A stretch of 64,000 bases of DNA from a virus. This document shows, one piece after another, positions 1-64,000 of the stretch. The notes beneath the pieces were generated by a model that ran no database searches, was not told the origin of the DNA, and saw only the letters and a list, made by a program, of their open reading frames with translations. Made by a program: the position numbers and the translations under genes. Each line of letters starts with the position of its first letter. Position 1 is the first letter of the stretch. The stretch lies in UHGV virus genome UHGV-0219032; one strand, 5' to 3'.

Positions 1-115
1 ATCATAAAATTCATTACCACATTCTGGGCAAATCCAATTTTCTTCATATGGTTCTATCCAGCCATCACCAGCACTAAAATTTTTAATCATACTTGAGCCA
101 CATTTTCTACATAAC
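1..115 (-). CDS. small zinc-ribbon protein, partial (runs off window start)
   Basis: RBS ggaggtg then ATG at 115 on minus strand. Translation MLCRKCGSS...WICPECGNEF has two CxxC pairs. Confidence 0.4.
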
Positions 116-143
116 ATATCTTTCACCTCCTTAATATATTATA

Positions 144-174
144 AGTATATAATAAATTTTATTATTTGTCAAGA
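144..174 (-). promoter_or_regulatory. sigma70-like promoter, early family AATTCTTGACAAAT
   Basis: Minus-strand TTGACA, 17-nt spacer, TATACT; followed by RBS and ATG of the partial zinc-ribbon gene. Confidence 0.45.
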
Positions 175-177
175 ATT

Positions 178-1308
178 TTATTTAATTAATTTTTCAAGAT
201 ATTCTAAAGATGTTTCTGTTGTATTAAATATTTTTAATAAATCTTTTGGTATATCTTTTAAATATTTATATGATAAATGTTCTTCGGTATTTAAACCAAT
301 AATACTTCCTTCTCTATTTTGATATCTCATACTCCTAATCATAAATGGTATATTTAAATAAATATATTGAGATTTAATATTATTTTTACTTAAATATGGG
401 TATAAATCATTATTAGCTGATATAGGGTCGATTGCATATAGATTTATTTTATTTTTATCAAAAGATGATTCATCAGCCCAAGAAACATAACCTTTTGGAC
501 TACAATATACAGCTATTGCATTTTTTCTATTTTTCTGCCAAAAATCATCATCAACAAATATGTGAGTGTTAATATCATTTGGGTCATCTTCTCTAATAAC
601 TCTTGTAGTATAAGATTTTACAGCATGAAATTTATCTGGGTATTGTTCAATTAATTTATTTATAAGTGTAGATTTACCACTTGCTGATTTTCCCATAATA
701 CATATTATACTACCATTAAAATCATTTTCTTTAATTTCAGAAAGATTATCCATAGTATCTAATAATTTACAATATAGTTCCCATGTTTTTGTTGCATCAC
801 ATAAAGCTGTGTGCATAGCATCATCTTCTTTTGACAAATTAAAATATTTAACCATATTTTCTAAACTAACATTTTTTGTAGTAATAATTCCAGCATCTGA
901 TAGGAATCTTGCTATTGTACAAGTATCTATATTTCTATAAGATACATATTTTTCCCATTCTTCTTTTCCTATATAGTGATGTATAAAACTTAAATCAAAT
1001 CCAACATTATGACCTATTACAGTAGGTTTTTGATTTTCACATAAAGCATATAATGTTTTAATAAAATGTATTACATGTTCAAAAGTATATTTGGCTTCAC
1101 TATCATGTTGAACTAAATCTATTTTATTTGTTTTTAATGCCCCTATGGAAACATTATATGTATCATATTTAAATTTAAACTCATTAAATGCTATTGGTTC
1201 TAATTTTCCTTTTTCACATAATAATATAGCTAATGTTAGCATTTGATTTCTTTGTGGTACTAATCCAGTTGTTTCACAGTCTATAACTAAATATTTATCT
1301 TTTTTCAT
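178..1308 (-). CDS. DnaQ-like DEDDh 3'-5' exonuclease fused to a guanylate-kinase-like (d)NMP kinase domain
   Basis: N-terminus has Exo I VIDCETTGL, Exo II HNVGFDLSF and Exo III HTALCDA. C-terminus has P-loop GKSASGKST and SYTTRVIREDDP...IFVDDDFW, resembling the guanylate kinase S-TTR-R/E-dY-F signature. Confidence 0.65.
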   Translation of the reverse strand: MKKDKYLVIDCETTGLVPQRNQMLTLAILLCEKGKLEPIAFNEFKFKYDTYNVSIGALKTNKIDLVQHDSEAKYTFEHVIHFIKTLYALCENQKPTVIGHNVGFDLSFIHHYIGKEEWEKYVSYRNIDTCTIARFLSDAGIITTKNVSLENMVKYFNLSKEDDAMHTALCDATKTWELYCKLLDTMDNLSEIKENDFNGSIICIMGKSASGKSTLINKLIEQYPDKFHAVKSYTTRVIREDDPNDINTHIFVDDDFWQKNRKNAIAVYCSPKGYVSWADESSFDKNKINLYAIDPISANNDLYPYLSKNNIKSQYIYLNIPFMIRSMRYQNREGSIIGLNTEEHLSYKYLKDIPKDLLKIFNTTETSLEYLEKLIK

Positions 1309-1486
1309 TATTTTCCTCCATTTTTGCTTCCATTAATTCTCTTCTTAATCTACTACCTCTTACAAGCCAAATATAAAGTGTTGCAAACCATATAGGTGGA
1401 AATAAACAACCCATAATAATACTATATTTTCTAGCCTTTTTATTTAATTCTATCTCATTTTCTAAAAATTGAATTTTATGATTCAT
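1295..1486 (-). CDS. small membrane protein
   Basis: 63 aa with a hydrophobic segment LFPPIWFATLYIWLV; overlaps the start of the downstream gene. Confidence 0.3.
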   Translation of the reverse strand: MNHKIQFLENEIELNKKARKYSIIMGCLFPPIWFATLYIWLVRGSRLRRELMEAKMEENNEKR

Positions 1487-1700
1487 TTTACCTCCTTTTT
1501 GACAGTTAATTTTATATTATATTTTTTAATATTTTTAATATATTTTTTATATAACAAATTGTCTATTGCATTAGGGTATCATTTAGGGGTAATATATACC
1601 CCTGTGAGTGCATAGGATTTTATCCTAACTATTTTATATGTCTTACCCTATACTTTATACATTTAAATATACCATACTCTTAAAAACGATTTTAGAGACT

Positions 1701-2549
1701 CTAGTAACTTGGTTCATTTTTTATAAAACTATTTAATTCTCTTCTATATAAATTTTTTAAACTTTTGATAATAATATCATCTTTATTTAAATTAAATTCT
1801 TTTATCATCATATCGGAAAGAATATCAGATAACTCTATTCTCTTTTTTAAATATGATACATAAGCATCATTGATATTATCATATTCTCCAAGATGATAAG
1901 CTATTTGTTTGTTTAAAATTGGGTCATAAAACCAAGTTCTAGCAACATATTTTCCTCCTCTGATAATAACACCAGTTTTTCCACTCGTATTTGTGTTATA
2001 ATGTGTTGCTATAAAATTATTTACTCTTTCTGGAATAAATAAACATGTCTCTGGACTATATATATTTTTATCTGATAATAAATCTTTATCAAGTACCCAA
2101 CCTAATCTATAATTTGATTTATTATAAAACCAATCTGCAAAATTTTGAAAATTATACCAATCTTCATATATAGTAACCTGTTTTCTTTGATACGACATAG
2201 ACCTAGTATTTTTATTTGGATTATGAACTCTTTTTATCATACTTGTCCAAAACCAATAACAATCTTTTTCTATTTTTGGTCTATTTCGAGATGTTCCAGT
2301 TTTATATTTTCCGTAACCTAAAAAACCAACACCACAAACACTTTTATGATTTCTATTTTTTATAGTTCCATTTTTAAAACTACTAATTGAAACTTCTAAA
2401 ACAACCTCATCTTCAAATTGAACAATAATACGATTTGCTTTATTTGATACTCCTATACATTTTACTGTATATCCCTCATTTGTAATTTTACTAATACCTA
2501 TATATTCATTCCTACTCTTAGCTCTCATAAGATACCTCTTTTTTATCAT
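1701..2549 (-). CDS. hypothetical protein, possibly a free-standing homing-endonuclease-like protein
   Basis: 282-aa ORF with no recognisable catalytic motif. Flanked by a highly structured 210-bp intergenic region. Confidence 0.3.
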   Translation of the reverse strand: MIKKRYLMRAKSRNEYIGISKITNEGYTVKCIGVSNKANRIIVQFEDEVVLEVSISSFKNGTIKNRNHKSVCGVGFLGYGKYKTGTSRNRPKIEKDCYWFWTSMIKRVHNPNKNTRSMSYQRKQVTIYEDWYNFQNFADWFYNKSNYRLGWVLDKDLLSDKNIYSPETCLFIPERVNNFIATHYNTNTSGKTGVIIRGGKYVARTWFYDPILNKQIAYHLGEYDNINDAYVSYLKKRIELSDILSDMMIKEFNLNKDDIIIKSLKNLYRRELNSFIKNEPSY

Positions 2550-3834
2550 CTCTTATTCTTTGAAAAACTGGAAATTGTAAACTATATTTTTTAGTTTTAG
2601 AATCCATACTTTCTTCTTTATATTTTATTTCAACTATTTTTCCAATATAATCATTTGCATTTTTTAAAAATAACTCTCTTTGAGAATCAGTATATCCACT
2701 ACCAACTCTAACTTTATTACCTTTATATTCAACTATAAATCCACCAAAATTATCTTTTAATTTTCCAATTTCATCTCCATAAAACCAATCGACTATTTTT
2801 AAATCAGAAAATTTAAATGTTTTAACTTTAATTAAACCATTATGCTTAGATTTTTTATATAAACAATCTTTATATAACATTAAGCCTTCCAAACCACATT
2901 CATCATATTGTCTTAATAATTCATTAATCATATTTGTATCGCTACCAATATAATCAACTTTAAGAACTCTCAAATGTTTTGTCATTTTATCATTAAATGA
3001 ATGTATAAAATTTATTCTTTCTGATATATATTTCATTGTAAAATTATCATTATCAAATTCATTAATTGGTATTATATCATAAATTATAAATAAAATATCT
3101 TCTTTTTCTGGAATATATGTTTCTGAATTTACTATTGATAATGTTTTTCTAAAATTATCATTATCAGATATATTTTCTTTATTATTCCTAATTAGTTCTC
3201 CATCTATAAAATATTTATCTCCAAATATACTTTTTATTTCTCTAATAATAGTATCAAAACCTATATGATATATACCACTTCTAGCAACTAATTTTCCATG
3301 ATAATATGATGCTCTAACACCATTTAATTTTTGTTGTAAAGCAAAGATTTCATCTTTTTGTAATGTTAAATTATCAAATGGTTTACCACCTTGTATTTCC
3401 CAAGTATAAATAAGTTTTTTATTTAAAGCCTTATTAATTCCTTCACCAGTAATTCCTAATTTTAAATTTTGTATTGATAAATTTTTAATAAAGTCAGATA
3501 TATCATTTCCATATTGTTCTTTTATTTCATTGATATAGTTTTGGATAGCTCTTATAGAATTATCAGTTCCGCTACAATTCATAATGAAAAATAAAAAATC
3601 ATTAAATTCATTAAATGCTCTTATTGTCTCAATAGTATTAAATTTTTTACTTAAAGATTTGCTACCTATATTAGTTTTTATTCTAGGGTCAAATTGAATA
3701 GATAAAATTACAGTTAAAATATTTAATACATCTTGATTTTGTGTATTATATATTTCTTTTATGTATTCAGATTTCAACTTACTACCTTTTAATTCTGATA
3801 AATGCTTAATTATCTGATAAACTTTTTGTATCAT
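2518..3834 (-). CDS. ATP-dependent DNA ligase
   Basis: Motif I-like KLNGVR (Asn in place of the usual Asp of KxDG), motif IV-like EGLMLYK, motif V LIKVK, and a C-terminal OB-like GGFIVEYKG. Confidence 0.7.
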   Translation of the reverse strand: MIQKVYQIIKHLSELKGSKLKSEYIKEIYNTQNQDVLNILTVILSIQFDPRIKTNIGSKSLSKKFNTIETIRAFNEFNDFLFFIMNCSGTDNSIRAIQNYINEIKEQYGNDISDFIKNLSIQNLKLGITGEGINKALNKKLIYTWEIQGGKPFDNLTLQKDEIFALQQKLNGVRASYYHGKLVARSGIYHIGFDTIIREIKSIFGDKYFIDGELIRNNKENISDNDNFRKTLSIVNSETYIPEKEDILFIIYDIIPINEFDNDNFTMKYISERINFIHSFNDKMTKHLRVLKVDYIGSDTNMINELLRQYDECGLEGLMLYKDCLYKKSKHNGLIKVKTFKFSDLKIVDWFYGDEIGKLKDNFGGFIVEYKGNKVRVGSGYTDSQRELFLKNANDYIGKIVEIKYKEESMDSKTKKYSLQFPVFQRIRDDKKEVSYES

Positions 3835-4687
3835 TTTCCACCTCTTTTATTCTATTTATTGCTATATCAAAATAATTTTCGTCAAGCTCTATTCCTATAA
3901 ATTTTCTTTTTAGTTTTTTACAAGCAACACCTGTTGTGCCACTACCCATAGTAAAATCTAAAACCAAATCTCCTTCTTTTGTATATGTTTTAATTAAATA
4001 TTCCATTAATTCTAATGGTTTTTGTGTTGGGTGTAAATTATTATTTTTTGAACCATTAATTTTTATAACAGATTTTGGGTTTCTATAACCATCATCTTCA
4101 TTTCTTACATGCTTAACTTTTCCATAATGACATTCATTTCTATCAATAATAGAATTTACACTTTTTCTTCTATCAACTTTTGCATATTTATCATAATGTC
4201 TATATGTTAAAAAATCCAACATTTCTTTTTTATTATAATTCATAATTTCATCTATCTCTATTACTTTATATCTTTGAGGATTATAATTTATTTTTCCGTC
4301 TGAAAAAACAACAATATTTTCATGATATTTTAAAGGATTACTTTTTGCACTCATAAAATTTGTTGCATATTGTTTTTCCCATATCCATTCATATTTAAAT
4401 TCTGAAATATTACTACATATTAATTGACTTGTAAAAGGTTGTGAACCAAATAAAATTATGGGTGTATTTTCTTTTCTTAATAATTTTAAACTATGCCACA
4501 TTTTATCAAATGGAATAATACTATCCCATTTACAAGCTGTTGTTCCATATGGTGGGTCTGTAATAATACAATCTATCTTTATATTGTTATCTATTAACAA
4601 ATCCATAACTTTAAGACAATCACCATTAAATAATCTTATGTCATTTTCCTCATAAAAATTTTTAATCATTATTATCACCCTCTTCAT
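3806..4687 (-). CDS. DNA methyltransferase, beta-class (N6-adenine or N4-cytosine)
   Basis: DPPY motif (ITDPPYG) lies N-terminal to the AdoMet motif FTMGSGTTG, a circularly permuted beta-class order. Confidence 0.75.
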   Translation of the reverse strand: MKRVIIMIKNFYEENDIRLFNGDCLKVMDLLIDNNIKIDCIITDPPYGTTACKWDSIIPFDKMWHSLKLLRKENTPIILFGSQPFTSQLICSNISEFKYEWIWEKQYATNFMSAKSNPLKYHENIVVFSDGKINYNPQRYKVIEIDEIMNYNKKEMLDFLTYRHYDKYAKVDRRKSVNSIIDRNECHYGKVKHVRNEDDGYRNPKSVIKINGSKNNNLHPTQKPLELMEYLIKTYTKEGDLVLDFTMGSGTTGVACKKLKRKFIGIELDENYFDIAINRIKEVENDTKSLSDN

Positions 4688-4832
4688 TAATTTTTATACC
4701 TTGCCAATTTGCACCACATTGACTGCATGATAATATAACAACTACACCATCTGTATCTTTATCCTAACCAAAATCTTCTGGTTTAAAATCATTTTGCCAA
4801 ATTAAAGCTCCGCCACAAAACCAACATTTCAT
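4662..4832 (-). pseudogene. zinc-ribbon ORF (paralog of the 1..115 protein) interrupted by an in-frame TAG
   Basis: Translates as MKCWFCGGALIWQNDFKPEDFG, then TAG, then DKDTDGVVVILSCSQCGANWQGIKINEEGDNND. The second CxxC lies after the TAG. Confidence 0.3.
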
Positions 4833-4868
4833 AATAAATCACCATGGAATAATTTAATTATATTTTTA

Positions 4869-5270
4869 TTATACATTTGATGTATCATTCATTTCCTCCA
4901 TTTCCTCTTTACTTAATGTTATTTTTTTGTTACATGGAATACCAAGTAGTCTACAAGTATGTTCATACTTTTCTCCATGTCCAGAATACCCATATTTTTT
5001 CTCTGCTATTATATGAGCTAGTTCATGCAAAATTACCTTAAAAAATAATTTTTTTAATTTAACTTTAGTTATTTTTTTATTAATTTCCATTATTTTAGCT
5101 GTTCCATTTTCATCAAATCCAGTTCTAGCTAAAAAATCAACATTTTCAACAATTTTAATATCAACTTTATCAACAATTTTTTTATCAATAATCATTAGTG
5201 ATATACTATCTATTGTTCTTAATACTAAATCAAAACTCAAATAATCTAAAGTTAAAATATCCATTTTCAT
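4869..5270 (-). CDS. SprT-like zinc metalloprotease domain protein
   Basis: HELAH (HExxH) followed by GHGEKYEHTCRLLG, an SprT-like arrangement. Confidence 0.45.
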   Translation of the reverse strand: MKMDILTLDYLSFDLVLRTIDSISLMIIDKKIVDKVDIKIVENVDFLARTGFDENGTAKIMEINKKITKVKLKKLFFKVILHELAHIIAEKKYGYSGHGEKYEHTCRLLGIPCNKKITLSKEEMEEMNDTSNV

Positions 5271-5628
5271 TCACCTCATAAACTTTATAAACATTACATA
5301 CTTTACAAAATTTATCAAATTCTCTTTTTGCATCTTCCAAAGTATAACCTATATTTTTCAAATTTTCTTCTAATGTTTTTTCTTGTTGATTTATAAAATT
5401 ATTATTTGTTAAATAATAATAATTCATTTTTATATCTTTCATTAATTTTTGTAGAAAAATACTTCTATCATATTGTCTTTCATCTCTACCACTTCTTCTT
5501 TTTATATTTTTTCCACCAGCATGTTTATGGCTACATACTGTTGATTTATTTTTATATGCTCCTTTTAAAGCTCCACGAATACATTTTTCATCTAAACAAA
5601 TTGATAATAATTCTTTATTTAATTGCAA
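5230..5628 (-). CDS. hypothetical protein with an N-terminal Cys/His cluster
   Basis: 132-aa ORF containing CLDEKC...CSHKH. Confidence 0.35.
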   Translation of the reverse strand: MQLNKELLSICLDEKCIRGALKGAYKNKSTVCSHKHAGGKNIKRRSGRDERQYDRSIFLQKLMKDIKMNYYYLTNNNFINQQEKTLEENLKNIGYTLEDAKREFDKFCKVCNVYKVYEVNENGYFNFRLFEF

Positions 5629-5651
5629 CTTAATCCCTCCTTTATTTTTTT

Positions 5652-5673
5652 AGAGGGATTTATAAATCCCTCT
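5652..5673. repeat. 22-bp perfect palindrome AGAGGGATTTATAAATCCCTCT
   Basis: Self-complementary sequence between two minus-strand genes. On the minus transcript it is followed by an A-run rather than a U-run. Confidence 0.5.
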
Positions 5674-5679
5674 ACATTA

Positions 5680-6045
5680 TTATAATACCATAAAATCCAT
5701 ATCTATGTCAAGAGAATTTTCATTAATTATTAATTTATCTTCATTAATATCCCATTTTTTTAATTCTAAATCTTGAACTTTTCCATCTTTAGCTTTAAAA
5801 TTTTGTAATACATCAAAATATTTTTCTGGAACTTTTAAAGTTGTTGGATTATTTCCTTTTTGAATATCCTTTTGTTTTGCCAACTCTACATTCCCTAAGA
5901 AAATTAACATTTTTTTCATAACATTTTTAATCTCATTATGTTTTTCTATTTTTCTTATTTTTTCCTTATGTTTTTCTTTTCTTTTTTGTTTTCTAATTAT
6001 TTCTTTTTCTGCTTTCTTTTTTAAATTTTTTTTAGATATTTTCAT
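5680..6045 (-). CDS. lysine-rich hypothetical protein
   Basis: 121-aa ORF with a highly basic N-terminus. Confidence 0.35.
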   Translation of the reverse strand: MKISKKNLKKKAEKEIIRKQKRKEKHKEKIRKIEKHNEIKNVMKKMLIFLGNVELAKQKDIQKGNNPTTLKVPEKYFDVLQNFKAKDGKVQDLELKKWDINEDKLIINENSLDIDMDFMVL

Positions 6046-6821
6046 TTTTTCCTCCTATATTTTTTAATCTATCTATTGAATATTCAAATTGCTTATCACT
6101 TAATTCTATTCCTATATATTGCATATTAATATTTATGCAAGAAACACCAGTAGTTCCTGTTCCATTAAAACAGTCTAGTATTAAGTCATTTTCTTTATAA
6201 TAGAAATCTAATAATTGATTGCATAAATCAGATGAATATGTAGCTTTGTTTAAATCACAAGAACCATCATTATTTTTAGCTTCAATAAAATTATAAACAT
6301 TTTCATAATTTGGTTGACCTGTTTTTCTATAACTTTTTATTTTTTTTATTTGTGTTGAAAGTTAAAAATTCATCTTTTCTAACAAATACATATATAAATT
6401 CAACAATTCTAGTTCTTTTATTTTTAGACATAGCATTTGGTGTAGCTGTTTTCTTTTTCCAAACTATTATATCTGCTAATGTATAATTTGTATCTGTAAT
6501 TATCTTGGAAACTGTTAATGGCATAGCTTCAGTATTTTCACTACCATATGACATATTCCATAATACACAAGTATCTTTTTTAAGTAATTTATCAAATCTT
6601 TTAAATATTTCACAACACCAAGATGTATATTCATCATTACTCATTCCATCATTATAGACATCATAACCTCTGTCATCTTGATTTGGTCTTATTATATTAT
6701 ATGGTGGAGATGTTAATACACCATCTATTTGAACATTATTTGCTATTAATAAATCCATTACTTCAATACAATCACCATTAAAAAATTTAATATTATTTTC
6801 TGAATAAAAATTATTAATCAT
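6036..6821 (-). pseudogene. beta-class DNA methyltransferase split by a +1 frameshift in a poly-A tract
   Basis: N-terminal part 6327..6821 (SPPY motif) is a paralog of the 3806..4687 N-terminus. The C-terminal part, in another frame from about 6036 to 6330, encodes DLILDCFNGTGTTG...IGIELSDKQF. The frames join across caaataaaaaaaataaaaag. Confidence 0.6.
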
Positions 6822-6880
6822 CTATTTCACCTCATTATTATTTTATGTGGAAGCTATTTTTTAATAACTTCCACATTTAT

Positions 6881-6910
6881 TATACTATCATATATTTATA
6901 TATTTGTCAA
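6881..6910 (-). promoter_or_regulatory. early-family promoter
   Basis: Minus-strand TTGACA, 17 nt, TAGTAT. A 7-bp-stem hairpin (6846-6874) sits in the 5' UTR. Confidence 0.45.
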
Positions 6911-6918
6911 TATATTTT

Positions 6919-9900
6919 TTAAAATTCTACTTTACTCATAGATTTTATATAAGTATCAAATATTCCAGTTCCACCTTGCCATTTACCATCTACTAATTGT
7001 TTTCTTTCTTTAGTAATTTTATCATTTACAACTATAATATCATTATCATCTAATCCATCTAATATATCCTCTCTTTTAATTTTATATGTTTCAATCTCTC
7101 CATTTCTCATATTAAAACCTTTAAGGAAATATTGACTAGGAAATGGGTGTTCCAATGATAATACAAATAGTGCATCAAAATCTAACCAATCCATCTTTTT
7201 TGATGTTCTACCACATATCATTAGTTCATTTTTCATTTTTTCAACATATTCAAAATCATCTTCTGGATTTAATATATTTATTTGTTCTTTAATTAAACTT
7301 ATTTTTTTATCTTTAGTTTTTTGAGTTACTTTTTCGCTATATTTACAAGATTTATCATTAAAAAATATTTCAATAATATTCAATAAATATTTCTGTTTAC
7401 CAAAATTTCTAAAAAAATCAATTTTAATTAATATTGATAAATCTTTTTGAGATAAAGATAATTTGTTTTCTTTAACAAATATTAATAAATCTAAGAATGT
7501 TCCAATATCATTTGGAATACATTTAAGAGCATTATCTGCATTTTTAGATACACCTTTTAATCCAGATAATCCTTCATATATAATATTTTTATCTTTATCA
7601 TAAGAATATTCTTGAGAAAAGTTACCAAATACAGGTGATTCAATCACTATATCTGTTTCCTCTTTAATATATGTATATATTGATTTTATTTTTTCTCTTT
7701 TACTTTTAAATGTATTTAATGATGCTGTTATAAATTCTTTTGGATAATAACATCTAAAATATGCACATAAAAATCCAGTAATAGTATATGGTCTTGCATG
7801 TGCAATATTGAAAGCATAGTTTTCAGCATCTCTCATTATTCTAGCTACATGATTTAAAACTTTATCTGTATTTTCTCGAGTTTCTCCATAATGTTCCATA
7901 AAATATTTTGGGAATCTTTCCCTTAATTCTACTACTAATTTTTCAGTTCCGCCTTTTTTAGAAATTGTTTTTCTCGCATAGTCAGATTCAGCATTGGAAT
8001 ATCCACTAAATTCAGTTAAGAAATTCATAATATCTTCTTGATATATTAAATATCCATTATTATATGCAAATCTCTTATTGACAATATCACTACCTGTATC
8101 ATTTATTTTTCCACTAAATAATCCCTCTCTAATAGAATCTCCACATGGTCTAATAACTCCCGATACCGCTGTTGCGATATCTAACTTTTTCATTTTATCA
8201 TTATTTTTCAAAGCTCTTTTTAAATGATTAAATGCTTGGTCTTTTTCAAATTGGAATATCATAGTTCCATGTTTAGAATTTAAAATATGATTCCAAACAT
8301 TCATATCTTCAAAGTCTATATCATCTGGAGATGGTCTTTTAATACCTAAATATTCACATACTCTATTTATTGCTCCTATATTAGCTAATCCGAGAGCATC
8401 TACCTTTACATAACCCAACTCATCTACCTCTCTCATATCTAATTGAGTTACCCTTCTTCTTCTATTTAATTGTTTATCAAATGATGTTATGATTCCTATT
8501 TCTTTTTCTATATCTAAATCAGATACTAACATTCCACCAGCATGTATTCCAATAGACTTAATAAATCCATCTAAATCATCTACTTTTGCAAAGAAATCAG
8601 CATATTCTTCATCATCTCTATATTCACTAATATTTGCTAATATCTTTTCAACTTCACTTATTTCCATACCATAACTTCTACCCATAGAACGAATAGCACC
8701 TTTTTCAAGGTCTTTACCAAATGTAATTATTTCAGAACAATTTAAACCATCTCTACCATAAAACCATTCTTTAGCTTCTTGTCTCCTATCACTTTCTATA
8801 TCTGTATCAACATCGGGTAAACTTATTTTTTCTGGATTCATAAATCTAAAGAATAATGTTCCAAATTTAATAGGGTCTATTTCTGTTATACCCATTAAAT
8901 ATGCAACTATTGAACCATTTACAGAACCTCTACCAAATCCTGGATATATACCATGTTCTCTTAATCCATTAACCCAATCTGCAATCATTAACATATATGA
9001 TGATGATTTAAGATTATGAATTACTTGAATTTCTTGTACAATTTTTTTAGCTATCTCATCAACACATTGATTGCTATATACTGATAATTTCTTTTCATTA
9101 AATTTTTTTATACAAATTTCTGACATTTTTTTCGTTGCATCTTTATATATATTAGGCATTTTAAATCCTTTTTCTATGGTATATTCTTCAGCCATATCAT
9201 ATATTATATTTGTATTTTCTAATGCTTCTTTTGCTATTTCTGGAGATATACCAATATTTAATAATGCTGTGTACATTTCAGAATAACTTTTTAATTCTAA
9301 ATCTAATCCATCTTCATAAGAGAATGGCATTTTTTCAGCCTTTTGTTTTTCTTTTCTTAATTCTCCAGACATTTTATTATGATAATGAACGTCATTTGTA
9401 GCTACTATTTTAAATCCATATTCTCTACTTAGTTCAATAATAAAATTATTATGTTCGATTTGCTCTGACATATTATGTGGTTGTATCTCTAAGAAAAATC
9501 TATCTTTATTTTGTAACCCCCATTCTAATAATCTTTGGAAAACATAACTATCCTTATTATTTTTTCTTAATGCTGTCGCTAAACATGCTGTTGATACCGC
9601 TACATTTTTACATTCAAATAATTCATCTATAAAAAATGTTGGTCTTTTATAAAAATGATTATCCTTATAAGCATTAGATATTAATTGATTTATTTCTTTT
9701 CTACCTTCATTATTTAATCCATAAACTAAAATATGATAGTTGTTTTTATCATCTTCATTAGCTCTAGTATATCCTTCAAAAGCATGAACATATTTAAATC
9801 CACCCTCTTCTATTTCTTTTTTCTTTTTATACCAACCTAAAGTTGCTCCATGTTCAGTTATTATAATACCATGTAATCCTTTTTCTTTTGCCACAGTAAT

Positions 9901-10002
9901 ATAATCTTTTGTACTACTTGCACTATCAGTTAGTATATTATTACTTAATTGTGAATGTATGTGCATTGATACATATTTCATATTATTTATAATACCTCCC
10001 AT
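6919..10002 (-). CDS. dnaE: DNA polymerase III alpha subunit (DnaE-type)
   Basis: N-terminal PHP domain (MHIHSQLS...ITEHG) and the Pol IIIalpha motif GFGRGSVNGSIVAYLMGITEIDP. 1027 aa. Confidence 0.8.
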   Translation of the reverse strand: MGGIINNMKYVSMHIHSQLSNNILTDSASSTKDYITVAKEKGLHGIIITEHGATLGWYKKKKEIEEGGFKYVHAFEGYTRANEDDKNNYHILVYGLNNEGRKEINQLISNAYKDNHFYKRPTFFIDELFECKNVAVSTACLATALRKNNKDSYVFQRLLEWGLQNKDRFFLEIQPHNMSEQIEHNNFIIELSREYGFKIVATNDVHYHNKMSGELRKEKQKAEKMPFSYEDGLDLELKSYSEMYTALLNIGISPEIAKEALENTNIIYDMAEEYTIEKGFKMPNIYKDATKKMSEICIKKFNEKKLSVYSNQCVDEIAKKIVQEIQVIHNLKSSSYMLMIADWVNGLREHGIYPGFGRGSVNGSIVAYLMGITEIDPIKFGTLFFRFMNPEKISLPDVDTDIESDRRQEAKEWFYGRDGLNCSEIITFGKDLEKGAIRSMGRSYGMEISEVEKILANISEYRDDEEYADFFAKVDDLDGFIKSIGIHAGGMLVSDLDIEKEIGIITSFDKQLNRRRRVTQLDMREVDELGYVKVDALGLANIGAINRVCEYLGIKRPSPDDIDFEDMNVWNHILNSKHGTMIFQFEKDQAFNHLKRALKNNDKMKKLDIATAVSGVIRPCGDSIREGLFSGKINDTGSDIVNKRFAYNNGYLIYQEDIMNFLTEFSGYSNAESDYARKTISKKGGTEKLVVELRERFPKYFMEHYGETRENTDKVLNHVARIMRDAENYAFNIAHARPYTITGFLCAYFRCYYPKEFITASLNTFKSKREKIKSIYTYIKEETDIVIESPVFGNFSQEYSYDKDKNIIYEGLSGLKGVSKNADNALKCIPNDIGTFLDLLIFVKENKLSLSQKDLSILIKIDFFRNFGKQKYLLNIIEIFFNDKSCKYSEKVTQKTKDKKISLIKEQINILNPEDDFEYVEKMKNELMICGRTSKKMDWLDFDALFVLSLEHPFPSQYFLKGFNMRNGEIETYKIKREDILDGLDDNDIIVVNDKITKERKQLVDGKWQGGTGIFDTYIKSMSKVEF

Positions 10003-10517
10003 AATTGTTTTTCATGTTCTGTAAAACTATATTTTCCTTGATACTTCCAATTATTTTTATAATAATAAGAAGCATTAAATTTTTCATCATTAAAGTATTC
10101 TCTCCATTCAGCTCTACTTTTAACCATATTTAATTCAATACATTTATAAAATTTTTCTCTTCCTTTTCCGTTTATCTTGAAAAATAATGGATTTTCTTCC
10201 TTATCAAAGCTATATGGTACATTATTTATACATTTTTTATCTCTTATTCTTTCTCTTATAATTGTAGTTGATAATTTAGTTAATTTACATAATTGATTTA
10301 AAGTATATGTTTCGCCATTTAATAAATTGTAAATATTTTGATTTTGTTCTTGATAAAAAATATCATTTTTAATAATTTCATTAAGTTTATCCATTTCTTC
10401 ATTACTAAGTTTGTACTCTTTTGCTCTTTCTCTAAGCATATCAATTTCATATTGTTCCAAATTTAATTTTTGTCCACTTATAAAGCTAAATAAATTCATT
10501 AATTCACGAGCTGTCAT
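9987..10517 (-). CDS. hypothetical protein
   Basis: 176-aa ORF with an RBS. Confidence 0.35.
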   Translation of the reverse strand: MTARELMNLFSFISGQKLNLEQYEIDMLRERAKEYKLSNEEMDKLNEIIKNDIFYQEQNQNIYNLLNGETYTLNQLCKLTKLSTTIIRERIRDKKCINNVPYSFDKEENPLFFKINGKGREKFYKCIELNMVKSRAEWREYFNDEKFNASYYYKNNWKYQGKYSFTEHEKQLWEVL

Positions 10518-10552
10518 ATGTTATTCCTCCTTTTAAATTATAATATAATTAT

Positions 10553-10580
10553 AACAAAAAGAGGTTGAAAAGTCAACCCC
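10553..10580 (-). terminator. rho-independent terminator
   Basis: Minus RNA reads ggggttgacttttcaacctc followed by tttttg, downstream of the ThyX-like gene. Confidence 0.5.
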
Positions 10581-10589
10581 TTAATTTTA

Positions 10590-11183
10590 TTATAATTTTT
10601 CTAAAAAATCTTTTCTTGCATTGGTATTATTCCAATATTCTTTTAATTCTTTTTTAAATGCTTCTGTTTCATTATATCCACAACAATCAAATTCTGGACA
10701 TAGACCACCTCTGTAAATACATTCCTTAACACAAACAGTTCTTAATTCTGGTTCATTAGGAGCAACAACTTCATCTAAAAACTTAGTCCATGCTTCTCTT
10801 GTTTCTGGTGAAGCTTTAGTACATAATCTTTTTCTTGATATATAAATAATAGCTTGTGCATTAGCTTCACATTCATGGTTTACAGGTTCATCTTGTCTTA
10901 AAGCATTTCTATTTATACCAGTTCTATCTGTTCTTCTTGTTGAGACAAAATGTTCAATTCCATGTTTATGTCTAACAAAATGAACAGACACCCAACTTTT
11001 TAAATTTAACCATCTCCAACCAATTATTAATTTTCTAATTGGTGAATGTTCTGATATTAATAATCTTCTTTTATATTCTGATTCTGGGTATTTTCCTTTA
11101 TTTAAATTAATAGTATTTAATGTGGCATTTTTAATAGTTTGCCATCTATCAACATAATCTCTCAATTCAACTTTAAATGACAA
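10590..11183 (-). CDS. thyX: ThyX-like flavin-dependent thymidylate synthase (divergent)
   Basis: FVRHKHGIEHFVSTRR resembles the ThyX RHR-x7-9-S signature, with Lys replacing the second Arg. Has an unusual Cys-rich C-terminus. Confidence 0.5.
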   Translation of the reverse strand: MSFKVELRDYVDRWQTIKNATLNTINLNKGKYPESEYKRRLLISEHSPIRKLIIGWRWLNLKSWVSVHFVRHKHGIEHFVSTRRTDRTGINRNALRQDEPVNHECEANAQAIIYISRKRLCTKASPETREAWTKFLDEVVAPNEPELRTVCVKECIYRGGLCPEFDCCGYNETEAFKKELKEYWNNTNARKDFLEKL

Positions 11184-11661
11184 TTTTATCCTCCAATAAT
11201 TTAGTTATATCAATTCCATTTTTATATATTTTTTGATTAGAAGAACCAAAATATCTATAATCTCCTTTTAATTCTTCTTTATAAGCTCCACATATAATAT
11301 AGTCAACATAACTAGCAATATTTAAATTTTTAATATAATTCCACTCGTAACCACTCCATAACCATATATCTTTATTTGGATATTTTGTTTTTACATATTC
11401 ACATAATTCAATAACATCATTTACATTATATGGGGCTAATGGTTCTCCACCTAATATGGATAATCCACTTATATATTCATTATCTAATAATTCTATAATT
11501 TTATTTTTTGTATTTTCATCAAAATTTTTACCATAATTTTTATCCCAAAGTTGAGAGTTGTGGCAACCATTACATTGTAATGGACAGCCACTAACCCAAA
11601 GTGTGATTCTAATACCATCACCATTATTAAAATCACAAGTATCTATTTGAGTATATTTCAT
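11173..11661 (-). CDS. nrdG: anaerobic ribonucleotide reductase activating protein (radical SAM)
   Basis: CPLQCNGC (CxxxCxxC) cluster; immediately downstream of NrdD. Confidence 0.7.
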   Translation of the reverse strand: MKYTQIDTCDFNNGDGIRITLWVSGCPLQCNGCHNSQLWDKNYGKNFDENTKNKIIELLDNEYISGLSILGGEPLAPYNVNDVIELCEYVKTKYPNKDIWLWSGYEWNYIKNLNIASYVDYIICGAYKEELKGDYRYFGSSNQKIYKNGIDITKLLEDKIVI

Positions 11662-11669
11662 TATACCAC

Positions 11670-13748
11670 CTACATTGATTTTCTATCTTTTATTTCTGCC
11701 ATTTTTGCATCATTAAATGTTCTATCTCCATTTTTTCTACTAAATCCAAGATAACCACATGTTCTATTAATTTCAGTAATATTTTTACTTCCACAATGTG
11801 GGCAAGTTTCTCCCCAATCAGTTCCAGTTGTTCCACAATCCTCACATTGACAGGCATTAAAATTAACACCTTGATAGAATCCTAAATCCATTCCTCTTCT
11901 AATAATATCTTTTAATGCTTTAATATTTTTAGTATTTGGTATTCTAACATATTGAATGTGTCCGCCTGTAACTAATTCAAATATATCTATTTCTTTATCC
12001 TGTTTTTCAAAAGGTGTTATTTCTTCGCATACATGACAATGAAATGAATTACTGAAATAATCTTTATCAGATACACCTTTTATAGTTCCATATTTCTTTC
12101 TAAATTGTTCTACTTGAGTTCCACATAAACTTTCTGCTGGTGTACCATAAAGTGCATATAAGTAACCATCTAAAATTTTAAATTCATCAACTTTATTTTT
12201 TATATATTTAACAGTTGAATAAGCGAAACTATTATCTTCAGAAATAGGTTTTCCTGTTGCCAAAACTGATAATTCATTTAAAGCTGTAATACCAAAACTA
12301 GCTGTTGCTGATTTTAATATAGGTTTTATTTTATCAGTTGGTTTTAAATTACCACCATATGCACCACCCTCACAAAACATTAGTGGGTTAGAACTTGCTT
12401 CAGCTTTTCCTAAATATTCATATCTTTGAATATGTAATTCTCTTATCATTTGTAAATAATAATCTAAAACCTCATAAAATGGTTTATTTTCATATTTAGC
12501 TTTCATGTATATCATTGGTAAATTTAAACTAATAGCTCCTATATTAAATCTTCCAATAAATTGTAATTCTCCATTTTCATCTCTATAATCTGATAAATAA
12601 GCTCTACAACCCATAGGACTGACCCACTTACCTTCTCTTTTATGTAATTTTGGAGATAAGAAATCTGGGTACATACATTTAGAAGAGCATTGTACTGCTA
12701 AATCAAATAACCATTCATATTTTTTACCTTTTCCATGTATATCTGGATTATATAAGAAAACAAGTTTAGGGAATATAAGATTTTTCTTATGTCCTTTATC
12801 TCCATGTCCTTCCATTCTAACTTCAAGTATTGCTTTGCATATATCAGCTTCTAATTGATTTTGAACATCTCCAAATGTTAAAGTAGTAAATGGATATGAA
12901 CCTCTAGCACTAACAACTGTATTCATTTTTATTTCAAAACCTTGTAGAACTTGTTTTAATTCTATATATACTCTTTGTTTAACTAATTCTAAACACTCTA
13001 TATCCGACATATTAGAAATTTTACGTATATATTCATATTCTTTACGAATAGACATTTCATAATATTTTACAAGTATATTATGTACTTCTGGAATTGTATG
13101 ACCTCCAAAATGTTGTGCGGATATAATTTGAACTATATCTCCCATTTGTCCAACCGCTGTTCTTATATCCTTAGGTTCAGTGTACTTAATATCCTCAAGT
13201 TTAAAACCACCATTCAATATAGCTTTCATATCACACAATGTACAATTATATTGCGGAAGCAACATATCAGACAAATCATGAATATAAATATATCCATCTT
13301 TCATAGATTGAATAACATCAATAGGCAAAAACATTTTTTGATACATTTCTTTAGCAAATATTTTAGCTATTTCAGTTCTTTTTGTAGATATATACCTAGT
13401 ATTACTATTACTGTTACTTCTATCAACTTCAGTAAGCATTGAATGTACTTGTCTTTCTATATCATTGATAGTAGAATAAACAAATTCTTTTTTATAATTT
13501 CTATAATCTTTATATGATTTTGCAACTGATGGAGCAATTAAATCTAAAGACTTTTCAACATAACTATGAATAGTATCTACTGAAATATTAGCATTATCAC
13601 CTATCCATTCAACAACATTATTACATATTTCTTCTTCCTGAATATTTGATAATACATATCCTATTCTTTTTGCTGATTTTCTAATTGCTGATTTTATTTT
13701 ATCTTCATTATAATCTTCAATAGTTCCATTCTTTTTAATTACTTGCAT
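11670..13748 (-). CDS. nrdD: anaerobic (class III) ribonucleotide reductase
   Basis: C-terminal glycyl-radical motif RTCGYLG, the Zn-ribbon CEDCG...CPHCG, and 692 aa. Confidence 0.85.
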   Translation of the reverse strand: MQVIKKNGTIEDYNEDKIKSAIRKSAKRIGYVLSNIQEEEICNNVVEWIGDNANISVDTIHSYVEKSLDLIAPSVAKSYKDYRNYKKEFVYSTINDIERQVHSMLTEVDRSNSNSNTRYISTKRTEIAKIFAKEMYQKMFLPIDVIQSMKDGYIYIHDLSDMLLPQYNCTLCDMKAILNGGFKLEDIKYTEPKDIRTAVGQMGDIVQIISAQHFGGHTIPEVHNILVKYYEMSIRKEYEYIRKISNMSDIECLELVKQRVYIELKQVLQGFEIKMNTVVSARGSYPFTTLTFGDVQNQLEADICKAILEVRMEGHGDKGHKKNLIFPKLVFLYNPDIHGKGKKYEWLFDLAVQCSSKCMYPDFLSPKLHKREGKWVSPMGCRAYLSDYRDENGELQFIGRFNIGAISLNLPMIYMKAKYENKPFYEVLDYYLQMIRELHIQRYEYLGKAEASSNPLMFCEGGAYGGNLKPTDKIKPILKSATASFGITALNELSVLATGKPISEDNSFAYSTVKYIKNKVDEFKILDGYLYALYGTPAESLCGTQVEQFRKKYGTIKGVSDKDYFSNSFHCHVCEEITPFEKQDKEIDIFELVTGGHIQYVRIPNTKNIKALKDIIRRGMDLGFYQGVNFNACQCEDCGTTGTDWGETCPHCGSKNITEINRTCGYLGFSRKNGDRTFNDAKMAEIKDRKSM

Positions 13749-14575
13749 TAATCCTCCTTATAAAACTTATATACATTTTTAAATAATGATAATGTTGTAA
13801 GTATTCCAACACCACCAGGAACAGGTGTATAATTAATATTTGGATAATCTTTTTCAATTATATCTAATATTGGATATAATTCGCCATGTAATTTACCATT
13901 TTCTCCAACAAAAATACCAGTATCTATTATTGTTTTATTTTTAAAACATCTTAATCCATCTAAAACATTAGAAGTTAAATAATTATCTTTTCCTGTTGCT
14001 AGAATTATTATATCATTATCAAAAAATGATTTTTGTATATCTAATGGTGTTGATTTTGATGTTAAAATTTTTAAACTAGCAACCTTATCTATTAATAAAC
14101 TAGCTAAAGGTTTTCCTACTAATTTTCCTCTTCCAATTATTGCTACATTTAAATTACATAAATTATCTCCATGTAAATAATACAAATAATCTATAATACC
14201 TTTTGGTGTTGCTGGAACTACACCATTTATATTTCCATTATATATATCTCCATATTGAAAAAATCCATCTACATCAAAACCATAATCTAATTCTTGATTC
14301 TCATACTCGATTAATAATTCTGTATTATCAACAGGTAATTGTAATATACAAGGATTATACATATGGAATCTAGGTGGAAATAAACCATCAACAACTTCAA
14401 CATTAACACCCAACTCTTGTCCTACCTTAATTTTATTTTTAAGGTAGGATTTAGTTGCTCCATTTTTATCATTAGAATAAATAGTTAATGTTGGATTTTG
14501 TTTTTCTATTTTTTTAAAATTTTCTTTTAATATCTCTTTTTCTTTTTCAACATACTCTCTAACATTTAACTTCAT
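13748..14575 (-). CDS. folD: bifunctional methylene-THF dehydrogenase/cyclohydrolase
   Basis: TPVPGGVGILTT (the FolD PVPGGVGPMT motif) and a Rossmann GRGKLVGKP. Confidence 0.8.
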   Translation of the reverse strand: MKLNVREYVEKEKEILKENFKKIEKQNPTLTIYSNDKNGATKSYLKNKIKVGQELGVNVEVVDGLFPPRFHMYNPCILQLPVDNTELLIEYENQELDYGFDVDGFFQYGDIYNGNINGVVPATPKGIIDYLYYLHGDNLCNLNVAIIGRGKLVGKPLASLLIDKVASLKILTSKSTPLDIQKSFFDNDIIILATGKDNYLTSNVLDGLRCFKNKTIIDTGIFVGENGKLHGELYPILDIIEKDYPNINYTPVPGGVGILTTLSLFKNVYKFYKED

Positions 14576-14584
14576 AATTATCTC

Positions 14585-15094
14585 CTATTTTCCAGTTGAA
14601 CCAAAACCATTAGAACCTCTATTAGATTCATTTACTTCAGATACTATTTTTATATTTTTATATTTTCTAATAGCATTTATAACAACTTGAGCAATTCTTT
14701 CTCCTTTTTTAATATCAAATCCAATATCACTTGAGTTATTTAATATAACACCTATTTCTCCTCTATAAGCATTATCAATAGTTCCTAAGATAGCAACCTT
14801 TGATTCTTTTAATGAAGCTCCACTTCTTGGTCTTAATTGTGCTTCAATAATTTCAAGATATTCACCTTTATCTTCTGGTTGTGGTAATTCTAAATATACA
14901 CCAGTTGTTATTAAAAATGTTTTATGAGGATTAATTCTTACAGATTGTCCTTCATTTAATAAAACTTTTTGACCTAATTCATGATTTGGTTTTACCTCTC
15001 TATAACCTAATGCACATACATCATATCCACTATCAGTTTCATGAGCCGAATTAAACATAGCTCCATTATCTAATTTTACTTTTATTTGTTCCAT
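14585..15094 (-). CDS. dut: dUTP diphosphatase
   Basis: dUTPase motifs RPRSG, GTIDNAYRGE and the C-terminal RGSNGFGSTGK. Confidence 0.85.
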   Translation of the reverse strand: MEQIKVKLDNGAMFNSAHETDSGYDVCALGYREVKPNHELGQKVLLNEGQSVRINPHKTFLITTGVYLELPQPEDKGEYLEIIEAQLRPRSGASLKESKVAILGTIDNAYRGEIGVILNNSSDIGFDIKKGERIAQVVINAIRKYKNIKIVSEVNESNRGSNGFGSTGK

Positions 15095-15150
15095 ATTTAT
15101 ACCTCCTAAAAATATATAATATTTATTATATCATATTTTAAATTATTTTT

Positions 15151-16149
15151 CTATAATTTTATCATACAATTTTCAAATAATTTTTCAAATATCTCCTTTC
15201 CCATATCAGTAGGAGAATTTTTACTATCTATTGGTAAATATTCTTTTTTCTCATCATATATAGCATATACTTCCATATCTGGAAACCATGATTTTATATC
15301 ATTAGCTCTTTTAATATATTCTATAATATGTTTATCCTCATCATAAGCTAACACAACAACTCTTATACCTAAGTCATATAAAAGATTTATTTGGTTTTTA
15401 TCAATATGAGACATACCAACACTTACTATTGGTCTAAATCCAAATGAATGAGCTTGTAAAGTTGATTTTTCGGCTTCAACTAAAACACAATATCCACATT
15501 CTTTAATATATTTTTGATTTTCATATAAACCATATAAATGTTCCCTTTTATTAAAAGGTAAAAGTGAAATATATTTATATTTATAATCTTTTGAAATTTT
15601 CCAATTTGCTCTAGCTGTATTACCAACTATTTCACCTTTTAAATTTCTCCAAAGAATAACTACTCTATCACTTTCTTCATCATATCTTATATCAAATTCA
15701 CATTGGGTTGCTAAATTAATACCATCATTTCTAAACATAGTTGAAATGATAGGTTTATATTTTGATATTTCAACTTCAGAATAAATATTATCCCCTTTTA
15801 TAAGATTTAATTTATCATTTAAATCTTTAAAAATACAATTATCATTTCTTTTAACAACATTTATGTTTTGATTAGATATTCCTAATTTATTCTTTAAATC
15901 TATAATGGCATCTTTAAAACACATTCCAGTTTTATTCATTATTGCTGTTAGAATGTCTCCATGAGTATCATCAGACCATCTAACATAAGATAATGAATTA
16001 ATGTCTATTTGACAAGAACCTTTTGATTCATCATCAAATGCAAACATTACTCTTTTATTATTAGAATGTATGTTTGAAAAACCATAAGACCTTATTATAT
16101 CTTCTATTTTATTTGTATCACCACATAATAAGGCTTTTACAGCTTCCAT
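15151..16149 (-). CDS. DNA primase (Toprim domain)
   Basis: Toprim EAEKSTLQAHSFG...VVVLAYDEDK. Confidence 0.55.
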   Translation of the reverse strand: MEAVKALLCGDTNKIEDIIRSYGFSNIHSNNKRVMFAFDDESKGSCQIDINSLSYVRWSDDTHGDILTAIMNKTGMCFKDAIIDLKNKLGISNQNINVVKRNDNCIFKDLNDKLNLIKGDNIYSEVEISKYKPIISTMFRNDGINLATQCEFDIRYDEESDRVVILWRNLKGEIVGNTARANWKISKDYKYKYISLLPFNKREHLYGLYENQKYIKECGYCVLVEAEKSTLQAHSFGFRPIVSVGMSHIDKNQINLLYDLGIRVVVLAYDEDKHIIEYIKRANDIKSWFPDMEVYAIYDEKKEYLPIDSKNSPTDMGKEIFEKLFENCMIKL

Positions 16150-16162
16150 TTATTCCTCCCTA

Positions 16163-16188
16163 AGTAAAAGGGGCATTATGCCCCCACA
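16163..16188 (-). terminator. rho-independent terminator
   Basis: Minus RNA reads gggggcataatgcccc followed by ttttac. A GC-rich hairpin in an AT-rich genome. Confidence 0.5.
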
Positions 16189-17369
16189 TTATATCCAAAA
16201 TTTATATATATCATATTTAATGTTTTATCACTTTGTGCCATTAAAGCATCTAATAAATTATCTTTTTTACTTTCTGCCATTAAAGCATTAAAATATTGAT
16301 TACATTGTTCTATATTTTCACTTGGTAAACTATTTAACATTTTATCATAATAATCTATAAATTTAACTATATCATCTTTTCTTTTTTCTTTTTTATCATC
16401 TTCTTTCATAACATTTATATTAAGAAGTAAATCACTAGCCTTTTTAGCATCTTCTTCTTTGGCTTTTTCTTCATAATTTGTTATTCCAGCTGACTTAGAC
16501 ATTTCTCTTTTAAATATTTCAAAGTATTCATCAATAGCTTTTTCAAAAGATGTTGCATCTATTAATTCTGGAACATTTACAAATGGAGATTTACAACCTT
16601 TATATAACCCATCAGAACTTAATCTAAGATATTTATTTGATGCTGATAAATTATTAATAGATTTACCTTGTTTTGTTGTTCCAACATTAACAACCTTTTC
16701 TTCTTTAGTAATAAAGAAAGATATATCAGCATCTTGTAAAAATGTTCTAGCATCATATTTTTCTCCACTATCAGTAGATATAATTTGATATTCAGCACCT
16801 GTTGTTGGGTCTGTTTGAGATTTTATTCTAGCTTGAGTTATAGCATCAACTATATATCCAGCATTTCTTAATTTTTCAACCACATCTTTTTTACTAACTT
16901 CTATTGATTTAGATACTGGAGAACCATAACCACCAAAACAAGCATTAAATGATTGCAACTTACCATTTTCTTGGAAATTTAATCTAATAACTTCTTGTTG
17001 TGCTAATTCTTCCATTTTAGTTGTAGTATCTATTCCTATTCTTTGAATTGGGAAATTTGGGTCATCTTTTTTAGCTTTTACTAATAAATCTACTATTTCT
17101 TTTAATTCTTCCCATGTTTCAACTTTTTCTTTTTTAAGACCAGTTTTTTTATCTATTGGTCTAATAACAGTCAAATTACCTAAATGTTTATATCTCGCTT
17201 CTAATGGTATAATAGCTACAATTTTCTTCCCAGCTTCTTGATTAAATTTTTGAGCTAAAACATTATATAAAGGTGATTTACCTACTCCAGACTCTCCAAC
17301 TATTCTAAAAGAATAGCTATTTAGTGATACTTGTACTTGATTATCTTCCATTAAATCATATATATTCAT
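16176..17369 (-). CDS. Sak4-like (AAA_24) recombination ATPase
   Basis: Walker A GESGVGKS near the N-terminus and an AAA_24-like layout. Confidence 0.5.
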   Translation of the reverse strand: MNIYDLMEDNQVQVSLNSYSFRIVGESGVGKSPLYNVLAQKFNQEAGKKIVAIIPLEARYKHLGNLTVIRPIDKKTGLKKEKVETWEELKEIVDLLVKAKKDDPNFPIQRIGIDTTTKMEELAQQEVIRLNFQENGKLQSFNACFGGYGSPVSKSIEVSKKDVVEKLRNAGYIVDAITQARIKSQTDPTTGAEYQIISTDSGEKYDARTFLQDADISFFITKEEKVVNVGTTKQGKSINNLSASNKYLRLSSDGLYKGCKSPFVNVPELIDATSFEKAIDEYFEIFKREMSKSAGITNYEEKAKEEDAKKASDLLLNINVMKEDDKKEKRKDDIVKFIDYYDKMLNSLPSENIEQCNQYFNALMAESKKDNLLDALMAQSDKTLNMIYINFGYNVGA

Positions 17370-17428
17370 TTGTTCCCTCCATTTTTATTATTTGGGTATC
17401 ATATATTTCAATGATACCCATTATATTA

Positions 17429-18646
17429 TTATTTTTTCATTCCTAAAGTAAAACTTGGAACTTTTGGTATTCCATTTGTAGGTGTTGTTGGTGGTGTAAA
17501 CACCTTAGCACTTACAGTAGTTGGAGCATTTTTCTTTTCACAATTTAATTGTTCTTGAGTAACTTCTACTTCATCTACATTATAAGGTATAGCATCTACT
17601 ACTATAATTTTATCACTTGTTCTTTTAATTCCTCTTTCTTTCTTAATATCATCTAATGTTTTCATTTGAGTTTGTAAGTAGAATTTTTCTTGCATTGTTA
17701 ATTCTTCTTCTTTTAAATCTCCATCTTTTTTATTAGATTTTATATGTCCAATAAATCTAGCAACATAATATTTAAATTCTTCTAATTCTACTTCTGTTAA
17801 AGCTTTTGTAGTTGGGTCAACAATAGCTCTATAATTTAATAATTGAGTCATATAATTATAAATATTTTCTGTTTCTGGATTAGAAAAATCTAGCATTTCA
17901 ACATTTAAATTAATTTCATCTCCAGATTTAATTAATCCTATTGATTTAGTTTCACTATCAACAGTAATAGGGAATAACATACTAATAGGAATCTTTTTAA
18001 CTTCTTGTTGTGCTACATCAGAAAATGGTATAGATTTAATAGCACCTTTAGTATATACAACATTTAAGTCAATCTTTAAATCATCTACTTCATTTTCATA
18101 AGCATTTCTAACATTAGATGGTTTATATTTAATTTGTAAATTTCCCTCATATGTAGATACTTGAGCATTTCCAGATACATGAACTCTTTTTCCATTTAAT
18201 TCATTTCTATGTTCTTCAATCCAATCTATTAAATGCCCCATATCAAGTGTTTCAAATTTTAAATCTCCACATTCAAATTTTATTACTAGGAAATTTTCAC
18301 ATTGTTCTATTGTTTTTGGGTCTTTTCCTAAAGCATAATCAATTCTAACAGTCTCTTTGCTTCCTTTAGCTCTAAACATACAAGTTCTTGCAACACCTAA
18401 AGTTACATAATCATCTATTGCAAGATATTCTCTATCACCATTATCTGTTTCAATAAAACAATTTATAGCTCTTGATGTATATTGATTACCATTTTTATTT
18501 AAACCATTTTTAATAGTTTTAAATCCATAATTAGTTGTTTTTACACCATTTTTATCATTAATAGTTTCTTTTTTTGGTTGCTCTGGCATTATATTAAACA
18601 TTCCTACAAAATCAAATCTTTGATACATCATCTCTAATGGTTTCAT
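17429..18646 (-). CDS. hypothetical protein, possibly an ssDNA-binding partner of the Sak4-like ATPase
   Basis: 405 aa. Placed between the ATPase and nuclease genes, by synteny only. Confidence 0.3.
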   Translation of the reverse strand: MKPLEMMYQRFDFVGMFNIMPEQPKKETINDKNGVKTTNYGFKTIKNGLNKNGNQYTSRAINCFIETDNGDREYLAIDDYVTLGVARTCMFRAKGSKETVRIDYALGKDPKTIEQCENFLVIKFECGDLKFETLDMGHLIDWIEEHRNELNGKRVHVSGNAQVSTYEGNLQIKYKPSNVRNAYENEVDDLKIDLNVVYTKGAIKSIPFSDVAQQEVKKIPISMLFPITVDSETKSIGLIKSGDEINLNVEMLDFSNPETENIYNYMTQLLNYRAIVDPTTKALTEVELEEFKYYVARFIGHIKSNKKDGDLKEEELTMQEKFYLQTQMKTLDDIKKERGIKRTSDKIIVVDAIPYNVDEVEVTQEQLNCEKKNAPTTVSAKVFTPPTTPTNGIPKVPSFTLGMKK

Positions 18647-18813
18647 TATTCACATACCTCCACACTTTTATCTTTTTCTTCTTGTTCTTTTTTAATAATT
18701 GATAATCTTTCTTCTAAATTTTCTTTATTTAAATATGGGTGCTTTCTACCCATTTTTTCATATTTAGCAACACTTTGTAAATCTTTTAAAATATTAATTT
18801 CTCTTTTATCCAT
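18646..18813 (-). CDS. small protein (55 aa)
   Basis: RBS aggagg then ATG (MDKREINILKDL...). Stop TAA overlaps the downstream ATG (TAATG). Confidence 0.3.
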   Translation of the reverse strand: MDKREINILKDLQSVAKYEKMGRKHPYLNKENLEERLSIIKKEQEEKDKSVEVCE

Positions 18814-18821
18814 AATTCCTC

Positions 18822-18980
18822 CTAAATTCTACCTCTTTTATAAAAATAACTTGATGGGATTCCTTTAGCAAAAGTTCCATATCCATTATTTTTAAATTTA
18901 AATTCTACACCTTGACTTTTCCATTCTCTTATTTTCTCCATCATTGTTTTTTCTTTTTTAACTTCTTTCTCTTTATTCAT
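18822..18980 (-). CDS. small protein (52 aa)
   Basis: RBS aggagg then ATG (MNKEKEVKK...), ending at TAG. Confidence 0.3.
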   Translation of the reverse strand: MNKEKEVKKEKTMMEKIREWKSQGVEFKFKNNGYGTFAKGIPSSYFYKRGRI

Positions 18981-19012
18981 ATTAACCTCCTAAGTTTTCC
19001 TTTGATAAATAT

Positions 19013-19042
19013 ATAATATCATATATTTTATTTTTTGTCAAG
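19013..19042 (-). promoter_or_regulatory. early-family promoter
   Basis: Minus-strand AATTCTTGACAAAA, 17 nt, TATTAT. Confidence 0.45.
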
Positions 19043-20390
19043 AATTTTTTATATCTTCACAATATTCTTTATAATATTTGCAAATATATTCACCATTGTT
19101 ATCAGTAGCATGTCCACATAAGTTATGGCAATAAAATGGGTCATTATCTATATCTCCAATAGGTGGATAATAAAAATCTATGTTTTTATCATCTTTTACA
19201 TCTGGAATATTTTGCATTTCATTATATGTTGATATGATATAATTTTCCATTTCATCATATATATCTTGAGTTAAATTATATTCTAAATAATAATCTTTTG
19301 CAAATATGTTAAATTTTAATAATATATTTTTAACATCATCTGTAAAATAATCAAAACTATAAGTTTGCTGTAATATATTTAAATTATAATTTATACTATC
19401 TTCACTCAATCCACATTTAATTAATAATTCTTGTAATTTTTTACCAACTTTTTCAAAAAGTTCATTTTTTTGATATACAATAATATTATTATTTAAATCT
19501 AAAAATTCATTAACATCAAATTGTAAACATTTTGAAATCATTTCATCTTTTTTTAATTTTTCAGTAACACCATTTTTTTCTAAAAAATCTTTTAATTCTT
19601 TAGCTGATTTATTTTTTAATTGCGGCAAAATATTAGGAAATGATACTTCATAATATTTTAACATATTCCATCTTACCATTTTAACAGGTATTCCAGTTCT
19701 TTTAGTGTACATATAAGCATACATAACTAACTGTCTACCTTTTTCTAATAATTCGCCAGATTTAAATTTTGTAGATGTTTTAAAATCATCTATTATTGCA
19801 TATTTTCCATTTTTATCATTAAACCCTAATATTAAATCGGCATATCCTTGTAATGCTAATTTATCTGGAATCATTATATCAAATAAAAATGTTTCTAATA
19901 ATATTTTATCAGCTTTTGGAATTTGATAATTTTGTAAAAAAATTCTAATACATTCTATATAATTCTTTTCTATTTTATCACTAGGAAATTTTAATATAGA
20001 TGTAGCACCAACTTTTGGTATTTTGCTATCTTTATAGATAAATTCAAACTTATCTATCATTTGTTGTCTAGTACATTTTCCTTTGATAAAATCCTCAAGA
20101 ACATCATGTATTATTCCACCTAACTTTGAATACACATTATCTTTTCCTCTTTTACCATGTCTTAAATTACCTTTTTCATCTATCCATTCTTGTATATAAG
20201 ATAGATAATATTCATACTTACAATTATTAAAAGTTGAAAATTCTGAATAAGAACCAACTTTATAATTATTATCTCTTAATAATTTTTTAATAGCTTTTGT
20301 TTCTTCAGTATCTTTACTTTTTGGTTTTATATTGATACTTGGAAGTTTAGCTATTTCTTTTTTTGGAATTTCTATTTTAGGAATTTCCAT
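19038..20390 (-). CDS. PD-(D/E)XK nuclease of the Cas4/RecB-like family with a Cys cluster
   Basis: GYADLILG...AIIDDFKTS matches motifs II and III. The C-terminal CHNLCGH...C...C cluster suggests Fe-S. Confidence 0.6.
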   Translation of the reverse strand: MEIPKIEIPKKEIAKLPSINIKPKSKDTEETKAIKKLLRDNNYKVGSYSEFSTFNNCKYEYYLSYIQEWIDEKGNLRHGKRGKDNVYSKLGGIIHDVLEDFIKGKCTRQQMIDKFEFIYKDSKIPKVGATSILKFPSDKIEKNYIECIRIFLQNYQIPKADKILLETFLFDIMIPDKLALQGYADLILGFNDKNGKYAIIDDFKTSTKFKSGELLEKGRQLVMYAYMYTKRTGIPVKMVRWNMLKYYEVSFPNILPQLKNKSAKELKDFLEKNGVTEKLKKDEMISKCLQFDVNEFLDLNNNIIVYQKNELFEKVGKKLQELLIKCGLSEDSINYNLNILQQTYSFDYFTDDVKNILLKFNIFAKDYYLEYNLTQDIYDEMENYIISTYNEMQNIPDVKDDKNIDFYYPPIGDIDNDPFYCHNLCGHATDNNGEYICKYYKEYCEDIKNS

Positions 20391-20417
20391 TTTACACCTC
20401 CATATTTAATATACATA

Positions 20418-20446
20418 ATTATACCATAATGATTTAATTATGTCAA
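20418..20446 (-). promoter_or_regulatory. consensus promoter
   Basis: Minus-strand TTGACA, 17 nt, TATAAT, then RBS ggaggtg and ATG. Confidence 0.5.
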
Positions 20447-21198
20447 GACCAATCTACACGATTTTTTAAAAACCATATAGCTATTGCTGTTGCTTCGGCT
20501 GTATCTTCTTGCATATTAATACCAGTAATATCCTTAATCATATTAATGGCACTTATTTTTCCAGCTGTTCTAGTTTTTAATATTCCAAAATGAGACTTCC
20601 AAACTGATGGAGATACTAATTCATATTTTATTCCCATTTTTGATAAATGATATAATAATGCTCCTTGAATATTAGATAATGCTATTAATACACTAACATT
20701 TTTTGTATCATCAGTTTTTAAAAATACATCTTCAATTACAACATAATTAATATTATTTTCTTTAATTCTAAATACAATTTCATCTATCATTTTTTCTATT
20801 CTTTTATATCTATTATTATCATTTTTTTGAATTAAACCATAATTCACTAGATTATCCTCATTAAAACAACAATAACCAGTTTTCTGTGTAGACATATCCA
20901 AAGCCATAACTTTTAAATTAAAACTTGGAACTAATTGCATTACTGAACTTAATTCAGTTTTACTTTTTGTCTTATTAATTTTTTTATTTGGTTCAACTTT
21001 TGGTGTTCTAAAACTATATGTAACAGTATTTGACCTTATTTGTTCATAAGGAACTGTTTTAACCCTACCACATTCAGCAAATCTAACTTTATATTTATGT
21101 TTTCCATCTATTTCACCTTTGTATTCCTCAACCTTATATATGTGTCCATCTTTAGTTTTGAATACTTGGTTTACATAAGCATCATAATTAATTTTCAA
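20443..21198 (-). CDS. ruvC: RuvC-like Holliday junction resolvase with an N-terminal extension
   Basis: VMALDMSTQKTGY, VVIEDVF and DTAEATAIAIW (catalytic acidic residues of the RNase H fold). Confidence 0.65.
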   Translation of the reverse strand: MKINYDAYVNQVFKTKDGHIYKVEEYKGEIDGKHKYKVRFAECGRVKTVPYEQIRSNTVTYSFRTPKVEPNKKINKTKSKTELSSVMQLVPSFNLKVMALDMSTQKTGYCCFNEDNLVNYGLIQKNDNNRYKRIEKMIDEIVFRIKENNINYVVIEDVFLKTDDTKNVSVLIALSNIQGALLYHLSKMGIKYELVSPSVWKSHFGILKTRTAGKISAINMIKDITGINMQEDTAEATAIAIWFLKNRVDWS

Positions 21199-21862
21199 AT
21201 AATATATCCACTTCCTTTTTATATATTTCTTTTATATATTGAACTATTCTATAATCCACTCTTCTTCTACTTCCATCATTTTTTAAATCCCAAAATCTAT
21301 CTGGAATTAAATATGATTTTGAATATTTTTTTAATGTGTTATTTTTAAAATAATCGTATATATTTTTTATATCATCATATTTGTTAATATCACAAACTAA
21401 AGATAAAGACTCCAAAGCTTCATTAATTACCATAACATAATTTACTTTATTATTTTTAATTAATATAGAATTTAAATTCAATCTTCTAATTTTTGCATTA
21501 AAATATAAATAAGCGTGGAGCAATAAATGTTTCTTTTGAAATCCTATTTTTTTAAATTTTTCTATTTCATCATCTTTTAAAAATAATAAATTATCATAAT
21601 GTTTACTCTTTGAAAATCCACGTAATTTTCTATAAACATCTATTAAATAAAACTCAATAGCTATTTTAATACCATTATTATTTCTTAATTTATTTAATTT
21701 ATCTTTAGTTATAAAATATACAATAATATCTTGTTTTATATCATCAATAGAATAAGAGCAATTTTTACTATTATAAATTTTAATTATACTATTACATATT
21801 CCACGTGTATATGGTTCTTGTAATTTATTATCTAGTATTTCCAAAAAAACATTTATCTCCAT
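21188..21862 (-). CDS. hypothetical protein
   Basis: 224-aa ORF. Confidence 0.35.
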   Translation of the reverse strand: MEINVFLEILDNKLQEPYTRGICNSIIKIYNSKNCSYSIDDIKQDIIVYFITKDKLNKLRNNNGIKIAIEFYLIDVYRKLRGFSKSKHYDNLLFLKDDEIEKFKKIGFQKKHLLLHAYLYFNAKIRRLNLNSILIKNNKVNYVMVINEALESLSLVCDINKYDDIKNIYDYFKNNTLKKYSKSYLIPDRFWDLKNDGSRRRVDYRIVQYIKEIYKKEVDILFEN

Positions 21863-21879
21863 ATATTAATAATGGGAGT

Positions 21880-22254
21880 CTAAGCTCCCATTTCTTCCTC
21901 CCTATAATTAAAAATTCTTTTTCTTTTTTCTATTAATTTATTTCTACTATCAGATAAAGAATTAATTGTATCATCACATTCATCTAATATTATATTTTTT
22001 CTTACAGTTAATTTATAGATAATTTTATCTAAAATTTCAACTCTTTTTTGGGTCATGAGTTCTATATCCATAATCTCTTTATCTATATTTTTTTCTCTAT
22101 CTATAAATTTGTTATATAAATTATCTATTGATTTATCAATTAATTCATTTTCTTTTATATTTTTGAATTTAAATAATCTGTTGATTAATAATATAATTTT
22201 TTCTGTGATATTAATTTTCAACAACCTCCTCTTCATAAATACTATCATAAGCAT
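21880..22254 (-). CDS. hypothetical coiled-coil protein
   Basis: 124-aa ORF. Confidence 0.3.
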   Translation of the reverse strand: MLMIVFMKRRLLKINITEKIILLINRLFKFKNIKENELIDKSIDNLYNKFIDREKNIDKEIMDIELMTQKRVEILDKIIYKLTVRKNIILDECDDTINSLSDSRNKLIEKRKRIFNYREEEMGA

Positions 22255-22537
22255 TAAGATGAGCTTCTGGTAATGATTGGTATAAATCTTCTATAATACT
22301 CATCAAGCAATCCCTAGATATTTTTGCCACATCTCTTTCTGTTAATTTTCCATCAAAATAACTACTATCCATAAGGATTATACCTTCAACCTTTTCTAAG
22401 GTATCTGGAGATAATCCAAACTTTTTCATAATTGGATTTAATTTTTTATTTTCAACTATTTCTAATGCTGTTTTAATCGCCATATTGTTCTCCCCAACCA
22501 CTAGCCATAGAAGCATTTGCCTTATCATTTTCTTCAA
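22211..22537 (-). CDS. hypothetical protein
   Basis: 108-aa ORF. Confidence 0.3.
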   Translation of the reverse strand: MKKMIRQMLLWLVVGENNMAIKTALEIVENKKLNPIMKKFGLSPDTLEKVEGIILMDSSYFDGKLTERDVAKISRDCLMSIIEDLYQSLPEAHLNAYDSIYEEEVVEN

Positions 22538-23402
22538 TTAATTTTTTATTTTCCATTATTTTAGACACAGTAGTTATTTTATATTGTAATCCCATAATTT
22601 CTGAAGTAGTTAAATCAATATTATTGATTTTTACTATTTGTCCATTTGAATTTCTCTCTATATAATAACCATCAATCATTTCTATATTATCTATTGGTTG
22701 AATTGGTGTTTCTTCAGATTTATTATTTTGAACACTCGCTCCTAATTGATTTTGTAACCAAGCTAAATCTTTAGCATTATTAGGGTTGAAATCAACCTTA
22801 TTATCTGATGGCTGTTCAATAGCTTTATCATTATTTATTGATTTAGAAATATTTTTTAATAAATTTCCACTAGGTGAATTATAATTATCTGGAATAATAT
22901 TTTTTGCAACATTTAAAGGATTTATTTTTTCTTCTTTTACTTCATGTATATGTTGATCTGGAACATATCTTGATTCAACATATATTTTTGGTTGCTCTGA
23001 TAATTTATTTTCTAATTCTTTAATTTTATTATTTAATTCAACATTTTCATTTACTAATTTATTATTTTCTTTTTCTAATCTTTCTATTTCGCCTTGTAGA
23101 TAATCAATATCACTTGTATCTTGTTGTATTCCTAGAATTTGAGTTTTTAAATCCTCATTTTCAGCTTTTAACATATTATTTTCTTGAATTAATTTTTCGT
23201 GTTCAGATTTAATTCTCTCTAATTCAGATTTTACTTTTTCAATATTTTCCACATCAACCTTAAAACTAACTGTTTGTTCTTTTTTATCATCTTTTGGTAA
23301 TAAACCAAAATCATTCATATTTTTTAATAAATTAAATAGTTTTTCAACTCCTTCATTACACTCCATTTTTAAACCATTTGGCATTTCTATTTTACAATTC
23401 AT
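22473..23402 (-). CDS. hypothetical coiled-coil protein
   Basis: 309 aa with a long heptad-like region (LERIKSEHEKLIQENNMLKAENEDLK...). Confidence 0.35.
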   Translation of the reverse strand: MNCKIEMPNGLKMECNEGVEKLFNLLKNMNDFGLLPKDDKKEQTVSFKVDVENIEKVKSELERIKSEHEKLIQENNMLKAENEDLKTQILGIQQDTSDIDYLQGEIERLEKENNKLVNENVELNNKIKELENKLSEQPKIYVESRYVPDQHIHEVKEEKINPLNVAKNIIPDNYNSPSGNLLKNISKSINNDKAIEQPSDNKVDFNPNNAKDLAWLQNQLGASVQNNKSEETPIQPIDNIEMIDGYYIERNSNGQIVKINNIDLTTSEIMGLQYKITTVSKIMENKKLIEENDKANASMASGWGEQYGD

Positions 23403-23433
23403 TTTATTCCCTCCATTTTATTTAACTTTTATT

Positions 23434-23504
23434 TGAGAACAATAGGATTCGAACCTATATCCTTTACATAAAAAATGTATATTTTACCTTTAAACTATAT
23501 TCTC
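23434..23504 (-). tRNA. tRNA-like gene, anticodon UUU (Lys-like), non-canonical anticodon arm
   Basis: Minus strand gagaata...tgttctca has a good acceptor, a ggttcgaatcc T-arm and a gttt/aaat D-stem. The anticodon loop tttttta has U at position 37 and an A.A mismatch at the top of the stem. Confidence 0.45.
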
Positions 23505-23554
23505 ATACAAGACCCCAACTAAAGGGTCTAAATAAATAAACTAAATTTATCAAA

Positions 23555-23932
23555 TTATTTTTTATCTATACATGAACCATATATTTCATCATAATTATTT
23601 CCAACATAACATGATTCATCATTTTGTATTTCAACAATTTCAATTCCATACTCTTTAGCACAAGTATGTTCTATTCTACAACCTCTATATTTATCCCAAC
23701 CTTTAGCAAATACAACTATATCAGCATTTGATAAAACTTGTAATGATTTACCTAAAAACCATAATGGTTTTGCATCATGTGGACAACCCTCAAAGAAACT
23801 ATCTAAAATTTCAATTTCACCAAATTTTTCATTTAAATATTTAATAATTTTATTTCTTTCATTTTTAATTTCTATATCAGTTTTATCTTTCATTGGTTGA
23901 CTTATAAAAACCTTTTTCATTAAAACCTCCAA
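23555..23932 (-). CDS. DUF4406 / nucleoside 2-deoxyribosyltransferase-like protein
   Basis: MKKVFISQPM...ADIVVFAKGWDKYRGCRIEHTCAKEYGIEI matches the deoxyribosyltransferase-like family signature as recalled from memory. Confidence 0.5.
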   Translation of the reverse strand: MEVLMKKVFISQPMKDKTDIEIKNERNKIIKYLNEKFGEIEILDSFFEGCPHDAKPLWFLGKSLQVLSNADIVVFAKGWDKYRGCRIEHTCAKEYGIEIVEIQNDESCYVGNNYDEIYGSCIDKK

Positions 23933-23988
23933 TCATATTTATATTTTAGGGTGTTGATATTTCACAACACCCATAAGAACTATTATTT

Positions 23989-24096
23989 TTTATTCATTCC
24001 ATTTCTTTCTCTAATAGTTCCCCATACAAATCCAGCAATTAATCCTATAACTAAACCTATTGCTATAAATCCAGCAGATGTCAAGGTAACACCCCC
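23989..24096 (-). CDS. possible small membrane peptide (TTG start)
   Basis: RBS aaaggggg then TTG; the 35 aa are mostly one TM helix (FIAIGLVIGLIAGFVWG). Confidence 0.2.
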
Positions 24097-24121
24097 TTTC
24101 TAATAAATATAATTATTTATA

Positions 24122-24397
24122 TTAATTAACTGATTCTTTTAATTCTTTTGATGGAGTAAATTTAATTTTCTTTCTAGCTGGTATTTGAACCTCCTCACCT
24201 GTTTGTGGATTTCTACCAACTCTAGCTTGTACATCAACTACTTCAAATTTTCCAAATCCAGTAATTGCTAATGGATTATTATTAACAATACCATCTCTTA
24301 TAATTTCAATTACACATTCAGCAATTTTAGTAGCATCTACTTTTGTTTTAGCTAATCCTTTTTCTACAATTTCTTCTACAAACTCTTTTTTAGTCAT
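24122..24397 (-). CDS. HU-like DNA-binding protein
   Basis: 91 aa. GFGKFEVV...RNPQTGEEVQIPA is the HU/IHF arm signature. Confidence 0.8.
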   Translation of the reverse strand: MTKKEFVEEIVEKGLAKTKVDATKIAECVIEIIRDGIVNNNPLAITGFGKFEVVDVQARVGRNPQTGEEVQIPARKKIKFTPSKELKESVN

Positions 24398-24461
24398 TTA
24401 TGACCCTCCTTATTTATTTTTGATATTTTAATTATAACATATTTTTAATTATTTTTCAAGT

Positions 24462-25019
24462 TTATTCACAATATATTTCTAATTCAGAATCACTAAAATT
24501 TGTATTATCATTTATATCATTAGTGATTGGTATTTTTCCTTGTATTTGTTGATAATATGTTTCAAATTTAGTTGAATTAAATAATGTTTCTGGTCTTAAA
24601 TACATATCCATATTAGTACCTAACCAATGTTCAACTTTTAAATCAATAACTTTCAACATATCATCATAAGATACACCTTCTTTTAATCTAGCTTTAATAA
24701 ATTTTAAGTTTGAATTGGTAAATCTATAATTTTTTCCAGCTTTTGAATTTAAATATAATAATACATTTTTTGAATCATTATCAAATATTAAATCATTGTT
24801 TGATTTTTGTTTTAATATCTTTTTAACCCAATCTCCAACTATATTAAATTCTTCTTGTTTTAATACTTTTTTAATTTTTCTAGCTTCCATACTACTTTGA
24901 ATTTGTAAATCTTCCAATGTTAATTTGTTATAATTTTCTCCATGTTGAGCAATTATAATAAATAACATCTTTGATTCAGTAGAGAAATTAGTATGCAAAA
25001 TATCACTTAAATCTAACAT
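24462..25019 (-). CDS. phage replisome-organiser / DnaD-like C-terminal domain protein
   Basis: LYLNSKAGKNYRF...VIDLKVEHWLGTNMDMYLRPETLF resembles the conserved phage DnaD-like C-terminal domain. Confidence 0.4.
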   Translation of the reverse strand: MLDLSDILHTNFSTESKMLFIIIAQHGENYNKLTLEDLQIQSSMEARKIKKVLKQEEFNIVGDWVKKILKQKSNNDLIFDNDSKNVLLYLNSKAGKNYRFTNSNLKFIKARLKEGVSYDDMLKVIDLKVEHWLGTNMDMYLRPETLFNSTKFETYYQQIQGKIPITNDINDNTNFSDSELEIYCE

Positions 25020-25026
25020 ATTCCTC

Positions 25027-25287
25027 CTATCTTAAAATACCTATTCTATATAAGAATTTTATAAAACTACAAAATAAACCATCTGTACTATGTAAATCTG
25101 AAAATCCACCAAAAGTTGTTTGTTTATATACTTGATTATATAATGCCTTTTTAGGATTTTTTATTACACCCATACCTTTTTTACCATATAATGGGTCTAT
25201 ACTTCTTTTAAAATTTCTTTTTACTTGAGATGTAGTAGCTCCCATTATTGATTTCTTTAAACTTGGTTTTCTCATACCTATTTTCAT
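25027..25287 (-). CDS. small basic hypothetical protein
   Basis: 86-aa ORF with an RBS. Confidence 0.3.
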   Translation of the reverse strand: MKIGMRKPSLKKSIMGATTSQVKRNFKRSIDPLYGKKGMGVIKNPKKALYNQVYKQTTFGGFSDLHSTDGLFCSFIKFLYRIGILR

Positions 25288-25320
25288 ATTAACTCAACTC
25301 CTTATATATTTCTTAATTAT

Positions 25321-25349
25321 ATTATACAAGGAGTTGAATAATTTGTCAA
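25321..25349 (-). promoter_or_regulatory. consensus promoter overlapped by a 10-bp inverted repeat
   Basis: Minus-strand TTGACA, 17 nt, TATAAT. Inverted-repeat arms lie at 25294-25303 and 25328-25337. Confidence 0.5.
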
Positions 25350-25356
25350 GAATTAT

Positions 25357-27897
25357 TTAGAATGATTTTTCTTGAATACTCTCTGTAAAACCAACCTCAA
25401 ATAATGTTCCAAATTCTCCATTAAATTGATAAATAGTTGGAACTATTTTTGCACCATATCTATTCTTAGGCAAAAAGAATACAAGATATTTTTTATTACT
25501 TTCTAGCTCTTTAAACTCTTTTACGTATTTTCCAGTTATTTCATCTTTTTTTATTTTAAATACTTTAATTTCATTCTTTTGACCTGGATATTCATCTGGG
25601 TATAACTCTCTTCCAGTTATTAAAATATCTAAAATTTCAACTATTTGTTTAGAGCCAGATAGACAAGATTCATCATATATTCTTTTCATGTTTTGCTTTA
25701 AATATGATGCTATTTGATAAGATGCCATAACATGAACATTTAATTTTCTAGCTAACTCATATATATTTCTTGATTGCTGAACCAGTTTACCAACAGCAAG
25801 TTTATCTCCAGCATCTTCTGATTTCATGGTGTCTATTAAAAATTTAGTAAATCCCTTATGTGAGAATCTTCTCATAAGAATATTAAATTCAGCTATACTA
25901 TATCTACTTACACAATATAAAACTAATTTATCATTATAAGTAACATCAATATATCTTTGAGCTTCGGCAATTTTCATCATATATTCTTCATACTTTTCTT
26001 TTTCTTTTGTTTTTATCATATCCAATTCATTTAATTTTGTTCTGGTTAAATCATAATACTTTAAGTGTTTTGTTAATGTTCTTATTAATAACATATCCTT
26101 AAAATCATCTATTGCTGATTCATTGGAGTATATAAAAACTTTTTCTCCTTTATCTAAGAAATCTAACATAATTTCATTATAGTTAATTGTAGTATTATGA
26201 GTTACAATCATATTATCTGTTAGGTATGTATGAGTTGGAGAATCAACCATTATACATTGCATTTCTTTTTCTCCAATATATTCTATGTTAGTTATAGCTA
26301 ATAAATCTGTTCTTCTTTTTATCTTTCTATTTTGTGGAACTCTTGATTTATGTTTATCAGAATAAAATATTTCATCATAAGTTGAAATATTAACTATATA
26401 GCATTTTCCAAATTTATAATCTCTATTATCCTCTGTGTATGTTGCTCTATACCCCAATGTATGACACAATTGAATAATATCATCTCTTAACCTAATTGAC
26501 GTGGTTGTTATGTTTTTATTCCCGCTGATAGAATTTACACAACCATCTGTATCGAATAATCCTCTTAATAAATCCATTCTCTGCTCTATCGAACCACTCA
26601 TGTACTCAATAGGTATAAATTTTTCATGACTTCCCAATCCGAAAACTTGCAATCTTTTTAACTCTCTAATTATGTCATTTTTTAATGGGTTGGTCTGATT
26701 GCTAATATTATATGTATAGTTATTTGCATTATTTTTTGTAATTTTATAACCCATAGGTAATCTCTGTTTTATTCTCTCAACAATATCTAACTCATTACAA
26801 GAAAATTCAATTCTAGTTTTTATACTTCCATCTCCTAATAGACAGCCAAAGATATATGGGTCTATAAAATATTCTTTTTGTGTATATTGTAATGGTTTAT
26901 TAACAGGAATAAAAGTCTGATATGTATTTCCAGATATAATTTTTCTTTTCATTATTTCTTTTAATGTTTGAACTCTCCAATCATATTTCCCATTCTTTAA
27001 TCTCCATAAATTATTATTTACCCATAAATGCTCATCACAACACTCGACAGTTGAGCCATCTTTGAATGTAATTTTATATGATGGTTTCATACCCTGAGGG
27101 AATATTCCAGTTACATTATGAAGTTCTCCATTCATATCGTATATTTTATCGCCAATTTTAATATCTCCCATTCTAACATAACCATTTTTCGTAAACACAA
27201 GACTATCAAGAGGTTGTGCTTTACCATTATTCGTTGGCATAGCCAACATAGACATATTACCATTGTGCATACCTCTAGTAGCTTTACTAATTGAGAATAG
27301 ATTATAAGACATTCCTCTACCGACACCATTAATTTTAGATTGTATATAATCATTATCTATTCTTAATATAACAGGTTTAGTAGTGCTTACATCATTACAA
27401 TCTCTAGCTGTTTCCAATGTATCTTCAATCTTAAAAATAATATCTTCCAACGATTTTGTTTCTATATCATTATGTAACATACATATAGCTTCATACAATC
27501 CTCTATAAGTAGCTAATTTAGCATTAGCTTTCATTAATCCCTCAAAATGTGTTTCAAAGTTATTTGGAGAGAAATTTCTTCTTAAAGAATTTAAATGACC
27601 CATACCATTTAATGATATAAAATCATTTTTAAATTGTTCCCCTAATCTACTTAAAGCGGATTGTACACTACCAGTATCAAATTCTGTTGCTTTATGATTA
27701 TACATATCATTTAATAAATCATAATATGCTAAACCATCTTTTGTATGGAATAGATTTCTTCTACCTTGTACCTCAACCATTAAAGATAAATCATTAACTA
27801 GAGTTCCTATTACTCTAGCTTCATGGTCTGGAATTTCACTACATAAATGTTGTGGGTATTCTATTTGCATATTATTATACGTAAATGTTAAATTCAT
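25357..27897 (-). CDS. DnaB-like replicative helicase interrupted by an intein in the Walker A motif
   Basis: The extein reads ...MPTNNGK then TTINYNE..., reconstituting GxxxxGKT. Downstream SRNIYELARKLNVHVMASYQ is DnaB-like. Confidence 0.65.
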   Translation of the reverse strand: MNLTFTYNNMQIEYPQHLCSEIPDHEARVIGTLVNDLSLMVEVQGRRNLFHTKDGLAYYDLLNDMYNHKATEFDTGSVQSALSRLGEQFKNDFISLNGMGHLNSLRRNFSPNNFETHFEGLMKANAKLATYRGLYEAICMLHNDIETKSLEDIIFKIEDTLETARDCNDVSTTKPVILRIDNDYIQSKINGVGRGMSYNLFSISKATRGMHNGNMSMLAMPTNNGKAQPLDSLVFTKNGYVRMGDIKIGDKIYDMNGELHNVTGIFPQGMKPSYKITFKDGSTVECCDEHLWVNNNLWRLKNGKYDWRVQTLKEIMKRKIISGNTYQTFIPVNKPLQYTQKEYFIDPYIFGCLLGDGSIKTRIEFSCNELDIVERIKQRLPMGYKITKNNANNYTYNISNQTNPLKNDIIRELKRLQVFGLGSHEKFIPIEYMSGSIEQRMDLLRGLFDTDGCVNSISGNKNITTTSIRLRDDIIQLCHTLGYRATYTEDNRDYKFGKCYIVNISTYDEIFYSDKHKSRVPQNRKIKRRTDLLAITNIEYIGEKEMQCIMVDSPTHTYLTDNMIVTHNTTINYNEIMLDFLDKGEKVFIYSNESAIDDFKDMLLIRTLTKHLKYYDLTRTKLNELDMIKTKEKEKYEEYMMKIAEAQRYIDVTYNDKLVLYCVSRYSIAEFNILMRRFSHKGFTKFLIDTMKSEDAGDKLAVGKLVQQSRNIYELARKLNVHVMASYQIASYLKQNMKRIYDESCLSGSKQIVEILDILITGRELYPDEYPGQKNEIKVFKIKKDEITGKYVKEFKELESNKKYLVFFLPKNRYGAKIVPTIYQFNGEFGTLFEVGFTESIQEKSF
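26194..27219 (-). mobile_element. intein (342 aa) with a LAGLIDADG homing endonuclease domain, class-3-like
   Basis: Starts AQPLDSLVFT (Ala1, block A-like) and carries LAGLIDADG blocks FGCLLGDGSI and LLRGLFDTDGCV. Block F has a Cys (EMQCIMVD). Ends IVTHN, followed by Thr at +1. Confidence 0.6.
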
Positions 27898-27924
27898 TAT
27901 ATCACCTCATATTAGAAAAGGCTC

Positions 27925-28284
27925 TTATTGAGCCTTTATTTCCAATAATTTTTTATATATTTCTACCAATTTATCATCAAATTTTAACTTTTTAAATTCT
28001 TCAATAGATAAATCTTTTTCTGGTTCACAATAAGTTTTATTAATGTGTTCAATAAGTGCTTCTAATTTTTCAATATTATCTACATTAATAATTTTATCAT
28101 CTTCTGTATGATTTAATATAGCTATAAAATCAATACCCATGCCAGTTCTACTTAAAATAACTTTACTTGTTCCATTTTCAATAATTTCTCTTAATCTTTC
28201 ATAATCATTACATACAATGGTAACTAATTTTAAATCCTCTCTACCTTCAATATTTGAAAATTTTAAATCTAATAATTTTTGCAT
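27925..28284 (-). CDS. hypothetical protein
   Basis: 119-aa ORF. Confidence 0.3.
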   Translation of the reverse strand: MQKLLDLKFSNIEGREDLKLVTIVCNDYERLREIIENGTSKVILSRTGMGIDFIAILNHTEDDKIINVDNIEKLEALIEHINKTYCEPEKDLSIEEFKKLKFDDKLVEIYKKLLEIKAQ

Positions 28285-28331
28285 AATTATACCTCCTAAG
28301 TTTTATTTTTATTATATCATATTTTTATATT

Positions 28332-29510
28332 TTATGCAACACATTCTTCTGTTTCTGAATCTTCATATAATTTAACTTTTAATTCAAATCCTTTTATTTT
28401 ACAATATTTCTTAATAAATGAATATTCTTCTTGATTTGGATTTCTATTATACATTCCTTTTATTTGAACAATAGCATTATCACTTTCTCTATATTCCATT
28501 GTTATGAAAGATTCTTCTGGTTTTTCTCTCATAAATAAAATATGACATTTATTATCAATAACATGTTCTATATAACTTTTTACACAATGATGTAAATTTT
28601 CTCCTTCTTGTTTAACTTCATATGTTGTATATGGAATAGATACAAAATATTTTTTATCATTATATATAAAATCTTTTTCAGTATATTTACTTCTAAATAA
28701 ATTTTCATCATAAGTTTCCCTAAAAATACTATATTGTTTAGAAATTATATCATGATTTGATTTTAAATATTTTGGGTATTTTTCTATTGATTTAATAGAT
28801 TTATATGTTCCATCTGATTTTCTAAGCATCTGTTTTTTCATTCTATAATAATCTATTAAAAAGCTAGTTGCATTATCCCAATTTATATTTTCATATTCAC
28901 GAATATAATTTAAATATTTAATTAAATGTATATGATTATAATTATATTCATTAATTAATCTTGATATACGGTGTACATAATCTTCATAATAATTAGACAT
29001 AAAGTTTTCATTTAATTCAATATGAGCCATAACTATTTTATGAAATGTTTTATTATATATAGAATTAATATCACTAAGTTGATAATTAATTTTACCTAAA
29101 TATTTTAATATATTTTTAGGGCAATTTTCATATTCTTGACCTTCATAATGATATATTGAAAATTTAGTTAATTGAGATAAATCAATACCATAAGACATTA
29201 ATGATTCAAAATTCGAGTGATATTTTATTTTTGATAATAAATTACCTATACTATTAATGTTCCTTCCAGTTTGTCTACAATGTTTTCTTATTAATTTTAA
29301 TAATTGATATAAAATTTTATCATTTTCAAATAATTTTTCAACTTCATAAATTCTCATATTTTTAAAATACATAGCTAAACTTTTTCTTTGTTCATATTCT
29401 TTTTTTCCTTTTGGTATTACCCACATAGTTCCATCTTTTAAACTAAATTTTGCTTTACCTCTGTTTTCATCTTCAAAATATAAAATTCCATTTTCTTTTC
29501 TTAATTCCAT
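28332..29510 (-). CDS. hypothetical protein, PcfJ-like (tentative)
   Basis: First gene of the leftward arm. The C-terminal LHHCVKSYIEHVIDNKCHILFMRE is reminiscent of PcfJ-family proteins. Confidence 0.3.
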   Translation of the reverse strand: MELRKENGILYFEDENRGKAKFSLKDGTMWVIPKGKKEYEQRKSLAMYFKNMRIYEVEKLFENDKILYQLLKLIRKHCRQTGRNINSIGNLLSKIKYHSNFESLMSYGIDLSQLTKFSIYHYEGQEYENCPKNILKYLGKINYQLSDINSIYNKTFHKIVMAHIELNENFMSNYYEDYVHRISRLINEYNYNHIHLIKYLNYIREYENINWDNATSFLIDYYRMKKQMLRKSDGTYKSIKSIEKYPKYLKSNHDIISKQYSIFRETYDENLFRSKYTEKDFIYNDKKYFVSIPYTTYEVKQEGENLHHCVKSYIEHVIDNKCHILFMREKPEESFITMEYRESDNAIVQIKGMYNRNPNQEEYSFIKKYCKIKGFELKVKLYEDSETEECVA

Positions 29511-29578
29511 TTTAATCTTCTCCTTATCTCACTTCCGACACAAATGATACAACAGAACATTTGAGGTCTCCGCTTTAT

Positions 29579-29607
29579 TGATACTGTAATTATACAACAA
29601 AAATTAT
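29579..29607 (-). promoter_or_regulatory. leftward consensus promoter (TTGACA, 17 nt, TATAAT)
   Basis: Perfect -35 and -10 hexamers on the minus strand with a 17-nt spacer, about 70 nt upstream of the 28332..29510 gene. Confidence 0.55.
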
Positions 29608-29908
29608 TTTATGTCAATATATTTTTTAAAATTATTTTATGACCTTTTAAAATCCATTTTAAAGAGTTTATATTTAATAGTAGACTAATTTATTATTGAA
29701 ATGTTTGTAGGGGTGTTATCTTTGGGATAGTAAGGTGTCAGTTTAAATTTATGTGGTAAAATACTCCCGGATTTTTTTACTTAAAATCAAAAATCTTTTC
29801 ACAAAAAGTTTTTGCATTTTTAAGTGGAAATATTAGTTTTCTTTTAGTAATAATATTAGTATTGACAGCGTATTACCTTGTCTATCTAAGGGAAAACGTG
29901 AAATCGGG

Positions 29909-29964
29909 TCACACTTAGTTACCAAAAATCACACTTAGTTACCTTTAAATCACACTTAGTTACC
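29909..29964 (+). repeat. three direct 15-bp repeats TCACACTTAGTTACC (iteron or operator array)
   Basis: Exact copies starting at 29909, 29929 and 29950 (20-21 bp spacing), ending 28 bp upstream of the rightward promoter. Confidence 0.6.
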
Positions 29965-29992
29965 AAAGATAAAAAATACATAAATCATTATA

Positions 29993-30021
29993 TTGACAAA
30001 AATGTAATATTATGCTATAAT
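29993..30021 (+). promoter_or_regulatory. rightward consensus promoter (TTGACA, 17 nt, TATAAT)
   Basis: Perfect hexamers, then RBS ggaggg and ATG at 30052. Confidence 0.6.
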
Positions 30022-30051
30022 AATTTTATAGAATAATATTGGAGGGAATAT

Positions 30052-30294
30052 ATGAGTAAAATTATTAAAAGAGTATTTAGCAAATCGAAAGCAAATGATT
30101 TAATTTCTATGGGTAATACTCTGTTAAAAACAGAAAAAGATTATATAAAACCAAAAAGAGAAATTTATATATTTGAAAGAACTGATAAATTAATCAAAGA
30201 TTTGTCCGCTCTTCATAATATATATATAAAAAATAAAACAATAGGAGTGCGAAATGAAAAATATAATAGTGGAAAATTATTTAACAATTCATAA
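30052..30294 (+). CDS. hypothetical small protein, first gene of the rightward arm
   Basis: 80-aa ORF with a strong promoter and RBS. Confidence 0.35.
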   Translation: MSKIIKRVFSKSKANDLISMGNTLLKTEKDYIKPKREIYIFERTDKLIKDLSALHNIYIKNKTIGVRNEKYNSGKLFNNS

Positions 30295-31069
30295 AGAATT
30301 AATAGGAAAACAAATTAATTTATCAAAACCAAATTCTATATTATTATTTATGGAAGTTTGTAGAATAAAACAAATGGAGATTAAAGCATTACAAAATAAT
30401 TTCCAAAAAAATATAGATAATGATTTAATAATTAATAAGAGTAGATTGGAAAATATAATTGATAAAGCATTAATAAAACAAAATATAAAAATTCAAAATC
30501 TTATTGATGATTTTAATAATGGCTCATACTTCATAAATAAAGATGGAGAGATTATTGAAATCATAGAATTTATAAATTTTTATAAAAATACTGGAGAAAT
30601 TGAAGTAGTATTTAATATGGAAAATTTTATAAAATATTTTATAAATATAAAAGACAATTTTACAAAATTACCATTAGAATATTTTAAGGGGATTAAAAGT
30701 AAAAATGTTACTATGTTGTTAATGTATATAATGAAATATAGTAATGTGAAAAATGTATTTATACCAAATAGTGATTTATTATTTTTATTAAATATAAATA
30801 AAAATAATAAATTATCTCACTTGAATCAATCTATAAAAAGAGTCATAGAACAAATTAAAAAAATAAATTTAGATGAGTTAAAAAAATTAAATATAGAAAA
30901 GAATAAAAATAATAACTTTGATATTAAATTTTCTAGTTTTGAAATAAATATTATAATGGAAAATAAAAAAGATATAATTATTAAAAAAACAGAAAATAAA
31001 AAAGATGAAAATTGCAATTTTACAGAGAGTGAATTAGCAATTTATACAGGAGGTTATAATGATAATTGA
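30254..31069 (+). CDS. hypothetical protein, candidate iteron-binding Rep or regulator
   Basis: 271-aa ORF directly downstream of the iteron array. No catalytic motif recognised. Confidence 0.3.
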   Translation: MKNIIVENYLTIHKELIGKQINLSKPNSILLFMEVCRIKQMEIKALQNNFQKNIDNDLIINKSRLENIIDKALIKQNIKIQNLIDDFNNGSYFINKDGEIIEIIEFINFYKNTGEIEVVFNMENFIKYFINIKDNFTKLPLEYFKGIKSKNVTMLLMYIMKYSNVKNVFIPNSDLLFLLNINKNNKLSHLNQSIKRVIEQIKKINLDELKKLNIEKNKNNNFDIKFSSFEINIIMENKKDIIIKKTENKKDENCNFTESELAIYTGGYNDN

Positions 31070-31361
31070 TTCAAAAATTAAAGGTGTTGTATGGATAAAC
31101 AATTCAAAGAATAGCAAATATTCAAATGGTATTATTTATGCTACATGTGGAAAACAAATTAAATTTATTCATTTTAAAGAGACAGATGATTTGTATGTCA
31201 ATTTAAATAAAGAAGAAGATAAATATGATACTTATGTTGGAAAGGCTAAAATTTTTGGTTTTAAAAATAAACTAAAAAATAAATTAACAAGTCCAGATTT
31301 CTACCTAACAAGAATAAGTATTGAGTTTATAGATGTTGGAAATATAGAGGAAGAAATATAA
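31059..31361 (+). CDS. hypothetical protein
   Basis: 100-aa ORF. Confidence 0.35.
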   Translation: MIIDSKIKGVVWINNSKNSKYSNGIIYATCGKQIKFIHFKETDDLYVNLNKEEDKYDTYVGKAKIFGFKNKLKNKLTSPDFYLTRISIEFIDVGNIEEEI

Positions 31362-31452
31362 CTATTAATTATAATATGTACTTGAATAGTAAATAAAATT
31401 ATGATATAATTAATTTGCATTTATATTTTAGAAGAATAATATTCAAAGAATT

Positions 31453-31478
31453 AAGAGAGAGAAATCTCTCTTTTTTCT
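31453..31478 (+). terminator. rho-independent terminator
   Basis: agagagagaaatctctct followed by tttttt. Confidence 0.55.
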
Positions 31479-31506
31479 TTACTTTTAATATAAAATATGG
31501 TATAAT
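31478..31506 (+). promoter_or_regulatory. extended -10 promoter (tggTATAAT)
   Basis: Weak -35 tttact, then an extended -10, then RBS ggaggt and ATG at 31532. Confidence 0.4.
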
Positions 31507-31531
31507 ATTGTAAAATATAGGAGGTATAAAT

Positions 31532-34093
31532 ATGGGATTAACAGAGGAACAAAAGCAAATATTAAGTTGCACAAACAATGGTTTAATTATTGTAAATGCT
31601 CTAGCTGGAACAGGAAAAACAAGTACACTATTAGAATGGTGCAAACAAAAACCACATCTAAAAATACTATATTTGGTCTTTGGCAAAGCTATGAGTGACG
31701 AGGCTAAAAAAATGTTTAAGGATTTAAAAAATGTTCATGTTAAAACTACTCATTCTTTGGCATTTAAAAGTTTTGGAGTTAAATATAAATCAAAATTAAC
31801 TCAATCATATAGAGCAATAGATTGTATGAGAGATTTAGATTTGAATGGTGATTATGATACAGCTAATAGTGTATTATCATTATTTAATAAATTTTTATCT
31901 AGTGATAGTGATGATATATATAAATTTACACAAACTATACTTAGAGGATATGGAATTAGAAATGAACATAAAATTAATAGCTTATCTAAATTATGTGATA
32001 AGTTATGGAAAAAATCTATTGATTTAAATGATGACACTCAAGTAGTACATGATTTTTATTTAAAGTTATACCAAATGTCAAAACCTAATCTTGGATTAGA
32101 ATATGATGTTATGATGGTAGATGAGTGTGTACATGGTGATATGTATGTTGTTACAGATGAAGGAGATAAAAAGATAAGTGTATTACATGATAAATTTCAA
32201 AGTGGAAAAAATGTACCTAAAATTTTAAGTTATAATGAAAATCTTGGTATATATGAATATAAAGATATGAATTTTTCAAAAGTTACACATAACAGAGAAA
32301 TATTAACTATAAAAACAGAAGGTTTAAATATTATAAAAGTTACTGGAAATCACCCAATACTTACACAGAGGGGATATGTTGAAGCAGACCAATTAATATG
32401 TGGAAGTGATTATGTATTTTTAGATACACCACAAAACCAAAAAACAAAAATCGTATTAAATGACGACCAAACACAAATAGTTATTGGTAGCTTTTTGGGA
32501 GATGGAACTATTGACAAAAGAAGTCAATATAATACTTATAGAGTGAGTTTTACACATGGAGAAAAACAAAAAAAATATTTAGAGTGGAAAACAAAAATGT
32601 TTAATATAGATGGTATAAAAAATATAAAAAGTGGATATACTGGTAAGAATAATATTTATCAAAGTAATCCAAGTAAAACATTTATCTTAAATGAAGATTT
32701 AATTAGATTATGTCATGATATGGATTCGAGAGCTTTGGCAATATGGTATATGGATGACGGTAGTTACTCAAATGAAAGCGGTTGTTGTGCAATACATTCT
32801 AATGCTTTTGGAAAAGATGAACATTTATTGTTTCAATTTATATTAAAAAATAATTTTGGAATACATGCAGAAATTAGCATAACTAAAGGTTATTATTATT
32901 TACGTTTTAATAAATCAGAATCTCAAAAATTACTTATGTTAATTAAACCATACATGCACGAAGATTTATACTATAAAAATCCATTATGTTATCATGATAA
33001 TTTTCAAAAATATCAATGGAATAATAAATTTAAGGCATATGGTGGTAATTTCATTATATCAATAGAATCATCTGAATATGGTGATGTTTATGATATAGGT
33101 GTAGAAGATAATCATAATTTCATTATAAAATCCACACCAAGTAAATGTAGTAGAAAAACAACTGGTGTTATAGTTCATAATTGTCAAGACAGTACACTAA
33201 CTATTAAAGGTATAATAGACTCATCAAAGGATAAATTAAAACAAGTGATACTCATAGGAGACCCACACCAAAGTATATTTCAATTTAGAAACTGTGTTAA
33301 TTTAATTGAGATATATTCAAAAGAAGCTACAAATTATGATTTAACAGGAAGTTTTAGGGTAAATCAAAATATAGCTAATATGTGTAATATGCTATTGGAT
33401 ATGTTTAAAAGAAAAAAAGTTCACATGAATGGATATAATAAAAATCAAAAAATATATTCTGATAAAGGTTTAAATTTTGAAAATATGCAAAGTCAATTCA
33501 ACATTATAACTAGAACTAATGCAACTATATTGGCTCATGCCATAGAAGCATCTATGAGAGGTAAATGGCTTTATTTTGAAGGTGGATATAATAGTTATCC
33601 ATTTCAATTTTATAAAGATTTATATTGGTTTAGAGCAACAAATCAAACATATAATAAGGAACTTAATAAATTTAAAGATTGGGAAGAGTTACAACAATAT
33701 GCAACTGAAGCTGATGATATAGAATTATTAACAGGAATAAAATTTATTAATATGTATTCAAGTAAAGTTGATAGTTTACCTAATGCTATTGATAATGTAA
33801 AAAATTATGTTGTATCTAAGAGAGAACAAGCTAATTTCTGTTATTGTACAGCACATAAAAGTAAAGGTTTAACTTTTGAAACACCAACATTAATTGAGAA
33901 AGATTTTCCTCATTTAATAGATTGGCAAAAAACAATGACTAATATTATATCTATGTCTCATATTTATCCAGATGCTTTAGATAAATTTCTAAAAGATATT
34001 GAACAAGATGTAAACCTTGCATATGTAGCTATTACTCGTGCTAAGGGTGATATATATTTAAATGAAGATATGGTTAAATTTTTTAATTTATAA
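31532..34093 (+). CDS. SF1 helicase (UvrD/RecD/Dda-like) interrupted by an intein at motif II
   Basis: Walker A AGTGKTSTL. The extein reads ...YDVMMVDE then CQDSTL... (a DExQD box). C-terminal motif VI YVAITRAKG. Confidence 0.65.
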   Translation: MGLTEEQKQILSCTNNGLIIVNALAGTGKTSTLLEWCKQKPHLKILYLVFGKAMSDEAKKMFKDLKNVHVKTTHSLAFKSFGVKYKSKLTQSYRAIDCMRDLDLNGDYDTANSVLSLFNKFLSSDSDDIYKFTQTILRGYGIRNEHKINSLSKLCDKLWKKSIDLNDDTQVVHDFYLKLYQMSKPNLGLEYDVMMVDECVHGDMYVVTDEGDKKISVLHDKFQSGKNVPKILSYNENLGIYEYKDMNFSKVTHNREILTIKTEGLNIIKVTGNHPILTQRGYVEADQLICGSDYVFLDTPQNQKTKIVLNDDQTQIVIGSFLGDGTIDKRSQYNTYRVSFTHGEKQKKYLEWKTKMFNIDGIKNIKSGYTGKNNIYQSNPSKTFILNEDLIRLCHDMDSRALAIWYMDDGSYSNESGCCAIHSNAFGKDEHLLFQFILKNNFGIHAEISITKGYYYLRFNKSESQKLLMLIKPYMHEDLYYKNPLCYHDNFQKYQWNNKFKAYGGNFIISIESSEYGDVYDIGVEDNHNFIIKSTPSKCSRKTTGVIVHNCQDSTLTIKGIIDSSKDKLKQVILIGDPHQSIFQFRNCVNLIEIYSKEATNYDLTGSFRVNQNIANMCNMLLDMFKRKKVHMNGYNKNQKIYSDKGLNFENMQSQFNIITRTNATILAHAIEASMRGKWLYFEGGYNSYPFQFYKDLYWFRATNQTYNKELNKFKDWEELQQYATEADDIELLTGIKFINMYSSKVDSLPNAIDNVKNYVVSKREQANFCYCTAHKSKGLTFETPTLIEKDFPHLIDWQKTMTNIISMSHIYPDALDKFLKDIEQDVNLAYVAITRAKGDIYLNEDMVKFFNL
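32126..33181 (+). mobile_element. intein (352 aa) with a LAGLIDADG homing endonuclease domain
   Basis: Cys1 (CVHGD...), LAGLIDADG blocks IGSFLGDGTID and LAIWYMDDGSY, terminal VIVHN, and Cys at +1. Confidence 0.6.
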
Positions 34094-34134
34094 TTGACAT
34101 AACATTTTTCTCGTCAGTATTATGTGAAAGAGAT
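34088..34134 (+). repeat. 47-bp exact direct repeat, copy 1 (promoter-like TTGACA, 18 nt, TATTAT)
   Basis: ttataattgacataacatttttctcgtcagtattatgtgaaagaga recurs exactly at 40465..40511. Confidence 0.6.
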
Positions 34135-34152
34135 AAAATCTCTTTTAAATTT
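34127..34152 (+). terminator. terminator-like hairpin, followed by a 14-bp-stem hairpin at 34184-34229
   Basis: aagagataaaatctctt followed by ttaaattta. Then ttgttggtgatgtt...aacatcaccaacaa. Confidence 0.4.
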
Positions 34153-34237
34153 ATCCGTTCTTTTTCTTTTGACAACTCTCTTTTTGTTGGTGATGTTCGG
34201 ATAGAGAAAATTTAAAACATCACCAACAAAAAATTAT

Positions 34238-34266
34238 TTGAAAAAATATTAAAATTATGATATAAT
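34238..34266 (+). promoter_or_regulatory. promoter for the tRNA cluster (TTGAAA, 17 nt, TATAAT)
   Basis: Hexamers with a 17-nt spacer, 75 bp upstream of the first tRNA. Confidence 0.45.
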
Positions 34267-34340
34267 AATTTTATAATAAAAAAGCCAAACACACACTTTA
34301 ACTTATATAATTCTCTGATACTACTTTATGTAGTATCAAA

Positions 34341-34416
34341 ATGGGTTGTAGCTCAATAGGTAGAGCATTGGTCTGTTAAACCAAATGTAGAGGGTTCGAT
34401 TCCCTCCAACCCAGCC
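34341..34416 (+). tRNA. tRNA-Asn (GTT)
   Basis: Acceptor tgggttg/caaccca, anticodon loop ctGTTaa, T-arm gagggttcgattccctc, encoded CCA. Confidence 0.8.
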
Positions 34417-34421
34417 AAATA

Positions 34422-34510
34422 TGGTAGGTTATCCTAAATGGCTAAGGAGCTGGTCTTGAAAACCAGTAAATGTGAAAGCATGTAAGAGTTCGAGTCTCTT
34501 ACCTACCTCC
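34422..34510 (+). tRNA. tRNA-Ser (TGA)
   Basis: Acceptor ggtaggt/acctacc, anticodon loop ctTGAaa, long variable arm, T-arm aagagttcgagtctctt. Confidence 0.75.
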
Positions 34511-34514
34511 ATAA

Positions 34515-34600
34515 TATGTAGTTGGTGGAATTGGAATACACGTGGTGCTTAGAACACCATTCTTAAAAAGATTGAGAGTTCAAATCTCTCACTACATACC
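34515..34600 (+). tRNA. tRNA-Leu (TAG)
   Basis: Acceptor atgtagt/actacat, anticodon stem tggtg/cacca with loop ctTAGaa, long variable arm, T-arm gagagttcaaatctctc. Confidence 0.75.
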
Positions 34601-34602
34601 AA

Positions 34603-34676
34603 TAGATGTGTAGTTTAATGTAAAACATCAGACTCCAAATCTGAAAGTTATGGGTTCGAGTCCTATCGCATCTGCC
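34603..34676 (+). tRNA. tRNA-Trp (CCA)
   Basis: Acceptor agatgtg/cgcatct, anticodon stem tcaga/tctga with loop ctCCAaa. Confidence 0.75.
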
Positions 34677-34770
34677 ATAAAAGTTATTAATGAAAGGTAC
34701 ATACAGCAATTAATTAATTTTCTATAAATAATGGTTTTAGGGATAGAATAGAATATAGTACCTTGAAATT

Positions 34771-35322
34771 TTGGGTTTTAACTGTATTATAAGGGAAGTG
34801 ATATATATTAATAATATAGTTTATATAAAACATTTTGATAATGGTAAGAAATATATTGGTATAACAAATAATTTTAAAAGAAGAATGTATGAACATATAA
34901 AAAGTGCATATAAAAATAATAGTAAACTTCCTGTACATAATGCCATGAGAAAATATAATCATACAACAGAAATTGTATTTATGAGTAACTGTTATGATGA
35001 TGTTTTAAAAATGGAAAAGATTATTATAAAAAATTTTAAAGATATTGGAATTGATTTATATAATATTACAGATGGAGGAGAAGGAAGTTTAGGATTAAAA
35101 GTATCAAATGAAACAAAATTAAAAATTAGTAATTCTTTAAAGGGAAATAATAATCCACGTTCAAGAACTAAAGAACATTATGCTATAACTCCAACTATGA
35201 GAAATAATTTTAAGACTACATGTAAACGTATGGGTTGGGATTTTAATTATTTTATTGAAGTATATAGCGGTCAAAATAGTCATGAACATAAAAAGTATTA
35301 TTATATTGAAAAATTTATGTAA
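34771..35322 (+). CDS. GIY-YIG homing endonuclease inserted in the tRNA cluster
   Basis: VYIKHFDNGKKYIGIT...R...E...N (GIY-YIG core). Paralog of the 56414..57382 N-terminus. Confidence 0.7.
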   Translation: MGFNCIIREVIYINNIVYIKHFDNGKKYIGITNNFKRRMYEHIKSAYKNNSKLPVHNAMRKYNHTTEIVFMSNCYDDVLKMEKIIIKNFKDIGIDLYNITDGGEGSLGLKVSNETKLKISNSLKGNNNPRSRTKEHYAITPTMRNNFKTTCKRMGWDFNYFIEVYSGQNSHEHKKYYYIEKFM

Positions 35323-35372
35323 AACCGGCTGTTTAAGTACATAACTTGGTTCGATTCCAAGAACACTCACCA
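35323..35372 (+). pseudogene. orphan tRNA 3' half (T-arm, acceptor 3' strand, CCA)
   Basis: cttggttcgattccaag, aacactc, a, cca begins 1 nt after the endonuclease stop. No matching 5' half (gagtgtt) found in the window. Confidence 0.4.
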
Positions 35373-35375
35373 TAT

Positions 35376-35448
35376 GCCTATATAGTTCAGTTGGTAGAAC
35401 AAGGGTGCAGAAACACCCATGTCGCTGGTTCGACTCTAGTTATAGGCA
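35376..35448 (+). tRNA. tRNA-like gene (Thr-family backbone) with a 6-nt anticodon loop CAGAAA
   Basis: Canonical acceptor gcctata/tataggc, D-arm tagttcagttggtagaac and T-arm ggttcgact. Best anticodon pairing is gggtg/caccc enclosing only 6 nt, with no U33. Confidence 0.45.
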
Positions 35449-35550
35449 ACACTCGGTTGGTAGACCCGTAAAACTACCAAATTGCTCATATACCAAGTGT
35501 ATAATGAGATACCAGCTCGACAATGTCAGAACTGGCTTTTATAATTAAAT

Positions 35551-35624
35551 GGGGATTTCGCCTAAAAGTAGGGCAATAGTCTGCAAAACTATTTGAAGCG
35601 GGGCAGTACCGCTAATCCCCTCCA
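35551..35624 (+). tRNA. tRNA-Cys-like (GCA) with a non-canonical T-loop
   Basis: Acceptor ggggatt/aatcccc, anticodon stem atagt/actat with loop ctGCAaa. The T-loop is ggcagta instead of TTCRANY, and the D-stem is weak. Confidence 0.45.
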
Positions 35625-35628
35625 AAAA

Positions 35629-35703
35629 TGTGGGTTAGAGTAGTGGTTACTCATTAGTCTCATAAGATAATTTAGGTCAGTTCAATTCTGACACCCGTAA
35701 CCA
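35629..35703 (+). tRNA. tRNA-Met or tRNA-Ile2 (CAT)
   Basis: Acceptor tgtgggt/acccgta (two G.U pairs), D-stem gagt/actc, loop ctCATaa, T-arm gtcagttcaattctgac. Confidence 0.6.
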
Positions 35704-35707
35704 ATGT

Positions 35708-35796
35708 GATAGTGTAACCCTAATAGTAAGGGAACAGTTTGCTAAACTGTGAGTAGTGTTTTACACGTGTTGGTGCAAGTCCAATCGCTATCGCCA
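35708..35796 (+). tRNA. tRNA-Ser (GCT)
   Basis: Acceptor gatagtg/cgctatc, anticodon stem acagt/actgt with loop ttGCTaa, long variable arm. Confidence 0.7.
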
Positions 35797-35800
35797 ATAT

Positions 35801-35875
35801 TTCGAGATAGCCAAGCGGTAAGGCAACGGATTTTGACTCCGTCATGCGAATGTTCAAATCATTCTCTCGAAACCA
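35801..35875 (+). tRNA. tRNA-Gln (TTG)
   Basis: Acceptor ttcgaga/tctcgaa, anticodon stem acgga/tccgt with loop ttTTGac, T-arm gaatgttcaaatcattc, CCA. Confidence 0.7.
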
Positions 35876-36231
35876 TTTTTAATTATATAATTAAATATGG
35901 AGAACCCTTGCCATAGTGGGATATAGGGTATAAAATCCCAACAAATAAACCTTATTAGTTAAGGATATATGAAACGTACATCAGCAATATAATTTTATTA
36001 TGTAAAAAATATATCAATTACAAATTTCTTATTAAAAGATTTCATAAATTATCACCTCCATAAAGTTATATAGTACGTTGTTAAGAATATATTAAATGAA
36101 CGTCAGCAAATAAATATTTCAGATGAAAAAGGGTTTTAATAGAACAAATGAAGATATATGATTATAATAAAAATAATCACAACAATTTTATGTTCATTGT
36201 TTATATTCTAATTAAATTAAGGAGTGATATT

Positions 36232-36318
36232 ATGAATTTTAATTCATTATTAATGTTTATAACTTGTAACCATGATATTACTAATGTTATGGCTTACATA
36301 TTATCAAATATATTTTAA
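36232..36318 (+). CDS. tiny hydrophobic ORF (28 aa)
   Basis: Strong RBS aaggagtg then ATG; MNFNSLLMFITCNHDITNVMAYILSNIF. Confidence 0.2.
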   Translation: MNFNSLLMFITCNHDITNVMAYILSNIF

Positions 36319-36342
36319 TTATATATGGAGGTATTTTAAAAT

Positions 36343-37653
36343 ATGAGAGAGTTGCAAAAAATATTTGCCAAAAAGAAAACAGAAAATGGAGATGATTCCT
36401 ATAAGACAACAGGTAATAAAATGATAGATTTATTGTTTATGACACAATATTTCAGAAATCATTTAAACCATGCTCATATAGGTGATAGTGAAAAAGAAAA
36501 ATTATTTGCTAAATTTATTAGAGACCCAAGATATGGTATTGGAGAAAGAGATTTAGGTAGAGTATTAATGGCTCAAGCTAATATATCTCCAATGGAAGTA
36601 TTAGAATGTGGTAGAGCTGATGATTTGATTTATATGTCTATTGAAAGTGGAGATAATAAATATATAAATCATTTTATTGAATTGTTAAAGAATGGAGATT
36701 ATCATATGAAAAAATGGTCTCCTAGATTAACAAGTGGTAATAAATCAAAACAAATAGCTAAGTTTATTAGAAAACAATTAAAATTGACTGAAAAAGAATA
36801 TAGACAGTTAATTAAATGTGATACAACAGAAATGAGAGTTTGTCATCATACTCCAGTTAAAGATTATTCTCAAGTTCCATCATTAGCATTTTTAAAACAT
36901 AAAAATACATTCCTTAAACAAGATGAAGAAAGATTTAAAAAGTTTATGGAAGAAGTTAATAATGGTACTAAGAAAATTAAAACATCAACAACAACACCAT
37001 ATGATGTATTTAAAAAATGTGTTAAAAATAATTATTATGGAGAAATAAGGGTTGACAAAGATGCAAATATATTATTTAATTCATTACCACAAATAAATGT
37101 TGGTAGTATTTTACCAATAATTGATAATAGTGCATCAATGTATGATGAATGTGATTCTCAAGGAAAAGCAAAAGCAATAGGACATTATGTTGCTAAAAAC
37201 TCAACATATATGCCTAACTATGTTGTAACATTTAGTTCAAATCCAAAATTATTAAAATTAGGTAATACATATGAAGAAGATATGAAAAAATTAACTTCAT
37301 ATGATGATTGTTCTAATACAGATTTTGGTAGAGTTATGAATTTATTAGGTCAACTTGAAGAAGATGTACCAGATTATTTATTGGTATTATCAGATATGGA
37401 ATTTGATATTGGTTCTAGTGCATCTAAAACTAAAACAATGAAAAAATTTAAAGAAAAAGGTATTAAAACTAGAATTATTTGGTGGAATTTTAATACTAGA
37501 AATACAACTTCACCAGAGATGGATTATGAAGGAAATATTTTTATAAGTGGTTATTCTCCACAATTATTAAAATTCCTAGAGAGTGGTTTTAATGCTGAAC
37601 AATTTTTAGATAAGCTTTTAGAAGAATATCAAAATAAAATAGCAAATAAATAA
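36343..37653 (+). CDS. vWA-domain protein (DUF2828-like)
   Basis: MIDAS-like DNSASM (DxSxS) in the C-terminal half; 436 aa; RBS ggaggt. Confidence 0.45.
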   Translation: MRELQKIFAKKKTENGDDSYKTTGNKMIDLLFMTQYFRNHLNHAHIGDSEKEKLFAKFIRDPRYGIGERDLGRVLMAQANISPMEVLECGRADDLIYMSIESGDNKYINHFIELLKNGDYHMKKWSPRLTSGNKSKQIAKFIRKQLKLTEKEYRQLIKCDTTEMRVCHHTPVKDYSQVPSLAFLKHKNTFLKQDEERFKKFMEEVNNGTKKIKTSTTTPYDVFKKCVKNNYYGEIRVDKDANILFNSLPQINVGSILPIIDNSASMYDECDSQGKAKAIGHYVAKNSTYMPNYVVTFSSNPKLLKLGNTYEEDMKKLTSYDDCSNTDFGRVMNLLGQLEEDVPDYLLVLSDMEFDIGSSASKTKTMKKFKEKGIKTRIIWWNFNTRNTTSPEMDYEGNIFISGYSPQLLKFLESGFNAEQFLDKLLEEYQNKIANK

Positions 37654-37657
37654 AATA

Positions 37658-37688
37658 AAGGGGTACATTTGCTACCCCTTATTTTTTA
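37658..37688 (+). terminator. rho-independent terminator
   Basis: aaggggtacatttgctacccctt followed by attttttat. Confidence 0.55.
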
Positions 37689-38484
37689 TAATAGGAGGAT
37701 AAAAGTGAAATTACAAAAAAGAGGTTATCAACATTATTATATAAATCAAGAAGATGTACCAAAGGATTTAGGAGCTGATACAGCTATAATTTACGAAACA
37801 CCAAGTAGAATATATGGGTATGATGATTTATTTAGTTTAGCTACAATGAATATAAAAGGTATAAATTATCAAAATATTAATAAAGAAAATTTAACTCATA
37901 ACTTGGTATTTTGTTGGAAACAAATAGAAAATTTAAAAAGAGAATTAGCAAGTGAAAAAATTAAAAATGAAATATTAACAAAGAGATTAGCTGATTATAA
38001 TATTCAAACATCTTTAACTCCAGAGGAAATAGAAGAATATGAATTTATGTTATCAGAAATACTAACTAGAGAAATTAAAAAAATAACAGATGAACCATCA
38101 GTAATTAATCTTAAAGAAGAAATCACAAATAGAGTAAGAGCTGAATTAGCTAAGGTAGAATATGAAACTAAAAATTCATACAAATATAATATAGTAAGAA
38201 TTAATAATGCTTTAAAATATAATGATATACTTTTAGATAATGTTATGAATGGTAAAAGTAGAGATTTATCTATTAAAGATAGAGCTAAGGTAATTTTAGA
38301 TATTCAAAAGGCTAATAGGGATAATATTATTCAATTAAAAGAAATTTGTAAGGAATTAGGTATTAATTTTAAAGATACCCAAAATCCACAAATAGAGAAT
38401 GAAAATGTAACACCAGAAAACCAAAATAATAATAGTCAATCAAGTAAAATAGATTTAGGTTCATTTTTAAATTTAAATAAATAG
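37669..38484 (+). CDS. hypothetical protein, possibly terminase small subunit (position only)
   Basis: 271-aa coiled-coil ORF immediately upstream of TerL. Confidence 0.3.
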   Translation: MLPLIFYNRRIKVKLQKRGYQHYYINQEDVPKDLGADTAIIYETPSRIYGYDDLFSLATMNIKGINYQNINKENLTHNLVFCWKQIENLKRELASEKIKNEILTKRLADYNIQTSLTPEEIEEYEFMLSEILTREIKKITDEPSVINLKEEITNRVRAELAKVEYETKNSYKYNIVRINNALKYNDILLDNVMNGKSRDLSIKDRAKVILDIQKANRDNIIQLKEICKELGINFKDTQNPQIENENVTPENQNNNSQSSKIDLGSFLNLNK

Positions 38485-40455
38485 GTGATAATTATGCTAG
38501 ATAGACTTTCAGATGGAGAATTAAATCAACTTAAATCTATTGAAGTTGTTATTAATGATATTAAATGTGGAATGAATATAAACGAAAATATAAAATTATT
38601 ATCTATTAGGCATAATATAACAAAATCTTATTTACAAGATATTAGAAAACCATTTTTACATGAAGATGATTTAAGATATATTGAAGATTTAAATAATAGG
38701 ATATGGCAAATATTAGAACCAGTTTATGATAACTTATCACAATTAGCTTTGGAACATATGCACCAATGGTACAAAAGGGTTAGAAAAGCTAGTGGAGAAG
38801 TTGACCCAAAACTATATCAATATCAATTAGATTTAGCATTTTGGTTACTTTCAGCTATAATAAAAAATGAATTGCCAGATGCTCTATATACATTATTGGT
38901 AAGTAGAGGAAGTGGAAAAACATTTACTCTTTCTGTTGTCGCTGTATTTCTTTTATTACATTGGGAGAATTATATTCTACATAATTCATCAACAGATTGG
39001 GTTTTAATAGTAACAGCTCCACAAGACGACCAATTAGCATCATTTAAAAATTATATTAATGAATTAATTGATGTTTCAAAAAGTATAGGTATAATTTCTG
39101 ATTCTTACAAAATATCATCTGAAATGAATTTAGTTCAAACTAAAAGAAATGATAAAGAACTTAATATAAATAGAGATAATGGGGCTAAATATGGAATAGT
39201 ATATTTTAGATTAGGTTCTCAACAAGTAGAATCATTACATGGAAATTTATTACTTTCAGATGAAAGTAAATTCTTAACTAAACAAGCAATTCAAACATCT
39301 ATGCTACCAGCTGTTGGAGGTAGAAGTGGTATATTTGTTATGCTATCTTCAGCTCATAATAAATGGTCTCAATACCAAGAATATGTAGAAATGAATATGG
39401 AATTAGATTTAGAGGATTATCATAATCTCGGAACTAGATGTATTATGAGCGGTTCAAATGAAACTAGAGATTTATGTTTTAATGGTAGAAGATTATTTAT
39501 TCAACATTGGTCTCAAATGATTAGATATAATAATAAATATGCAATAACTATTCAAAGAGCTTTAAATGCTGTGGATAATAATAGAGATGAGGAATCATTT
39601 GCTACACAATATGATAATAGATTTTTGGCTGTAAAATCAGCATCATTCTTTGATATAAGAGCATTAAAAGAAATGAAAACTGTATTCCAACATTATGATG
39701 CTCATAAATATCTAAATAATTATAATTATTGTATTATTGCTGGTGTAGACTTTGCTATTACTGGGGATATTTCAGATTTTACTATTAAAGCAGTACCAAA
39801 TACATGGGGAACTAATAGAGAGTCTATATTATTATTTAAATATGTATTAAATCCAAGTAAAGATAAAAATATAGATGCTATAATTAATCAATTACATATT
39901 ATATTTAAATATGTAAAATTATATAATATTTCAGCAATTATATTTGATGAAACTGGATTAGGCAAATCATCTCCAGAATTATTCAAAGAAATTTTAAGAA
40001 AAAATAATTATACAAAATTATCAGAAAATAATGTATATGGTTTTGAATTTAAAGCAAAGAAGAGAACAGATTTATTGGAATTTTATTGGGGTAGAATCCA
40101 GGCCGGAAAAGAAATTATGCCAAATATTCCAAAAGAGTGGGAAGATGAAGATACATTAAAAAGATTATATATGGAAGCTGTAAATAAAATTGATGAGAAA
40201 TCATGCTATATTAGACATATACATGAACATGCTATGTTTTCAAGAAATGAAATTAAGAATGATAACATGGAAGTAGTAGTAGAATATAGACAAGCAAATT
40301 ATAAATATTTACATGATGATAGTATAATGAGTAGTTCTATGTGTTCATATATATTATATCTAAATCCAAATATACATTCTTTGGGAGAACAAGCACAAAT
40401 AACAACTTTAAAAACAGCTCAAATATTAAAAAATAGATTTAGAAGAGGTAGATAA
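38485..40455 (+). CDS. terL: terminase large subunit
   Basis: Walker A VSRGSGKTF, Walker B LLLSDESKF, and C-terminal RNaseH-like nuclease motifs GVDFAITGDISDF and IFDETG. Confidence 0.8.
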   Translation: MIIMLDRLSDGELNQLKSIEVVINDIKCGMNINENIKLLSIRHNITKSYLQDIRKPFLHEDDLRYIEDLNNRIWQILEPVYDNLSQLALEHMHQWYKRVRKASGEVDPKLYQYQLDLAFWLLSAIIKNELPDALYTLLVSRGSGKTFTLSVVAVFLLLHWENYILHNSSTDWVLIVTAPQDDQLASFKNYINELIDVSKSIGIISDSYKISSEMNLVQTKRNDKELNINRDNGAKYGIVYFRLGSQQVESLHGNLLLSDESKFLTKQAIQTSMLPAVGGRSGIFVMLSSAHNKWSQYQEYVEMNMELDLEDYHNLGTRCIMSGSNETRDLCFNGRRLFIQHWSQMIRYNNKYAITIQRALNAVDNNRDEESFATQYDNRFLAVKSASFFDIRALKEMKTVFQHYDAHKYLNNYNYCIIAGVDFAITGDISDFTIKAVPNTWGTNRESILLFKYVLNPSKDKNIDAIINQLHIIFKYVKLYNISAIIFDETGLGKSSPELFKEILRKNNYTKLSENNVYGFEFKAKKRTDLLEFYWGRIQAGKEIMPNIPKEWEDEDTLKRLYMEAVNKIDEKSCYIRHIHEHAMFSRNEIKNDNMEVVVEYRQANYKYLHDDSIMSSSMCSYILYLNPNIHSLGEQAQITTLKTAQILKNRFRRGR

Positions 40456-40467
40456 TACCTCTTTTTA
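40445..40467 (+). terminator. terminator hairpin at the terminase stop
   Basis: agaggtagataatacctct followed by ttttat. Confidence 0.45.
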
Positions 40468-40511
40468 TAATTGACATAACATTTTTCTCGTCAGTATTAT
40501 GTGAAAGAGAG
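40465..40511 (+). repeat. 47-bp exact direct repeat, copy 2 (late-promoter-like), 20 nt before the ATG at 40517
   Basis: Identical to 34088..34134; followed by gaggtattATG. Confidence 0.6.
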
Positions 40512-40516
40512 GTATT

Positions 40517-40858
40517 ATGAGAAAAGAAATATATGATTATCAAATTTTATATTTTGATAAAGAATATAAAAATAAAATAATTAAATATGTTGTTGATAAA
40601 ATTGTGAATAAGGAAAAAGCTGAAACAACATTTATTTTTATATCAGAATTAGATAAGGATAATCGTGCAATTCTTGATTCAATTACATTACCTTATGCTA
40701 TTGTGGAAAATATAAGAGTTTTATCTTTTTATTTATCTGATGATAATATAGTTAAAAAAGATGAACAAATTGATATAATGAGACACAATATATCTTATAG
40801 AAAAAACAATTATAATAGATTTTTTAAAGTTATGGGAGGTGGAAGAAAATTTATCTAA
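40517..40858 (+). CDS. hypothetical protein
   Basis: 113-aa ORF. Confidence 0.35.
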   Translation: MRKEIYDYQILYFDKEYKNKIIKYVVDKIVNKEKAETTFIFISELDKDNRAILDSITLPYAIVENIRVLSFYLSDDNIVKKDEQIDIMRHNISYRKNNYNRFFKVMGGGRKFI

Positions 40859-40965
40859 ATGGACAATTATTAAATAAAACTAGAAATCAAATAGAAGCAA
40901 TAAAAAATAAAGTAATTTATAGTAACTATTTAGATGATAGATATAGAATATTCTCTGAAAGATTT

Positions 40966-42285
40966 ATGGATAGAGATACATTAAATTCCAATGAAGCTTT
41001 ACCAAAAGAAGCATTTTATCCCACTAATGACTTTAAAGATGTTATTTCTGAAATTACAAATCAATTACCAACAAACTTTAATATAGTTGGTAAAGAATCT
41101 GAATTTTTAAGAAGGGTTTTGGTAGATGGTTCTCATTTTAAAAGTATGATAAATGCTGTTTATGAAGAAGGTTTATTATCAAAATCAGCTTTTGTTTTAA
41201 TGAAACCAAAATTATCAACTACAAGTGAAGATTTAATGGTTGTAGATTTTGAAGTTCTACCATATGAAAATTGTTATCCAGAATATGATATTTTTACTAA
41301 TGAATTAAATAAATTAACTTATCAAGAAGAAAGAATATATATGGATGTAGATGAGGAAATTAAATTTCTTTATACAGTTATATATACAAAAGATAAAATA
41401 CAAACATTCATTAGGGATTATTCTGGAAAAAGAATTGCAAATTTGCCAGATAATCAAATTGTTGAAAATCCATTTAAAAGTATAAACTTATTACCAGTTG
41501 TGGAGTTTAAATGTATTAAACAAAAAAATGATAAGGCTTTTGCAAGTAAATTAATAGAGATACAATTACAATTAGATAATCTTAATACAAATATTGAAAA
41601 TTTAATTAATATGCACTCTAATCCAATTTACATTATAAAAAATACTAGAAGAATGTGGAATGGTTTTTTATTAGGTGCTGGACAGATATTAACATTACAA
41701 GATGATGAAGATTTTGATATAAAAAGGTCTGATATGCAACTTGTAGCACTTGATACTAGATATAATATGAAAAGAGATGAAATATATAAAACGTCTGGAT
41801 TAGTTCCACCATCATTAAGAGAGAAAATGTATGGTACGGATTCATCAAAGGTTGTTAAAATTGCATCATCTGAACTAATTGGTGTAGCTAGAATATTAAT
41901 GAATAATTTTAAAAAACCTTTATTATCAATAGTTCAAGTTTTATTAAGTTTAAATGGAAAAACTTTTACTAATGAAACTATATCACCACCCGAAGAAGTA
42001 TTACCATATGATTTAGAAACAGTTTTTGCAACAATGGCTGTTGGTATGAATTTAGGTCTTGTAGATGATGAATGGTTTTGGAATAAATATATGCCAGAGA
42101 TTTCTGAAGAACAAAAAGAAAGAATTAGAGATTCATACAAAGAAAGATATGGTAGTAGTGAAACAAATAATAATAGTGCATTAAATGTTGATAATAGAGC
42201 TAAAGTACCAGATAAACCAATGGGAAATAAAGAACAAGCAAATACAAGTAAAGAAGATAGAGATGGAAAAGTTAAAAAAGAATAG
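40966..42285 (+). CDS. portal protein (by position and size)
   Basis: 439 aa, downstream of TerL and upstream of scaffold and capsid genes. Confidence 0.45.
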   Translation: MDRDTLNSNEALPKEAFYPTNDFKDVISEITNQLPTNFNIVGKESEFLRRVLVDGSHFKSMINAVYEEGLLSKSAFVLMKPKLSTTSEDLMVVDFEVLPYENCYPEYDIFTNELNKLTYQEERIYMDVDEEIKFLYTVIYTKDKIQTFIRDYSGKRIANLPDNQIVENPFKSINLLPVVEFKCIKQKNDKAFASKLIEIQLQLDNLNTNIENLINMHSNPIYIIKNTRRMWNGFLLGAGQILTLQDDEDFDIKRSDMQLVALDTRYNMKRDEIYKTSGLVPPSLREKMYGTDSSKVVKIASSELIGVARILMNNFKKPLLSIVQVLLSLNGKTFTNETISPPEEVLPYDLETVFATMAVGMNLGLVDDEWFWNKYMPEISEEQKERIRDSYKERYGSSETNNNSALNVDNRAKVPDKPMGNKEQANTSKEDRDGKVKKE

Positions 42286-42293
42286 GAGGAAGA

Positions 42294-42857
42294 ATGGAGA
42301 ATAAAAAAATAAAATATTGGTTACATGCTGATGAAGATGATAAAAAAGAGCCAGATAAAAAAGAACCAGAACAAAAGAAAGAACCAACTTTTAATGAAGA
42401 TGAGTTCTTAAAAAAAATAATGGAAGCTGTGGATAAAAAATTAGAAGGAATTAAAATTAATCCTCAAGAACCAGAAAAAAAGAAAGAATCAGAAAAGGAA
42501 GATAAAGAAATTCAAAATAGAGACCCAAGAGTTGATGATATAATAGAAAATCTCAAGGCTCAAAATCAATTATTCTTAATGAATAAAAAAGAAGAATTGA
42601 AATCAAAATATAATTTATCAGATGAAGATGTAGCTGAAATAAATACTTTAGAAGATTTAAATAAGTATGAAAAAATTTATGCTAAATCTTTTGAGAAAGC
42701 AAAAGAAACATATTTATCAGAGGAAACAATAGCTAAAGAATTAGCAAAAAGAAAAAAAATGATTGCTGATATGGATAATAAACCCGGAGAAGAAGCTATG
42801 AAAAAACAACATGATAATATGACTAAAGAAATATTTAAACTTATTAATAAAAAATAA
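42294..42857 (+). CDS. scaffolding protein (acidic, coiled-coil)
   Basis: Highly charged KKEPDKKEPEQKKEP repeats. Position between portal and capsid. Confidence 0.45.
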   Translation: MENKKIKYWLHADEDDKKEPDKKEPEQKKEPTFNEDEFLKKIMEAVDKKLEGIKINPQEPEKKKESEKEDKEIQNRDPRVDDIIENLKAQNQLFLMNKKEELKSKYNLSDEDVAEINTLEDLNKYEKIYAKSFEKAKETYLSEETIAKELAKRKKMIADMDNKPGEEAMKKQHDNMTKEIFKLINKK

Positions 42858-42868
42858 AGGAGGACTAA

Positions 42869-43288
42869 ATGGCAAAATTAACAATAGTTGCAGTTCAACA
42901 TGAATGTGGAGCTGAAGGTTTAAGAGGACAAGGTTATCCAATAATTGCAAAGGCTAAATTAACTAAAGGTCAAATAGTAACAGCTGGTGGAGAATTAGCA
43001 AGTGCTACTGATGCAAATAAACCACCTTTTGGATATGTAGGTTGGGATACAGGAGAAAGAATGGGAGAGGTTGCAAAAGACCAAATATTTAGAGCTGTAA
43101 GGGAAGCTTGGGTAGAATTAGATACAGCAAAACCAGCTGGAACTAAAATATATCTATCTGACACAGCAGGAGAATTAGCTGATGCTCAAGGAACAACACC
43201 TATGATAGTTGGTTATTACATAGCTGACCCAGAAAACCCAACATCAAATTCAACAATGGCAATATTAGATTTTTCAAATTTATATTAA
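42869..43288 (+). CDS. small structural protein, possibly a head decoration protein (DUF2190-like)
   Basis: 139 aa, the most GC-rich gene locally, between scaffold and capsid. Confidence 0.3.
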   Translation: MAKLTIVAVQHECGAEGLRGQGYPIIAKAKLTKGQIVTAGGELASATDANKPPFGYVGWDTGERMGEVAKDQIFRAVREAWVELDTAKPAGTKIYLSDTAGELADAQGTTPMIVGYYIADPENPTSNSTMAILDFSNLY

Positions 43289-43302
43289 TATAGGAGGAAT
43301 AA

Positions 43303-44367
43303 ATGGCACAAAAATTTAGTATAAAACAAGATATATTTAAATTTTTAACTGAAAAGCAAAAAGCAGACCAATCAACAGGTATGTTAGCATATTCTGATTA
43401 TGATATGTGGTTTGAAGCTTTATCAAGTATTGAAAAAATAGATTTAACATTAGCTATGATTAACAATTTAGAAAGATTAGACCCAATGTTAGATTCAATT
43501 AAATATGAAACAGAATCAGCACAAGTTGTAGAGGAATATATGGTCGCTAAGTTCAATCAAGGTAACTGGGATGTAGCTGGTAAAGCATATAAACCTATTT
43601 TACAAGATTTAAATATTCCATATGATGATTATTCTTGTGGTGTAGAAATTTCAGAAAAAATGGCTCTAAAAAATGAGAATGGTGTAATTAATAGAGTTTT
43701 AGGTGCTATTATACCAGCATATCAAAGAATGTTAAGAGGTATGGCTTTAAGGGCTGTTATGATATTACCATCTGATGAATCTAAATATACTCCATGTTTC
43801 TGGAGAAATACATCTGGATTCTCAAGTGCTGAAAATAAATTAACTCCACACCCAAATGGATTACTTAAATTTACTAATGCTGAAACACATTATATTGGTA
43901 AAAACACTTATGAAAAAGATATGATAAAAGAATTAGATAAGAAAATTAGAAGTAAGGGTTATGGAACAAATGGTGTTGTTATAGTTGCATCAGATAGTAC
44001 ATGGGATAAATATGAAGCAGTTTATACAGCAGATGATATGAAAAAAATAGATTTAGTATCTATGACTGATGAATTTGCTCCAAAAATTGGTGAAATGACT
44101 TTAGTTAGATTCCCAGATACAGATTTCCCAGTTGATTATTTCTTTGCATATGACCCAACAGTAACTTTCTTAGCTCATAAAATTTCTGATAATAAGAACA
44201 CAAAAGGATTAATGAGAATGTTCTCAACTTTTGAAGAAGCTAGAACATCACATAGAGCTGATTTCAAAGTATTTGAAAATGGTATGGGTGTAGTAGAAAA
44301 AGGTGCTGGAGCTGTAATGTATGTTGGAAATACAACATATCAAAATCCAGATTTATCAGCTCTTTAA
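43303..44367 (+). CDS. major capsid protein
   Basis: 354 aa; assigned by position after the scaffold gene and the hairpin that follows; no family signature confirmed. Confidence 0.5.
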   Translation: MAQKFSIKQDIFKFLTEKQKADQSTGMLAYSDYDMWFEALSSIEKIDLTLAMINNLERLDPMLDSIKYETESAQVVEEYMVAKFNQGNWDVAGKAYKPILQDLNIPYDDYSCGVEISEKMALKNENGVINRVLGAIIPAYQRMLRGMALRAVMILPSDESKYTPCFWRNTSGFSSAENKLTPHPNGLLKFTNAETHYIGKNTYEKDMIKELDKKIRSKGYGTNGVVIVASDSTWDKYEAVYTADDMKKIDLVSMTDEFAPKIGEMTLVRFPDTDFPVDYFFAYDPTVTFLAHKISDNKNTKGLMRMFSTFEEARTSHRADFKVFENGMGVVEKGAGAVMYVGNTTYQNPDLSAL

Positions 44368-44382
44368 TAATCAATAAAATAT

Positions 44383-44410
44383 GGGGTAGGCAACTACCCC
44401 TAATTAAAAT
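44383..44410 (+). terminator. GC-rich hairpin after the capsid gene
   Basis: ggggtaggcaactacccc followed by taattaaaat. Confidence 0.4.
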
Positions 44411-44422
44411 AATGGAGGTAAT

Positions 44423-45133
44423 ATGGATTTAGAATTAGAAAATTTAACAGTTAAAGAATTAAAAGAATTAGCAGATAATAAAAATATACCATATGAAAAT
44501 AATATAAAAAAAGATGATTTAATTTTATTATTACAAAATTCCGAACCACAAAAAACTTATTCTTTAAATGATGTTATTGCTGAAATTAAAGAAAATGAAG
44601 AAATAATCAAATCAAAAAAATATAGAAATGATGAAATTGTAAAAAATAATAAATATTTAGATTCAAGAATTATGGAAGTTAAAACATTAACTGATATAAC
44701 ACCTGAAGATAAAAAATCAAGAATAGAACATTTTAATAAAATTAAAGATGAAAACTCAAGACAATTTAATGAAAATACTAAATTAATATCTGAATTAGAA
44801 TTAAAGTTAGTAGATTTAAATGCTACAAAAATGGATTTAGGTGAAAGTTCTATTAAGGAACTTAAAAAAGAATATAATAAAATCCAAAAAGAAATTTCTT
44901 TATATCCAGAAACTATGGCAAAAGAAGTTGCTAGAATGTCTAATGAGTATTCTGAAAAAGTAAATCATGGTAGAGAATTAGAAAATAAAATTATGGAATT
45001 ATGTAATTTATTTGCTATTCCATATACTAAAGATATTGTAGCTCAAGGAAAATTAACTATTTCAGAGAAAACTCAATTAGTAAATAGACTAAAGGATTTA
45101 TCAAAAATAAATGCTCGTTTAGCATCTAGGTAG
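44423..45133 (+). CDS. hypothetical coiled-coil protein (head morphogenesis region)
   Basis: 236-aa ORF with RBS ggaggt. Confidence 0.3.
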   Translation: MDLELENLTVKELKELADNKNIPYENNIKKDDLILLLQNSEPQKTYSLNDVIAEIKENEEIIKSKKYRNDEIVKNNKYLDSRIMEVKTLTDITPEDKKSRIEHFNKIKDENSRQFNENTKLISELELKLVDLNATKMDLGESSIKELKKEYNKIQKEISLYPETMAKEVARMSNEYSEKVNHGRELENKIMELCNLFAIPYTKDIVAQGKLTISEKTQLVNRLKDLSKINARLASR

Positions 45134-45141
45134 GTGATTAT

Positions 45142-45387
45142 ATGTCTGATATAATTAACACTAAAAGACCCATAGAGGAAATTATAGAGGATATTAAAAA
45201 AATAAAATCAGAAATGGCAAATACCAATTCTTCAGAAAAAATTGATGATATGGCTATTACATATAGAAGTATTGATGAACTAAAAGATATACTTATCATA
45301 TTGGAAAATGAACTAAAAGATGCTCAAGGTCAAGATACTCAAAAATGGGTCTCTGGAGTTAGAAGAGGTTTTGGTACATGGAGGTAA
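45142..45387 (+). CDS. hypothetical protein
   Basis: 81-aa ORF. Confidence 0.3.
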   Translation: MSDIINTKRPIEEIIEDIKKIKSEMANTNSSEKIDDMAITYRSIDELKDILIILENELKDAQGQDTQKWVSGVRRGFGTWR

Positions 45388-45815
45388 ATGTAGTTCAAAA
45401 AGATGATAGAAGAAAAATTGATAAAATTTTAGTCAACTTTGAAGATTGTAATTTTGAAGATTATATTGGTTTAATATCATCTATTAATCCTGTTGAAACA
45501 CAAAGAGGTATATATAATGAATATGGAACAGCAAATGCTCCAGCTAGACCTTTTATAGAACCAACTTATTTAAAAAATGAAAAATATTTGATTCAACAAG
45601 TTCTTAAAAATTTAAAAAAATTTGAATCTCCAAAAGTATTTATTTCAAAATTAAGTGGTGAAATGGTAGAGAAAATTAGACATAAAATAGATATTATGAA
45701 ATATCCAAAATTGGCACCATCTACTGTGGCAAGAAAAGGTCATGATAAACTTTTAAAAGATACATATGAAATGTATAATGCAATTAAAACAGTTAGGAGG
45801 GTTATTACAAAATGA
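45378..45815 (+). CDS. hypothetical protein, putative head-tail connector component
   Basis: 145 aa; position only. Confidence 0.3.
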   Translation: MEVNVVQKDDRRKIDKILVNFEDCNFEDYIGLISSINPVETQRGIYNEYGTANAPARPFIEPTYLKNEKYLIQQVLKNLKKFESPKVFISKLSGEMVEKIRHKIDIMKYPKLAPSTVARKGHDKLLKDTYEMYNAIKTVRRVITK

Positions 45816-46180
45816 AATTTAATATAAAAATGATACAATTAGTAAAAGATAACTCTCAACCATTTAGTGTTACTAGAAAACAAAATGGAAGTATTAATGA
45901 AGATGGAAGCTATGATGGAGGACAAGAAATTACTTTTTTAAGTAATTTTATGGTAACAACAGCAAAAAAAGAAGATGTAAATTTATTAAATATTGGTAAT
46001 ACAAGTTATCAATTAGTAAAAATTAGACAAATGAAAGATGATACAAATTTAATAAAAGAAAATGATGAATTTGTATTTAATGGATTTAATTTTAAAGTAA
46101 TTAAACCTAAATTATATATGGAACATTTTTCTGATTTTTATACATGGTTTGCATTGACAGAGGTTGATGCAAATGATTGA
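45812..46180 (+). CDS. hypothetical protein, putative head-tail connector component
   Basis: 122 aa; position only. Confidence 0.3.
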   Translation: MKFNIKMIQLVKDNSQPFSVTRKQNGSINEDGSYDGGQEITFLSNFMVTTAKKEDVNLLNIGNTSYQLVKIRQMKDDTNLIKENDEFVFNGFNFKVIKPKLYMEHFSDFYTWFALTEVDAND

Positions 46181-46742
46181 TAATAGAAAGTTAACTGGAG
46201 ATATAATTCAAGAAGTTAGAGATTTAATCAAACAAGATATTCAAATTATTAATGGTATAGATTTAAAAAAAATTCCAGAAAAAACATTAAGTTTTCCAAG
46301 AATGATTGTAGATTTGATAGATTATAATGATTCTGAATATGATTATGTAAATAAACATAATAAATATAATCCGGAAACTGATAAAATAGAAATGGAAATA
46401 GAAAAAATACCAAAAGTAACATATAGATTTAGGATTTATAATAATTCTAAAAATAATATTGATATATGGAATATAATTGCTGATATACATAGATATTATA
46501 GTAATCCATATCAAAAAAAATTAAATGGAAATATACAAATTATTTCAACGGATATGATAAAAGATGTATCATCTGGGGTAGATTATGATTATGTTTTAGG
46601 TTATCAATTTACAATGGATTTTATAATGAGTGAGAAATTTATTATGAGTCATGATTATGCTACATCATTAAATGTAAAATTAAATATAAATTATGAAAAT
46701 AAACAAATTGATTCAGTTGAATTACAAATTGATAAAAAATAG
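46164..46742 (+). CDS. hypothetical protein, putative tail completion protein
   Basis: 192 aa; position only. Confidence 0.3.
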   Translation: MMQMIDNRKLTGDIIQEVRDLIKQDIQIINGIDLKKIPEKTLSFPRMIVDLIDYNDSEYDYVNKHNKYNPETDKIEMEIEKIPKVTYRFRIYNNSKNNIDIWNIIADIHRYYSNPYQKKLNGNIQIISTDMIKDVSSGVDYDYVLGYQFTMDFIMSEKFIMSHDYATSLNVKLNINYENKQIDSVELQIDKK

Positions 46743-46751
46743 GAGGAATGT

Positions 46752-47750
46752 ATGGCAAGTATCATAACTATTAATTTTGAAGATAGAACAAAACCTCTTT
46801 CAGAGGTTGGTTTAAATAAGATATGCCTATTTACAGATTCAGTAGATATTGATTATAAAGAAGGAAATGAAATAACAGCATTTTCAGAATTAAGTTCTGG
46901 AATGGAAGGTTATAAGGCTCTTGAATTAATATTTGCTCAAAACAAACAAGATGTTGCTGTATTTGGAGTATCTGAAGTAACTCATTTAACTGTTAAAGAT
47001 GAGTTGGATAAAATTGCTGATAAAGATTTCTTCTTTATAGTAACAAATATTAAAGATAATGATTCTTTAAAAGCTATTGGAGAATGGGCATCAGCTCATG
47101 ATAAAATTGCAGTTTTAACACCAGATGTTGCTAAATCAGCGCAAGAAATGAAAACTTTAGCTGAAGGTTTAAATTCATCTAATGTTGCAATATATGCTCA
47201 TGCTGGAAATCCAGCTGGTTCTGGAATGGTATATTTAAACTGTGGAATAGCTGGGTTAATGTCTCCAAAAGAAGCTGGTAGTGCAACATGGGCATTAAAA
47301 TCACCAAATTTAATACCAAATATATTTTTCCCACTAGCTGATGAAAATACATTAATCAAGGCAAATGTTAATGTATGGGCTAATGAATTAGGTAGAGGTG
47401 TTACTAAAGGTGGAAAAACAACTGATGGTTCTTATGTAGATATTACTCAAGGAAAATATTGGTTAAAAAATAAATTAACATCAGCCTTAGCTTTATTATT
47501 AATGAATAGAGACAAATTACCATTTACATCAGAAGGTAAAACATTAATAACTGGAGCAATAGAAGAAGTTATTACAGCTGGAGATAGACAAGGTATTATA
47601 GTCAGAGATGAAACTACAATTTATGTTCCAGAGCCATTAGAATTATTAACAAATGATAGAGCTAGTAGAATCTGGAATGGAATCGAAATAGAAACTAGAG
47701 TTATGGGTGCTGTTGAATCTATTTCATGTAAATTCATATTAAATGTTTAA
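46752..47750 (+). CDS. tail sheath protein (small XkdK-like)
   Basis: 332 aa, immediately upstream of the tube gene. Strong RBS ggagg. Confidence 0.45.
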   Translation: MASIITINFEDRTKPLSEVGLNKICLFTDSVDIDYKEGNEITAFSELSSGMEGYKALELIFAQNKQDVAVFGVSEVTHLTVKDELDKIADKDFFFIVTNIKDNDSLKAIGEWASAHDKIAVLTPDVAKSAQEMKTLAEGLNSSNVAIYAHAGNPAGSGMVYLNCGIAGLMSPKEAGSATWALKSPNLIPNIFFPLADENTLIKANVNVWANELGRGVTKGGKTTDGSYVDITQGKYWLKNKLTSALALLLMNRDKLPFTSEGKTLITGAIEEVITAGDRQGIIVRDETTIYVPEPLELLTNDRASRIWNGIEIETRVMGAVESISCKFILNV

Positions 47751-47769
47751 GATTAAGGAGGTTTAGTTC

Positions 47770-48180
47770 ATGGCTAGAATTTACAACCCAAAAGAAGTAA
47801 TATGTTCAGTTGCTGGGGTAATAGTTGAAGGGTTTGCAGAGGGAACATTTTTAGAGGTAACTACAACAGAGGATATGCACACTTACTCTGGTGGTTCTGA
47901 TGGAAATGGAACTTTTAATAGAAACCCAAATCAATCTGGAACTATAAAGTTTACTCTACAACATAATGCAAAATCTGTAAATATACTTTCTTTATTAGGA
48001 GGTTTAAACAGTATGCCAATACCTATTATTATTCTTGATAATAATGAGGGTGGACAAAAAGTTTTAGGAATTGACTGTTTACTTCAAAAACAAATAGATG
48101 TTGCTAGAGCCAAAGAAATTGGTAGTGTTGATATAACATTTATTGGTGAGAAAGTTTTAGTAGTACCTATTGGTGGATAA
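47770..48180 (+). CDS. tail tube protein (XkdM-like)
   Basis: 136 aa, after the sheath gene. Strong RBS aaggagg. Confidence 0.5.
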   Translation: MARIYNPKEVICSVAGVIVEGFAEGTFLEVTTTEDMHTYSGGSDGNGTFNRNPNQSGTIKFTLQHNAKSVNILSLLGGLNSMPIPIIILDNNEGGQKVLGIDCLLQKQIDVARAKEIGSVDITFIGEKVLVVPIGG

Positions 48181-48209
48181 AATTATAAGAGAGTTTAAGG
48201 AGGAAAAGA

Positions 48210-48746
48210 ATGGCTAATAATATAGATATAGCAAAGGAATTAGGATTAAATAAAGATTATACAAGTTTTAAATTAGGTGATAAAAATTATATTATGAGAA
48301 AACCTACCGCTATGGAAGCAATAGAATTAGAGGATAGAAATGCTGAATTAGATGGTAAAGTTGATATATATGGTTATATATCTGATATATTAAAATTTGT
48401 ATCTCCACAAATATCAATTAATGATGTGATTAAACAAAAAGATAGTGTAATAGTAGTTGGAGAACATACTTTACACTTTAATAAAGTAACAATAGAACAA
48501 GGATTTAAAACAATTCTTTCTACATCAAAAATTGGTACAAATTCTGATGGAGAAAAAGTTATGAAACTTAATAGACATGAAACTATTAAGAAAATTATAG
48601 AATTAGCTCATAAAGAAGATGAAAGTATAACACTTGATTGCTTTAAAACAAAAGATGAGTTAAATGAAATATTAGAAAAATTCCAAGCATTATTTGATAT
48701 AGAACAGGCTATGGAAGTGTATAATACCTTTCAAAGCATTGAATAA
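48210..48746 (+). CDS. tail assembly chaperone
   Basis: 178 aa, between tube and tape measure genes, with an overlapping downstream ORF. Confidence 0.45.
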   Translation: MANNIDIAKELGLNKDYTSFKLGDKNYIMRKPTAMEAIELEDRNAELDGKVDIYGYISDILKFVSPQISINDVIKQKDSVIVVGEHTLHFNKVTIEQGFKTILSTSKIGTNSDGEKVMKLNRHETIKKIIELAHKEDESITLDCFKTKDELNEILEKFQALFDIEQAMEVYNTFQSIE

Positions 48747-48960
48747 ACTTAAATATACATTTATAGATACAGAAACAAAAGAAATTAAAATTGCCTATGA
48801 TATGTATAAAAATGAGGTAAAAAATAATTTCTATAAATATATTTTATATTCAGTTGGAAAGGGATATGGAGACTTAAAAATGGCTAAAGAATTATCTTTA
48901 GATGATTTAATAGAGGCATTTCAAGCCCTAGTATTATTCAATGAACAATCTAAGGGATAA
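48739..48960 (+). CDS. tail assembly chaperone frameshift extension (candidate)
   Basis: 73-aa ORF in the +1 frame relative to the chaperone, with no RBS and a TTG start. The frame is open back to 48712. Confidence 0.4.
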   Translation: MNKLKYTFIDTETKEIKIAYDMYKNEVKNNFYKYILYSVGKGYGDLKMAKELSLDDLIEAFQALVLFNEQSKG

Positions 48961-48965
48961 GATAT

Positions 48966-48993
48966 GGGGATAATAGAAATATTATCCCTTTTT
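48966..48993 (+). terminator. rho-independent terminator
   Basis: gggataatagaaatattatccc followed by ttttttaaa. Confidence 0.5.
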
Positions 48994-49010
48994 TAAATAG
49001 GAGGTGTATA

Positions 49011-51155
49011 ATGGCAATAGAAACAATTAGAGACCTTGCTTTTAAAATATCTATGAGTGTAGAATTATCTAAGCTAAAAGAAGCAGATAAGGCTGTTGAT
49101 GCTTTTAAAAGTAAAGTTATTGGATTACAAAAAGATGTTTCTCAACAAATGAGTATTATTAATAAAAAATTTAATAATTTTAGCACTCAAAAAGCTATCC
49201 AAAAAATTAATGATATGACAAAAGCAACAGATAAGCTTAGAGAAACTATGGGTGGGGTAGTTGGAACTCCATTGGAACAAACTAAACAAACAAGAACAAC
49301 TAGACAAAGTAGAAAAAGAAAACCAGAGCCACAATTTACATTACCACATTTAGGTAGATTAGCTAGTTGGAGTAAAAAAACTACACTTGTAAGTAGTTTA
49401 GCTATGGCTGGGTATTACTCTATGTTACTTAAAGTTAGAAATGTTGGATTACAAATTAATACTAATAGTGAAAAAAATGAAAAATTAATTCAAAAACAAA
49501 GAGAAGCAACAAAAGGTTTAGTTAGTTCATTAAAAAATGTTAGAGATTTTGTAGGAAAAACTAATTTTGATATTATTGGTGGAGTAAAAGGTTTAAGTAA
49601 AATGGTAAGCTTATCATTAATTATGGCTGGTATTATGAAAGGTATTTCATGGGGTCAACAAGCTTATAATAAATCTTTACAAGTATATGCTGATATGACA
49701 GATGGTTTAGTAAGACAAGAAGCCTTTTATGCCAATGCTTTAAAATATAGAGAAAAAATTATGGGTGAAGCACTTAATACTGGTGCTAATTCTTATGAGG
49801 AATATAGACAAGTTGCACAAAAATCACTAGCTGAAACTAGAAAAAATATAGCTTTAGTTGCAAAAGAAGGTGTAGTTGGTGCTAAATCTTTAACTATTAT
49901 GACGGGTCAATTAGCTTCTTTCCAAATAGATACTGATGCTTGGTTTGCTGGAGAACAAGGAGCTAGACACATTAATGCTTTAGCTGACTTAATGTCATCT
50001 ATTCAATCAAAAACTGGAAGTAGAGATGAAGCTTTAAGAACAGCCAATATGATAGGTAAAGCTGTAACAATGGGTCATTTTGGACAATTACAAAGATGGG
50101 GTATTGTTCTTAGTGATGAACAAAAAGAATTAATTAAAACTGGTACAACAGCAGAAAGATTAAGTGCTATTATGCAAGGTTTAGAACAAAACGTTGGTAA
50201 CTTTAACAAAGAGATGTCAAAAACACCTCAAGGTAAATTAATGCAAGTACAAAATAAAATAGGTACTCAATACTACAAACTAGGTAAATATATGATTTTT
50301 TTAAGAATACAAATGTTAAAATTGTATAATGCTTGGTTACCTACAATATCTATTAGTGTTAGAATGGTTGGTTCTATAATTGGTGTTGTAGCAAAATTAT
50401 TAGAAAAAATAGGTGATTTATTTTCATTTGTTTTAGCTCCAACTGAAGAATTAACAGCTGGTATGAAATTATTAAGACATGCAATTTTAGGTGTTGGTGG
50501 TGCATTATTGATAGCATTTGCTCCATTTTGGGCTATTGTTGGTGGAATACTATTATTGATAGAAGATTTTTGGACATACTTAAATGGTGGGGAAAGTGTT
50601 ATAGGTGATGTTATAGAATGGTTTGGAGATTTATGGGAAAAAATTGTTAATGTATTTGAATCAATAAAAGAAAAAGTAATTTCTGTATGGGATATTATTA
50701 AAAGTAAATTCTGGGAATTTATTGATTGGGTGAAAAAATGGTATAAAATAATCAAAGAGAGATTCTTTGAGTTTATTATAGATGTTCAAAGTAAAATATT
50801 AAGTATTTTCTTGGATATTGGAAATAAAATTAAAGAATTTTTTAATGATAAATTTCAATGGATTACATCAAAGATTGATTGGATAAAAGAACAATTCAAG
50901 AAAATTCAAAAATTAAATCCATTTGCAGATGATGACCCAAGTTTACCACAAGCAACTCCAAATGATATTACTAATAATAATCCTAATGCACTAACACAAC
51001 AATTAGCAAATATATTGATTCAAAATGGTGCTATTCAGATAGATATGAGCAATTCAAATACAGATTTAACAGAGGAACAAATTTCTAAAGCTGTTGAAGA
51101 TGGATTTAATAAAGCTCTAATTAAAGCATCTATACAAGAAGGAGTTGTTTTCTAA
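49011..51155 (+). CDS. tail tape measure protein
   Basis: 714 aa with a coiled-coil N-terminus and central hydrophobic segments (LLIAFAPFWAIVGGILLLI). Position after the chaperone pair. Confidence 0.65.
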   Translation: MAIETIRDLAFKISMSVELSKLKEADKAVDAFKSKVIGLQKDVSQQMSIINKKFNNFSTQKAIQKINDMTKATDKLRETMGGVVGTPLEQTKQTRTTRQSRKRKPEPQFTLPHLGRLASWSKKTTLVSSLAMAGYYSMLLKVRNVGLQINTNSEKNEKLIQKQREATKGLVSSLKNVRDFVGKTNFDIIGGVKGLSKMVSLSLIMAGIMKGISWGQQAYNKSLQVYADMTDGLVRQEAFYANALKYREKIMGEALNTGANSYEEYRQVAQKSLAETRKNIALVAKEGVVGAKSLTIMTGQLASFQIDTDAWFAGEQGARHINALADLMSSIQSKTGSRDEALRTANMIGKAVTMGHFGQLQRWGIVLSDEQKELIKTGTTAERLSAIMQGLEQNVGNFNKEMSKTPQGKLMQVQNKIGTQYYKLGKYMIFLRIQMLKLYNAWLPTISISVRMVGSIIGVVAKLLEKIGDLFSFVLAPTEELTAGMKLLRHAILGVGGALLIAFAPFWAIVGGILLLIEDFWTYLNGGESVIGDVIEWFGDLWEKIVNVFESIKEKVISVWDIIKSKFWEFIDWVKKWYKIIKERFFEFIIDVQSKILSIFLDIGNKIKEFFNDKFQWITSKIDWIKEQFKKIQKLNPFADDDPSLPQATPNDITNNNPNALTQQLANILIQNGAIQIDMSNSNTDLTEEQISKAVEDGFNKALIKASIQEGVVF

Positions 51156-51772
51156 TGATAAAAATACTATGTTTTAATAAGGAATATATTACTGGAGATT
51201 TACCAGATATTGAATTATTACTCCAATCTGTTAAAAAATTTGATGTAAGTAGTGATAATGAGTTAAGTAAAAGAAGAATAGAAACAGGATTTGAGGTTAC
51301 AGACCATTCATATATTAAACCAAAAAAAATATCTATGAGTGGTATTGTTGGAGATGTAAACAAAAGACCTAGTACATTAATTGGGTCTTTTGGAATACCA
51401 ACAATAGGTTGGACTATTAGTAAAACTTATATTGAAGATTTAAAAAAGAATATGGAGAGAATTAGAAATGATAAATTATTTGTAGTAATTTATAATACAA
51501 AAGATGGAAAATATTATGAAAATTATTTATTAGAAAAATTAAACATTTCTGATTCATATGTATCTAAACATGGTTTTGAATACTCTATGACATTTCAAGA
51601 AGTTATGATTAGTCAAATAGGTGAAATTATTACATCAATAAGCTCAAATGCTCCAGCACAAAATGGTTCAAAAGGTCAAGGTGGTGCTAGTAATTCCAAA
51701 AATGGAAATGTTAGTTTACTAAAAAATGGAGTAAGATATTTAAAAGAAAAAATTAATTTTATTGGAGGGTAA
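51155..51772 (+). CDS. tail/baseplate protein
   Basis: 205 aa, directly after the tape measure gene. Confidence 0.3.
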   Translation: MIKILCFNKEYITGDLPDIELLLQSVKKFDVSSDNELSKRRIETGFEVTDHSYIKPKKISMSGIVGDVNKRPSTLIGSFGIPTIGWTISKTYIEDLKKNMERIRNDKLFVVIYNTKDGKYYENYLLEKLNISDSYVSKHGFEYSMTFQEVMISQIGEIITSISSNAPAQNGSKGQGGASNSKNGNVSLLKNGVRYLKEKINFIGG

Positions 51773-51775
51773 TTT

Positions 51776-52120
51776 ATGTTATTGGATTTAGATTTTGGGG
51801 ATATTTCTAATATTAAAAGATTATCCCCATTAAAAGAATTTGATTTAAATGGATTAATAATATCAATTAGATTATTTTATAATTTAGTTGATGATTGTTT
51901 ATATATGAATATGTATGATTCAAGTGATAATGTAATTGCTAATGGTATTAAATTAGTTCCAAATGTTAATTTTATTGCAAAATTAAATTATAAATTTGAT
52001 AGGAATTTTATGCTATTTATAGCAAGTACAAATGAAAAAAATAATTATAGTGATGTTACTGTTGATAATTTTGGAAAAGATATGGTGATGATGTATGCAG
52101 AAAATGTGGAATCAGATTAG
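51776..52120 (+). CDS. tail/baseplate protein
   Basis: 114-aa ORF. Confidence 0.3.
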   Translation: MLLDLDFGDISNIKRLSPLKEFDLNGLIISIRLFYNLVDDCLYMNMYDSSDNVIANGIKLVPNVNFIAKLNYKFDRNFMLFIASTNEKNNYSDVTVDNFGKDMVMMYAENVESD

Positions 52121-52967
52121 GGAAGTTGAAATATTATATGATGATAACAATGCTTATAAAATAACATATAATGAAATTGATATAAATTTTAAAATAACTT
52201 TTACAAATGATAAAAACTCAAATGTTTGCGAGGTAAATTTATACAACCTATCAATGACTACTATTAATAATATAAAAAAAGGTGCATATATCAAAATAAA
52301 AGCTGGTTATGAGGATTTTAATGGTTATATTTTTACTGGTAAAATTGATGATGTATCTACTGAAGAAAATAAGGGAGATAGAATCACAACATTAAATTGC
52401 ACTCCAGATGCTACATCATGGAATAATGAATTTGTTAATAAAAGTTGGTCTAGGGGAACAAAAGCCAAAGATATAGTTGAACAAATTGTTCAAATGGTTG
52501 GTTGGAGTATTGGAATGTTGGAAATAAAAGATTTACAATATAATGGTGGAAAAGTATTTAGAAAATTAGCTAGAAGCTGTTTAGAGGAAATAGCAAAAGA
52601 TACAAATAGTTTATTATATTTTAATAATGGTATTATATATATGTACCCAGCTAATAAAATTTTTAAGAAAACTATTGTATTGAGTCCATTAAATGGTTTA
52701 ATAGAAACACCAAAAAGAGAAGTTTCTCAAAAAAATAAATCAGAAAGCTATAAAATAAAAAGTGCTTTAAGATATGATTTTCAAGAAGATGTTATAATAA
52801 GAATTGAAAATTCAAAATATATTGACCCAGTTGATTTAAAAATAATTAATGGTGTACATCATGCAACAGATAATGATTTTTATACTGAATTAGAATGTAA
52901 AAAAGTTTCAGATATATCAAAAGATATGGAAGAAGATAGTGTAGTGGAAGAAACAGAAATAGTATAA
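52095..52967 (+). CDS. baseplate hub-like protein (XkdQ/gpD-like)
   Basis: 290 aa; position and size. Confidence 0.35.
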   Translation: MQKMWNQIREVEILYDDNNAYKITYNEIDINFKITFTNDKNSNVCEVNLYNLSMTTINNIKKGAYIKIKAGYEDFNGYIFTGKIDDVSTEENKGDRITTLNCTPDATSWNNEFVNKSWSRGTKAKDIVEQIVQMVGWSIGMLEIKDLQYNGGKVFRKLARSCLEEIAKDTNSLLYFNNGIIYMYPANKIFKKTIVLSPLNGLIETPKREVSQKNKSESYKIKSALRYDFQEDVIIRIENSKYIDPVDLKIINGVHHATDNDFYTELECKKVSDISKDMEEDSVVEETEIV

Positions 52968-53013
52968 ATTGACATATGTTTTGTTACGTCAATATTAAGT
53001 AGGTAGGAGGTAT
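52968..53013 (+). promoter_or_regulatory. late-promoter-like element related to the 47-bp repeat
   Basis: aaattgacatatgttttgttacgtcaatattaagtaggtaggaggtattat shares the same TTGACATA...cgtca...tatta...gaggtattat architecture. Confidence 0.4.
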
Positions 53014-53020
53014 TATTTTT

Positions 53021-53770
53021 ATGATTAATAAAATTATAAATCTTATTAATGGTATGATACAAAAAAGTAAAAATGAATTACATACTTTTGCACTTGGTAA
53101 AATAGAATCATTTGATACTGTTAATATGAGAGCTGAAGTTTATTTATTAGAAAATATAAGATATAAAAATAAATATTATCCTTCTAATACTATTGTTGAT
53201 TGTTTGGTACAATTTCCAAAAACTGATTCTTTTTATATAAGATTTCCTTATAAAAAAGGTGATAAAGTCGCAGTAGCATTTTGTGAATCAAATATAGCCG
53301 AAATAATGCTTACAGGTGAAAGAACAAATCAAACATTAACTAGGAGACATGCCGAAGATGATTTAGTTATTATTGGTGGTTGGATTTCTGAAAATAATGA
53401 TATTAGGTGTACATCAGATAATACTAAGGATATAGTAATAGTAAACACAAAACATAATTCTATGATTACATTTACTGAAGATAATAATATTAATATAACT
53501 AATATTAATAATATAAATGTTCAATGTGTTAATGCTAATGTAGATGCCAATACAACAACTATTACAAGTCCTACCACAACAATTAATGGAGAAACAACAA
53601 TTAATGGCAATACAAGTATAAATGGAAGTTTAAATGTAAGCCAAAAAGTATCAACTCCTACTGTGAGTGCTGGTAATAGTTTAACAGTTGCCGGTAAGGA
53701 AATGAAAGGTCATACTCATAGTTATAAACCGGGAGAAGGAACACCTACACAAACAGGTCAACCAACATAG
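53021..53770 (+). CDS. baseplate spike protein (gpV-like)
   Basis: VQFPKTDSFYIRFPYKKGDKVAVAF (gpV OB-fold-like) and a C-terminal beta-helix-like TTITSPTTTINGETTINGNTSING. Confidence 0.45.
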   Translation: MINKIINLINGMIQKSKNELHTFALGKIESFDTVNMRAEVYLLENIRYKNKYYPSNTIVDCLVQFPKTDSFYIRFPYKKGDKVAVAFCESNIAEIMLTGERTNQTLTRRHAEDDLVIIGGWISENNDIRCTSDNTKDIVIVNTKHNSMITFTEDNNINITNINNINVQCVNANVDANTTTITSPTTTINGETTINGNTSINGSLNVSQKVSTPTVSAGNSLTVAGKEMKGHTHSYKPGEGTPTQTGQPT

Positions 53771-53778
53771 GAGGTATT

Positions 53779-54165
53779 ATGGCAACAGCAAAAATGATAT
53801 TTAATGATGAAAATTCATCTTGTGATTTATATATAAATGGTGAAGGGAAAGTAGAAATTATTTCTGAAAATAAAGAAATTGCTCAATCATTAAAAGATGA
53901 ATTAGAATCAAATATGAAACAATGGTATTTGGGATATTATTGGGGATTAAAAATGCTACAAGATGATGGTAGTGGTATTTTTGATAGAAAAAATATAACA
54001 GATGATGAAATTCAACAAGAATTTCAGAGAGTTATATCTAAGAATAAAAATATTTATAATACAAATTTTACAAAAATTGAAAGAAATGATAGAAATATGT
54101 ATATAGAAATTGAAATACAAACAAAATATGGAACAGAACAATTATCTATATCTTTAATAAGTTAA
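53779..54165 (+). CDS. baseplate protein (gpW/gp25-like position)
   Basis: 128 aa, between spike and baseplate J. Confidence 0.3.
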   Translation: MATAKMIFNDENSSCDLYINGEGKVEIISENKEIAQSLKDELESNMKQWYLGYYWGLKMLQDDGSGIFDRKNITDDEIQQEFQRVISKNKNIYNTNFTKIERNDRNMYIEIEIQTKYGTEQLSISLIS

Positions 54166-54174
54166 GGAGGTTGC

Positions 54175-55326
54175 ATGGAATTAGATAAAAATGGATATAG
54201 GGTTGCAACCTATGAGGAAATTTTAAATGAGATAAATAATGATATAAAATCTCAAATTCCAGAATTATCCTTAGATGATAGTAACCCTTTAATAAAAATT
54301 AATAAAAAAATGGCTGATTTATTTCATAGAATGAGTTTAGCTGGAGCAAGTACATATAAATCTTATTCAATAGATGAAGCTAGTGGTAATGCTTTAGATG
54401 ATAGAGTATTTTGGTTAGGATTAACTAGGTTAAAAGAAACAAAATCTTCTGGTATAGTTGAATTTACTGGCGAACCAAATACAATTATTCCATCAAACTT
54501 TAGAGTATCAACAACTACAAATAAAATTTATTATACTTTAAATAATGTTACCATAGGTAAAGATGGAAAAGGTACTTCAGCCGTAGAATCTTTATATGGT
54601 GGTAGTGAATATAATGTTGAAGCAAATACCATTACAAGAATAGTAAACCCATTAAATGGGGTAAAAAGTGTTATAAATAAAAAAAGTATTACTGGTGGAA
54701 CGGATATTGAAAGTGATGCTAGATTAAGAACCAGATATTATAATACTTTATTGGGTCTAGGAAAATCAACTATTGTATCAATAGAAAATACAATATTAGA
54801 TAATACAACAGCTACAAAAGTTAATATTGTAGAAAATGATACAGATGAAGAGGATTTAGAAACAGGATTACCACCACATAGTTTTGAATGTTTTGTTTTT
54901 GGTGGAGAAGATGAAAATATATTAAGACAAATATATGAAAGTAGACCTGTTGGTATAACTTGTGTAGGTGATATTTCTCAACAATTTGATGGTTATAATT
55001 CAAAATTTAGTAGACCAGAAAATGTTGATATGAATTTTAAAGTAAAATTAATTTTATCACCGTCTAATACTATTCCAAATGTTAAGGATATTGTAACAAA
55101 CAATATTATAGAAGCAATTAATGCTATTGAAATTGGTGGAAAAATAGATTATACATTATTCATATCAGCTTTTTATAAAAATACTTATGACTCAATTAGA
55201 AGTTTTGAAAATTTTGAGTTTTATATTAACATAGGTGAGAAAAAAGGTTTAGGAGATTTTATTCAACTAGAAAATAATCAAATAGTTGGTATAACACCAC
55301 AAAATATTAACATTGAGGTGGAATAA
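54175..55326 (+). CDS. baseplate J-like protein
   Basis: 383 aa; assigned by size and position between the spike and tail-fibre genes. Confidence 0.5.
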   Translation: MELDKNGYRVATYEEILNEINNDIKSQIPELSLDDSNPLIKINKKMADLFHRMSLAGASTYKSYSIDEASGNALDDRVFWLGLTRLKETKSSGIVEFTGEPNTIIPSNFRVSTTTNKIYYTLNNVTIGKDGKGTSAVESLYGGSEYNVEANTITRIVNPLNGVKSVINKKSITGGTDIESDARLRTRYYNTLLGLGKSTIVSIENTILDNTTATKVNIVENDTDEEDLETGLPPHSFECFVFGGEDENILRQIYESRPVGITCVGDISQQFDGYNSKFSRPENVDMNFKVKLILSPSNTIPNVKDIVTNNIIEAINAIEIGGKIDYTLFISAFYKNTYDSIRSFENFEFYINIGEKKGLGDFIQLENNQIVGITPQNINIEVE

Positions 55327-55988
55327 TGGTTAAAAATGAATATGTAACATTAGAAGAAGTTTTAGAATCTTTACCTCATAAATTTCAAAAAGGTAAAAAT
55401 GTAAGAATTATATTTGAAGCTTATTTAAAACAATATAATAAAATATTAAATTCTTATGTTCAATCAAATTTAATGTTTAATATTGATAAAGCTGTTGGAG
55501 ACCAATTAGATAGAATAGGTAAGAACTTTCTTGTTTCTAGGGGTAATGATAATGATGATGATTATAGAGAGAATATTAAATTAGCATGGGTTGTTTTAAA
55601 AGCTAGTGGTAATGTTTATAATTTAAATACTATTTTCTTAGAATATTTAGGATTAGATAAAGATGTAATTTCAATATATGAAAAAGGAAATGCGAATATT
55701 GTATTGGAGTTAAGTAGAGATAGTCCAACTCCAAATATCATATCAGCAATAAACTCTATTATTGCTTTTGGAAAACCTGTCGGTGTAGGATTTTCAATAG
55801 AACCATTTACTAATGTCATTATATTAGATACATACCAACAATCTATATTTGATATGTTAATTGATAGATGGAATAATAGATTTATGAATGATAATTTAGT
55901 AATGCAAAATGAATTACATATGTATAATACTTATTATATGAATGTAAGTGTTGATAAATATGATGATGTAGAAATTGAAATATTATAG
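55326..55988 (+). CDS. tail protein (gpI/XkdU-like)
   Basis: 220 aa, after baseplate J. Confidence 0.35.
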   Translation: MVKNEYVTLEEVLESLPHKFQKGKNVRIIFEAYLKQYNKILNSYVQSNLMFNIDKAVGDQLDRIGKNFLVSRGNDNDDDYRENIKLAWVVLKASGNVYNLNTIFLEYLGLDKDVISIYEKGNANIVLELSRDSPTPNIISAINSIIAFGKPVGVGFSIEPFTNVIILDTYQQSIFDMLIDRWNNRFMNDNLVMQNELHMYNTYYMNVSVDKYDDVEIEIL

Positions 55989-56000
55989 GAGGAATAAAAT

Positions 56001-56399
56001 ATGCCAATAGTAAAAACAGATAATGGAAGAGAAAAAAGATTAAAAGCATATAAGGGTACAATTTCAGCTCTACCAAAAATTACACATGTTGCTGTTGGAG
56101 ATGGTGGAAAAGAAGCTGATGGTAGGTTAAAAAATCCAGATTCTTCAAGAACATCTTTGTATAATGAAATTACAAGGGTTGCTGTATCTTTTGAAGATAT
56201 AAATAAATTTACAGCAAAATTTATTGGAGTATTAAACTCTGGAACAACAACAGCATTAGTTGGAAAAGATATAAATGAAATGGCTCTAGTAGATTCTGAA
56301 GGTACATTAATTACCATAGAGACATTTAGTCTATTTGGAGATGGAGGATTTCCAAAAAATTCAATAGTAAATTTAAAAACTCAACTTACTGTTGAGTAA
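56001..56399 (+). CDS. tail-associated hypothetical protein
   Basis: 132-aa ORF. Confidence 0.3.
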   Translation: MPIVKTDNGREKRLKAYKGTISALPKITHVAVGDGGKEADGRLKNPDSSRTSLYNEITRVAVSFEDINKFTAKFIGVLNSGTTTALVGKDINEMALVDSEGTLITIETFSLFGDGGFPKNSIVNLKTQLTVE

Positions 56400-56413
56400 T
56401 ATGGAGGTGTATA

Positions 56414-57382
56414 ATGGGAGTTGTCTATTTAAAAATTTTTGATAGAGAAGATAGAGAGAATGGATATTATATAGGAATAACAAATGATTTTAAATCAAGA
56501 ATGAACGGTCATAATTCTTATGCCTATACTAGAAAATCTCAATTACCAGTTTATAGAGCTATGAGAAAATATAACCATAAAACTGAAATATTAGCAGAAA
56601 TAGATGATTATGATTTATTAAAACAAATGGAGATTGAAGCTATTAAATTATTTAGAGAATATGGTATGAGGTTATATAATTTAACAGATGGTGGAGATGG
56701 CACAGTAGGTGTAAAATTATCAAAAGAAGTTATTGAAAGAAGGGCTAGTAAATTAAGAGGTAAGAAAAGAGACCCAGAAATTATTAAAAAGATTGCCACA
56801 GCCAATACCGGAAAGAAAAGAACTTTAGAAGTAAGGTTAAAATTATCAAATATTCATAAAGGAAAAGTTATACCAAGAGATATAGTTGAAAAGATTAGAC
56901 AAAAAAATATAGGAAAAACTAGAAGTGATGAATTTAAACAAAAAGTAAGAGAAAGACTTTTAGGTGTAAGTTTATCAGAAGAACATAAATTACACATATC
57001 ACAAAGTCATAAAGGTAAAAAACTTTCAGAAGAACATAAATTAAAAATAAAAAATTCAAATAAAGGAAGAAAACCAACAGAATTAAATATAAAAATGAGA
57101 ACTTTAGGTTGGAAGAAATATTATGAAAATGGTGTAAAACTTTCGGAGGAACATAAAAATAATATTAAAATTGGCATGAAGAAAACTCAAAAATATGGCA
57201 TAGAACATCATAGTACAAAGCCAATTAATTATTATGAAGATAAACCAATAAGAAAATATGATTTTAAATGTAAATGTAAAAAATTAAATTATAATTTTGA
57301 AGATTTTGAGGAAATATTTGCATTTAAAAGAAATGGATATAATTTATATTATTATAAGTATAAGGGAGGTTTAGATGAGTAA
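56414..57382 (+). CDS. GIY-YIG homing endonuclease with NUMOD3 repeats (free-standing)
   Basis: N-terminal GYYIGITNDFKSRMNGH...R...E...N. The C-terminus repeats LSEEHKLHISQSHKGKK / LSEEHKLKIKNSNKGRK / LSEEHKNNIKIG (NUMOD3). Confidence 0.7.
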   Translation: MGVVYLKIFDREDRENGYYIGITNDFKSRMNGHNSYAYTRKSQLPVYRAMRKYNHKTEILAEIDDYDLLKQMEIEAIKLFREYGMRLYNLTDGGDGTVGVKLSKEVIERRASKLRGKKRDPEIIKKIATANTGKKRTLEVRLKLSNIHKGKVIPRDIVEKIRQKNIGKTRSDEFKQKVRERLLGVSLSEEHKLHISQSHKGKKLSEEHKLKIKNSNKGRKPTELNIKMRTLGWKKYYENGVKLSEEHKNNIKIGMKKTQKYGIEHHSTKPINYYEDKPIRKYDFKCKCKKLNYNFEDFEEIFAFKRNGYNLYYYKYKGGLDE

Positions 57383-59588
57383 ACTTAATCTAAATGATGG
57401 TAAATTTAGACCCAGTATAGACGGAATTGAAAATGGTAAGACTAGCCAAGTTACAGGTATGAACTCCATATTGAATCTAATTATGGGTAATATTAATTAT
57501 TTAAAAAGTTTAGTTGATTCTAAAGCTAATAAAACAATTCAAGTTATAGCAGGAAATGGATTAGTAGGTGGCGGTGATTTATCTACTAATAGAACACTTA
57601 ATATAGCTAGTGCTGATGATGGAATAACTGTTAATGCTGATAATATTAAGTTAAATATAGTAGACAATGCTACAACTGATAGTGCAACTAGAGCTGGGAG
57701 TGCTAAGCAGATTAAATTATTGAGCGAGAATAAACAGAATAAGACTGATAGTGGATTACAGACTGATAGTAAGGAGATAGTTGGAGCTATTAATGAGAAT
57801 ATTTGGTATATGAGAGCTAAACATTTAACAGTACCACAAAGTTACAATAACTTAAAAAAGGGTGGATTATATTATAGCACAGGTTCACAAAGTGGTTTTA
57901 CAGACTTACCAAAAGATTATACTCATGGACTATATACTTTAGTTTTAACTCGTACAAATAATGACGGTACACAAATTTCATTTTCTGATTATACAAGTAA
58001 GATGTGGACTAGAAGAACAGGGGGAGAATGGGTCGAGATATTGACATTGGATAATAAATATTTCTTAGGAACTTCAGGAATATCTTCTGTAACTTATATA
58101 CAAGATAGTGGAACAAAAACTCAAGGTCAAGGTTATATAGATAAAAGCACAGGTCAAGTATATTTATGTTTAGAAACAAATACTGATACTACTATTACCG
58201 ATAAGTTTATGTCTATAACTAATGTTGAGTTGGGAAAGAAAGTAGAAAGTGGATTTTGGAAATTAAATGCAAAAATAATAAATGATGGAAATTTTGATAT
58301 ATTAGGGGTATATGAACCAGGATTCTATATGCCGGATTCGGATGGTATACAAGCTAATTGGCTGAATAAACCATACGTAGACGTTCTGTGCTATGGTTTA
58401 TTATATCAAAAACAAAATGGAAATAGACGTTCTGTGCTATATATAGGTTCGGATGGCAGAGTATATACTAATGTTCAACTTGATAATGGTAGCTCAAGAA
58501 CATGGACTGGATGGAAAAAGGCAATAACAAATGATGAAATAATAGATAATCTCACAACATCAGATAAAAGCAAAGTTTTATCTGCAAATATGGGTGTTGA
58601 ATTAAACATAAATAAATCCGACAGGCGTAATAGAATTTCAGACGATGTTTCAGAGAAATCAAAATATGTTAAACTTGGAACTATAGGTATTAATATAGGT
58701 AATGGTAGAAATTTATTTTCATGCATTATGATAGGTGGCGATAATTTTGGAGACCGTAATAGTTACAAAATTAGTTTACAAGTTTCAGGAAGGGGTAGTA
58801 CTCAAAATAATGTATATATTGATGCAATAGATGCTATAAATTTATCAGGTATATCTCGTTCTATCGATGGTTATTTCATAGCTAAACCTATAAGTAGCAA
58901 TCAGATGGAGATATGGTATAGAGGAGAGAGATATAGTAGAGGATTTAGTTTAGAAGCTATTTACAATAATGGTTTTACTATAAACAACCAAATGTCATGG
59001 ATAGACGACGATGAAGGAACTATAGTAGAAACAGGAGTATATAAAATATTTAAAATAAAACAAGTTATGCATGAAAACAACAAACTTTTCTTAGGAAACT
59101 CAGGTGTTTCATCAATCCTCTATATCCAAGATGCAGGACAAAAAACAGCAGGGAATGGATATGTAGATAAAACTACAGGACAATTATATTTGTGTAAAAC
59201 TACAAATTCAGATACAAGTGTTACAAGTAATTTTGTGTTGGCTACTAATATTGAAATAGCCAAAAGACAACACTTTACGAAAACAATGCTATTTGATGAA
59301 CCCACAGGTCTCGGAGCCGGTGCCATTACACTTTCAGATAATTGGGAGAATTATGATGAATTTATAGTATATGGTTCTAATGATAATGCTGATCATGTAG
59401 GGACTCACAGATTTAAAAAAGAAGATATTGAATATTCAATCTCTAAAGGTCAAAGATATATGATATATGGGGAAGCTAACTATTATTGGTTAGCTGAAAT
59501 TACTACTGGAAGCAAAACTTGGGCTTCTGGCAACAAATGGGAAAATTGCGCAATTTTTAGAATAATTGGAATAAAATATGGAGGGTAG
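57375..59588 (+). CDS. tail fiber protein with an internal domain duplication
   Basis: 737 aa. Two about 60-aa repeats (FLGTSGISSVTYIQDSGTKTQGQGYIDKSTGQVYLC... and FLGNSGVSSILYIQDAGQKTAGNGYVDKTTGQLYLC...). Confidence 0.55.
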   Translation: MSKLNLNDGKFRPSIDGIENGKTSQVTGMNSILNLIMGNINYLKSLVDSKANKTIQVIAGNGLVGGGDLSTNRTLNIASADDGITVNADNIKLNIVDNATTDSATRAGSAKQIKLLSENKQNKTDSGLQTDSKEIVGAINENIWYMRAKHLTVPQSYNNLKKGGLYYSTGSQSGFTDLPKDYTHGLYTLVLTRTNNDGTQISFSDYTSKMWTRRTGGEWVEILTLDNKYFLGTSGISSVTYIQDSGTKTQGQGYIDKSTGQVYLCLETNTDTTITDKFMSITNVELGKKVESGFWKLNAKIINDGNFDILGVYEPGFYMPDSDGIQANWLNKPYVDVLCYGLLYQKQNGNRRSVLYIGSDGRVYTNVQLDNGSSRTWTGWKKAITNDEIIDNLTTSDKSKVLSANMGVELNINKSDRRNRISDDVSEKSKYVKLGTIGINIGNGRNLFSCIMIGGDNFGDRNSYKISLQVSGRGSTQNNVYIDAIDAINLSGISRSIDGYFIAKPISSNQMEIWYRGERYSRGFSLEAIYNNGFTINNQMSWIDDDEGTIVETGVYKIFKIKQVMHENNKLFLGNSGVSSILYIQDAGQKTAGNGYVDKTTGQLYLCKTTNSDTSVTSNFVLATNIEIAKRQHFTKTMLFDEPTGLGAGAITLSDNWENYDEFIVYGSNDNADHVGTHRFKKEDIEYSISKGQRYMIYGEANYYWLAEITTGSKTWASGNKWENCAIFRIIGIKYGG

Positions 59589-59590
59589 TT

Positions 59591-60268
59591 ATGTATATAC
59601 ATTATAGAGGAACTAAATTAATCACAAAATCTGGTAGACCAGATGAAGTCAATGAAGCAATACTTATGGGGGATTACTTAGATAAATCCCCTACATACAC
59701 AGAAGATGGGCAAGAAATACCTTTTGTAATGCCAACTAGAGATGAAATGATAAAACAATTTATATTTCCAGACTGGCAACAAGGCGACATCTTAGTTATA
59801 GCAGACCAGCCACTTAAATACCCTAAACTTCAAGGCGATACTCTAGTTGAAATGACTAGAGATGAAGTTTGTGAAAGTGGAGATTTAAGTATATTAACTG
59901 ATGGTGAGGTTTATCAAGATGGTAAGATAACTTATAAAGCACCACCAGAAGATATGTTAAAACCTAAATGGATTTATCCAGATTGGATAGAACAAGCAAC
60001 TGAAGATGAAATAAATCTACATTTAGTTGAAACACAATATAATGAGTATGAACCACTAGATACGTACTCTACAGTTGAACAAATGAAAAGGCAAGACCCA
60101 GCACTTGCTGAAGAATATGTGGATATGATGATTGAACTTAGAGAATTGAGAACAAGTATGCAGGACAATAATGACAGTAAATATAAAGTTAGAACTAGAA
60201 GAAGTGTATTTAGTATTCATGAGCCTAGTGAAAAACTAAAGTTATTCAAAGAAAAATTTAGTAACTAA
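59591..60268 (+). CDS. tail fiber assembly/chaperone-like protein
   Basis: 225 aa, immediately downstream of the fiber gene. Confidence 0.3.
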   Translation: MYIHYRGTKLITKSGRPDEVNEAILMGDYLDKSPTYTEDGQEIPFVMPTRDEMIKQFIFPDWQQGDILVIADQPLKYPKLQGDTLVEMTRDEVCESGDLSILTDGEVYQDGKITYKAPPEDMLKPKWIYPDWIEQATEDEINLHLVETQYNEYEPLDTYSTVEQMKRQDPALAEEYVDMMIELRELRTSMQDNNDSKYKVRTRRSVFSIHEPSEKLKLFKEKFSN

Positions 60269-60293
60269 ATAATATATATAAAGGAGGATTAAC

Positions 60294-60542
60294 ATGATTA
60301 ACTTATTTAGAAAATTAATTTTATGGTGTGCTTATAAAAGATATAAAAGATTAGATACACCAAGAACATTTGAAAAAATGGAAAGATTTGGAGTATTGGA
60401 GGATTATAAGTATTTTATGAGTGATTGTGAATATTATTTATTAGGTGAAGATAATATTAAAACACTTAGTGATACAATATCTATTCCTAAACCAAGTAAA
60501 AAATTGGAAGATTTTAAAAATAAATTTGGAAAATTTTTCTAA
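60294..60542 (+). CDS. hypothetical protein
   Basis: 82-aa ORF with RBS aaggagg. Confidence 0.3.
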   Translation: MINLFRKLILWCAYKRYKRLDTPRTFEKMERFGVLEDYKYFMSDCEYYLLGEDNIKTLSDTISIPKPSKKLEDFKNKFGKFF

Positions 60543-60607
60543 AATATTTTCACATTTATATCTAATTTTGTAGAATTATAAGTGAGAGAGATATAAGGAG
60601 TGATAAT

Positions 60608-61087
60608 TTGTTGTTAAAGTTGCTAGATAAATTAATTAAAAAATATTACATAAATATTCAACAAATTATAAATAACAGCGATAACGACATGGGAGACATT
60701 AAAAACGAAGCATACATAATTCTACATGAAAATTATGATAAGATATTAAAAAATGATAAAATATTTATTAATGAATTAAAAACAAAATGTTTAAAATTTA
60801 ATAAATATGGAAAAAGAATTGAAAGTTCTAAAAGATGGGAATATTTTAACCAAAAAGAAGAACAAATGAATGATAATACAAATAAATACTCAAATTTAAA
60901 TGAGGATAATTTATGTTTGTTATTAGATATTAAAAATTTTATTGGAGAAAAAGATTATAATTTCTTATTAGATTATTATGCTTTGGGGTATAAAGAAACA
61001 TCTATAAAATACAAAATATCTCCAAGTTTAACAAGAAAAAGGGTTAGTTTATTGATTGATAAAATAAGGAAGGAAATGCAAGTATGA
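60608..61087 (+). CDS. sigma-factor-like late regulator (region 4 HTH)
   Basis: C-terminal GYKETSIKYKISPSLTRKRVSLLIDKIRK resembles sigma70 region 4. Confidence 0.35.
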   Translation: MLLKLLDKLIKKYYINIQQIINNSDNDMGDIKNEAYIILHENYDKILKNDKIFINELKTKCLKFNKYGKRIESSKRWEYFNQKEEQMNDNTNKYSNLNEDNLCLLLDIKNFIGEKDYNFLLDYYALGYKETSIKYKISPSLTRKRVSLLIDKIRKEMQV

Positions 61088-61677
61088 TAATAGATGATTC
61101 ATTAGGTAAAATTACATTTCAATGTAAGCATTGTGGAAATGATGATTTAAGGTATATGCAATTTGCATCTTTAAATAATCAAAGCCCACAATATAAAAAC
61201 AATTTATACCGTCAAAATTGGGATTACGAAACTACTCCAAAAATACCTATTGGAATACATATAAAATGTGCTAAATGTGGTAAAGATACATTTATTATTC
61301 CAAATTATTATGGAGGAACTGAATGGGGAAATGATATACCACAACAATGTATGACACATGTTCAATTTCAACAACCAGAGTATAGTGATATAAAATATAT
61401 TATTAATCCAGATGGATTTTTGGATAGAATTGTAGTAACATCTCAAAATAAATATATTTCTATGATTACAGAGGAAGTTTTACCAGATGGTATAAATAAT
61501 TTAATTATAGATAAAGCACAATATGAAACTTTATTAGGAAGAGGATTAAAAGAAGTAACAAAAGTTACAAATAACAATGAGAATATTATTATTCAACCAG
61601 AAAATAAAAATAATGTTGAGGTAGTTACACCACCTACAACAACACATGGAAATAGTAAAAATTCTAATAAAAAATAG
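61084..61677 (+). CDS. hypothetical Zn-ribbon protein
   Basis: CKHCGN...CAKCGKD. Confidence 0.3.
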   Translation: MIIDDSLGKITFQCKHCGNDDLRYMQFASLNNQSPQYKNNLYRQNWDYETTPKIPIGIHIKCAKCGKDTFIIPNYYGGTEWGNDIPQQCMTHVQFQQPEYSDIKYIINPDGFLDRIVVTSQNKYISMITEEVLPDGINNLIIDKAQYETLLGRGLKEVTKVTNNNENIIIQPENKNNVEVVTPPTTTHGNSKNSNKK

Positions 61678-61680
61678 GAG

Positions 61681-61974
61681 ATGTTAATTATGAACAATAA
61701 TATAAATAAAGAATTAACACAAATGGCTATGCAAATATTTGGACAAGAAAATTTCCAAAATATGGCACAGAAATTTGAATCTATGTCTGAACAAGAAAGA
61801 CAAAATTTATTTAGAACAATTAGTCCAATGCAACAAAATCAATTAATGCAATTTTTTCAAAGCAAAGGATTAAATATATCTCAATTTATGAATGGTGGGG
61901 GAATGAATCAAATGCAAGGTCAAGGTCAAAATATGATGCCTATGACACCTACACCTAGAAAATTTAATTACTAA
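61681..61974 (+). CDS. Q/N/M-rich low-complexity protein
   Basis: MNGGGMNQMQGQGQNMMPMTP. Confidence 0.3.
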   Translation: MLIMNNNINKELTQMAMQIFGQENFQNMAQKFESMSEQERQNLFRTISPMQQNQLMQFFQSKGLNISQFMNGGGMNQMQGQGQNMMPMTPTPRKFNY

Positions 61975-62074
61975 ATTAATAATACCAAAACTAATATTCT
62001 AGGCATTTAGTAGAGGTTTTATTATATAAAATAAAATTAGATGGTGATGTAGCCATCAACAAGGAGGATTATAT

Positions 62075-62728
62075 ATGGAAATGAATATGCCTGTAACTCC
62101 AGCTATGTTTGGAAACAATGGTGGATTATTTGGAAACGGAAGCGATTGGTTAGGATTTATATTCCTTGCTATGATTTTCGGTTGGGGTGGAAATGGATTT
62201 GGATTTGGAGGAAGAGGTGCTGGAACTGGTGTTTTAGCAACTGATAATCTAATTTCAAATGAATTTAATTTCAACACTTTAAACAATGGAATTAGAGGAT
62301 TAGAAAGAGGACTATGTGATTTAGGTTACTCTTTAGCTCAACAAGAAGGTCAAACTAGAGAAGTTATTGCAAGTTCAACATTTGCTTTAGATAAGGGAAT
62401 TACAGCTCTAGGTTCACAAATGGCTGACTGTTGTTGCGGTATCAATAGAAACATAGATGCTGTTAGATATGAAAATGCAAAAAATACTTGCGACATCATA
62501 ACTAATGCAAATATGAATACTAGAGACCTAATTGAAGCTGGTAATGCTAATACTCAAAGAATCATAGATATGATGACACAAAATGTTATCCAAGATTTAA
62601 GAGATAAAAATACAGCTTTAACTCTTCAAGTTTCTCAACAAGCTCAATCAGCTAACATAATTGATGCTTTAAAACCTTGTCCAAGACCAGCTTATGTAGT
62701 GCAAAATCCTTGCTGTGGAGCTTATTAA
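62075..62728 (+). CDS. glycine-rich membrane protein
   Basis: N-terminal GNNGGLFGNGSDWLGFIFLAMIFGWGGNGFGFGGRGAG, and a Cys cluster MADCCCG...PCCGAY. Confidence 0.3.
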   Translation: MEMNMPVTPAMFGNNGGLFGNGSDWLGFIFLAMIFGWGGNGFGFGGRGAGTGVLATDNLISNEFNFNTLNNGIRGLERGLCDLGYSLAQQEGQTREVIASSTFALDKGITALGSQMADCCCGINRNIDAVRYENAKNTCDIITNANMNTRDLIEAGNANTQRIIDMMTQNVIQDLRDKNTALTLQVSQQAQSANIIDALKPCPRPAYVVQNPCCGAY

Positions 62729-62732
62729 TAAT

Positions 62733-62756
62733 GGGAGGTAACACCTCCCTTATTAA
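62733..62756 (+). terminator. rho-independent terminator
   Basis: gggaggtaacacctccc followed by ttattaat. Confidence 0.5.
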
Positions 62757-62784
62757 TACAAATAAAAAGGAGATGATGTTTTAA

Positions 62785-63078
62785 ATGGCAGAAAGATATG
62801 TTTTGGGTAGACCTACTACTACAACAACTTTTATCCAATATCCAGCTTGTAAAGATGTAAATATCTTAGCACAATTTGGATTAGTAGATGTAATTTTTAC
62901 AGAAGTACCAACAGTTACTTCTCCACTACAAATCTGTATTAGAGATTGTAATACAAATACATTCTTATATAAAGAAGATGGTAGTGCATTTTTATCAAGT
63001 GATTTAACAGTTAATACACCTTATAACTTGATATTTAAACCAAGTTTAGGTGGATATTTAGCAACTGTTGTTTCGTAG
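62785..63078 (+). CDS. hypothetical protein
   Basis: 97-aa ORF. Confidence 0.3.
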   Translation: MAERYVLGRPTTTTTFIQYPACKDVNILAQFGLVDVIFTEVPTVTSPLQICIRDCNTNTFLYKEDGSAFLSSDLTVNTPYNLIFKPSLGGYLATVVS

Positions 63079-63088
63079 GTGATAAAGT

Positions 63089-63361
63089 ATGATTAAAAGA
63101 TGGGAAATACATTTAGAAACTAGAAATAGTATAGGTGGGATATTATCCGCTTTAAAAGCTAAAGGAATAATGGCTGATTTTAAGTTAATGAGTGATAAAG
63201 ACTATCATTCTAAACTTATAGTAAAGCACCCAGCAAGTGGAGAACTTTACCATTTTGGATTTAAATTGTATTGTGAAGTAGATGGAGTTTATACATATGA
63301 AGTGTGTGCATGGACAGAACAAGAATATAGCTATTTAATGGAATTAGCTAAAATGATTTAG
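63089..63361 (+). CDS. hypothetical protein
   Basis: 90-aa ORF. Confidence 0.3.
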   Translation: MIKRWEIHLETRNSIGGILSALKAKGIMADFKLMSDKDYHSKLIVKHPASGELYHFGFKLYCEVDGVYTYEVCAWTEQEYSYLMELAKMI

Positions 63362-63378
63362 TCTATGTATGATAAAAA

Positions 63379-63405
63379 TGGGAGTACATAGTTGCTCCCT
63401 TTTTT
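63379..63405 (+). terminator. rho-independent terminator
   Basis: gggagtacatagttgctccc followed by ttttttat. Confidence 0.5.
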
Positions 63406-63422
63406 ATTTAGGAGTGTGAAAT

Positions 63423-63893
63423 ATGAGCAACATATTAAAAAAAATAACAGAGTTCTCTAAAATGTCTATGGCTATATTTGGTTTTGGTAGCACAGTTATA
63501 TCTGTATTAATATGGATAGGTGTTCAAGTATCAAATATATCTCAAGATTTTAAAAAAGCTGTTTCTATTGTACCTGTTGTAGAACAAAATACAAAAGATA
63601 TAGATTATATTAAGCAGAGATATTTAATGGCTGAAGATTATAAAAAAGATATAAATGAAATTGAACAAAAATATATCTTAACAGAAATAGATTTTATGAT
63701 TAATGAAACATTAACTAGAATTTACAGAAAACAAAATATTGGTATGGTTTATGTAAATAGATTGATTTTTTATAAAAACAATTTATCATTTTTAACTAAT
63801 CAACAAATTAATAATATTAATTACATTGAAAGAGTTGCAGATAAACAAACAAAAAGTTATAACCTTATAGGTGAAAACGAAAAGGAGGAATAA
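63423..63893 (+). CDS. holin-like membrane protein
   Basis: N-terminal TM (MAIFGFGSTVISVLIWIGV), immediately upstream of the endolysin start. Confidence 0.4.
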   Translation: MSNILKKITEFSKMSMAIFGFGSTVISVLIWIGVQVSNISQDFKKAVSIVPVVEQNTKDIDYIKQRYLMAEDYKKDINEIEQKYILTEIDFMINETLTRIYRKQNIGMVYVNRLIFYKNNLSFLTNQQINNINYIERVADKQTKSYNLIGENEKEE

Positions 63894-63895
63894 AT

Positions 63896-64000
63896 GAAAA
63901 AATTTAGTAAAAGAAGTTTAGATAATTTAAGCGAATGTGATGAAAGATTAGTTAGAATAGCTAATGAAGCTATTAAAAGAATTGATTTTACTGTTATTGA
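63896..64000 (+). CDS. endolysin, peptidase M15-like N-terminus (partial, runs off window)
   Basis: SKRSLDNLSECDERLVRIANEAIKRIDFTVI resembles the M15 peptidase N-terminal signature. Confidence 0.45.

Follow-up and report, generated by a model that had tools for sequence, protein, structure and literature searches.

A phage gene joining a DEDDh exonuclease domain to a guanylate-kinase-fold domain, predicted to encode a nucleotide-salvage enzyme

The window, by which we mean the whole 64,000-nucleotide stretch of the virus genome UHGV-0219032 that was analysed (GC ~25%), carries a single open reading frame of 376 codons on the minus strand at 178..1308. It starts with ATG and its stop codon occupies 178-180. 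A Shine-Dalgarno sequence, GGAGG (1315..1319, minus strand), lies 6 nt 5' of the start, and an upstream 63-aa ORF (1295-1486) overlaps the start of the gene by 14 nt. The gene belongs to the replication arm and lies ~5.6 kb from dnaE, in a synteny common to L001 and L007. Also on the minus strand, the window contains genes for a DnaE-type DNA polymerase III alpha subunit (1027 aa, 6919..10002), NrdG (11173-11661), NrdD (11670-13748), a FolD-like protein (13748-14575) and a dUTPase (14585-15094). The DnaE shares 34-36% identity with its counterparts in Thomasclavelia, Clostridioides and Bacillus phages. It has no DEDDh domain, and because its PHP domain keeps all nine metal ligands (H14, H16, D26, H51, E76, H90, C140, D204, and H206), it need not depend on a proofreader of the DEDDh type (PMC11348249). 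No other NMP kinase was found in the annotated replication arm, and the window showed no gene recognisable as a dedicated host-DNA endonuclease; several ORFs of the replication arm are unannotated.

Residues 1-185 (754..1308, minus strand) form a DEDDh 3'-5' exonuclease domain. Its Exo I motif DCETTG (residues 10-15; 1264..1281) contains D10 and E12, its Exo II motif HNVGFD (residues 100-105; 994..1011) contains D105, and its Exo III motif HTALCDA (residues 166-172; 793..813), of the DEDDh subtype, contains H166 and D171. All five catalytic residues are present. In an alignment of 12 clade sequences, D10, E12, H166, and D171 are invariant and D105 occurs in at least 90%. Pfam RNase_T (PF00929) matches residues 7-179 along its entire profile (1-164/164) with 42.2 bits against a cut-off of 24 (E 1.6e-10). 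The catalytic residues, the full profile above cut-off and an RNase H-like fold place the domain in the DEDDh superfamily.

The top sequence matches of this domain were PolC, DnaQ, and DinG exonucleases. The PolC family NF001688 of NCBIfam matches with E 2e-16, PDB sequence matches include 8h18 (DnaQ) and 2p1j (PolC exonuclease), and the PHROG match is phrog_192, 'DNA polymerase exonuclease subunit' (E 2.5e-26). The fused protein has the DEDDh fold and Exo I/II/III motifs in common with the DnaQ and PolC exonucleases. In DnaQ epsilon, a C-terminal segment tethers the exonuclease to the PHP domain of alpha, and there is a clamp-binding motif. Unlike DnaQ, the fused protein has no such alpha-binding or clamp-binding extension, stays below the DnaQ equivalog cut-offs (TIGR01406, 32.8 vs 222.7 bits; NF004964, 46 vs 236), and is encoded by a gene that does not adjoin dnaE. 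The extension is likewise absent from stand-alone homologues of ~190 aa, which stop just past the Exo III helix, where the kinase directly begins in the fusion. When the AlphaFold2 model was compared with the PDB by Foldseek, the best structural matches were RNase T and oligoribonuclease (3va0, 3v9u, and others), with a TM of ~0.72 to RNase T over the whole domain. These DEDDh enzymes trim single-stranded DNA or RNA 3' ends to mononucleotides. Unlike RNase T itself, the domain falls well short of the threshold of TIGR01298 (41 vs 246 bits), and the identity is 18-20%. The sequence is compatible with either DNA or RNA as the substrate.

Residues 200-376 (181..711, minus strand) are predicted to form a guanylate-kinase-fold (d)NMP kinase domain. 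Phrog_1815, 'guanylate kinase', matches residues 200-354 (profile 4-155/197, E 4.6e-17), which places the domain in this family. It is 36% identical to Fusobacterium phage proteins, among them Fnu1 gp98 of the same family over residues 201-345. Other phrog_1815 members stand alone or are joined to a DUF7695 zinc ribbon, a NUDIX domain or unknown domains, and none was seen with an exonuclease; we know of no member that has been characterised biochemically. Sixty-three relatives were recovered, giving a kinase family set of 64 members, and the profile of this family matched Plasmodium falciparum GMK in the PDB (1z6g, E 3e-11, profile 5-167). Modelled alone with AlphaFold2 (pLDDT 91, pTM 0.87), the domain had GMK or GK-like domains as all 50 of its top 50 PDB structural matches in Foldseek. 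The model fits closed, GMP-bound GMKs best, with a TM of ~0.73 over the whole domain.

The features of a nucleotide-binding kinase are well conserved in this family. The Walker A motif GKSASGKST (residues 206-214; 667..693, minus strand) fits the P-loop pattern G-x4-G-K-[ST] within a GK fold (G206...G211-K212-S213-T214), with G211 and K212 in 63/64 members. It is followed by the predicted NMP-phosphate binding motif S232-Y-T-T-R236-V-I-R239 (592..615; S232 in 64/64, R236 and R239 each in 63/64) and by a family-specific motif, D242-P-N-D245-I-N-T-H249 (562..585; D245 in 63/64, H249 in 64/64). The arginines R325, R328, and R332 (313..336) align to the GMK lid region and occur in 59-61 of 64 members, and the Asp of the 'AID' (I-D) motif is essentially invariant. 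The domain thus has the fold, P-loop, S-x-TTR-x-x-R motif, I-D Asp, and lid arginines in common with cellular Gmk (PF00625, EC 2.7.4.8).

For yeast GMK, we take S34, R38, R41, Y50, and Y78 to be the NMP-phosphate ligands and E69 to be the guanine-specifying Glu. S232, R236, and R239 align to S34, R38, and R41 (1gky/1ex6 alignment). Unlike in cellular Gmk, the Y50 position is taken by the invariant H249; the alignment of the Y78/S80 loop leaves a one-residue uncertainty in register. The E69 position aligns, by sequence rather than structural superposition, to V267 and is L/V/T/M/I among the 64 members. Pfam Guanylate_kin (PF00625) scores 27.6 bits, above its cut-off of 25.2, with a match confined to profile 4-61, and TIGR03263 reaches 31.2 bits against a GMK equivalog cut-off of 160.45. 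Base specificity probably differs from that of cellular Gmk. A sequence-only reading had described one 376-aa ORF encoding a DnaQ-like exonuclease and a guanylate-kinase-like kinase. The ORF was confirmed, the exonuclease motifs and the quoted kinase motifs (GKSASGKST, SYTTRVIRE at 232-240 and IFVDDDFW at 250-257) are all in place, and both domains were borne out by separate Pfam and PHROG profile matches and by structural matches over their whole lengths. Its 'guanylate kinase signature' applies in part, since the position aligned to the guanine-binding Glu is hydrophobic family-wide.

The two domains are joined by a linker of ~14 residues (186-199; 712..753, minus strand) with pLDDT <50 at residues 191-195. 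The AlphaFold2 model of the full-length protein (pLDDT 86, pTM 0.56) predicts no confident interdomain geometry or fixed interface. Because of this, and because the linker is disordered, direct channelling is unsupported. In the relative L007, the exonuclease (190 aa, 66% identity) and the kinase (184 aa) are encoded by separate genes in the same syntenic slot, and their junction has a Shine-Dalgarno sequence and a TAATG stop/start overlap. The linker is homologous to this junction (caGGAGGataaaTAATGaataaa), its residues coming from the exonuclease gene's C-terminal tail and the opening codons of the kinase gene. Neither in the window nor in L001 does the junction keep a Shine-Dalgarno sequence or a usable internal start for a separate kinase. 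The separate, coupled genes in the same slot of L007 show where the fusion came from: two neighbouring genes linked in translation.

The exonuclease-kinase arrangement is real but very rare. Independent ENA and Logan assemblies contain ~25 contigs with the exact 376-aa protein or one of 9 more full-length variants, identical or at least 90% identical. A 79%-identical ortholog of 375 aa (P0002) is likewise fused, on further contigs. The junction sequence differs between the two lineages and the frame is nonetheless intact. Values of dN/dS are 0.13 for the exonuclease, 0.42 for the kinase, and ~1.4 for linker residues 183-199 (dS ~0.44). Purifying selection acts on both domains, the kinase half changing about four times as fast as the exonuclease half. 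An exhaustive phmmer search of 1.84 billion cluster representatives gave 2570 matches, ~1,500 of them of the exonuclease type; among the best 150, both halves were spanned only by the query's own cluster, a single 50%-identity cluster. In 50,697 phage records, a tblastn search with the full protein gave 6 matches (E<=1e-5), all to single domains. In BFVD, Foldseek matched both domains in no single protein (rmsd was 15-23 Å in the long alignments), neither the protein nor the clade alignments picked up close relatives in IMG/VR, JGI metagenomes, and GTDB genomes, and our literature search found no paper that combines DEDDh with guanylate kinase or describes such a fusion. These results agree with the earlier statements that the two domains normally occur apart and that the architecture is not a familiar family, and the many contigs and the fused ortholog dispel the worry, raised at the same time, that an artefact had joined two genes.

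The neighbours of each half in relatives were compared. Immediately downstream of six stand-alone clade exonucleases lie genes for a GK-like kinase, thymidine kinase, FolD, a CYTH protein, a dATP/dGTP diphosphohydrolase, and one unknown protein. The downstream gene belongs to nucleotide metabolism in five cases, most of the six are overlap-coupled or nearly so, and a polymerase adjoins the exonuclease at none of the six loci. In P0019 the kinase family is independently joined to a NUDIX hydrolase, which likewise produces NMP. In other relatives the kinase adjoins FolD, a metallophosphoesterase or a polymerase, or stands alone behind its own intergenic region; adjacency or fusion of exonuclease and kinase was observed in a single narrow lineage. 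This neighbourhood evidence is weak, because phage replication and nucleotide genes cluster anyway and six loci were compared.

We think it somewhat more probable than an even chance that the fused gene encodes a bifunctional nucleotide-salvage enzyme derived from two coupled phage genes. Two adjacent genes, coupled in translation, would have become one when the stop/start signal separating them was lost. The N-terminal DEDDh domain would trim nucleic-acid 3' ends (host DNA fragments, oligonucleotides or RNA) to 5'-(d)NMPs, and the C-terminal domain, using ATP, would convert (d)NMPs to (d)NDPs. These would feed the dNTP supply of the phage (NrdD/NrdG, dUTPase, FolD) and its DnaE replicase. Any benefit of tethering would come from proximity or a fixed 1:1 stoichiometry rather than from a demonstrated channel. 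The scavenging role suggested by the sequence-only reading is partly, and indirectly, supported by the origin of the fusion, the genes behind the stand-alone exonucleases, the kinase-NUDIX fusion and the complete PHP site of DnaE.

We favour salvage because both domains are complete with catalytic residues intact, and because the product of a DEDDh exonuclease is chemically the substrate of an NMP kinase. The fusion is genuine, with both halves under purifying selection while the linker drifts, and L007 has the same pair as separate overlapping genes. The gene order behind the stand-alone exonucleases and the kinase-NUDIX fusion point the same way, as do the NrdD, NrdG, dUTPase, and FolD-like genes of the window, the lack of another NMP kinase in its annotated arm, and the complete PHP site of DnaE. 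Precedent comes from T4, whose DexA is a 3'-5' exonuclease that scavenges host DNA and contributes to the breakdown of nucleic acid to mononucleotides (PMC12153337) and which requires its own phage-encoded dNMP kinase (PMC6071114), a member of the thymidylate-kinase-like rather than the GMK group (PMC10653934). DexA and gp1 follow the same exonuclease-then-dNMP-kinase logic, but as two separate proteins instead of one polypeptide. The relation is not one of sequence: tblastn gave no match to a T4-like dexA or gene 1 nor to a T4/T5 dNMP kinase, phrog_139, 'deoxynucleoside monophosphate kinase', reached no better than E 0.025, over the P-loop, and no DexA chain was among the PDB sequence matches of the exonuclease at E<=0.01. 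Against salvage stand the narrow lineage of the pairing and the other neighbours of the kinase elsewhere, the PolC, DnaQ, and DinG matches and PHROG label of the exonuclease, the lack of an identified host-DNA endonuclease in the window, the model without confident interdomain geometry and the faster evolution of the kinase half.

The exonuclease might instead be a proofreader, a trans-acting epsilon analogue of the phage DnaE whose fused kinase re-phosphorylates excised or local dNMPs at the fork. In T4, the enzymes of dNTP synthesis associate with the replisome, and such a protein would be a hard-wired version of that association. The phage DnaE has no DEDDh domain of its own, in NCBIfam, the PDB, and PHROG the exonuclease is matched best by PolC, DnaQ, and 'DNA polymerase exonuclease subunit', and the gene keeps its place in the replication arm in L001 and L007. 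Nor does an intact PHP site exclude this role, since a mycobacterial DnaQ homologue works together with the PHP proofreader (PMC11348249). We nevertheless consider it unlikely: DnaE keeps its nine PHP ligands, an epsilon-like extension is missing from the fused protein and from its 190-aa homologues alike, the DnaQ equivalog scores are far too low, and the stand-alone clade members precede nucleotide-metabolism genes at 5/6 loci and adjoin a polymerase at 0/6.

We are rather doubtful, too, that the fusion is a neutral accident in which a small indel joined overlapping genes and the enzymes act independently, with no gain from the tether. A single small mutation would turn the TAATG overlap into read-through, the disordered linker shows no constraint, the kinase is found alone in close relatives, and the architecture is limited to a single cluster among the best matches. 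However, the frame has been kept over dS ~0.44 in two sublineages, with no stop or internal Shine-Dalgarno sequence restored, and the kinase family has a second fusion to an NMP-producing hydrolase. The kept frame and second fusion argue for an advantage without proving one.

It is very unlikely that the C-terminal domain is something other than a mononucleotide kinase, such as a MAGUK-like GK binding module, a polynucleotide 5'-kinase that joins the exonuclease in repairing ends, or a kinase whose substrate is non-canonical. The unconserved guanine-binding Glu position, the Y50 to His change, the partial Pfam and NCBIfam GMK matches far under the equivalog cut-off, and the presence of MAGUK GK domains among the structural matches (3ney, 1kgd) would fit such a role. 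However, the Walker A Lys, S-x-TTR-x-x-R motif, 'AID' Asp, and three lid arginines are essentially invariant, and to our knowledge catalytic features of this kind are missing from non-catalytic GK domains. The best fit to GMP-bound GMKs and the nucleotide-metabolism neighbours also speak against it. A sequencing or assembly artefact, for which we found no supporting point, has a negligible chance of explaining the fusion, given the many contigs from independent assemblies, the fused ortholog, and the two in-frame junctions that differ in sequence.

On present evidence, two common phage genes have been fused within a restricted lineage, and the predicted function is unsurprising. Gene fusions are among the few clues, from sequence only, to proteins that work together. 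The fusion ties the small phage DEDDh exonucleases, a large family that is poorly understood, to nucleotide phosphorylation instead of to the polymerase, and it brings a divergent phage guanylate-kinase-like family to notice. Beyond the salvage reading of this one gene, we tentatively suggest that it may serve as a 'Rosetta stone'. The widespread ~190-aa phage DEDDh proteins labelled 'DNA polymerase exonuclease subunit' could be salvage nucleases, and the GK-fold family a (d)NMP kinase of broad or altered specificity that repeatedly teams with NMP-producing hydrolases (the DEDDh exonuclease here, NUDIX in P0019), turning host nucleic acid or nucleotides directly into (d)NDPs by a route separate from the T4 gp1/T5 dNMP kinase lineage. 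If confirmed, this would call for new annotations of hundreds of phage genes labelled 'polymerase exonuclease subunit' or 'guanylate kinase', and it would provide a compact single-polypeptide enzyme leading from nucleic acid to (d)NDP that can be compared with its naturally split counterpart in L007.

The fused gene (178-1308, minus strand) starts with ATG and is, as the sequence-only reading had described, a single ORF of 376 aa; all of the motifs quoted in that reading were found at the residues named. GGAGG lies 6 nt 5' of the start, which overlaps the stop region of an upstream 63-aa ORF. The proposed fusion of an exonuclease with a kinase domain was borne out by Pfam, PHROGs and AlphaFold2/Foldseek matches. 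RNase_T covers residues 7-179 over its whole profile (E 1.6e-10), and phrog_192 ('DNA polymerase exonuclease subunit') also matches (2.5e-26). Pfam Guanylate_kin is above cut-off but aligned to profile positions 4-61 only; phrog_1815 ('guanylate kinase') matches residues 200-354 (4.6e-17), and a profile made from the kinase half together with stand-alone kinases related to it matched almost the entire domain of P. falciparum guanylate kinase 1z6g (E 3e-11). AlphaFold2 modelled the full-length protein with pLDDT 86 and pTM 0.56, residues 191-195 being disordered and no interdomain interface being predicted, and the kinase domain alone with pLDDT 91 and pTM 0.87. By Foldseek, the exonuclease model groups with RNase T (TM ~0.72), and 50/50 best PDB matches of the kinase model are guanylate kinases or GK-like domains, with TM ~0.73 to GMP-bound forms.

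Ten full-length versions of 376 aa, namely the exact protein and nine variants with at least 90% identity to it, were found on about 25 contigs in ENA and Logan assemblies. P0002, a 375-aa ortholog with 79% identity, is fused on additional contigs, one of them 72.6 kb. This recurrence rules out an artefact joining two genes, about which the sequence-only reading had worried. Between the window and P0002 (dS ~0.44), a simple Nei-Gojobori estimate from the two sequences gave dN/dS of 0.13 in the exonuclease part and 0.42 in the kinase part, against ~1.4 in the linker. Both domains have thus been kept functional while fused, and the linker drifts. When 1.84 billion cluster representatives (50% identity) were searched exhaustively with phmmer, 2570 matched; of the best 150, the query's own cluster alone covers the two halves, and the remainder are exonucleases of ~190 aa or kinases of ~180-260 aa. 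The architecture was absent from deposited phage genomes (tblastn, 50,697 phage records) and from BFVD viral structures (Foldseek), and a literature search found no paper combining DEDDh exonuclease and guanylate kinase domains. The fusion is real, selected and extremely rare, and its partners are two common phage genes.

The best stand-alone phmmer matches are P0016 for the exonuclease (190 aa, 66% identity) and P0017 for the kinase (184 aa, 56% identity). On L007, a relative's contig, the P0016 gene (8001-8573) is directly followed by a 184-aa kinase gene (8573-9127), and the gene order Pol III alpha, ligase, exonuclease, kinase is common to L007 and the window. The L007 junction, caGGAGGataaaTAATGaataaa, has a Shine-Dalgarno within the last part of the exonuclease gene, and the stop and start of the two genes overlap, as is classic for translational coupling. 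Its peptides read ...LLQEDK* / MNKLNGGIVCIMG, versus the read-through ...LLQYSNKNIKGGVVCIMG in the fused relative L001 and ...LLDTMDNLSEIKENDFNGSIICIMG in the window, and no Shine-Dalgarno is left at these two read-through junctions. L009 shows a third state, in which the kinase is a stand-alone gene preceded by an AT-rich intergenic region of its own. From these states it follows that the fusion arose recently and within one lineage, when the intergenic signal separating two co-translated genes was lost.

Conservation of kinase residues was counted across 64 family members. S232, H249, Y274 and D294 are present in 64/64, Walker A G211 and K212 as well as R236, R239, D245 and Y268 in 63/64, and the lid residues R325, R328 and R332 in 59-61. 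In the alignment with yeast GMK (1gky/1ex6), S34, R38 and R41 are matched by S232, R236 and R239, whereas Y50 is replaced by H249, and E69, the guanine N1/N2 ligand in yeast GMK-GMP structures, by V267 (L, V, T, M or I in the family); the register of the Y78/S80 loop is ambiguous by one residue. TIGR03263 scored 31 bits against a cut-off of 160. Judged by these features, the kinase is a GK-fold enzyme and not a typical Gmk; catalysis is likely, and the base specificity may differ from that of cellular Gmk. The GK-fold phage kinase is of a different lineage from the classical phage dNMP kinases (T4 gp1, 1DEK), which fall into the thymidylate-kinase-like group and not the GMK group (PMC10653934). 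This kinase family fuses to many partners. In P0019 it is independently joined to a NUDIX hydrolase (E 4e-8, above the Pfam cut-off), which lies N-terminal to the kinase; P0004-P0007 and P0043 carry a C-terminal DUF7695 zinc-ribbon-like domain, and P0020 and P0021 have C-terminal extensions of 160-220 aa with no Pfam match.

Terminase, tail sheath, tape measure and baseplate genes mark the window as a tailed phage; its GC content is ~25%, and it has two divergent arms. The minus arm encodes a DnaE-type Pol III alpha (6919-10002) without a DEDDh domain, an ATP-dependent DNA ligase, DNA methyltransferases, NrdG and NrdD, a FolD-like protein, dUTPase, primase, a Sak4-like ATPase, a PD-(D/E)XK nuclease, RuvC and an intein-containing helicase; no other NMP kinase turned up in this arm. 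The DnaE shares no more than 34-36% identity with its counterparts in Thomasclavelia, Clostridioides and Bacillus phages, so the lineage is an uncultured one. In Pfam, the match of the FolD-like gene (13748-14575, minus) to tetrahydrofolate dehydrogenase/cyclohydrolase is confined to the C-terminal NAD(P)-binding domain; in relatives, such genes recur beside the exonuclease on L019 and beside the kinase on L004. A 164-aa ORF (6327-6821, minus) matches only the N-terminal half of N6_N4_Mtase (profile 1-118/221) and may be a methyltransferase that is truncated or split; the equivalent region of L001 has methyltransferases of 263 and 370 aa. Located 3' of the exonuclease-kinase locus, L001 11904-13377 and L007 10489-16573 contain PAPS-reductase-like, YAcAr, DUF488, Pyr_excise-like and nucleoside deoxyribosyltransferase-like genes, an NMN transporter and dCMP deaminase; these genes make up an extended nucleotide or DNA-modification cassette that lies beyond the left end of the window.

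An 846-aa protein (25357-27897, minus) has PHROG matches to both a DnaC-like loader and a DnaB-like helicase; since a LAGLIDADG homing-endonuclease region (residues ~428-506, Pfam LAGLIDADG_3/Hom_end) interrupts it, it is probably an intein-containing replicative helicase. A UvrD-like helicase (31532-34093, plus) is intein-split (Intein_splicing, residues 214-532, and LAGLIDADG_2 endonuclease), and the 1434-aa Pol III alpha of L007 itself carries an intein (Hint, Intein_splicing, LAGLIDADG_3). A 282-aa HNH homing endonuclease (1701-2549, minus; phrog_953, E 9e-42) lies between the ligase and the 63-aa ORF and exonuclease-kinase genes; since the equivalent L001 gap is without it, it looks like a mobile insertion. 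Eight tRNA genes (34342-35875, plus, and 23433-23505, minus) include an ARAGORN call at 35375-35450 with an abnormal two-base 'anticodon' (ga), and the tRNA cluster also encloses a GIY-YIG/NUMOD3 endonuclease (34771-35322). A 436-aa phrog_850 'RNA-binding protein' (36343-37653, plus; E 7.5e-56) is encoded just 3' of the cluster and 5' of terminase. At ~28000-31100, a candidate replication origin region, the GC-skew sign change coincides with the arm switch, where a PcfJ-like gene (28332-29510, minus) and a weak Rep3-like initiator match (30254-31069, plus) are found.

We consider nucleotide salvage, with modest confidence, the most likely function: the exonuclease domain would yield (d)NMP, which the kinase domain would turn into (d)NDP. 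5'-(d)NMP is both the product of DEDDh exonucleases and the substrate of NMP kinases, and this match favors salvage. The NUDIX fusion in P0019 favors it as well, as NUDIX hydrolases likewise produce nucleoside monophosphates. Directly 3' of six stand-alone exonucleases of the clade are a GK-like kinase (L007), an overlapping thymidine kinase (L018), FolD with a TAATG overlap (L019), a CYTH protein (L003), a dATP/dGTP diphosphohydrolase with overlapping start (L024) and an unknown gene (L023); these neighbors favor salvage, although such gene-neighborhood evidence is weak and six loci are a small sample. In T4, the exonuclease DexA scavenges host DNA (PMC12153337) and the phage requires its own dNMP kinase (PMC6071114), a precedent for the salvage logic. 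Against salvage counts the confinement of the pairing to one lineage, and the lack of an interface in the model may limit this reading. The exonuclease substrate may be DNA or RNA, and a route from RNA through NMP and NDP to NTP, feeding the NTP-reducing NrdD, is equally conceivable.

It is unlikely that the exonuclease is instead a tethered proofreader. Its closest sequence relatives are replicative proofreaders, but it scores far under the DnaQ equivalog cut-offs, it and its stand-alone homologues are without an epsilon-like C-terminal tether, and a polymerase is the downstream neighbor in 0/6 of the stand-alone loci, which favors salvage. So does the PHP domain at the N-terminus of the phage DnaE (9100-10002, minus): it aligns with that of Taq Pol III alpha and has retained each of the nine metal ligands (H14, H16, D26, H51, E76, H90, C140, D204 and H206). 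Since bacterial proofreading depends on DnaQ or the PHP domain (PMC11348249), this suggests that the phage DnaE has an intrinsic PHP-type proofreader and may proofread for itself. A DnaQ homologue can serve as a second proofreader (PMC11348249), so the intact PHP site only weakens the proofreader role. That the fusion is functionally neutral we regard as quite improbable.

Both partner genes are common in phages and the evolutionary origin is clear. The main value of the fusion is that it links two under-characterised phage protein families functionally, and the fused and naturally split enzymes offer a ready-made experimental comparison.
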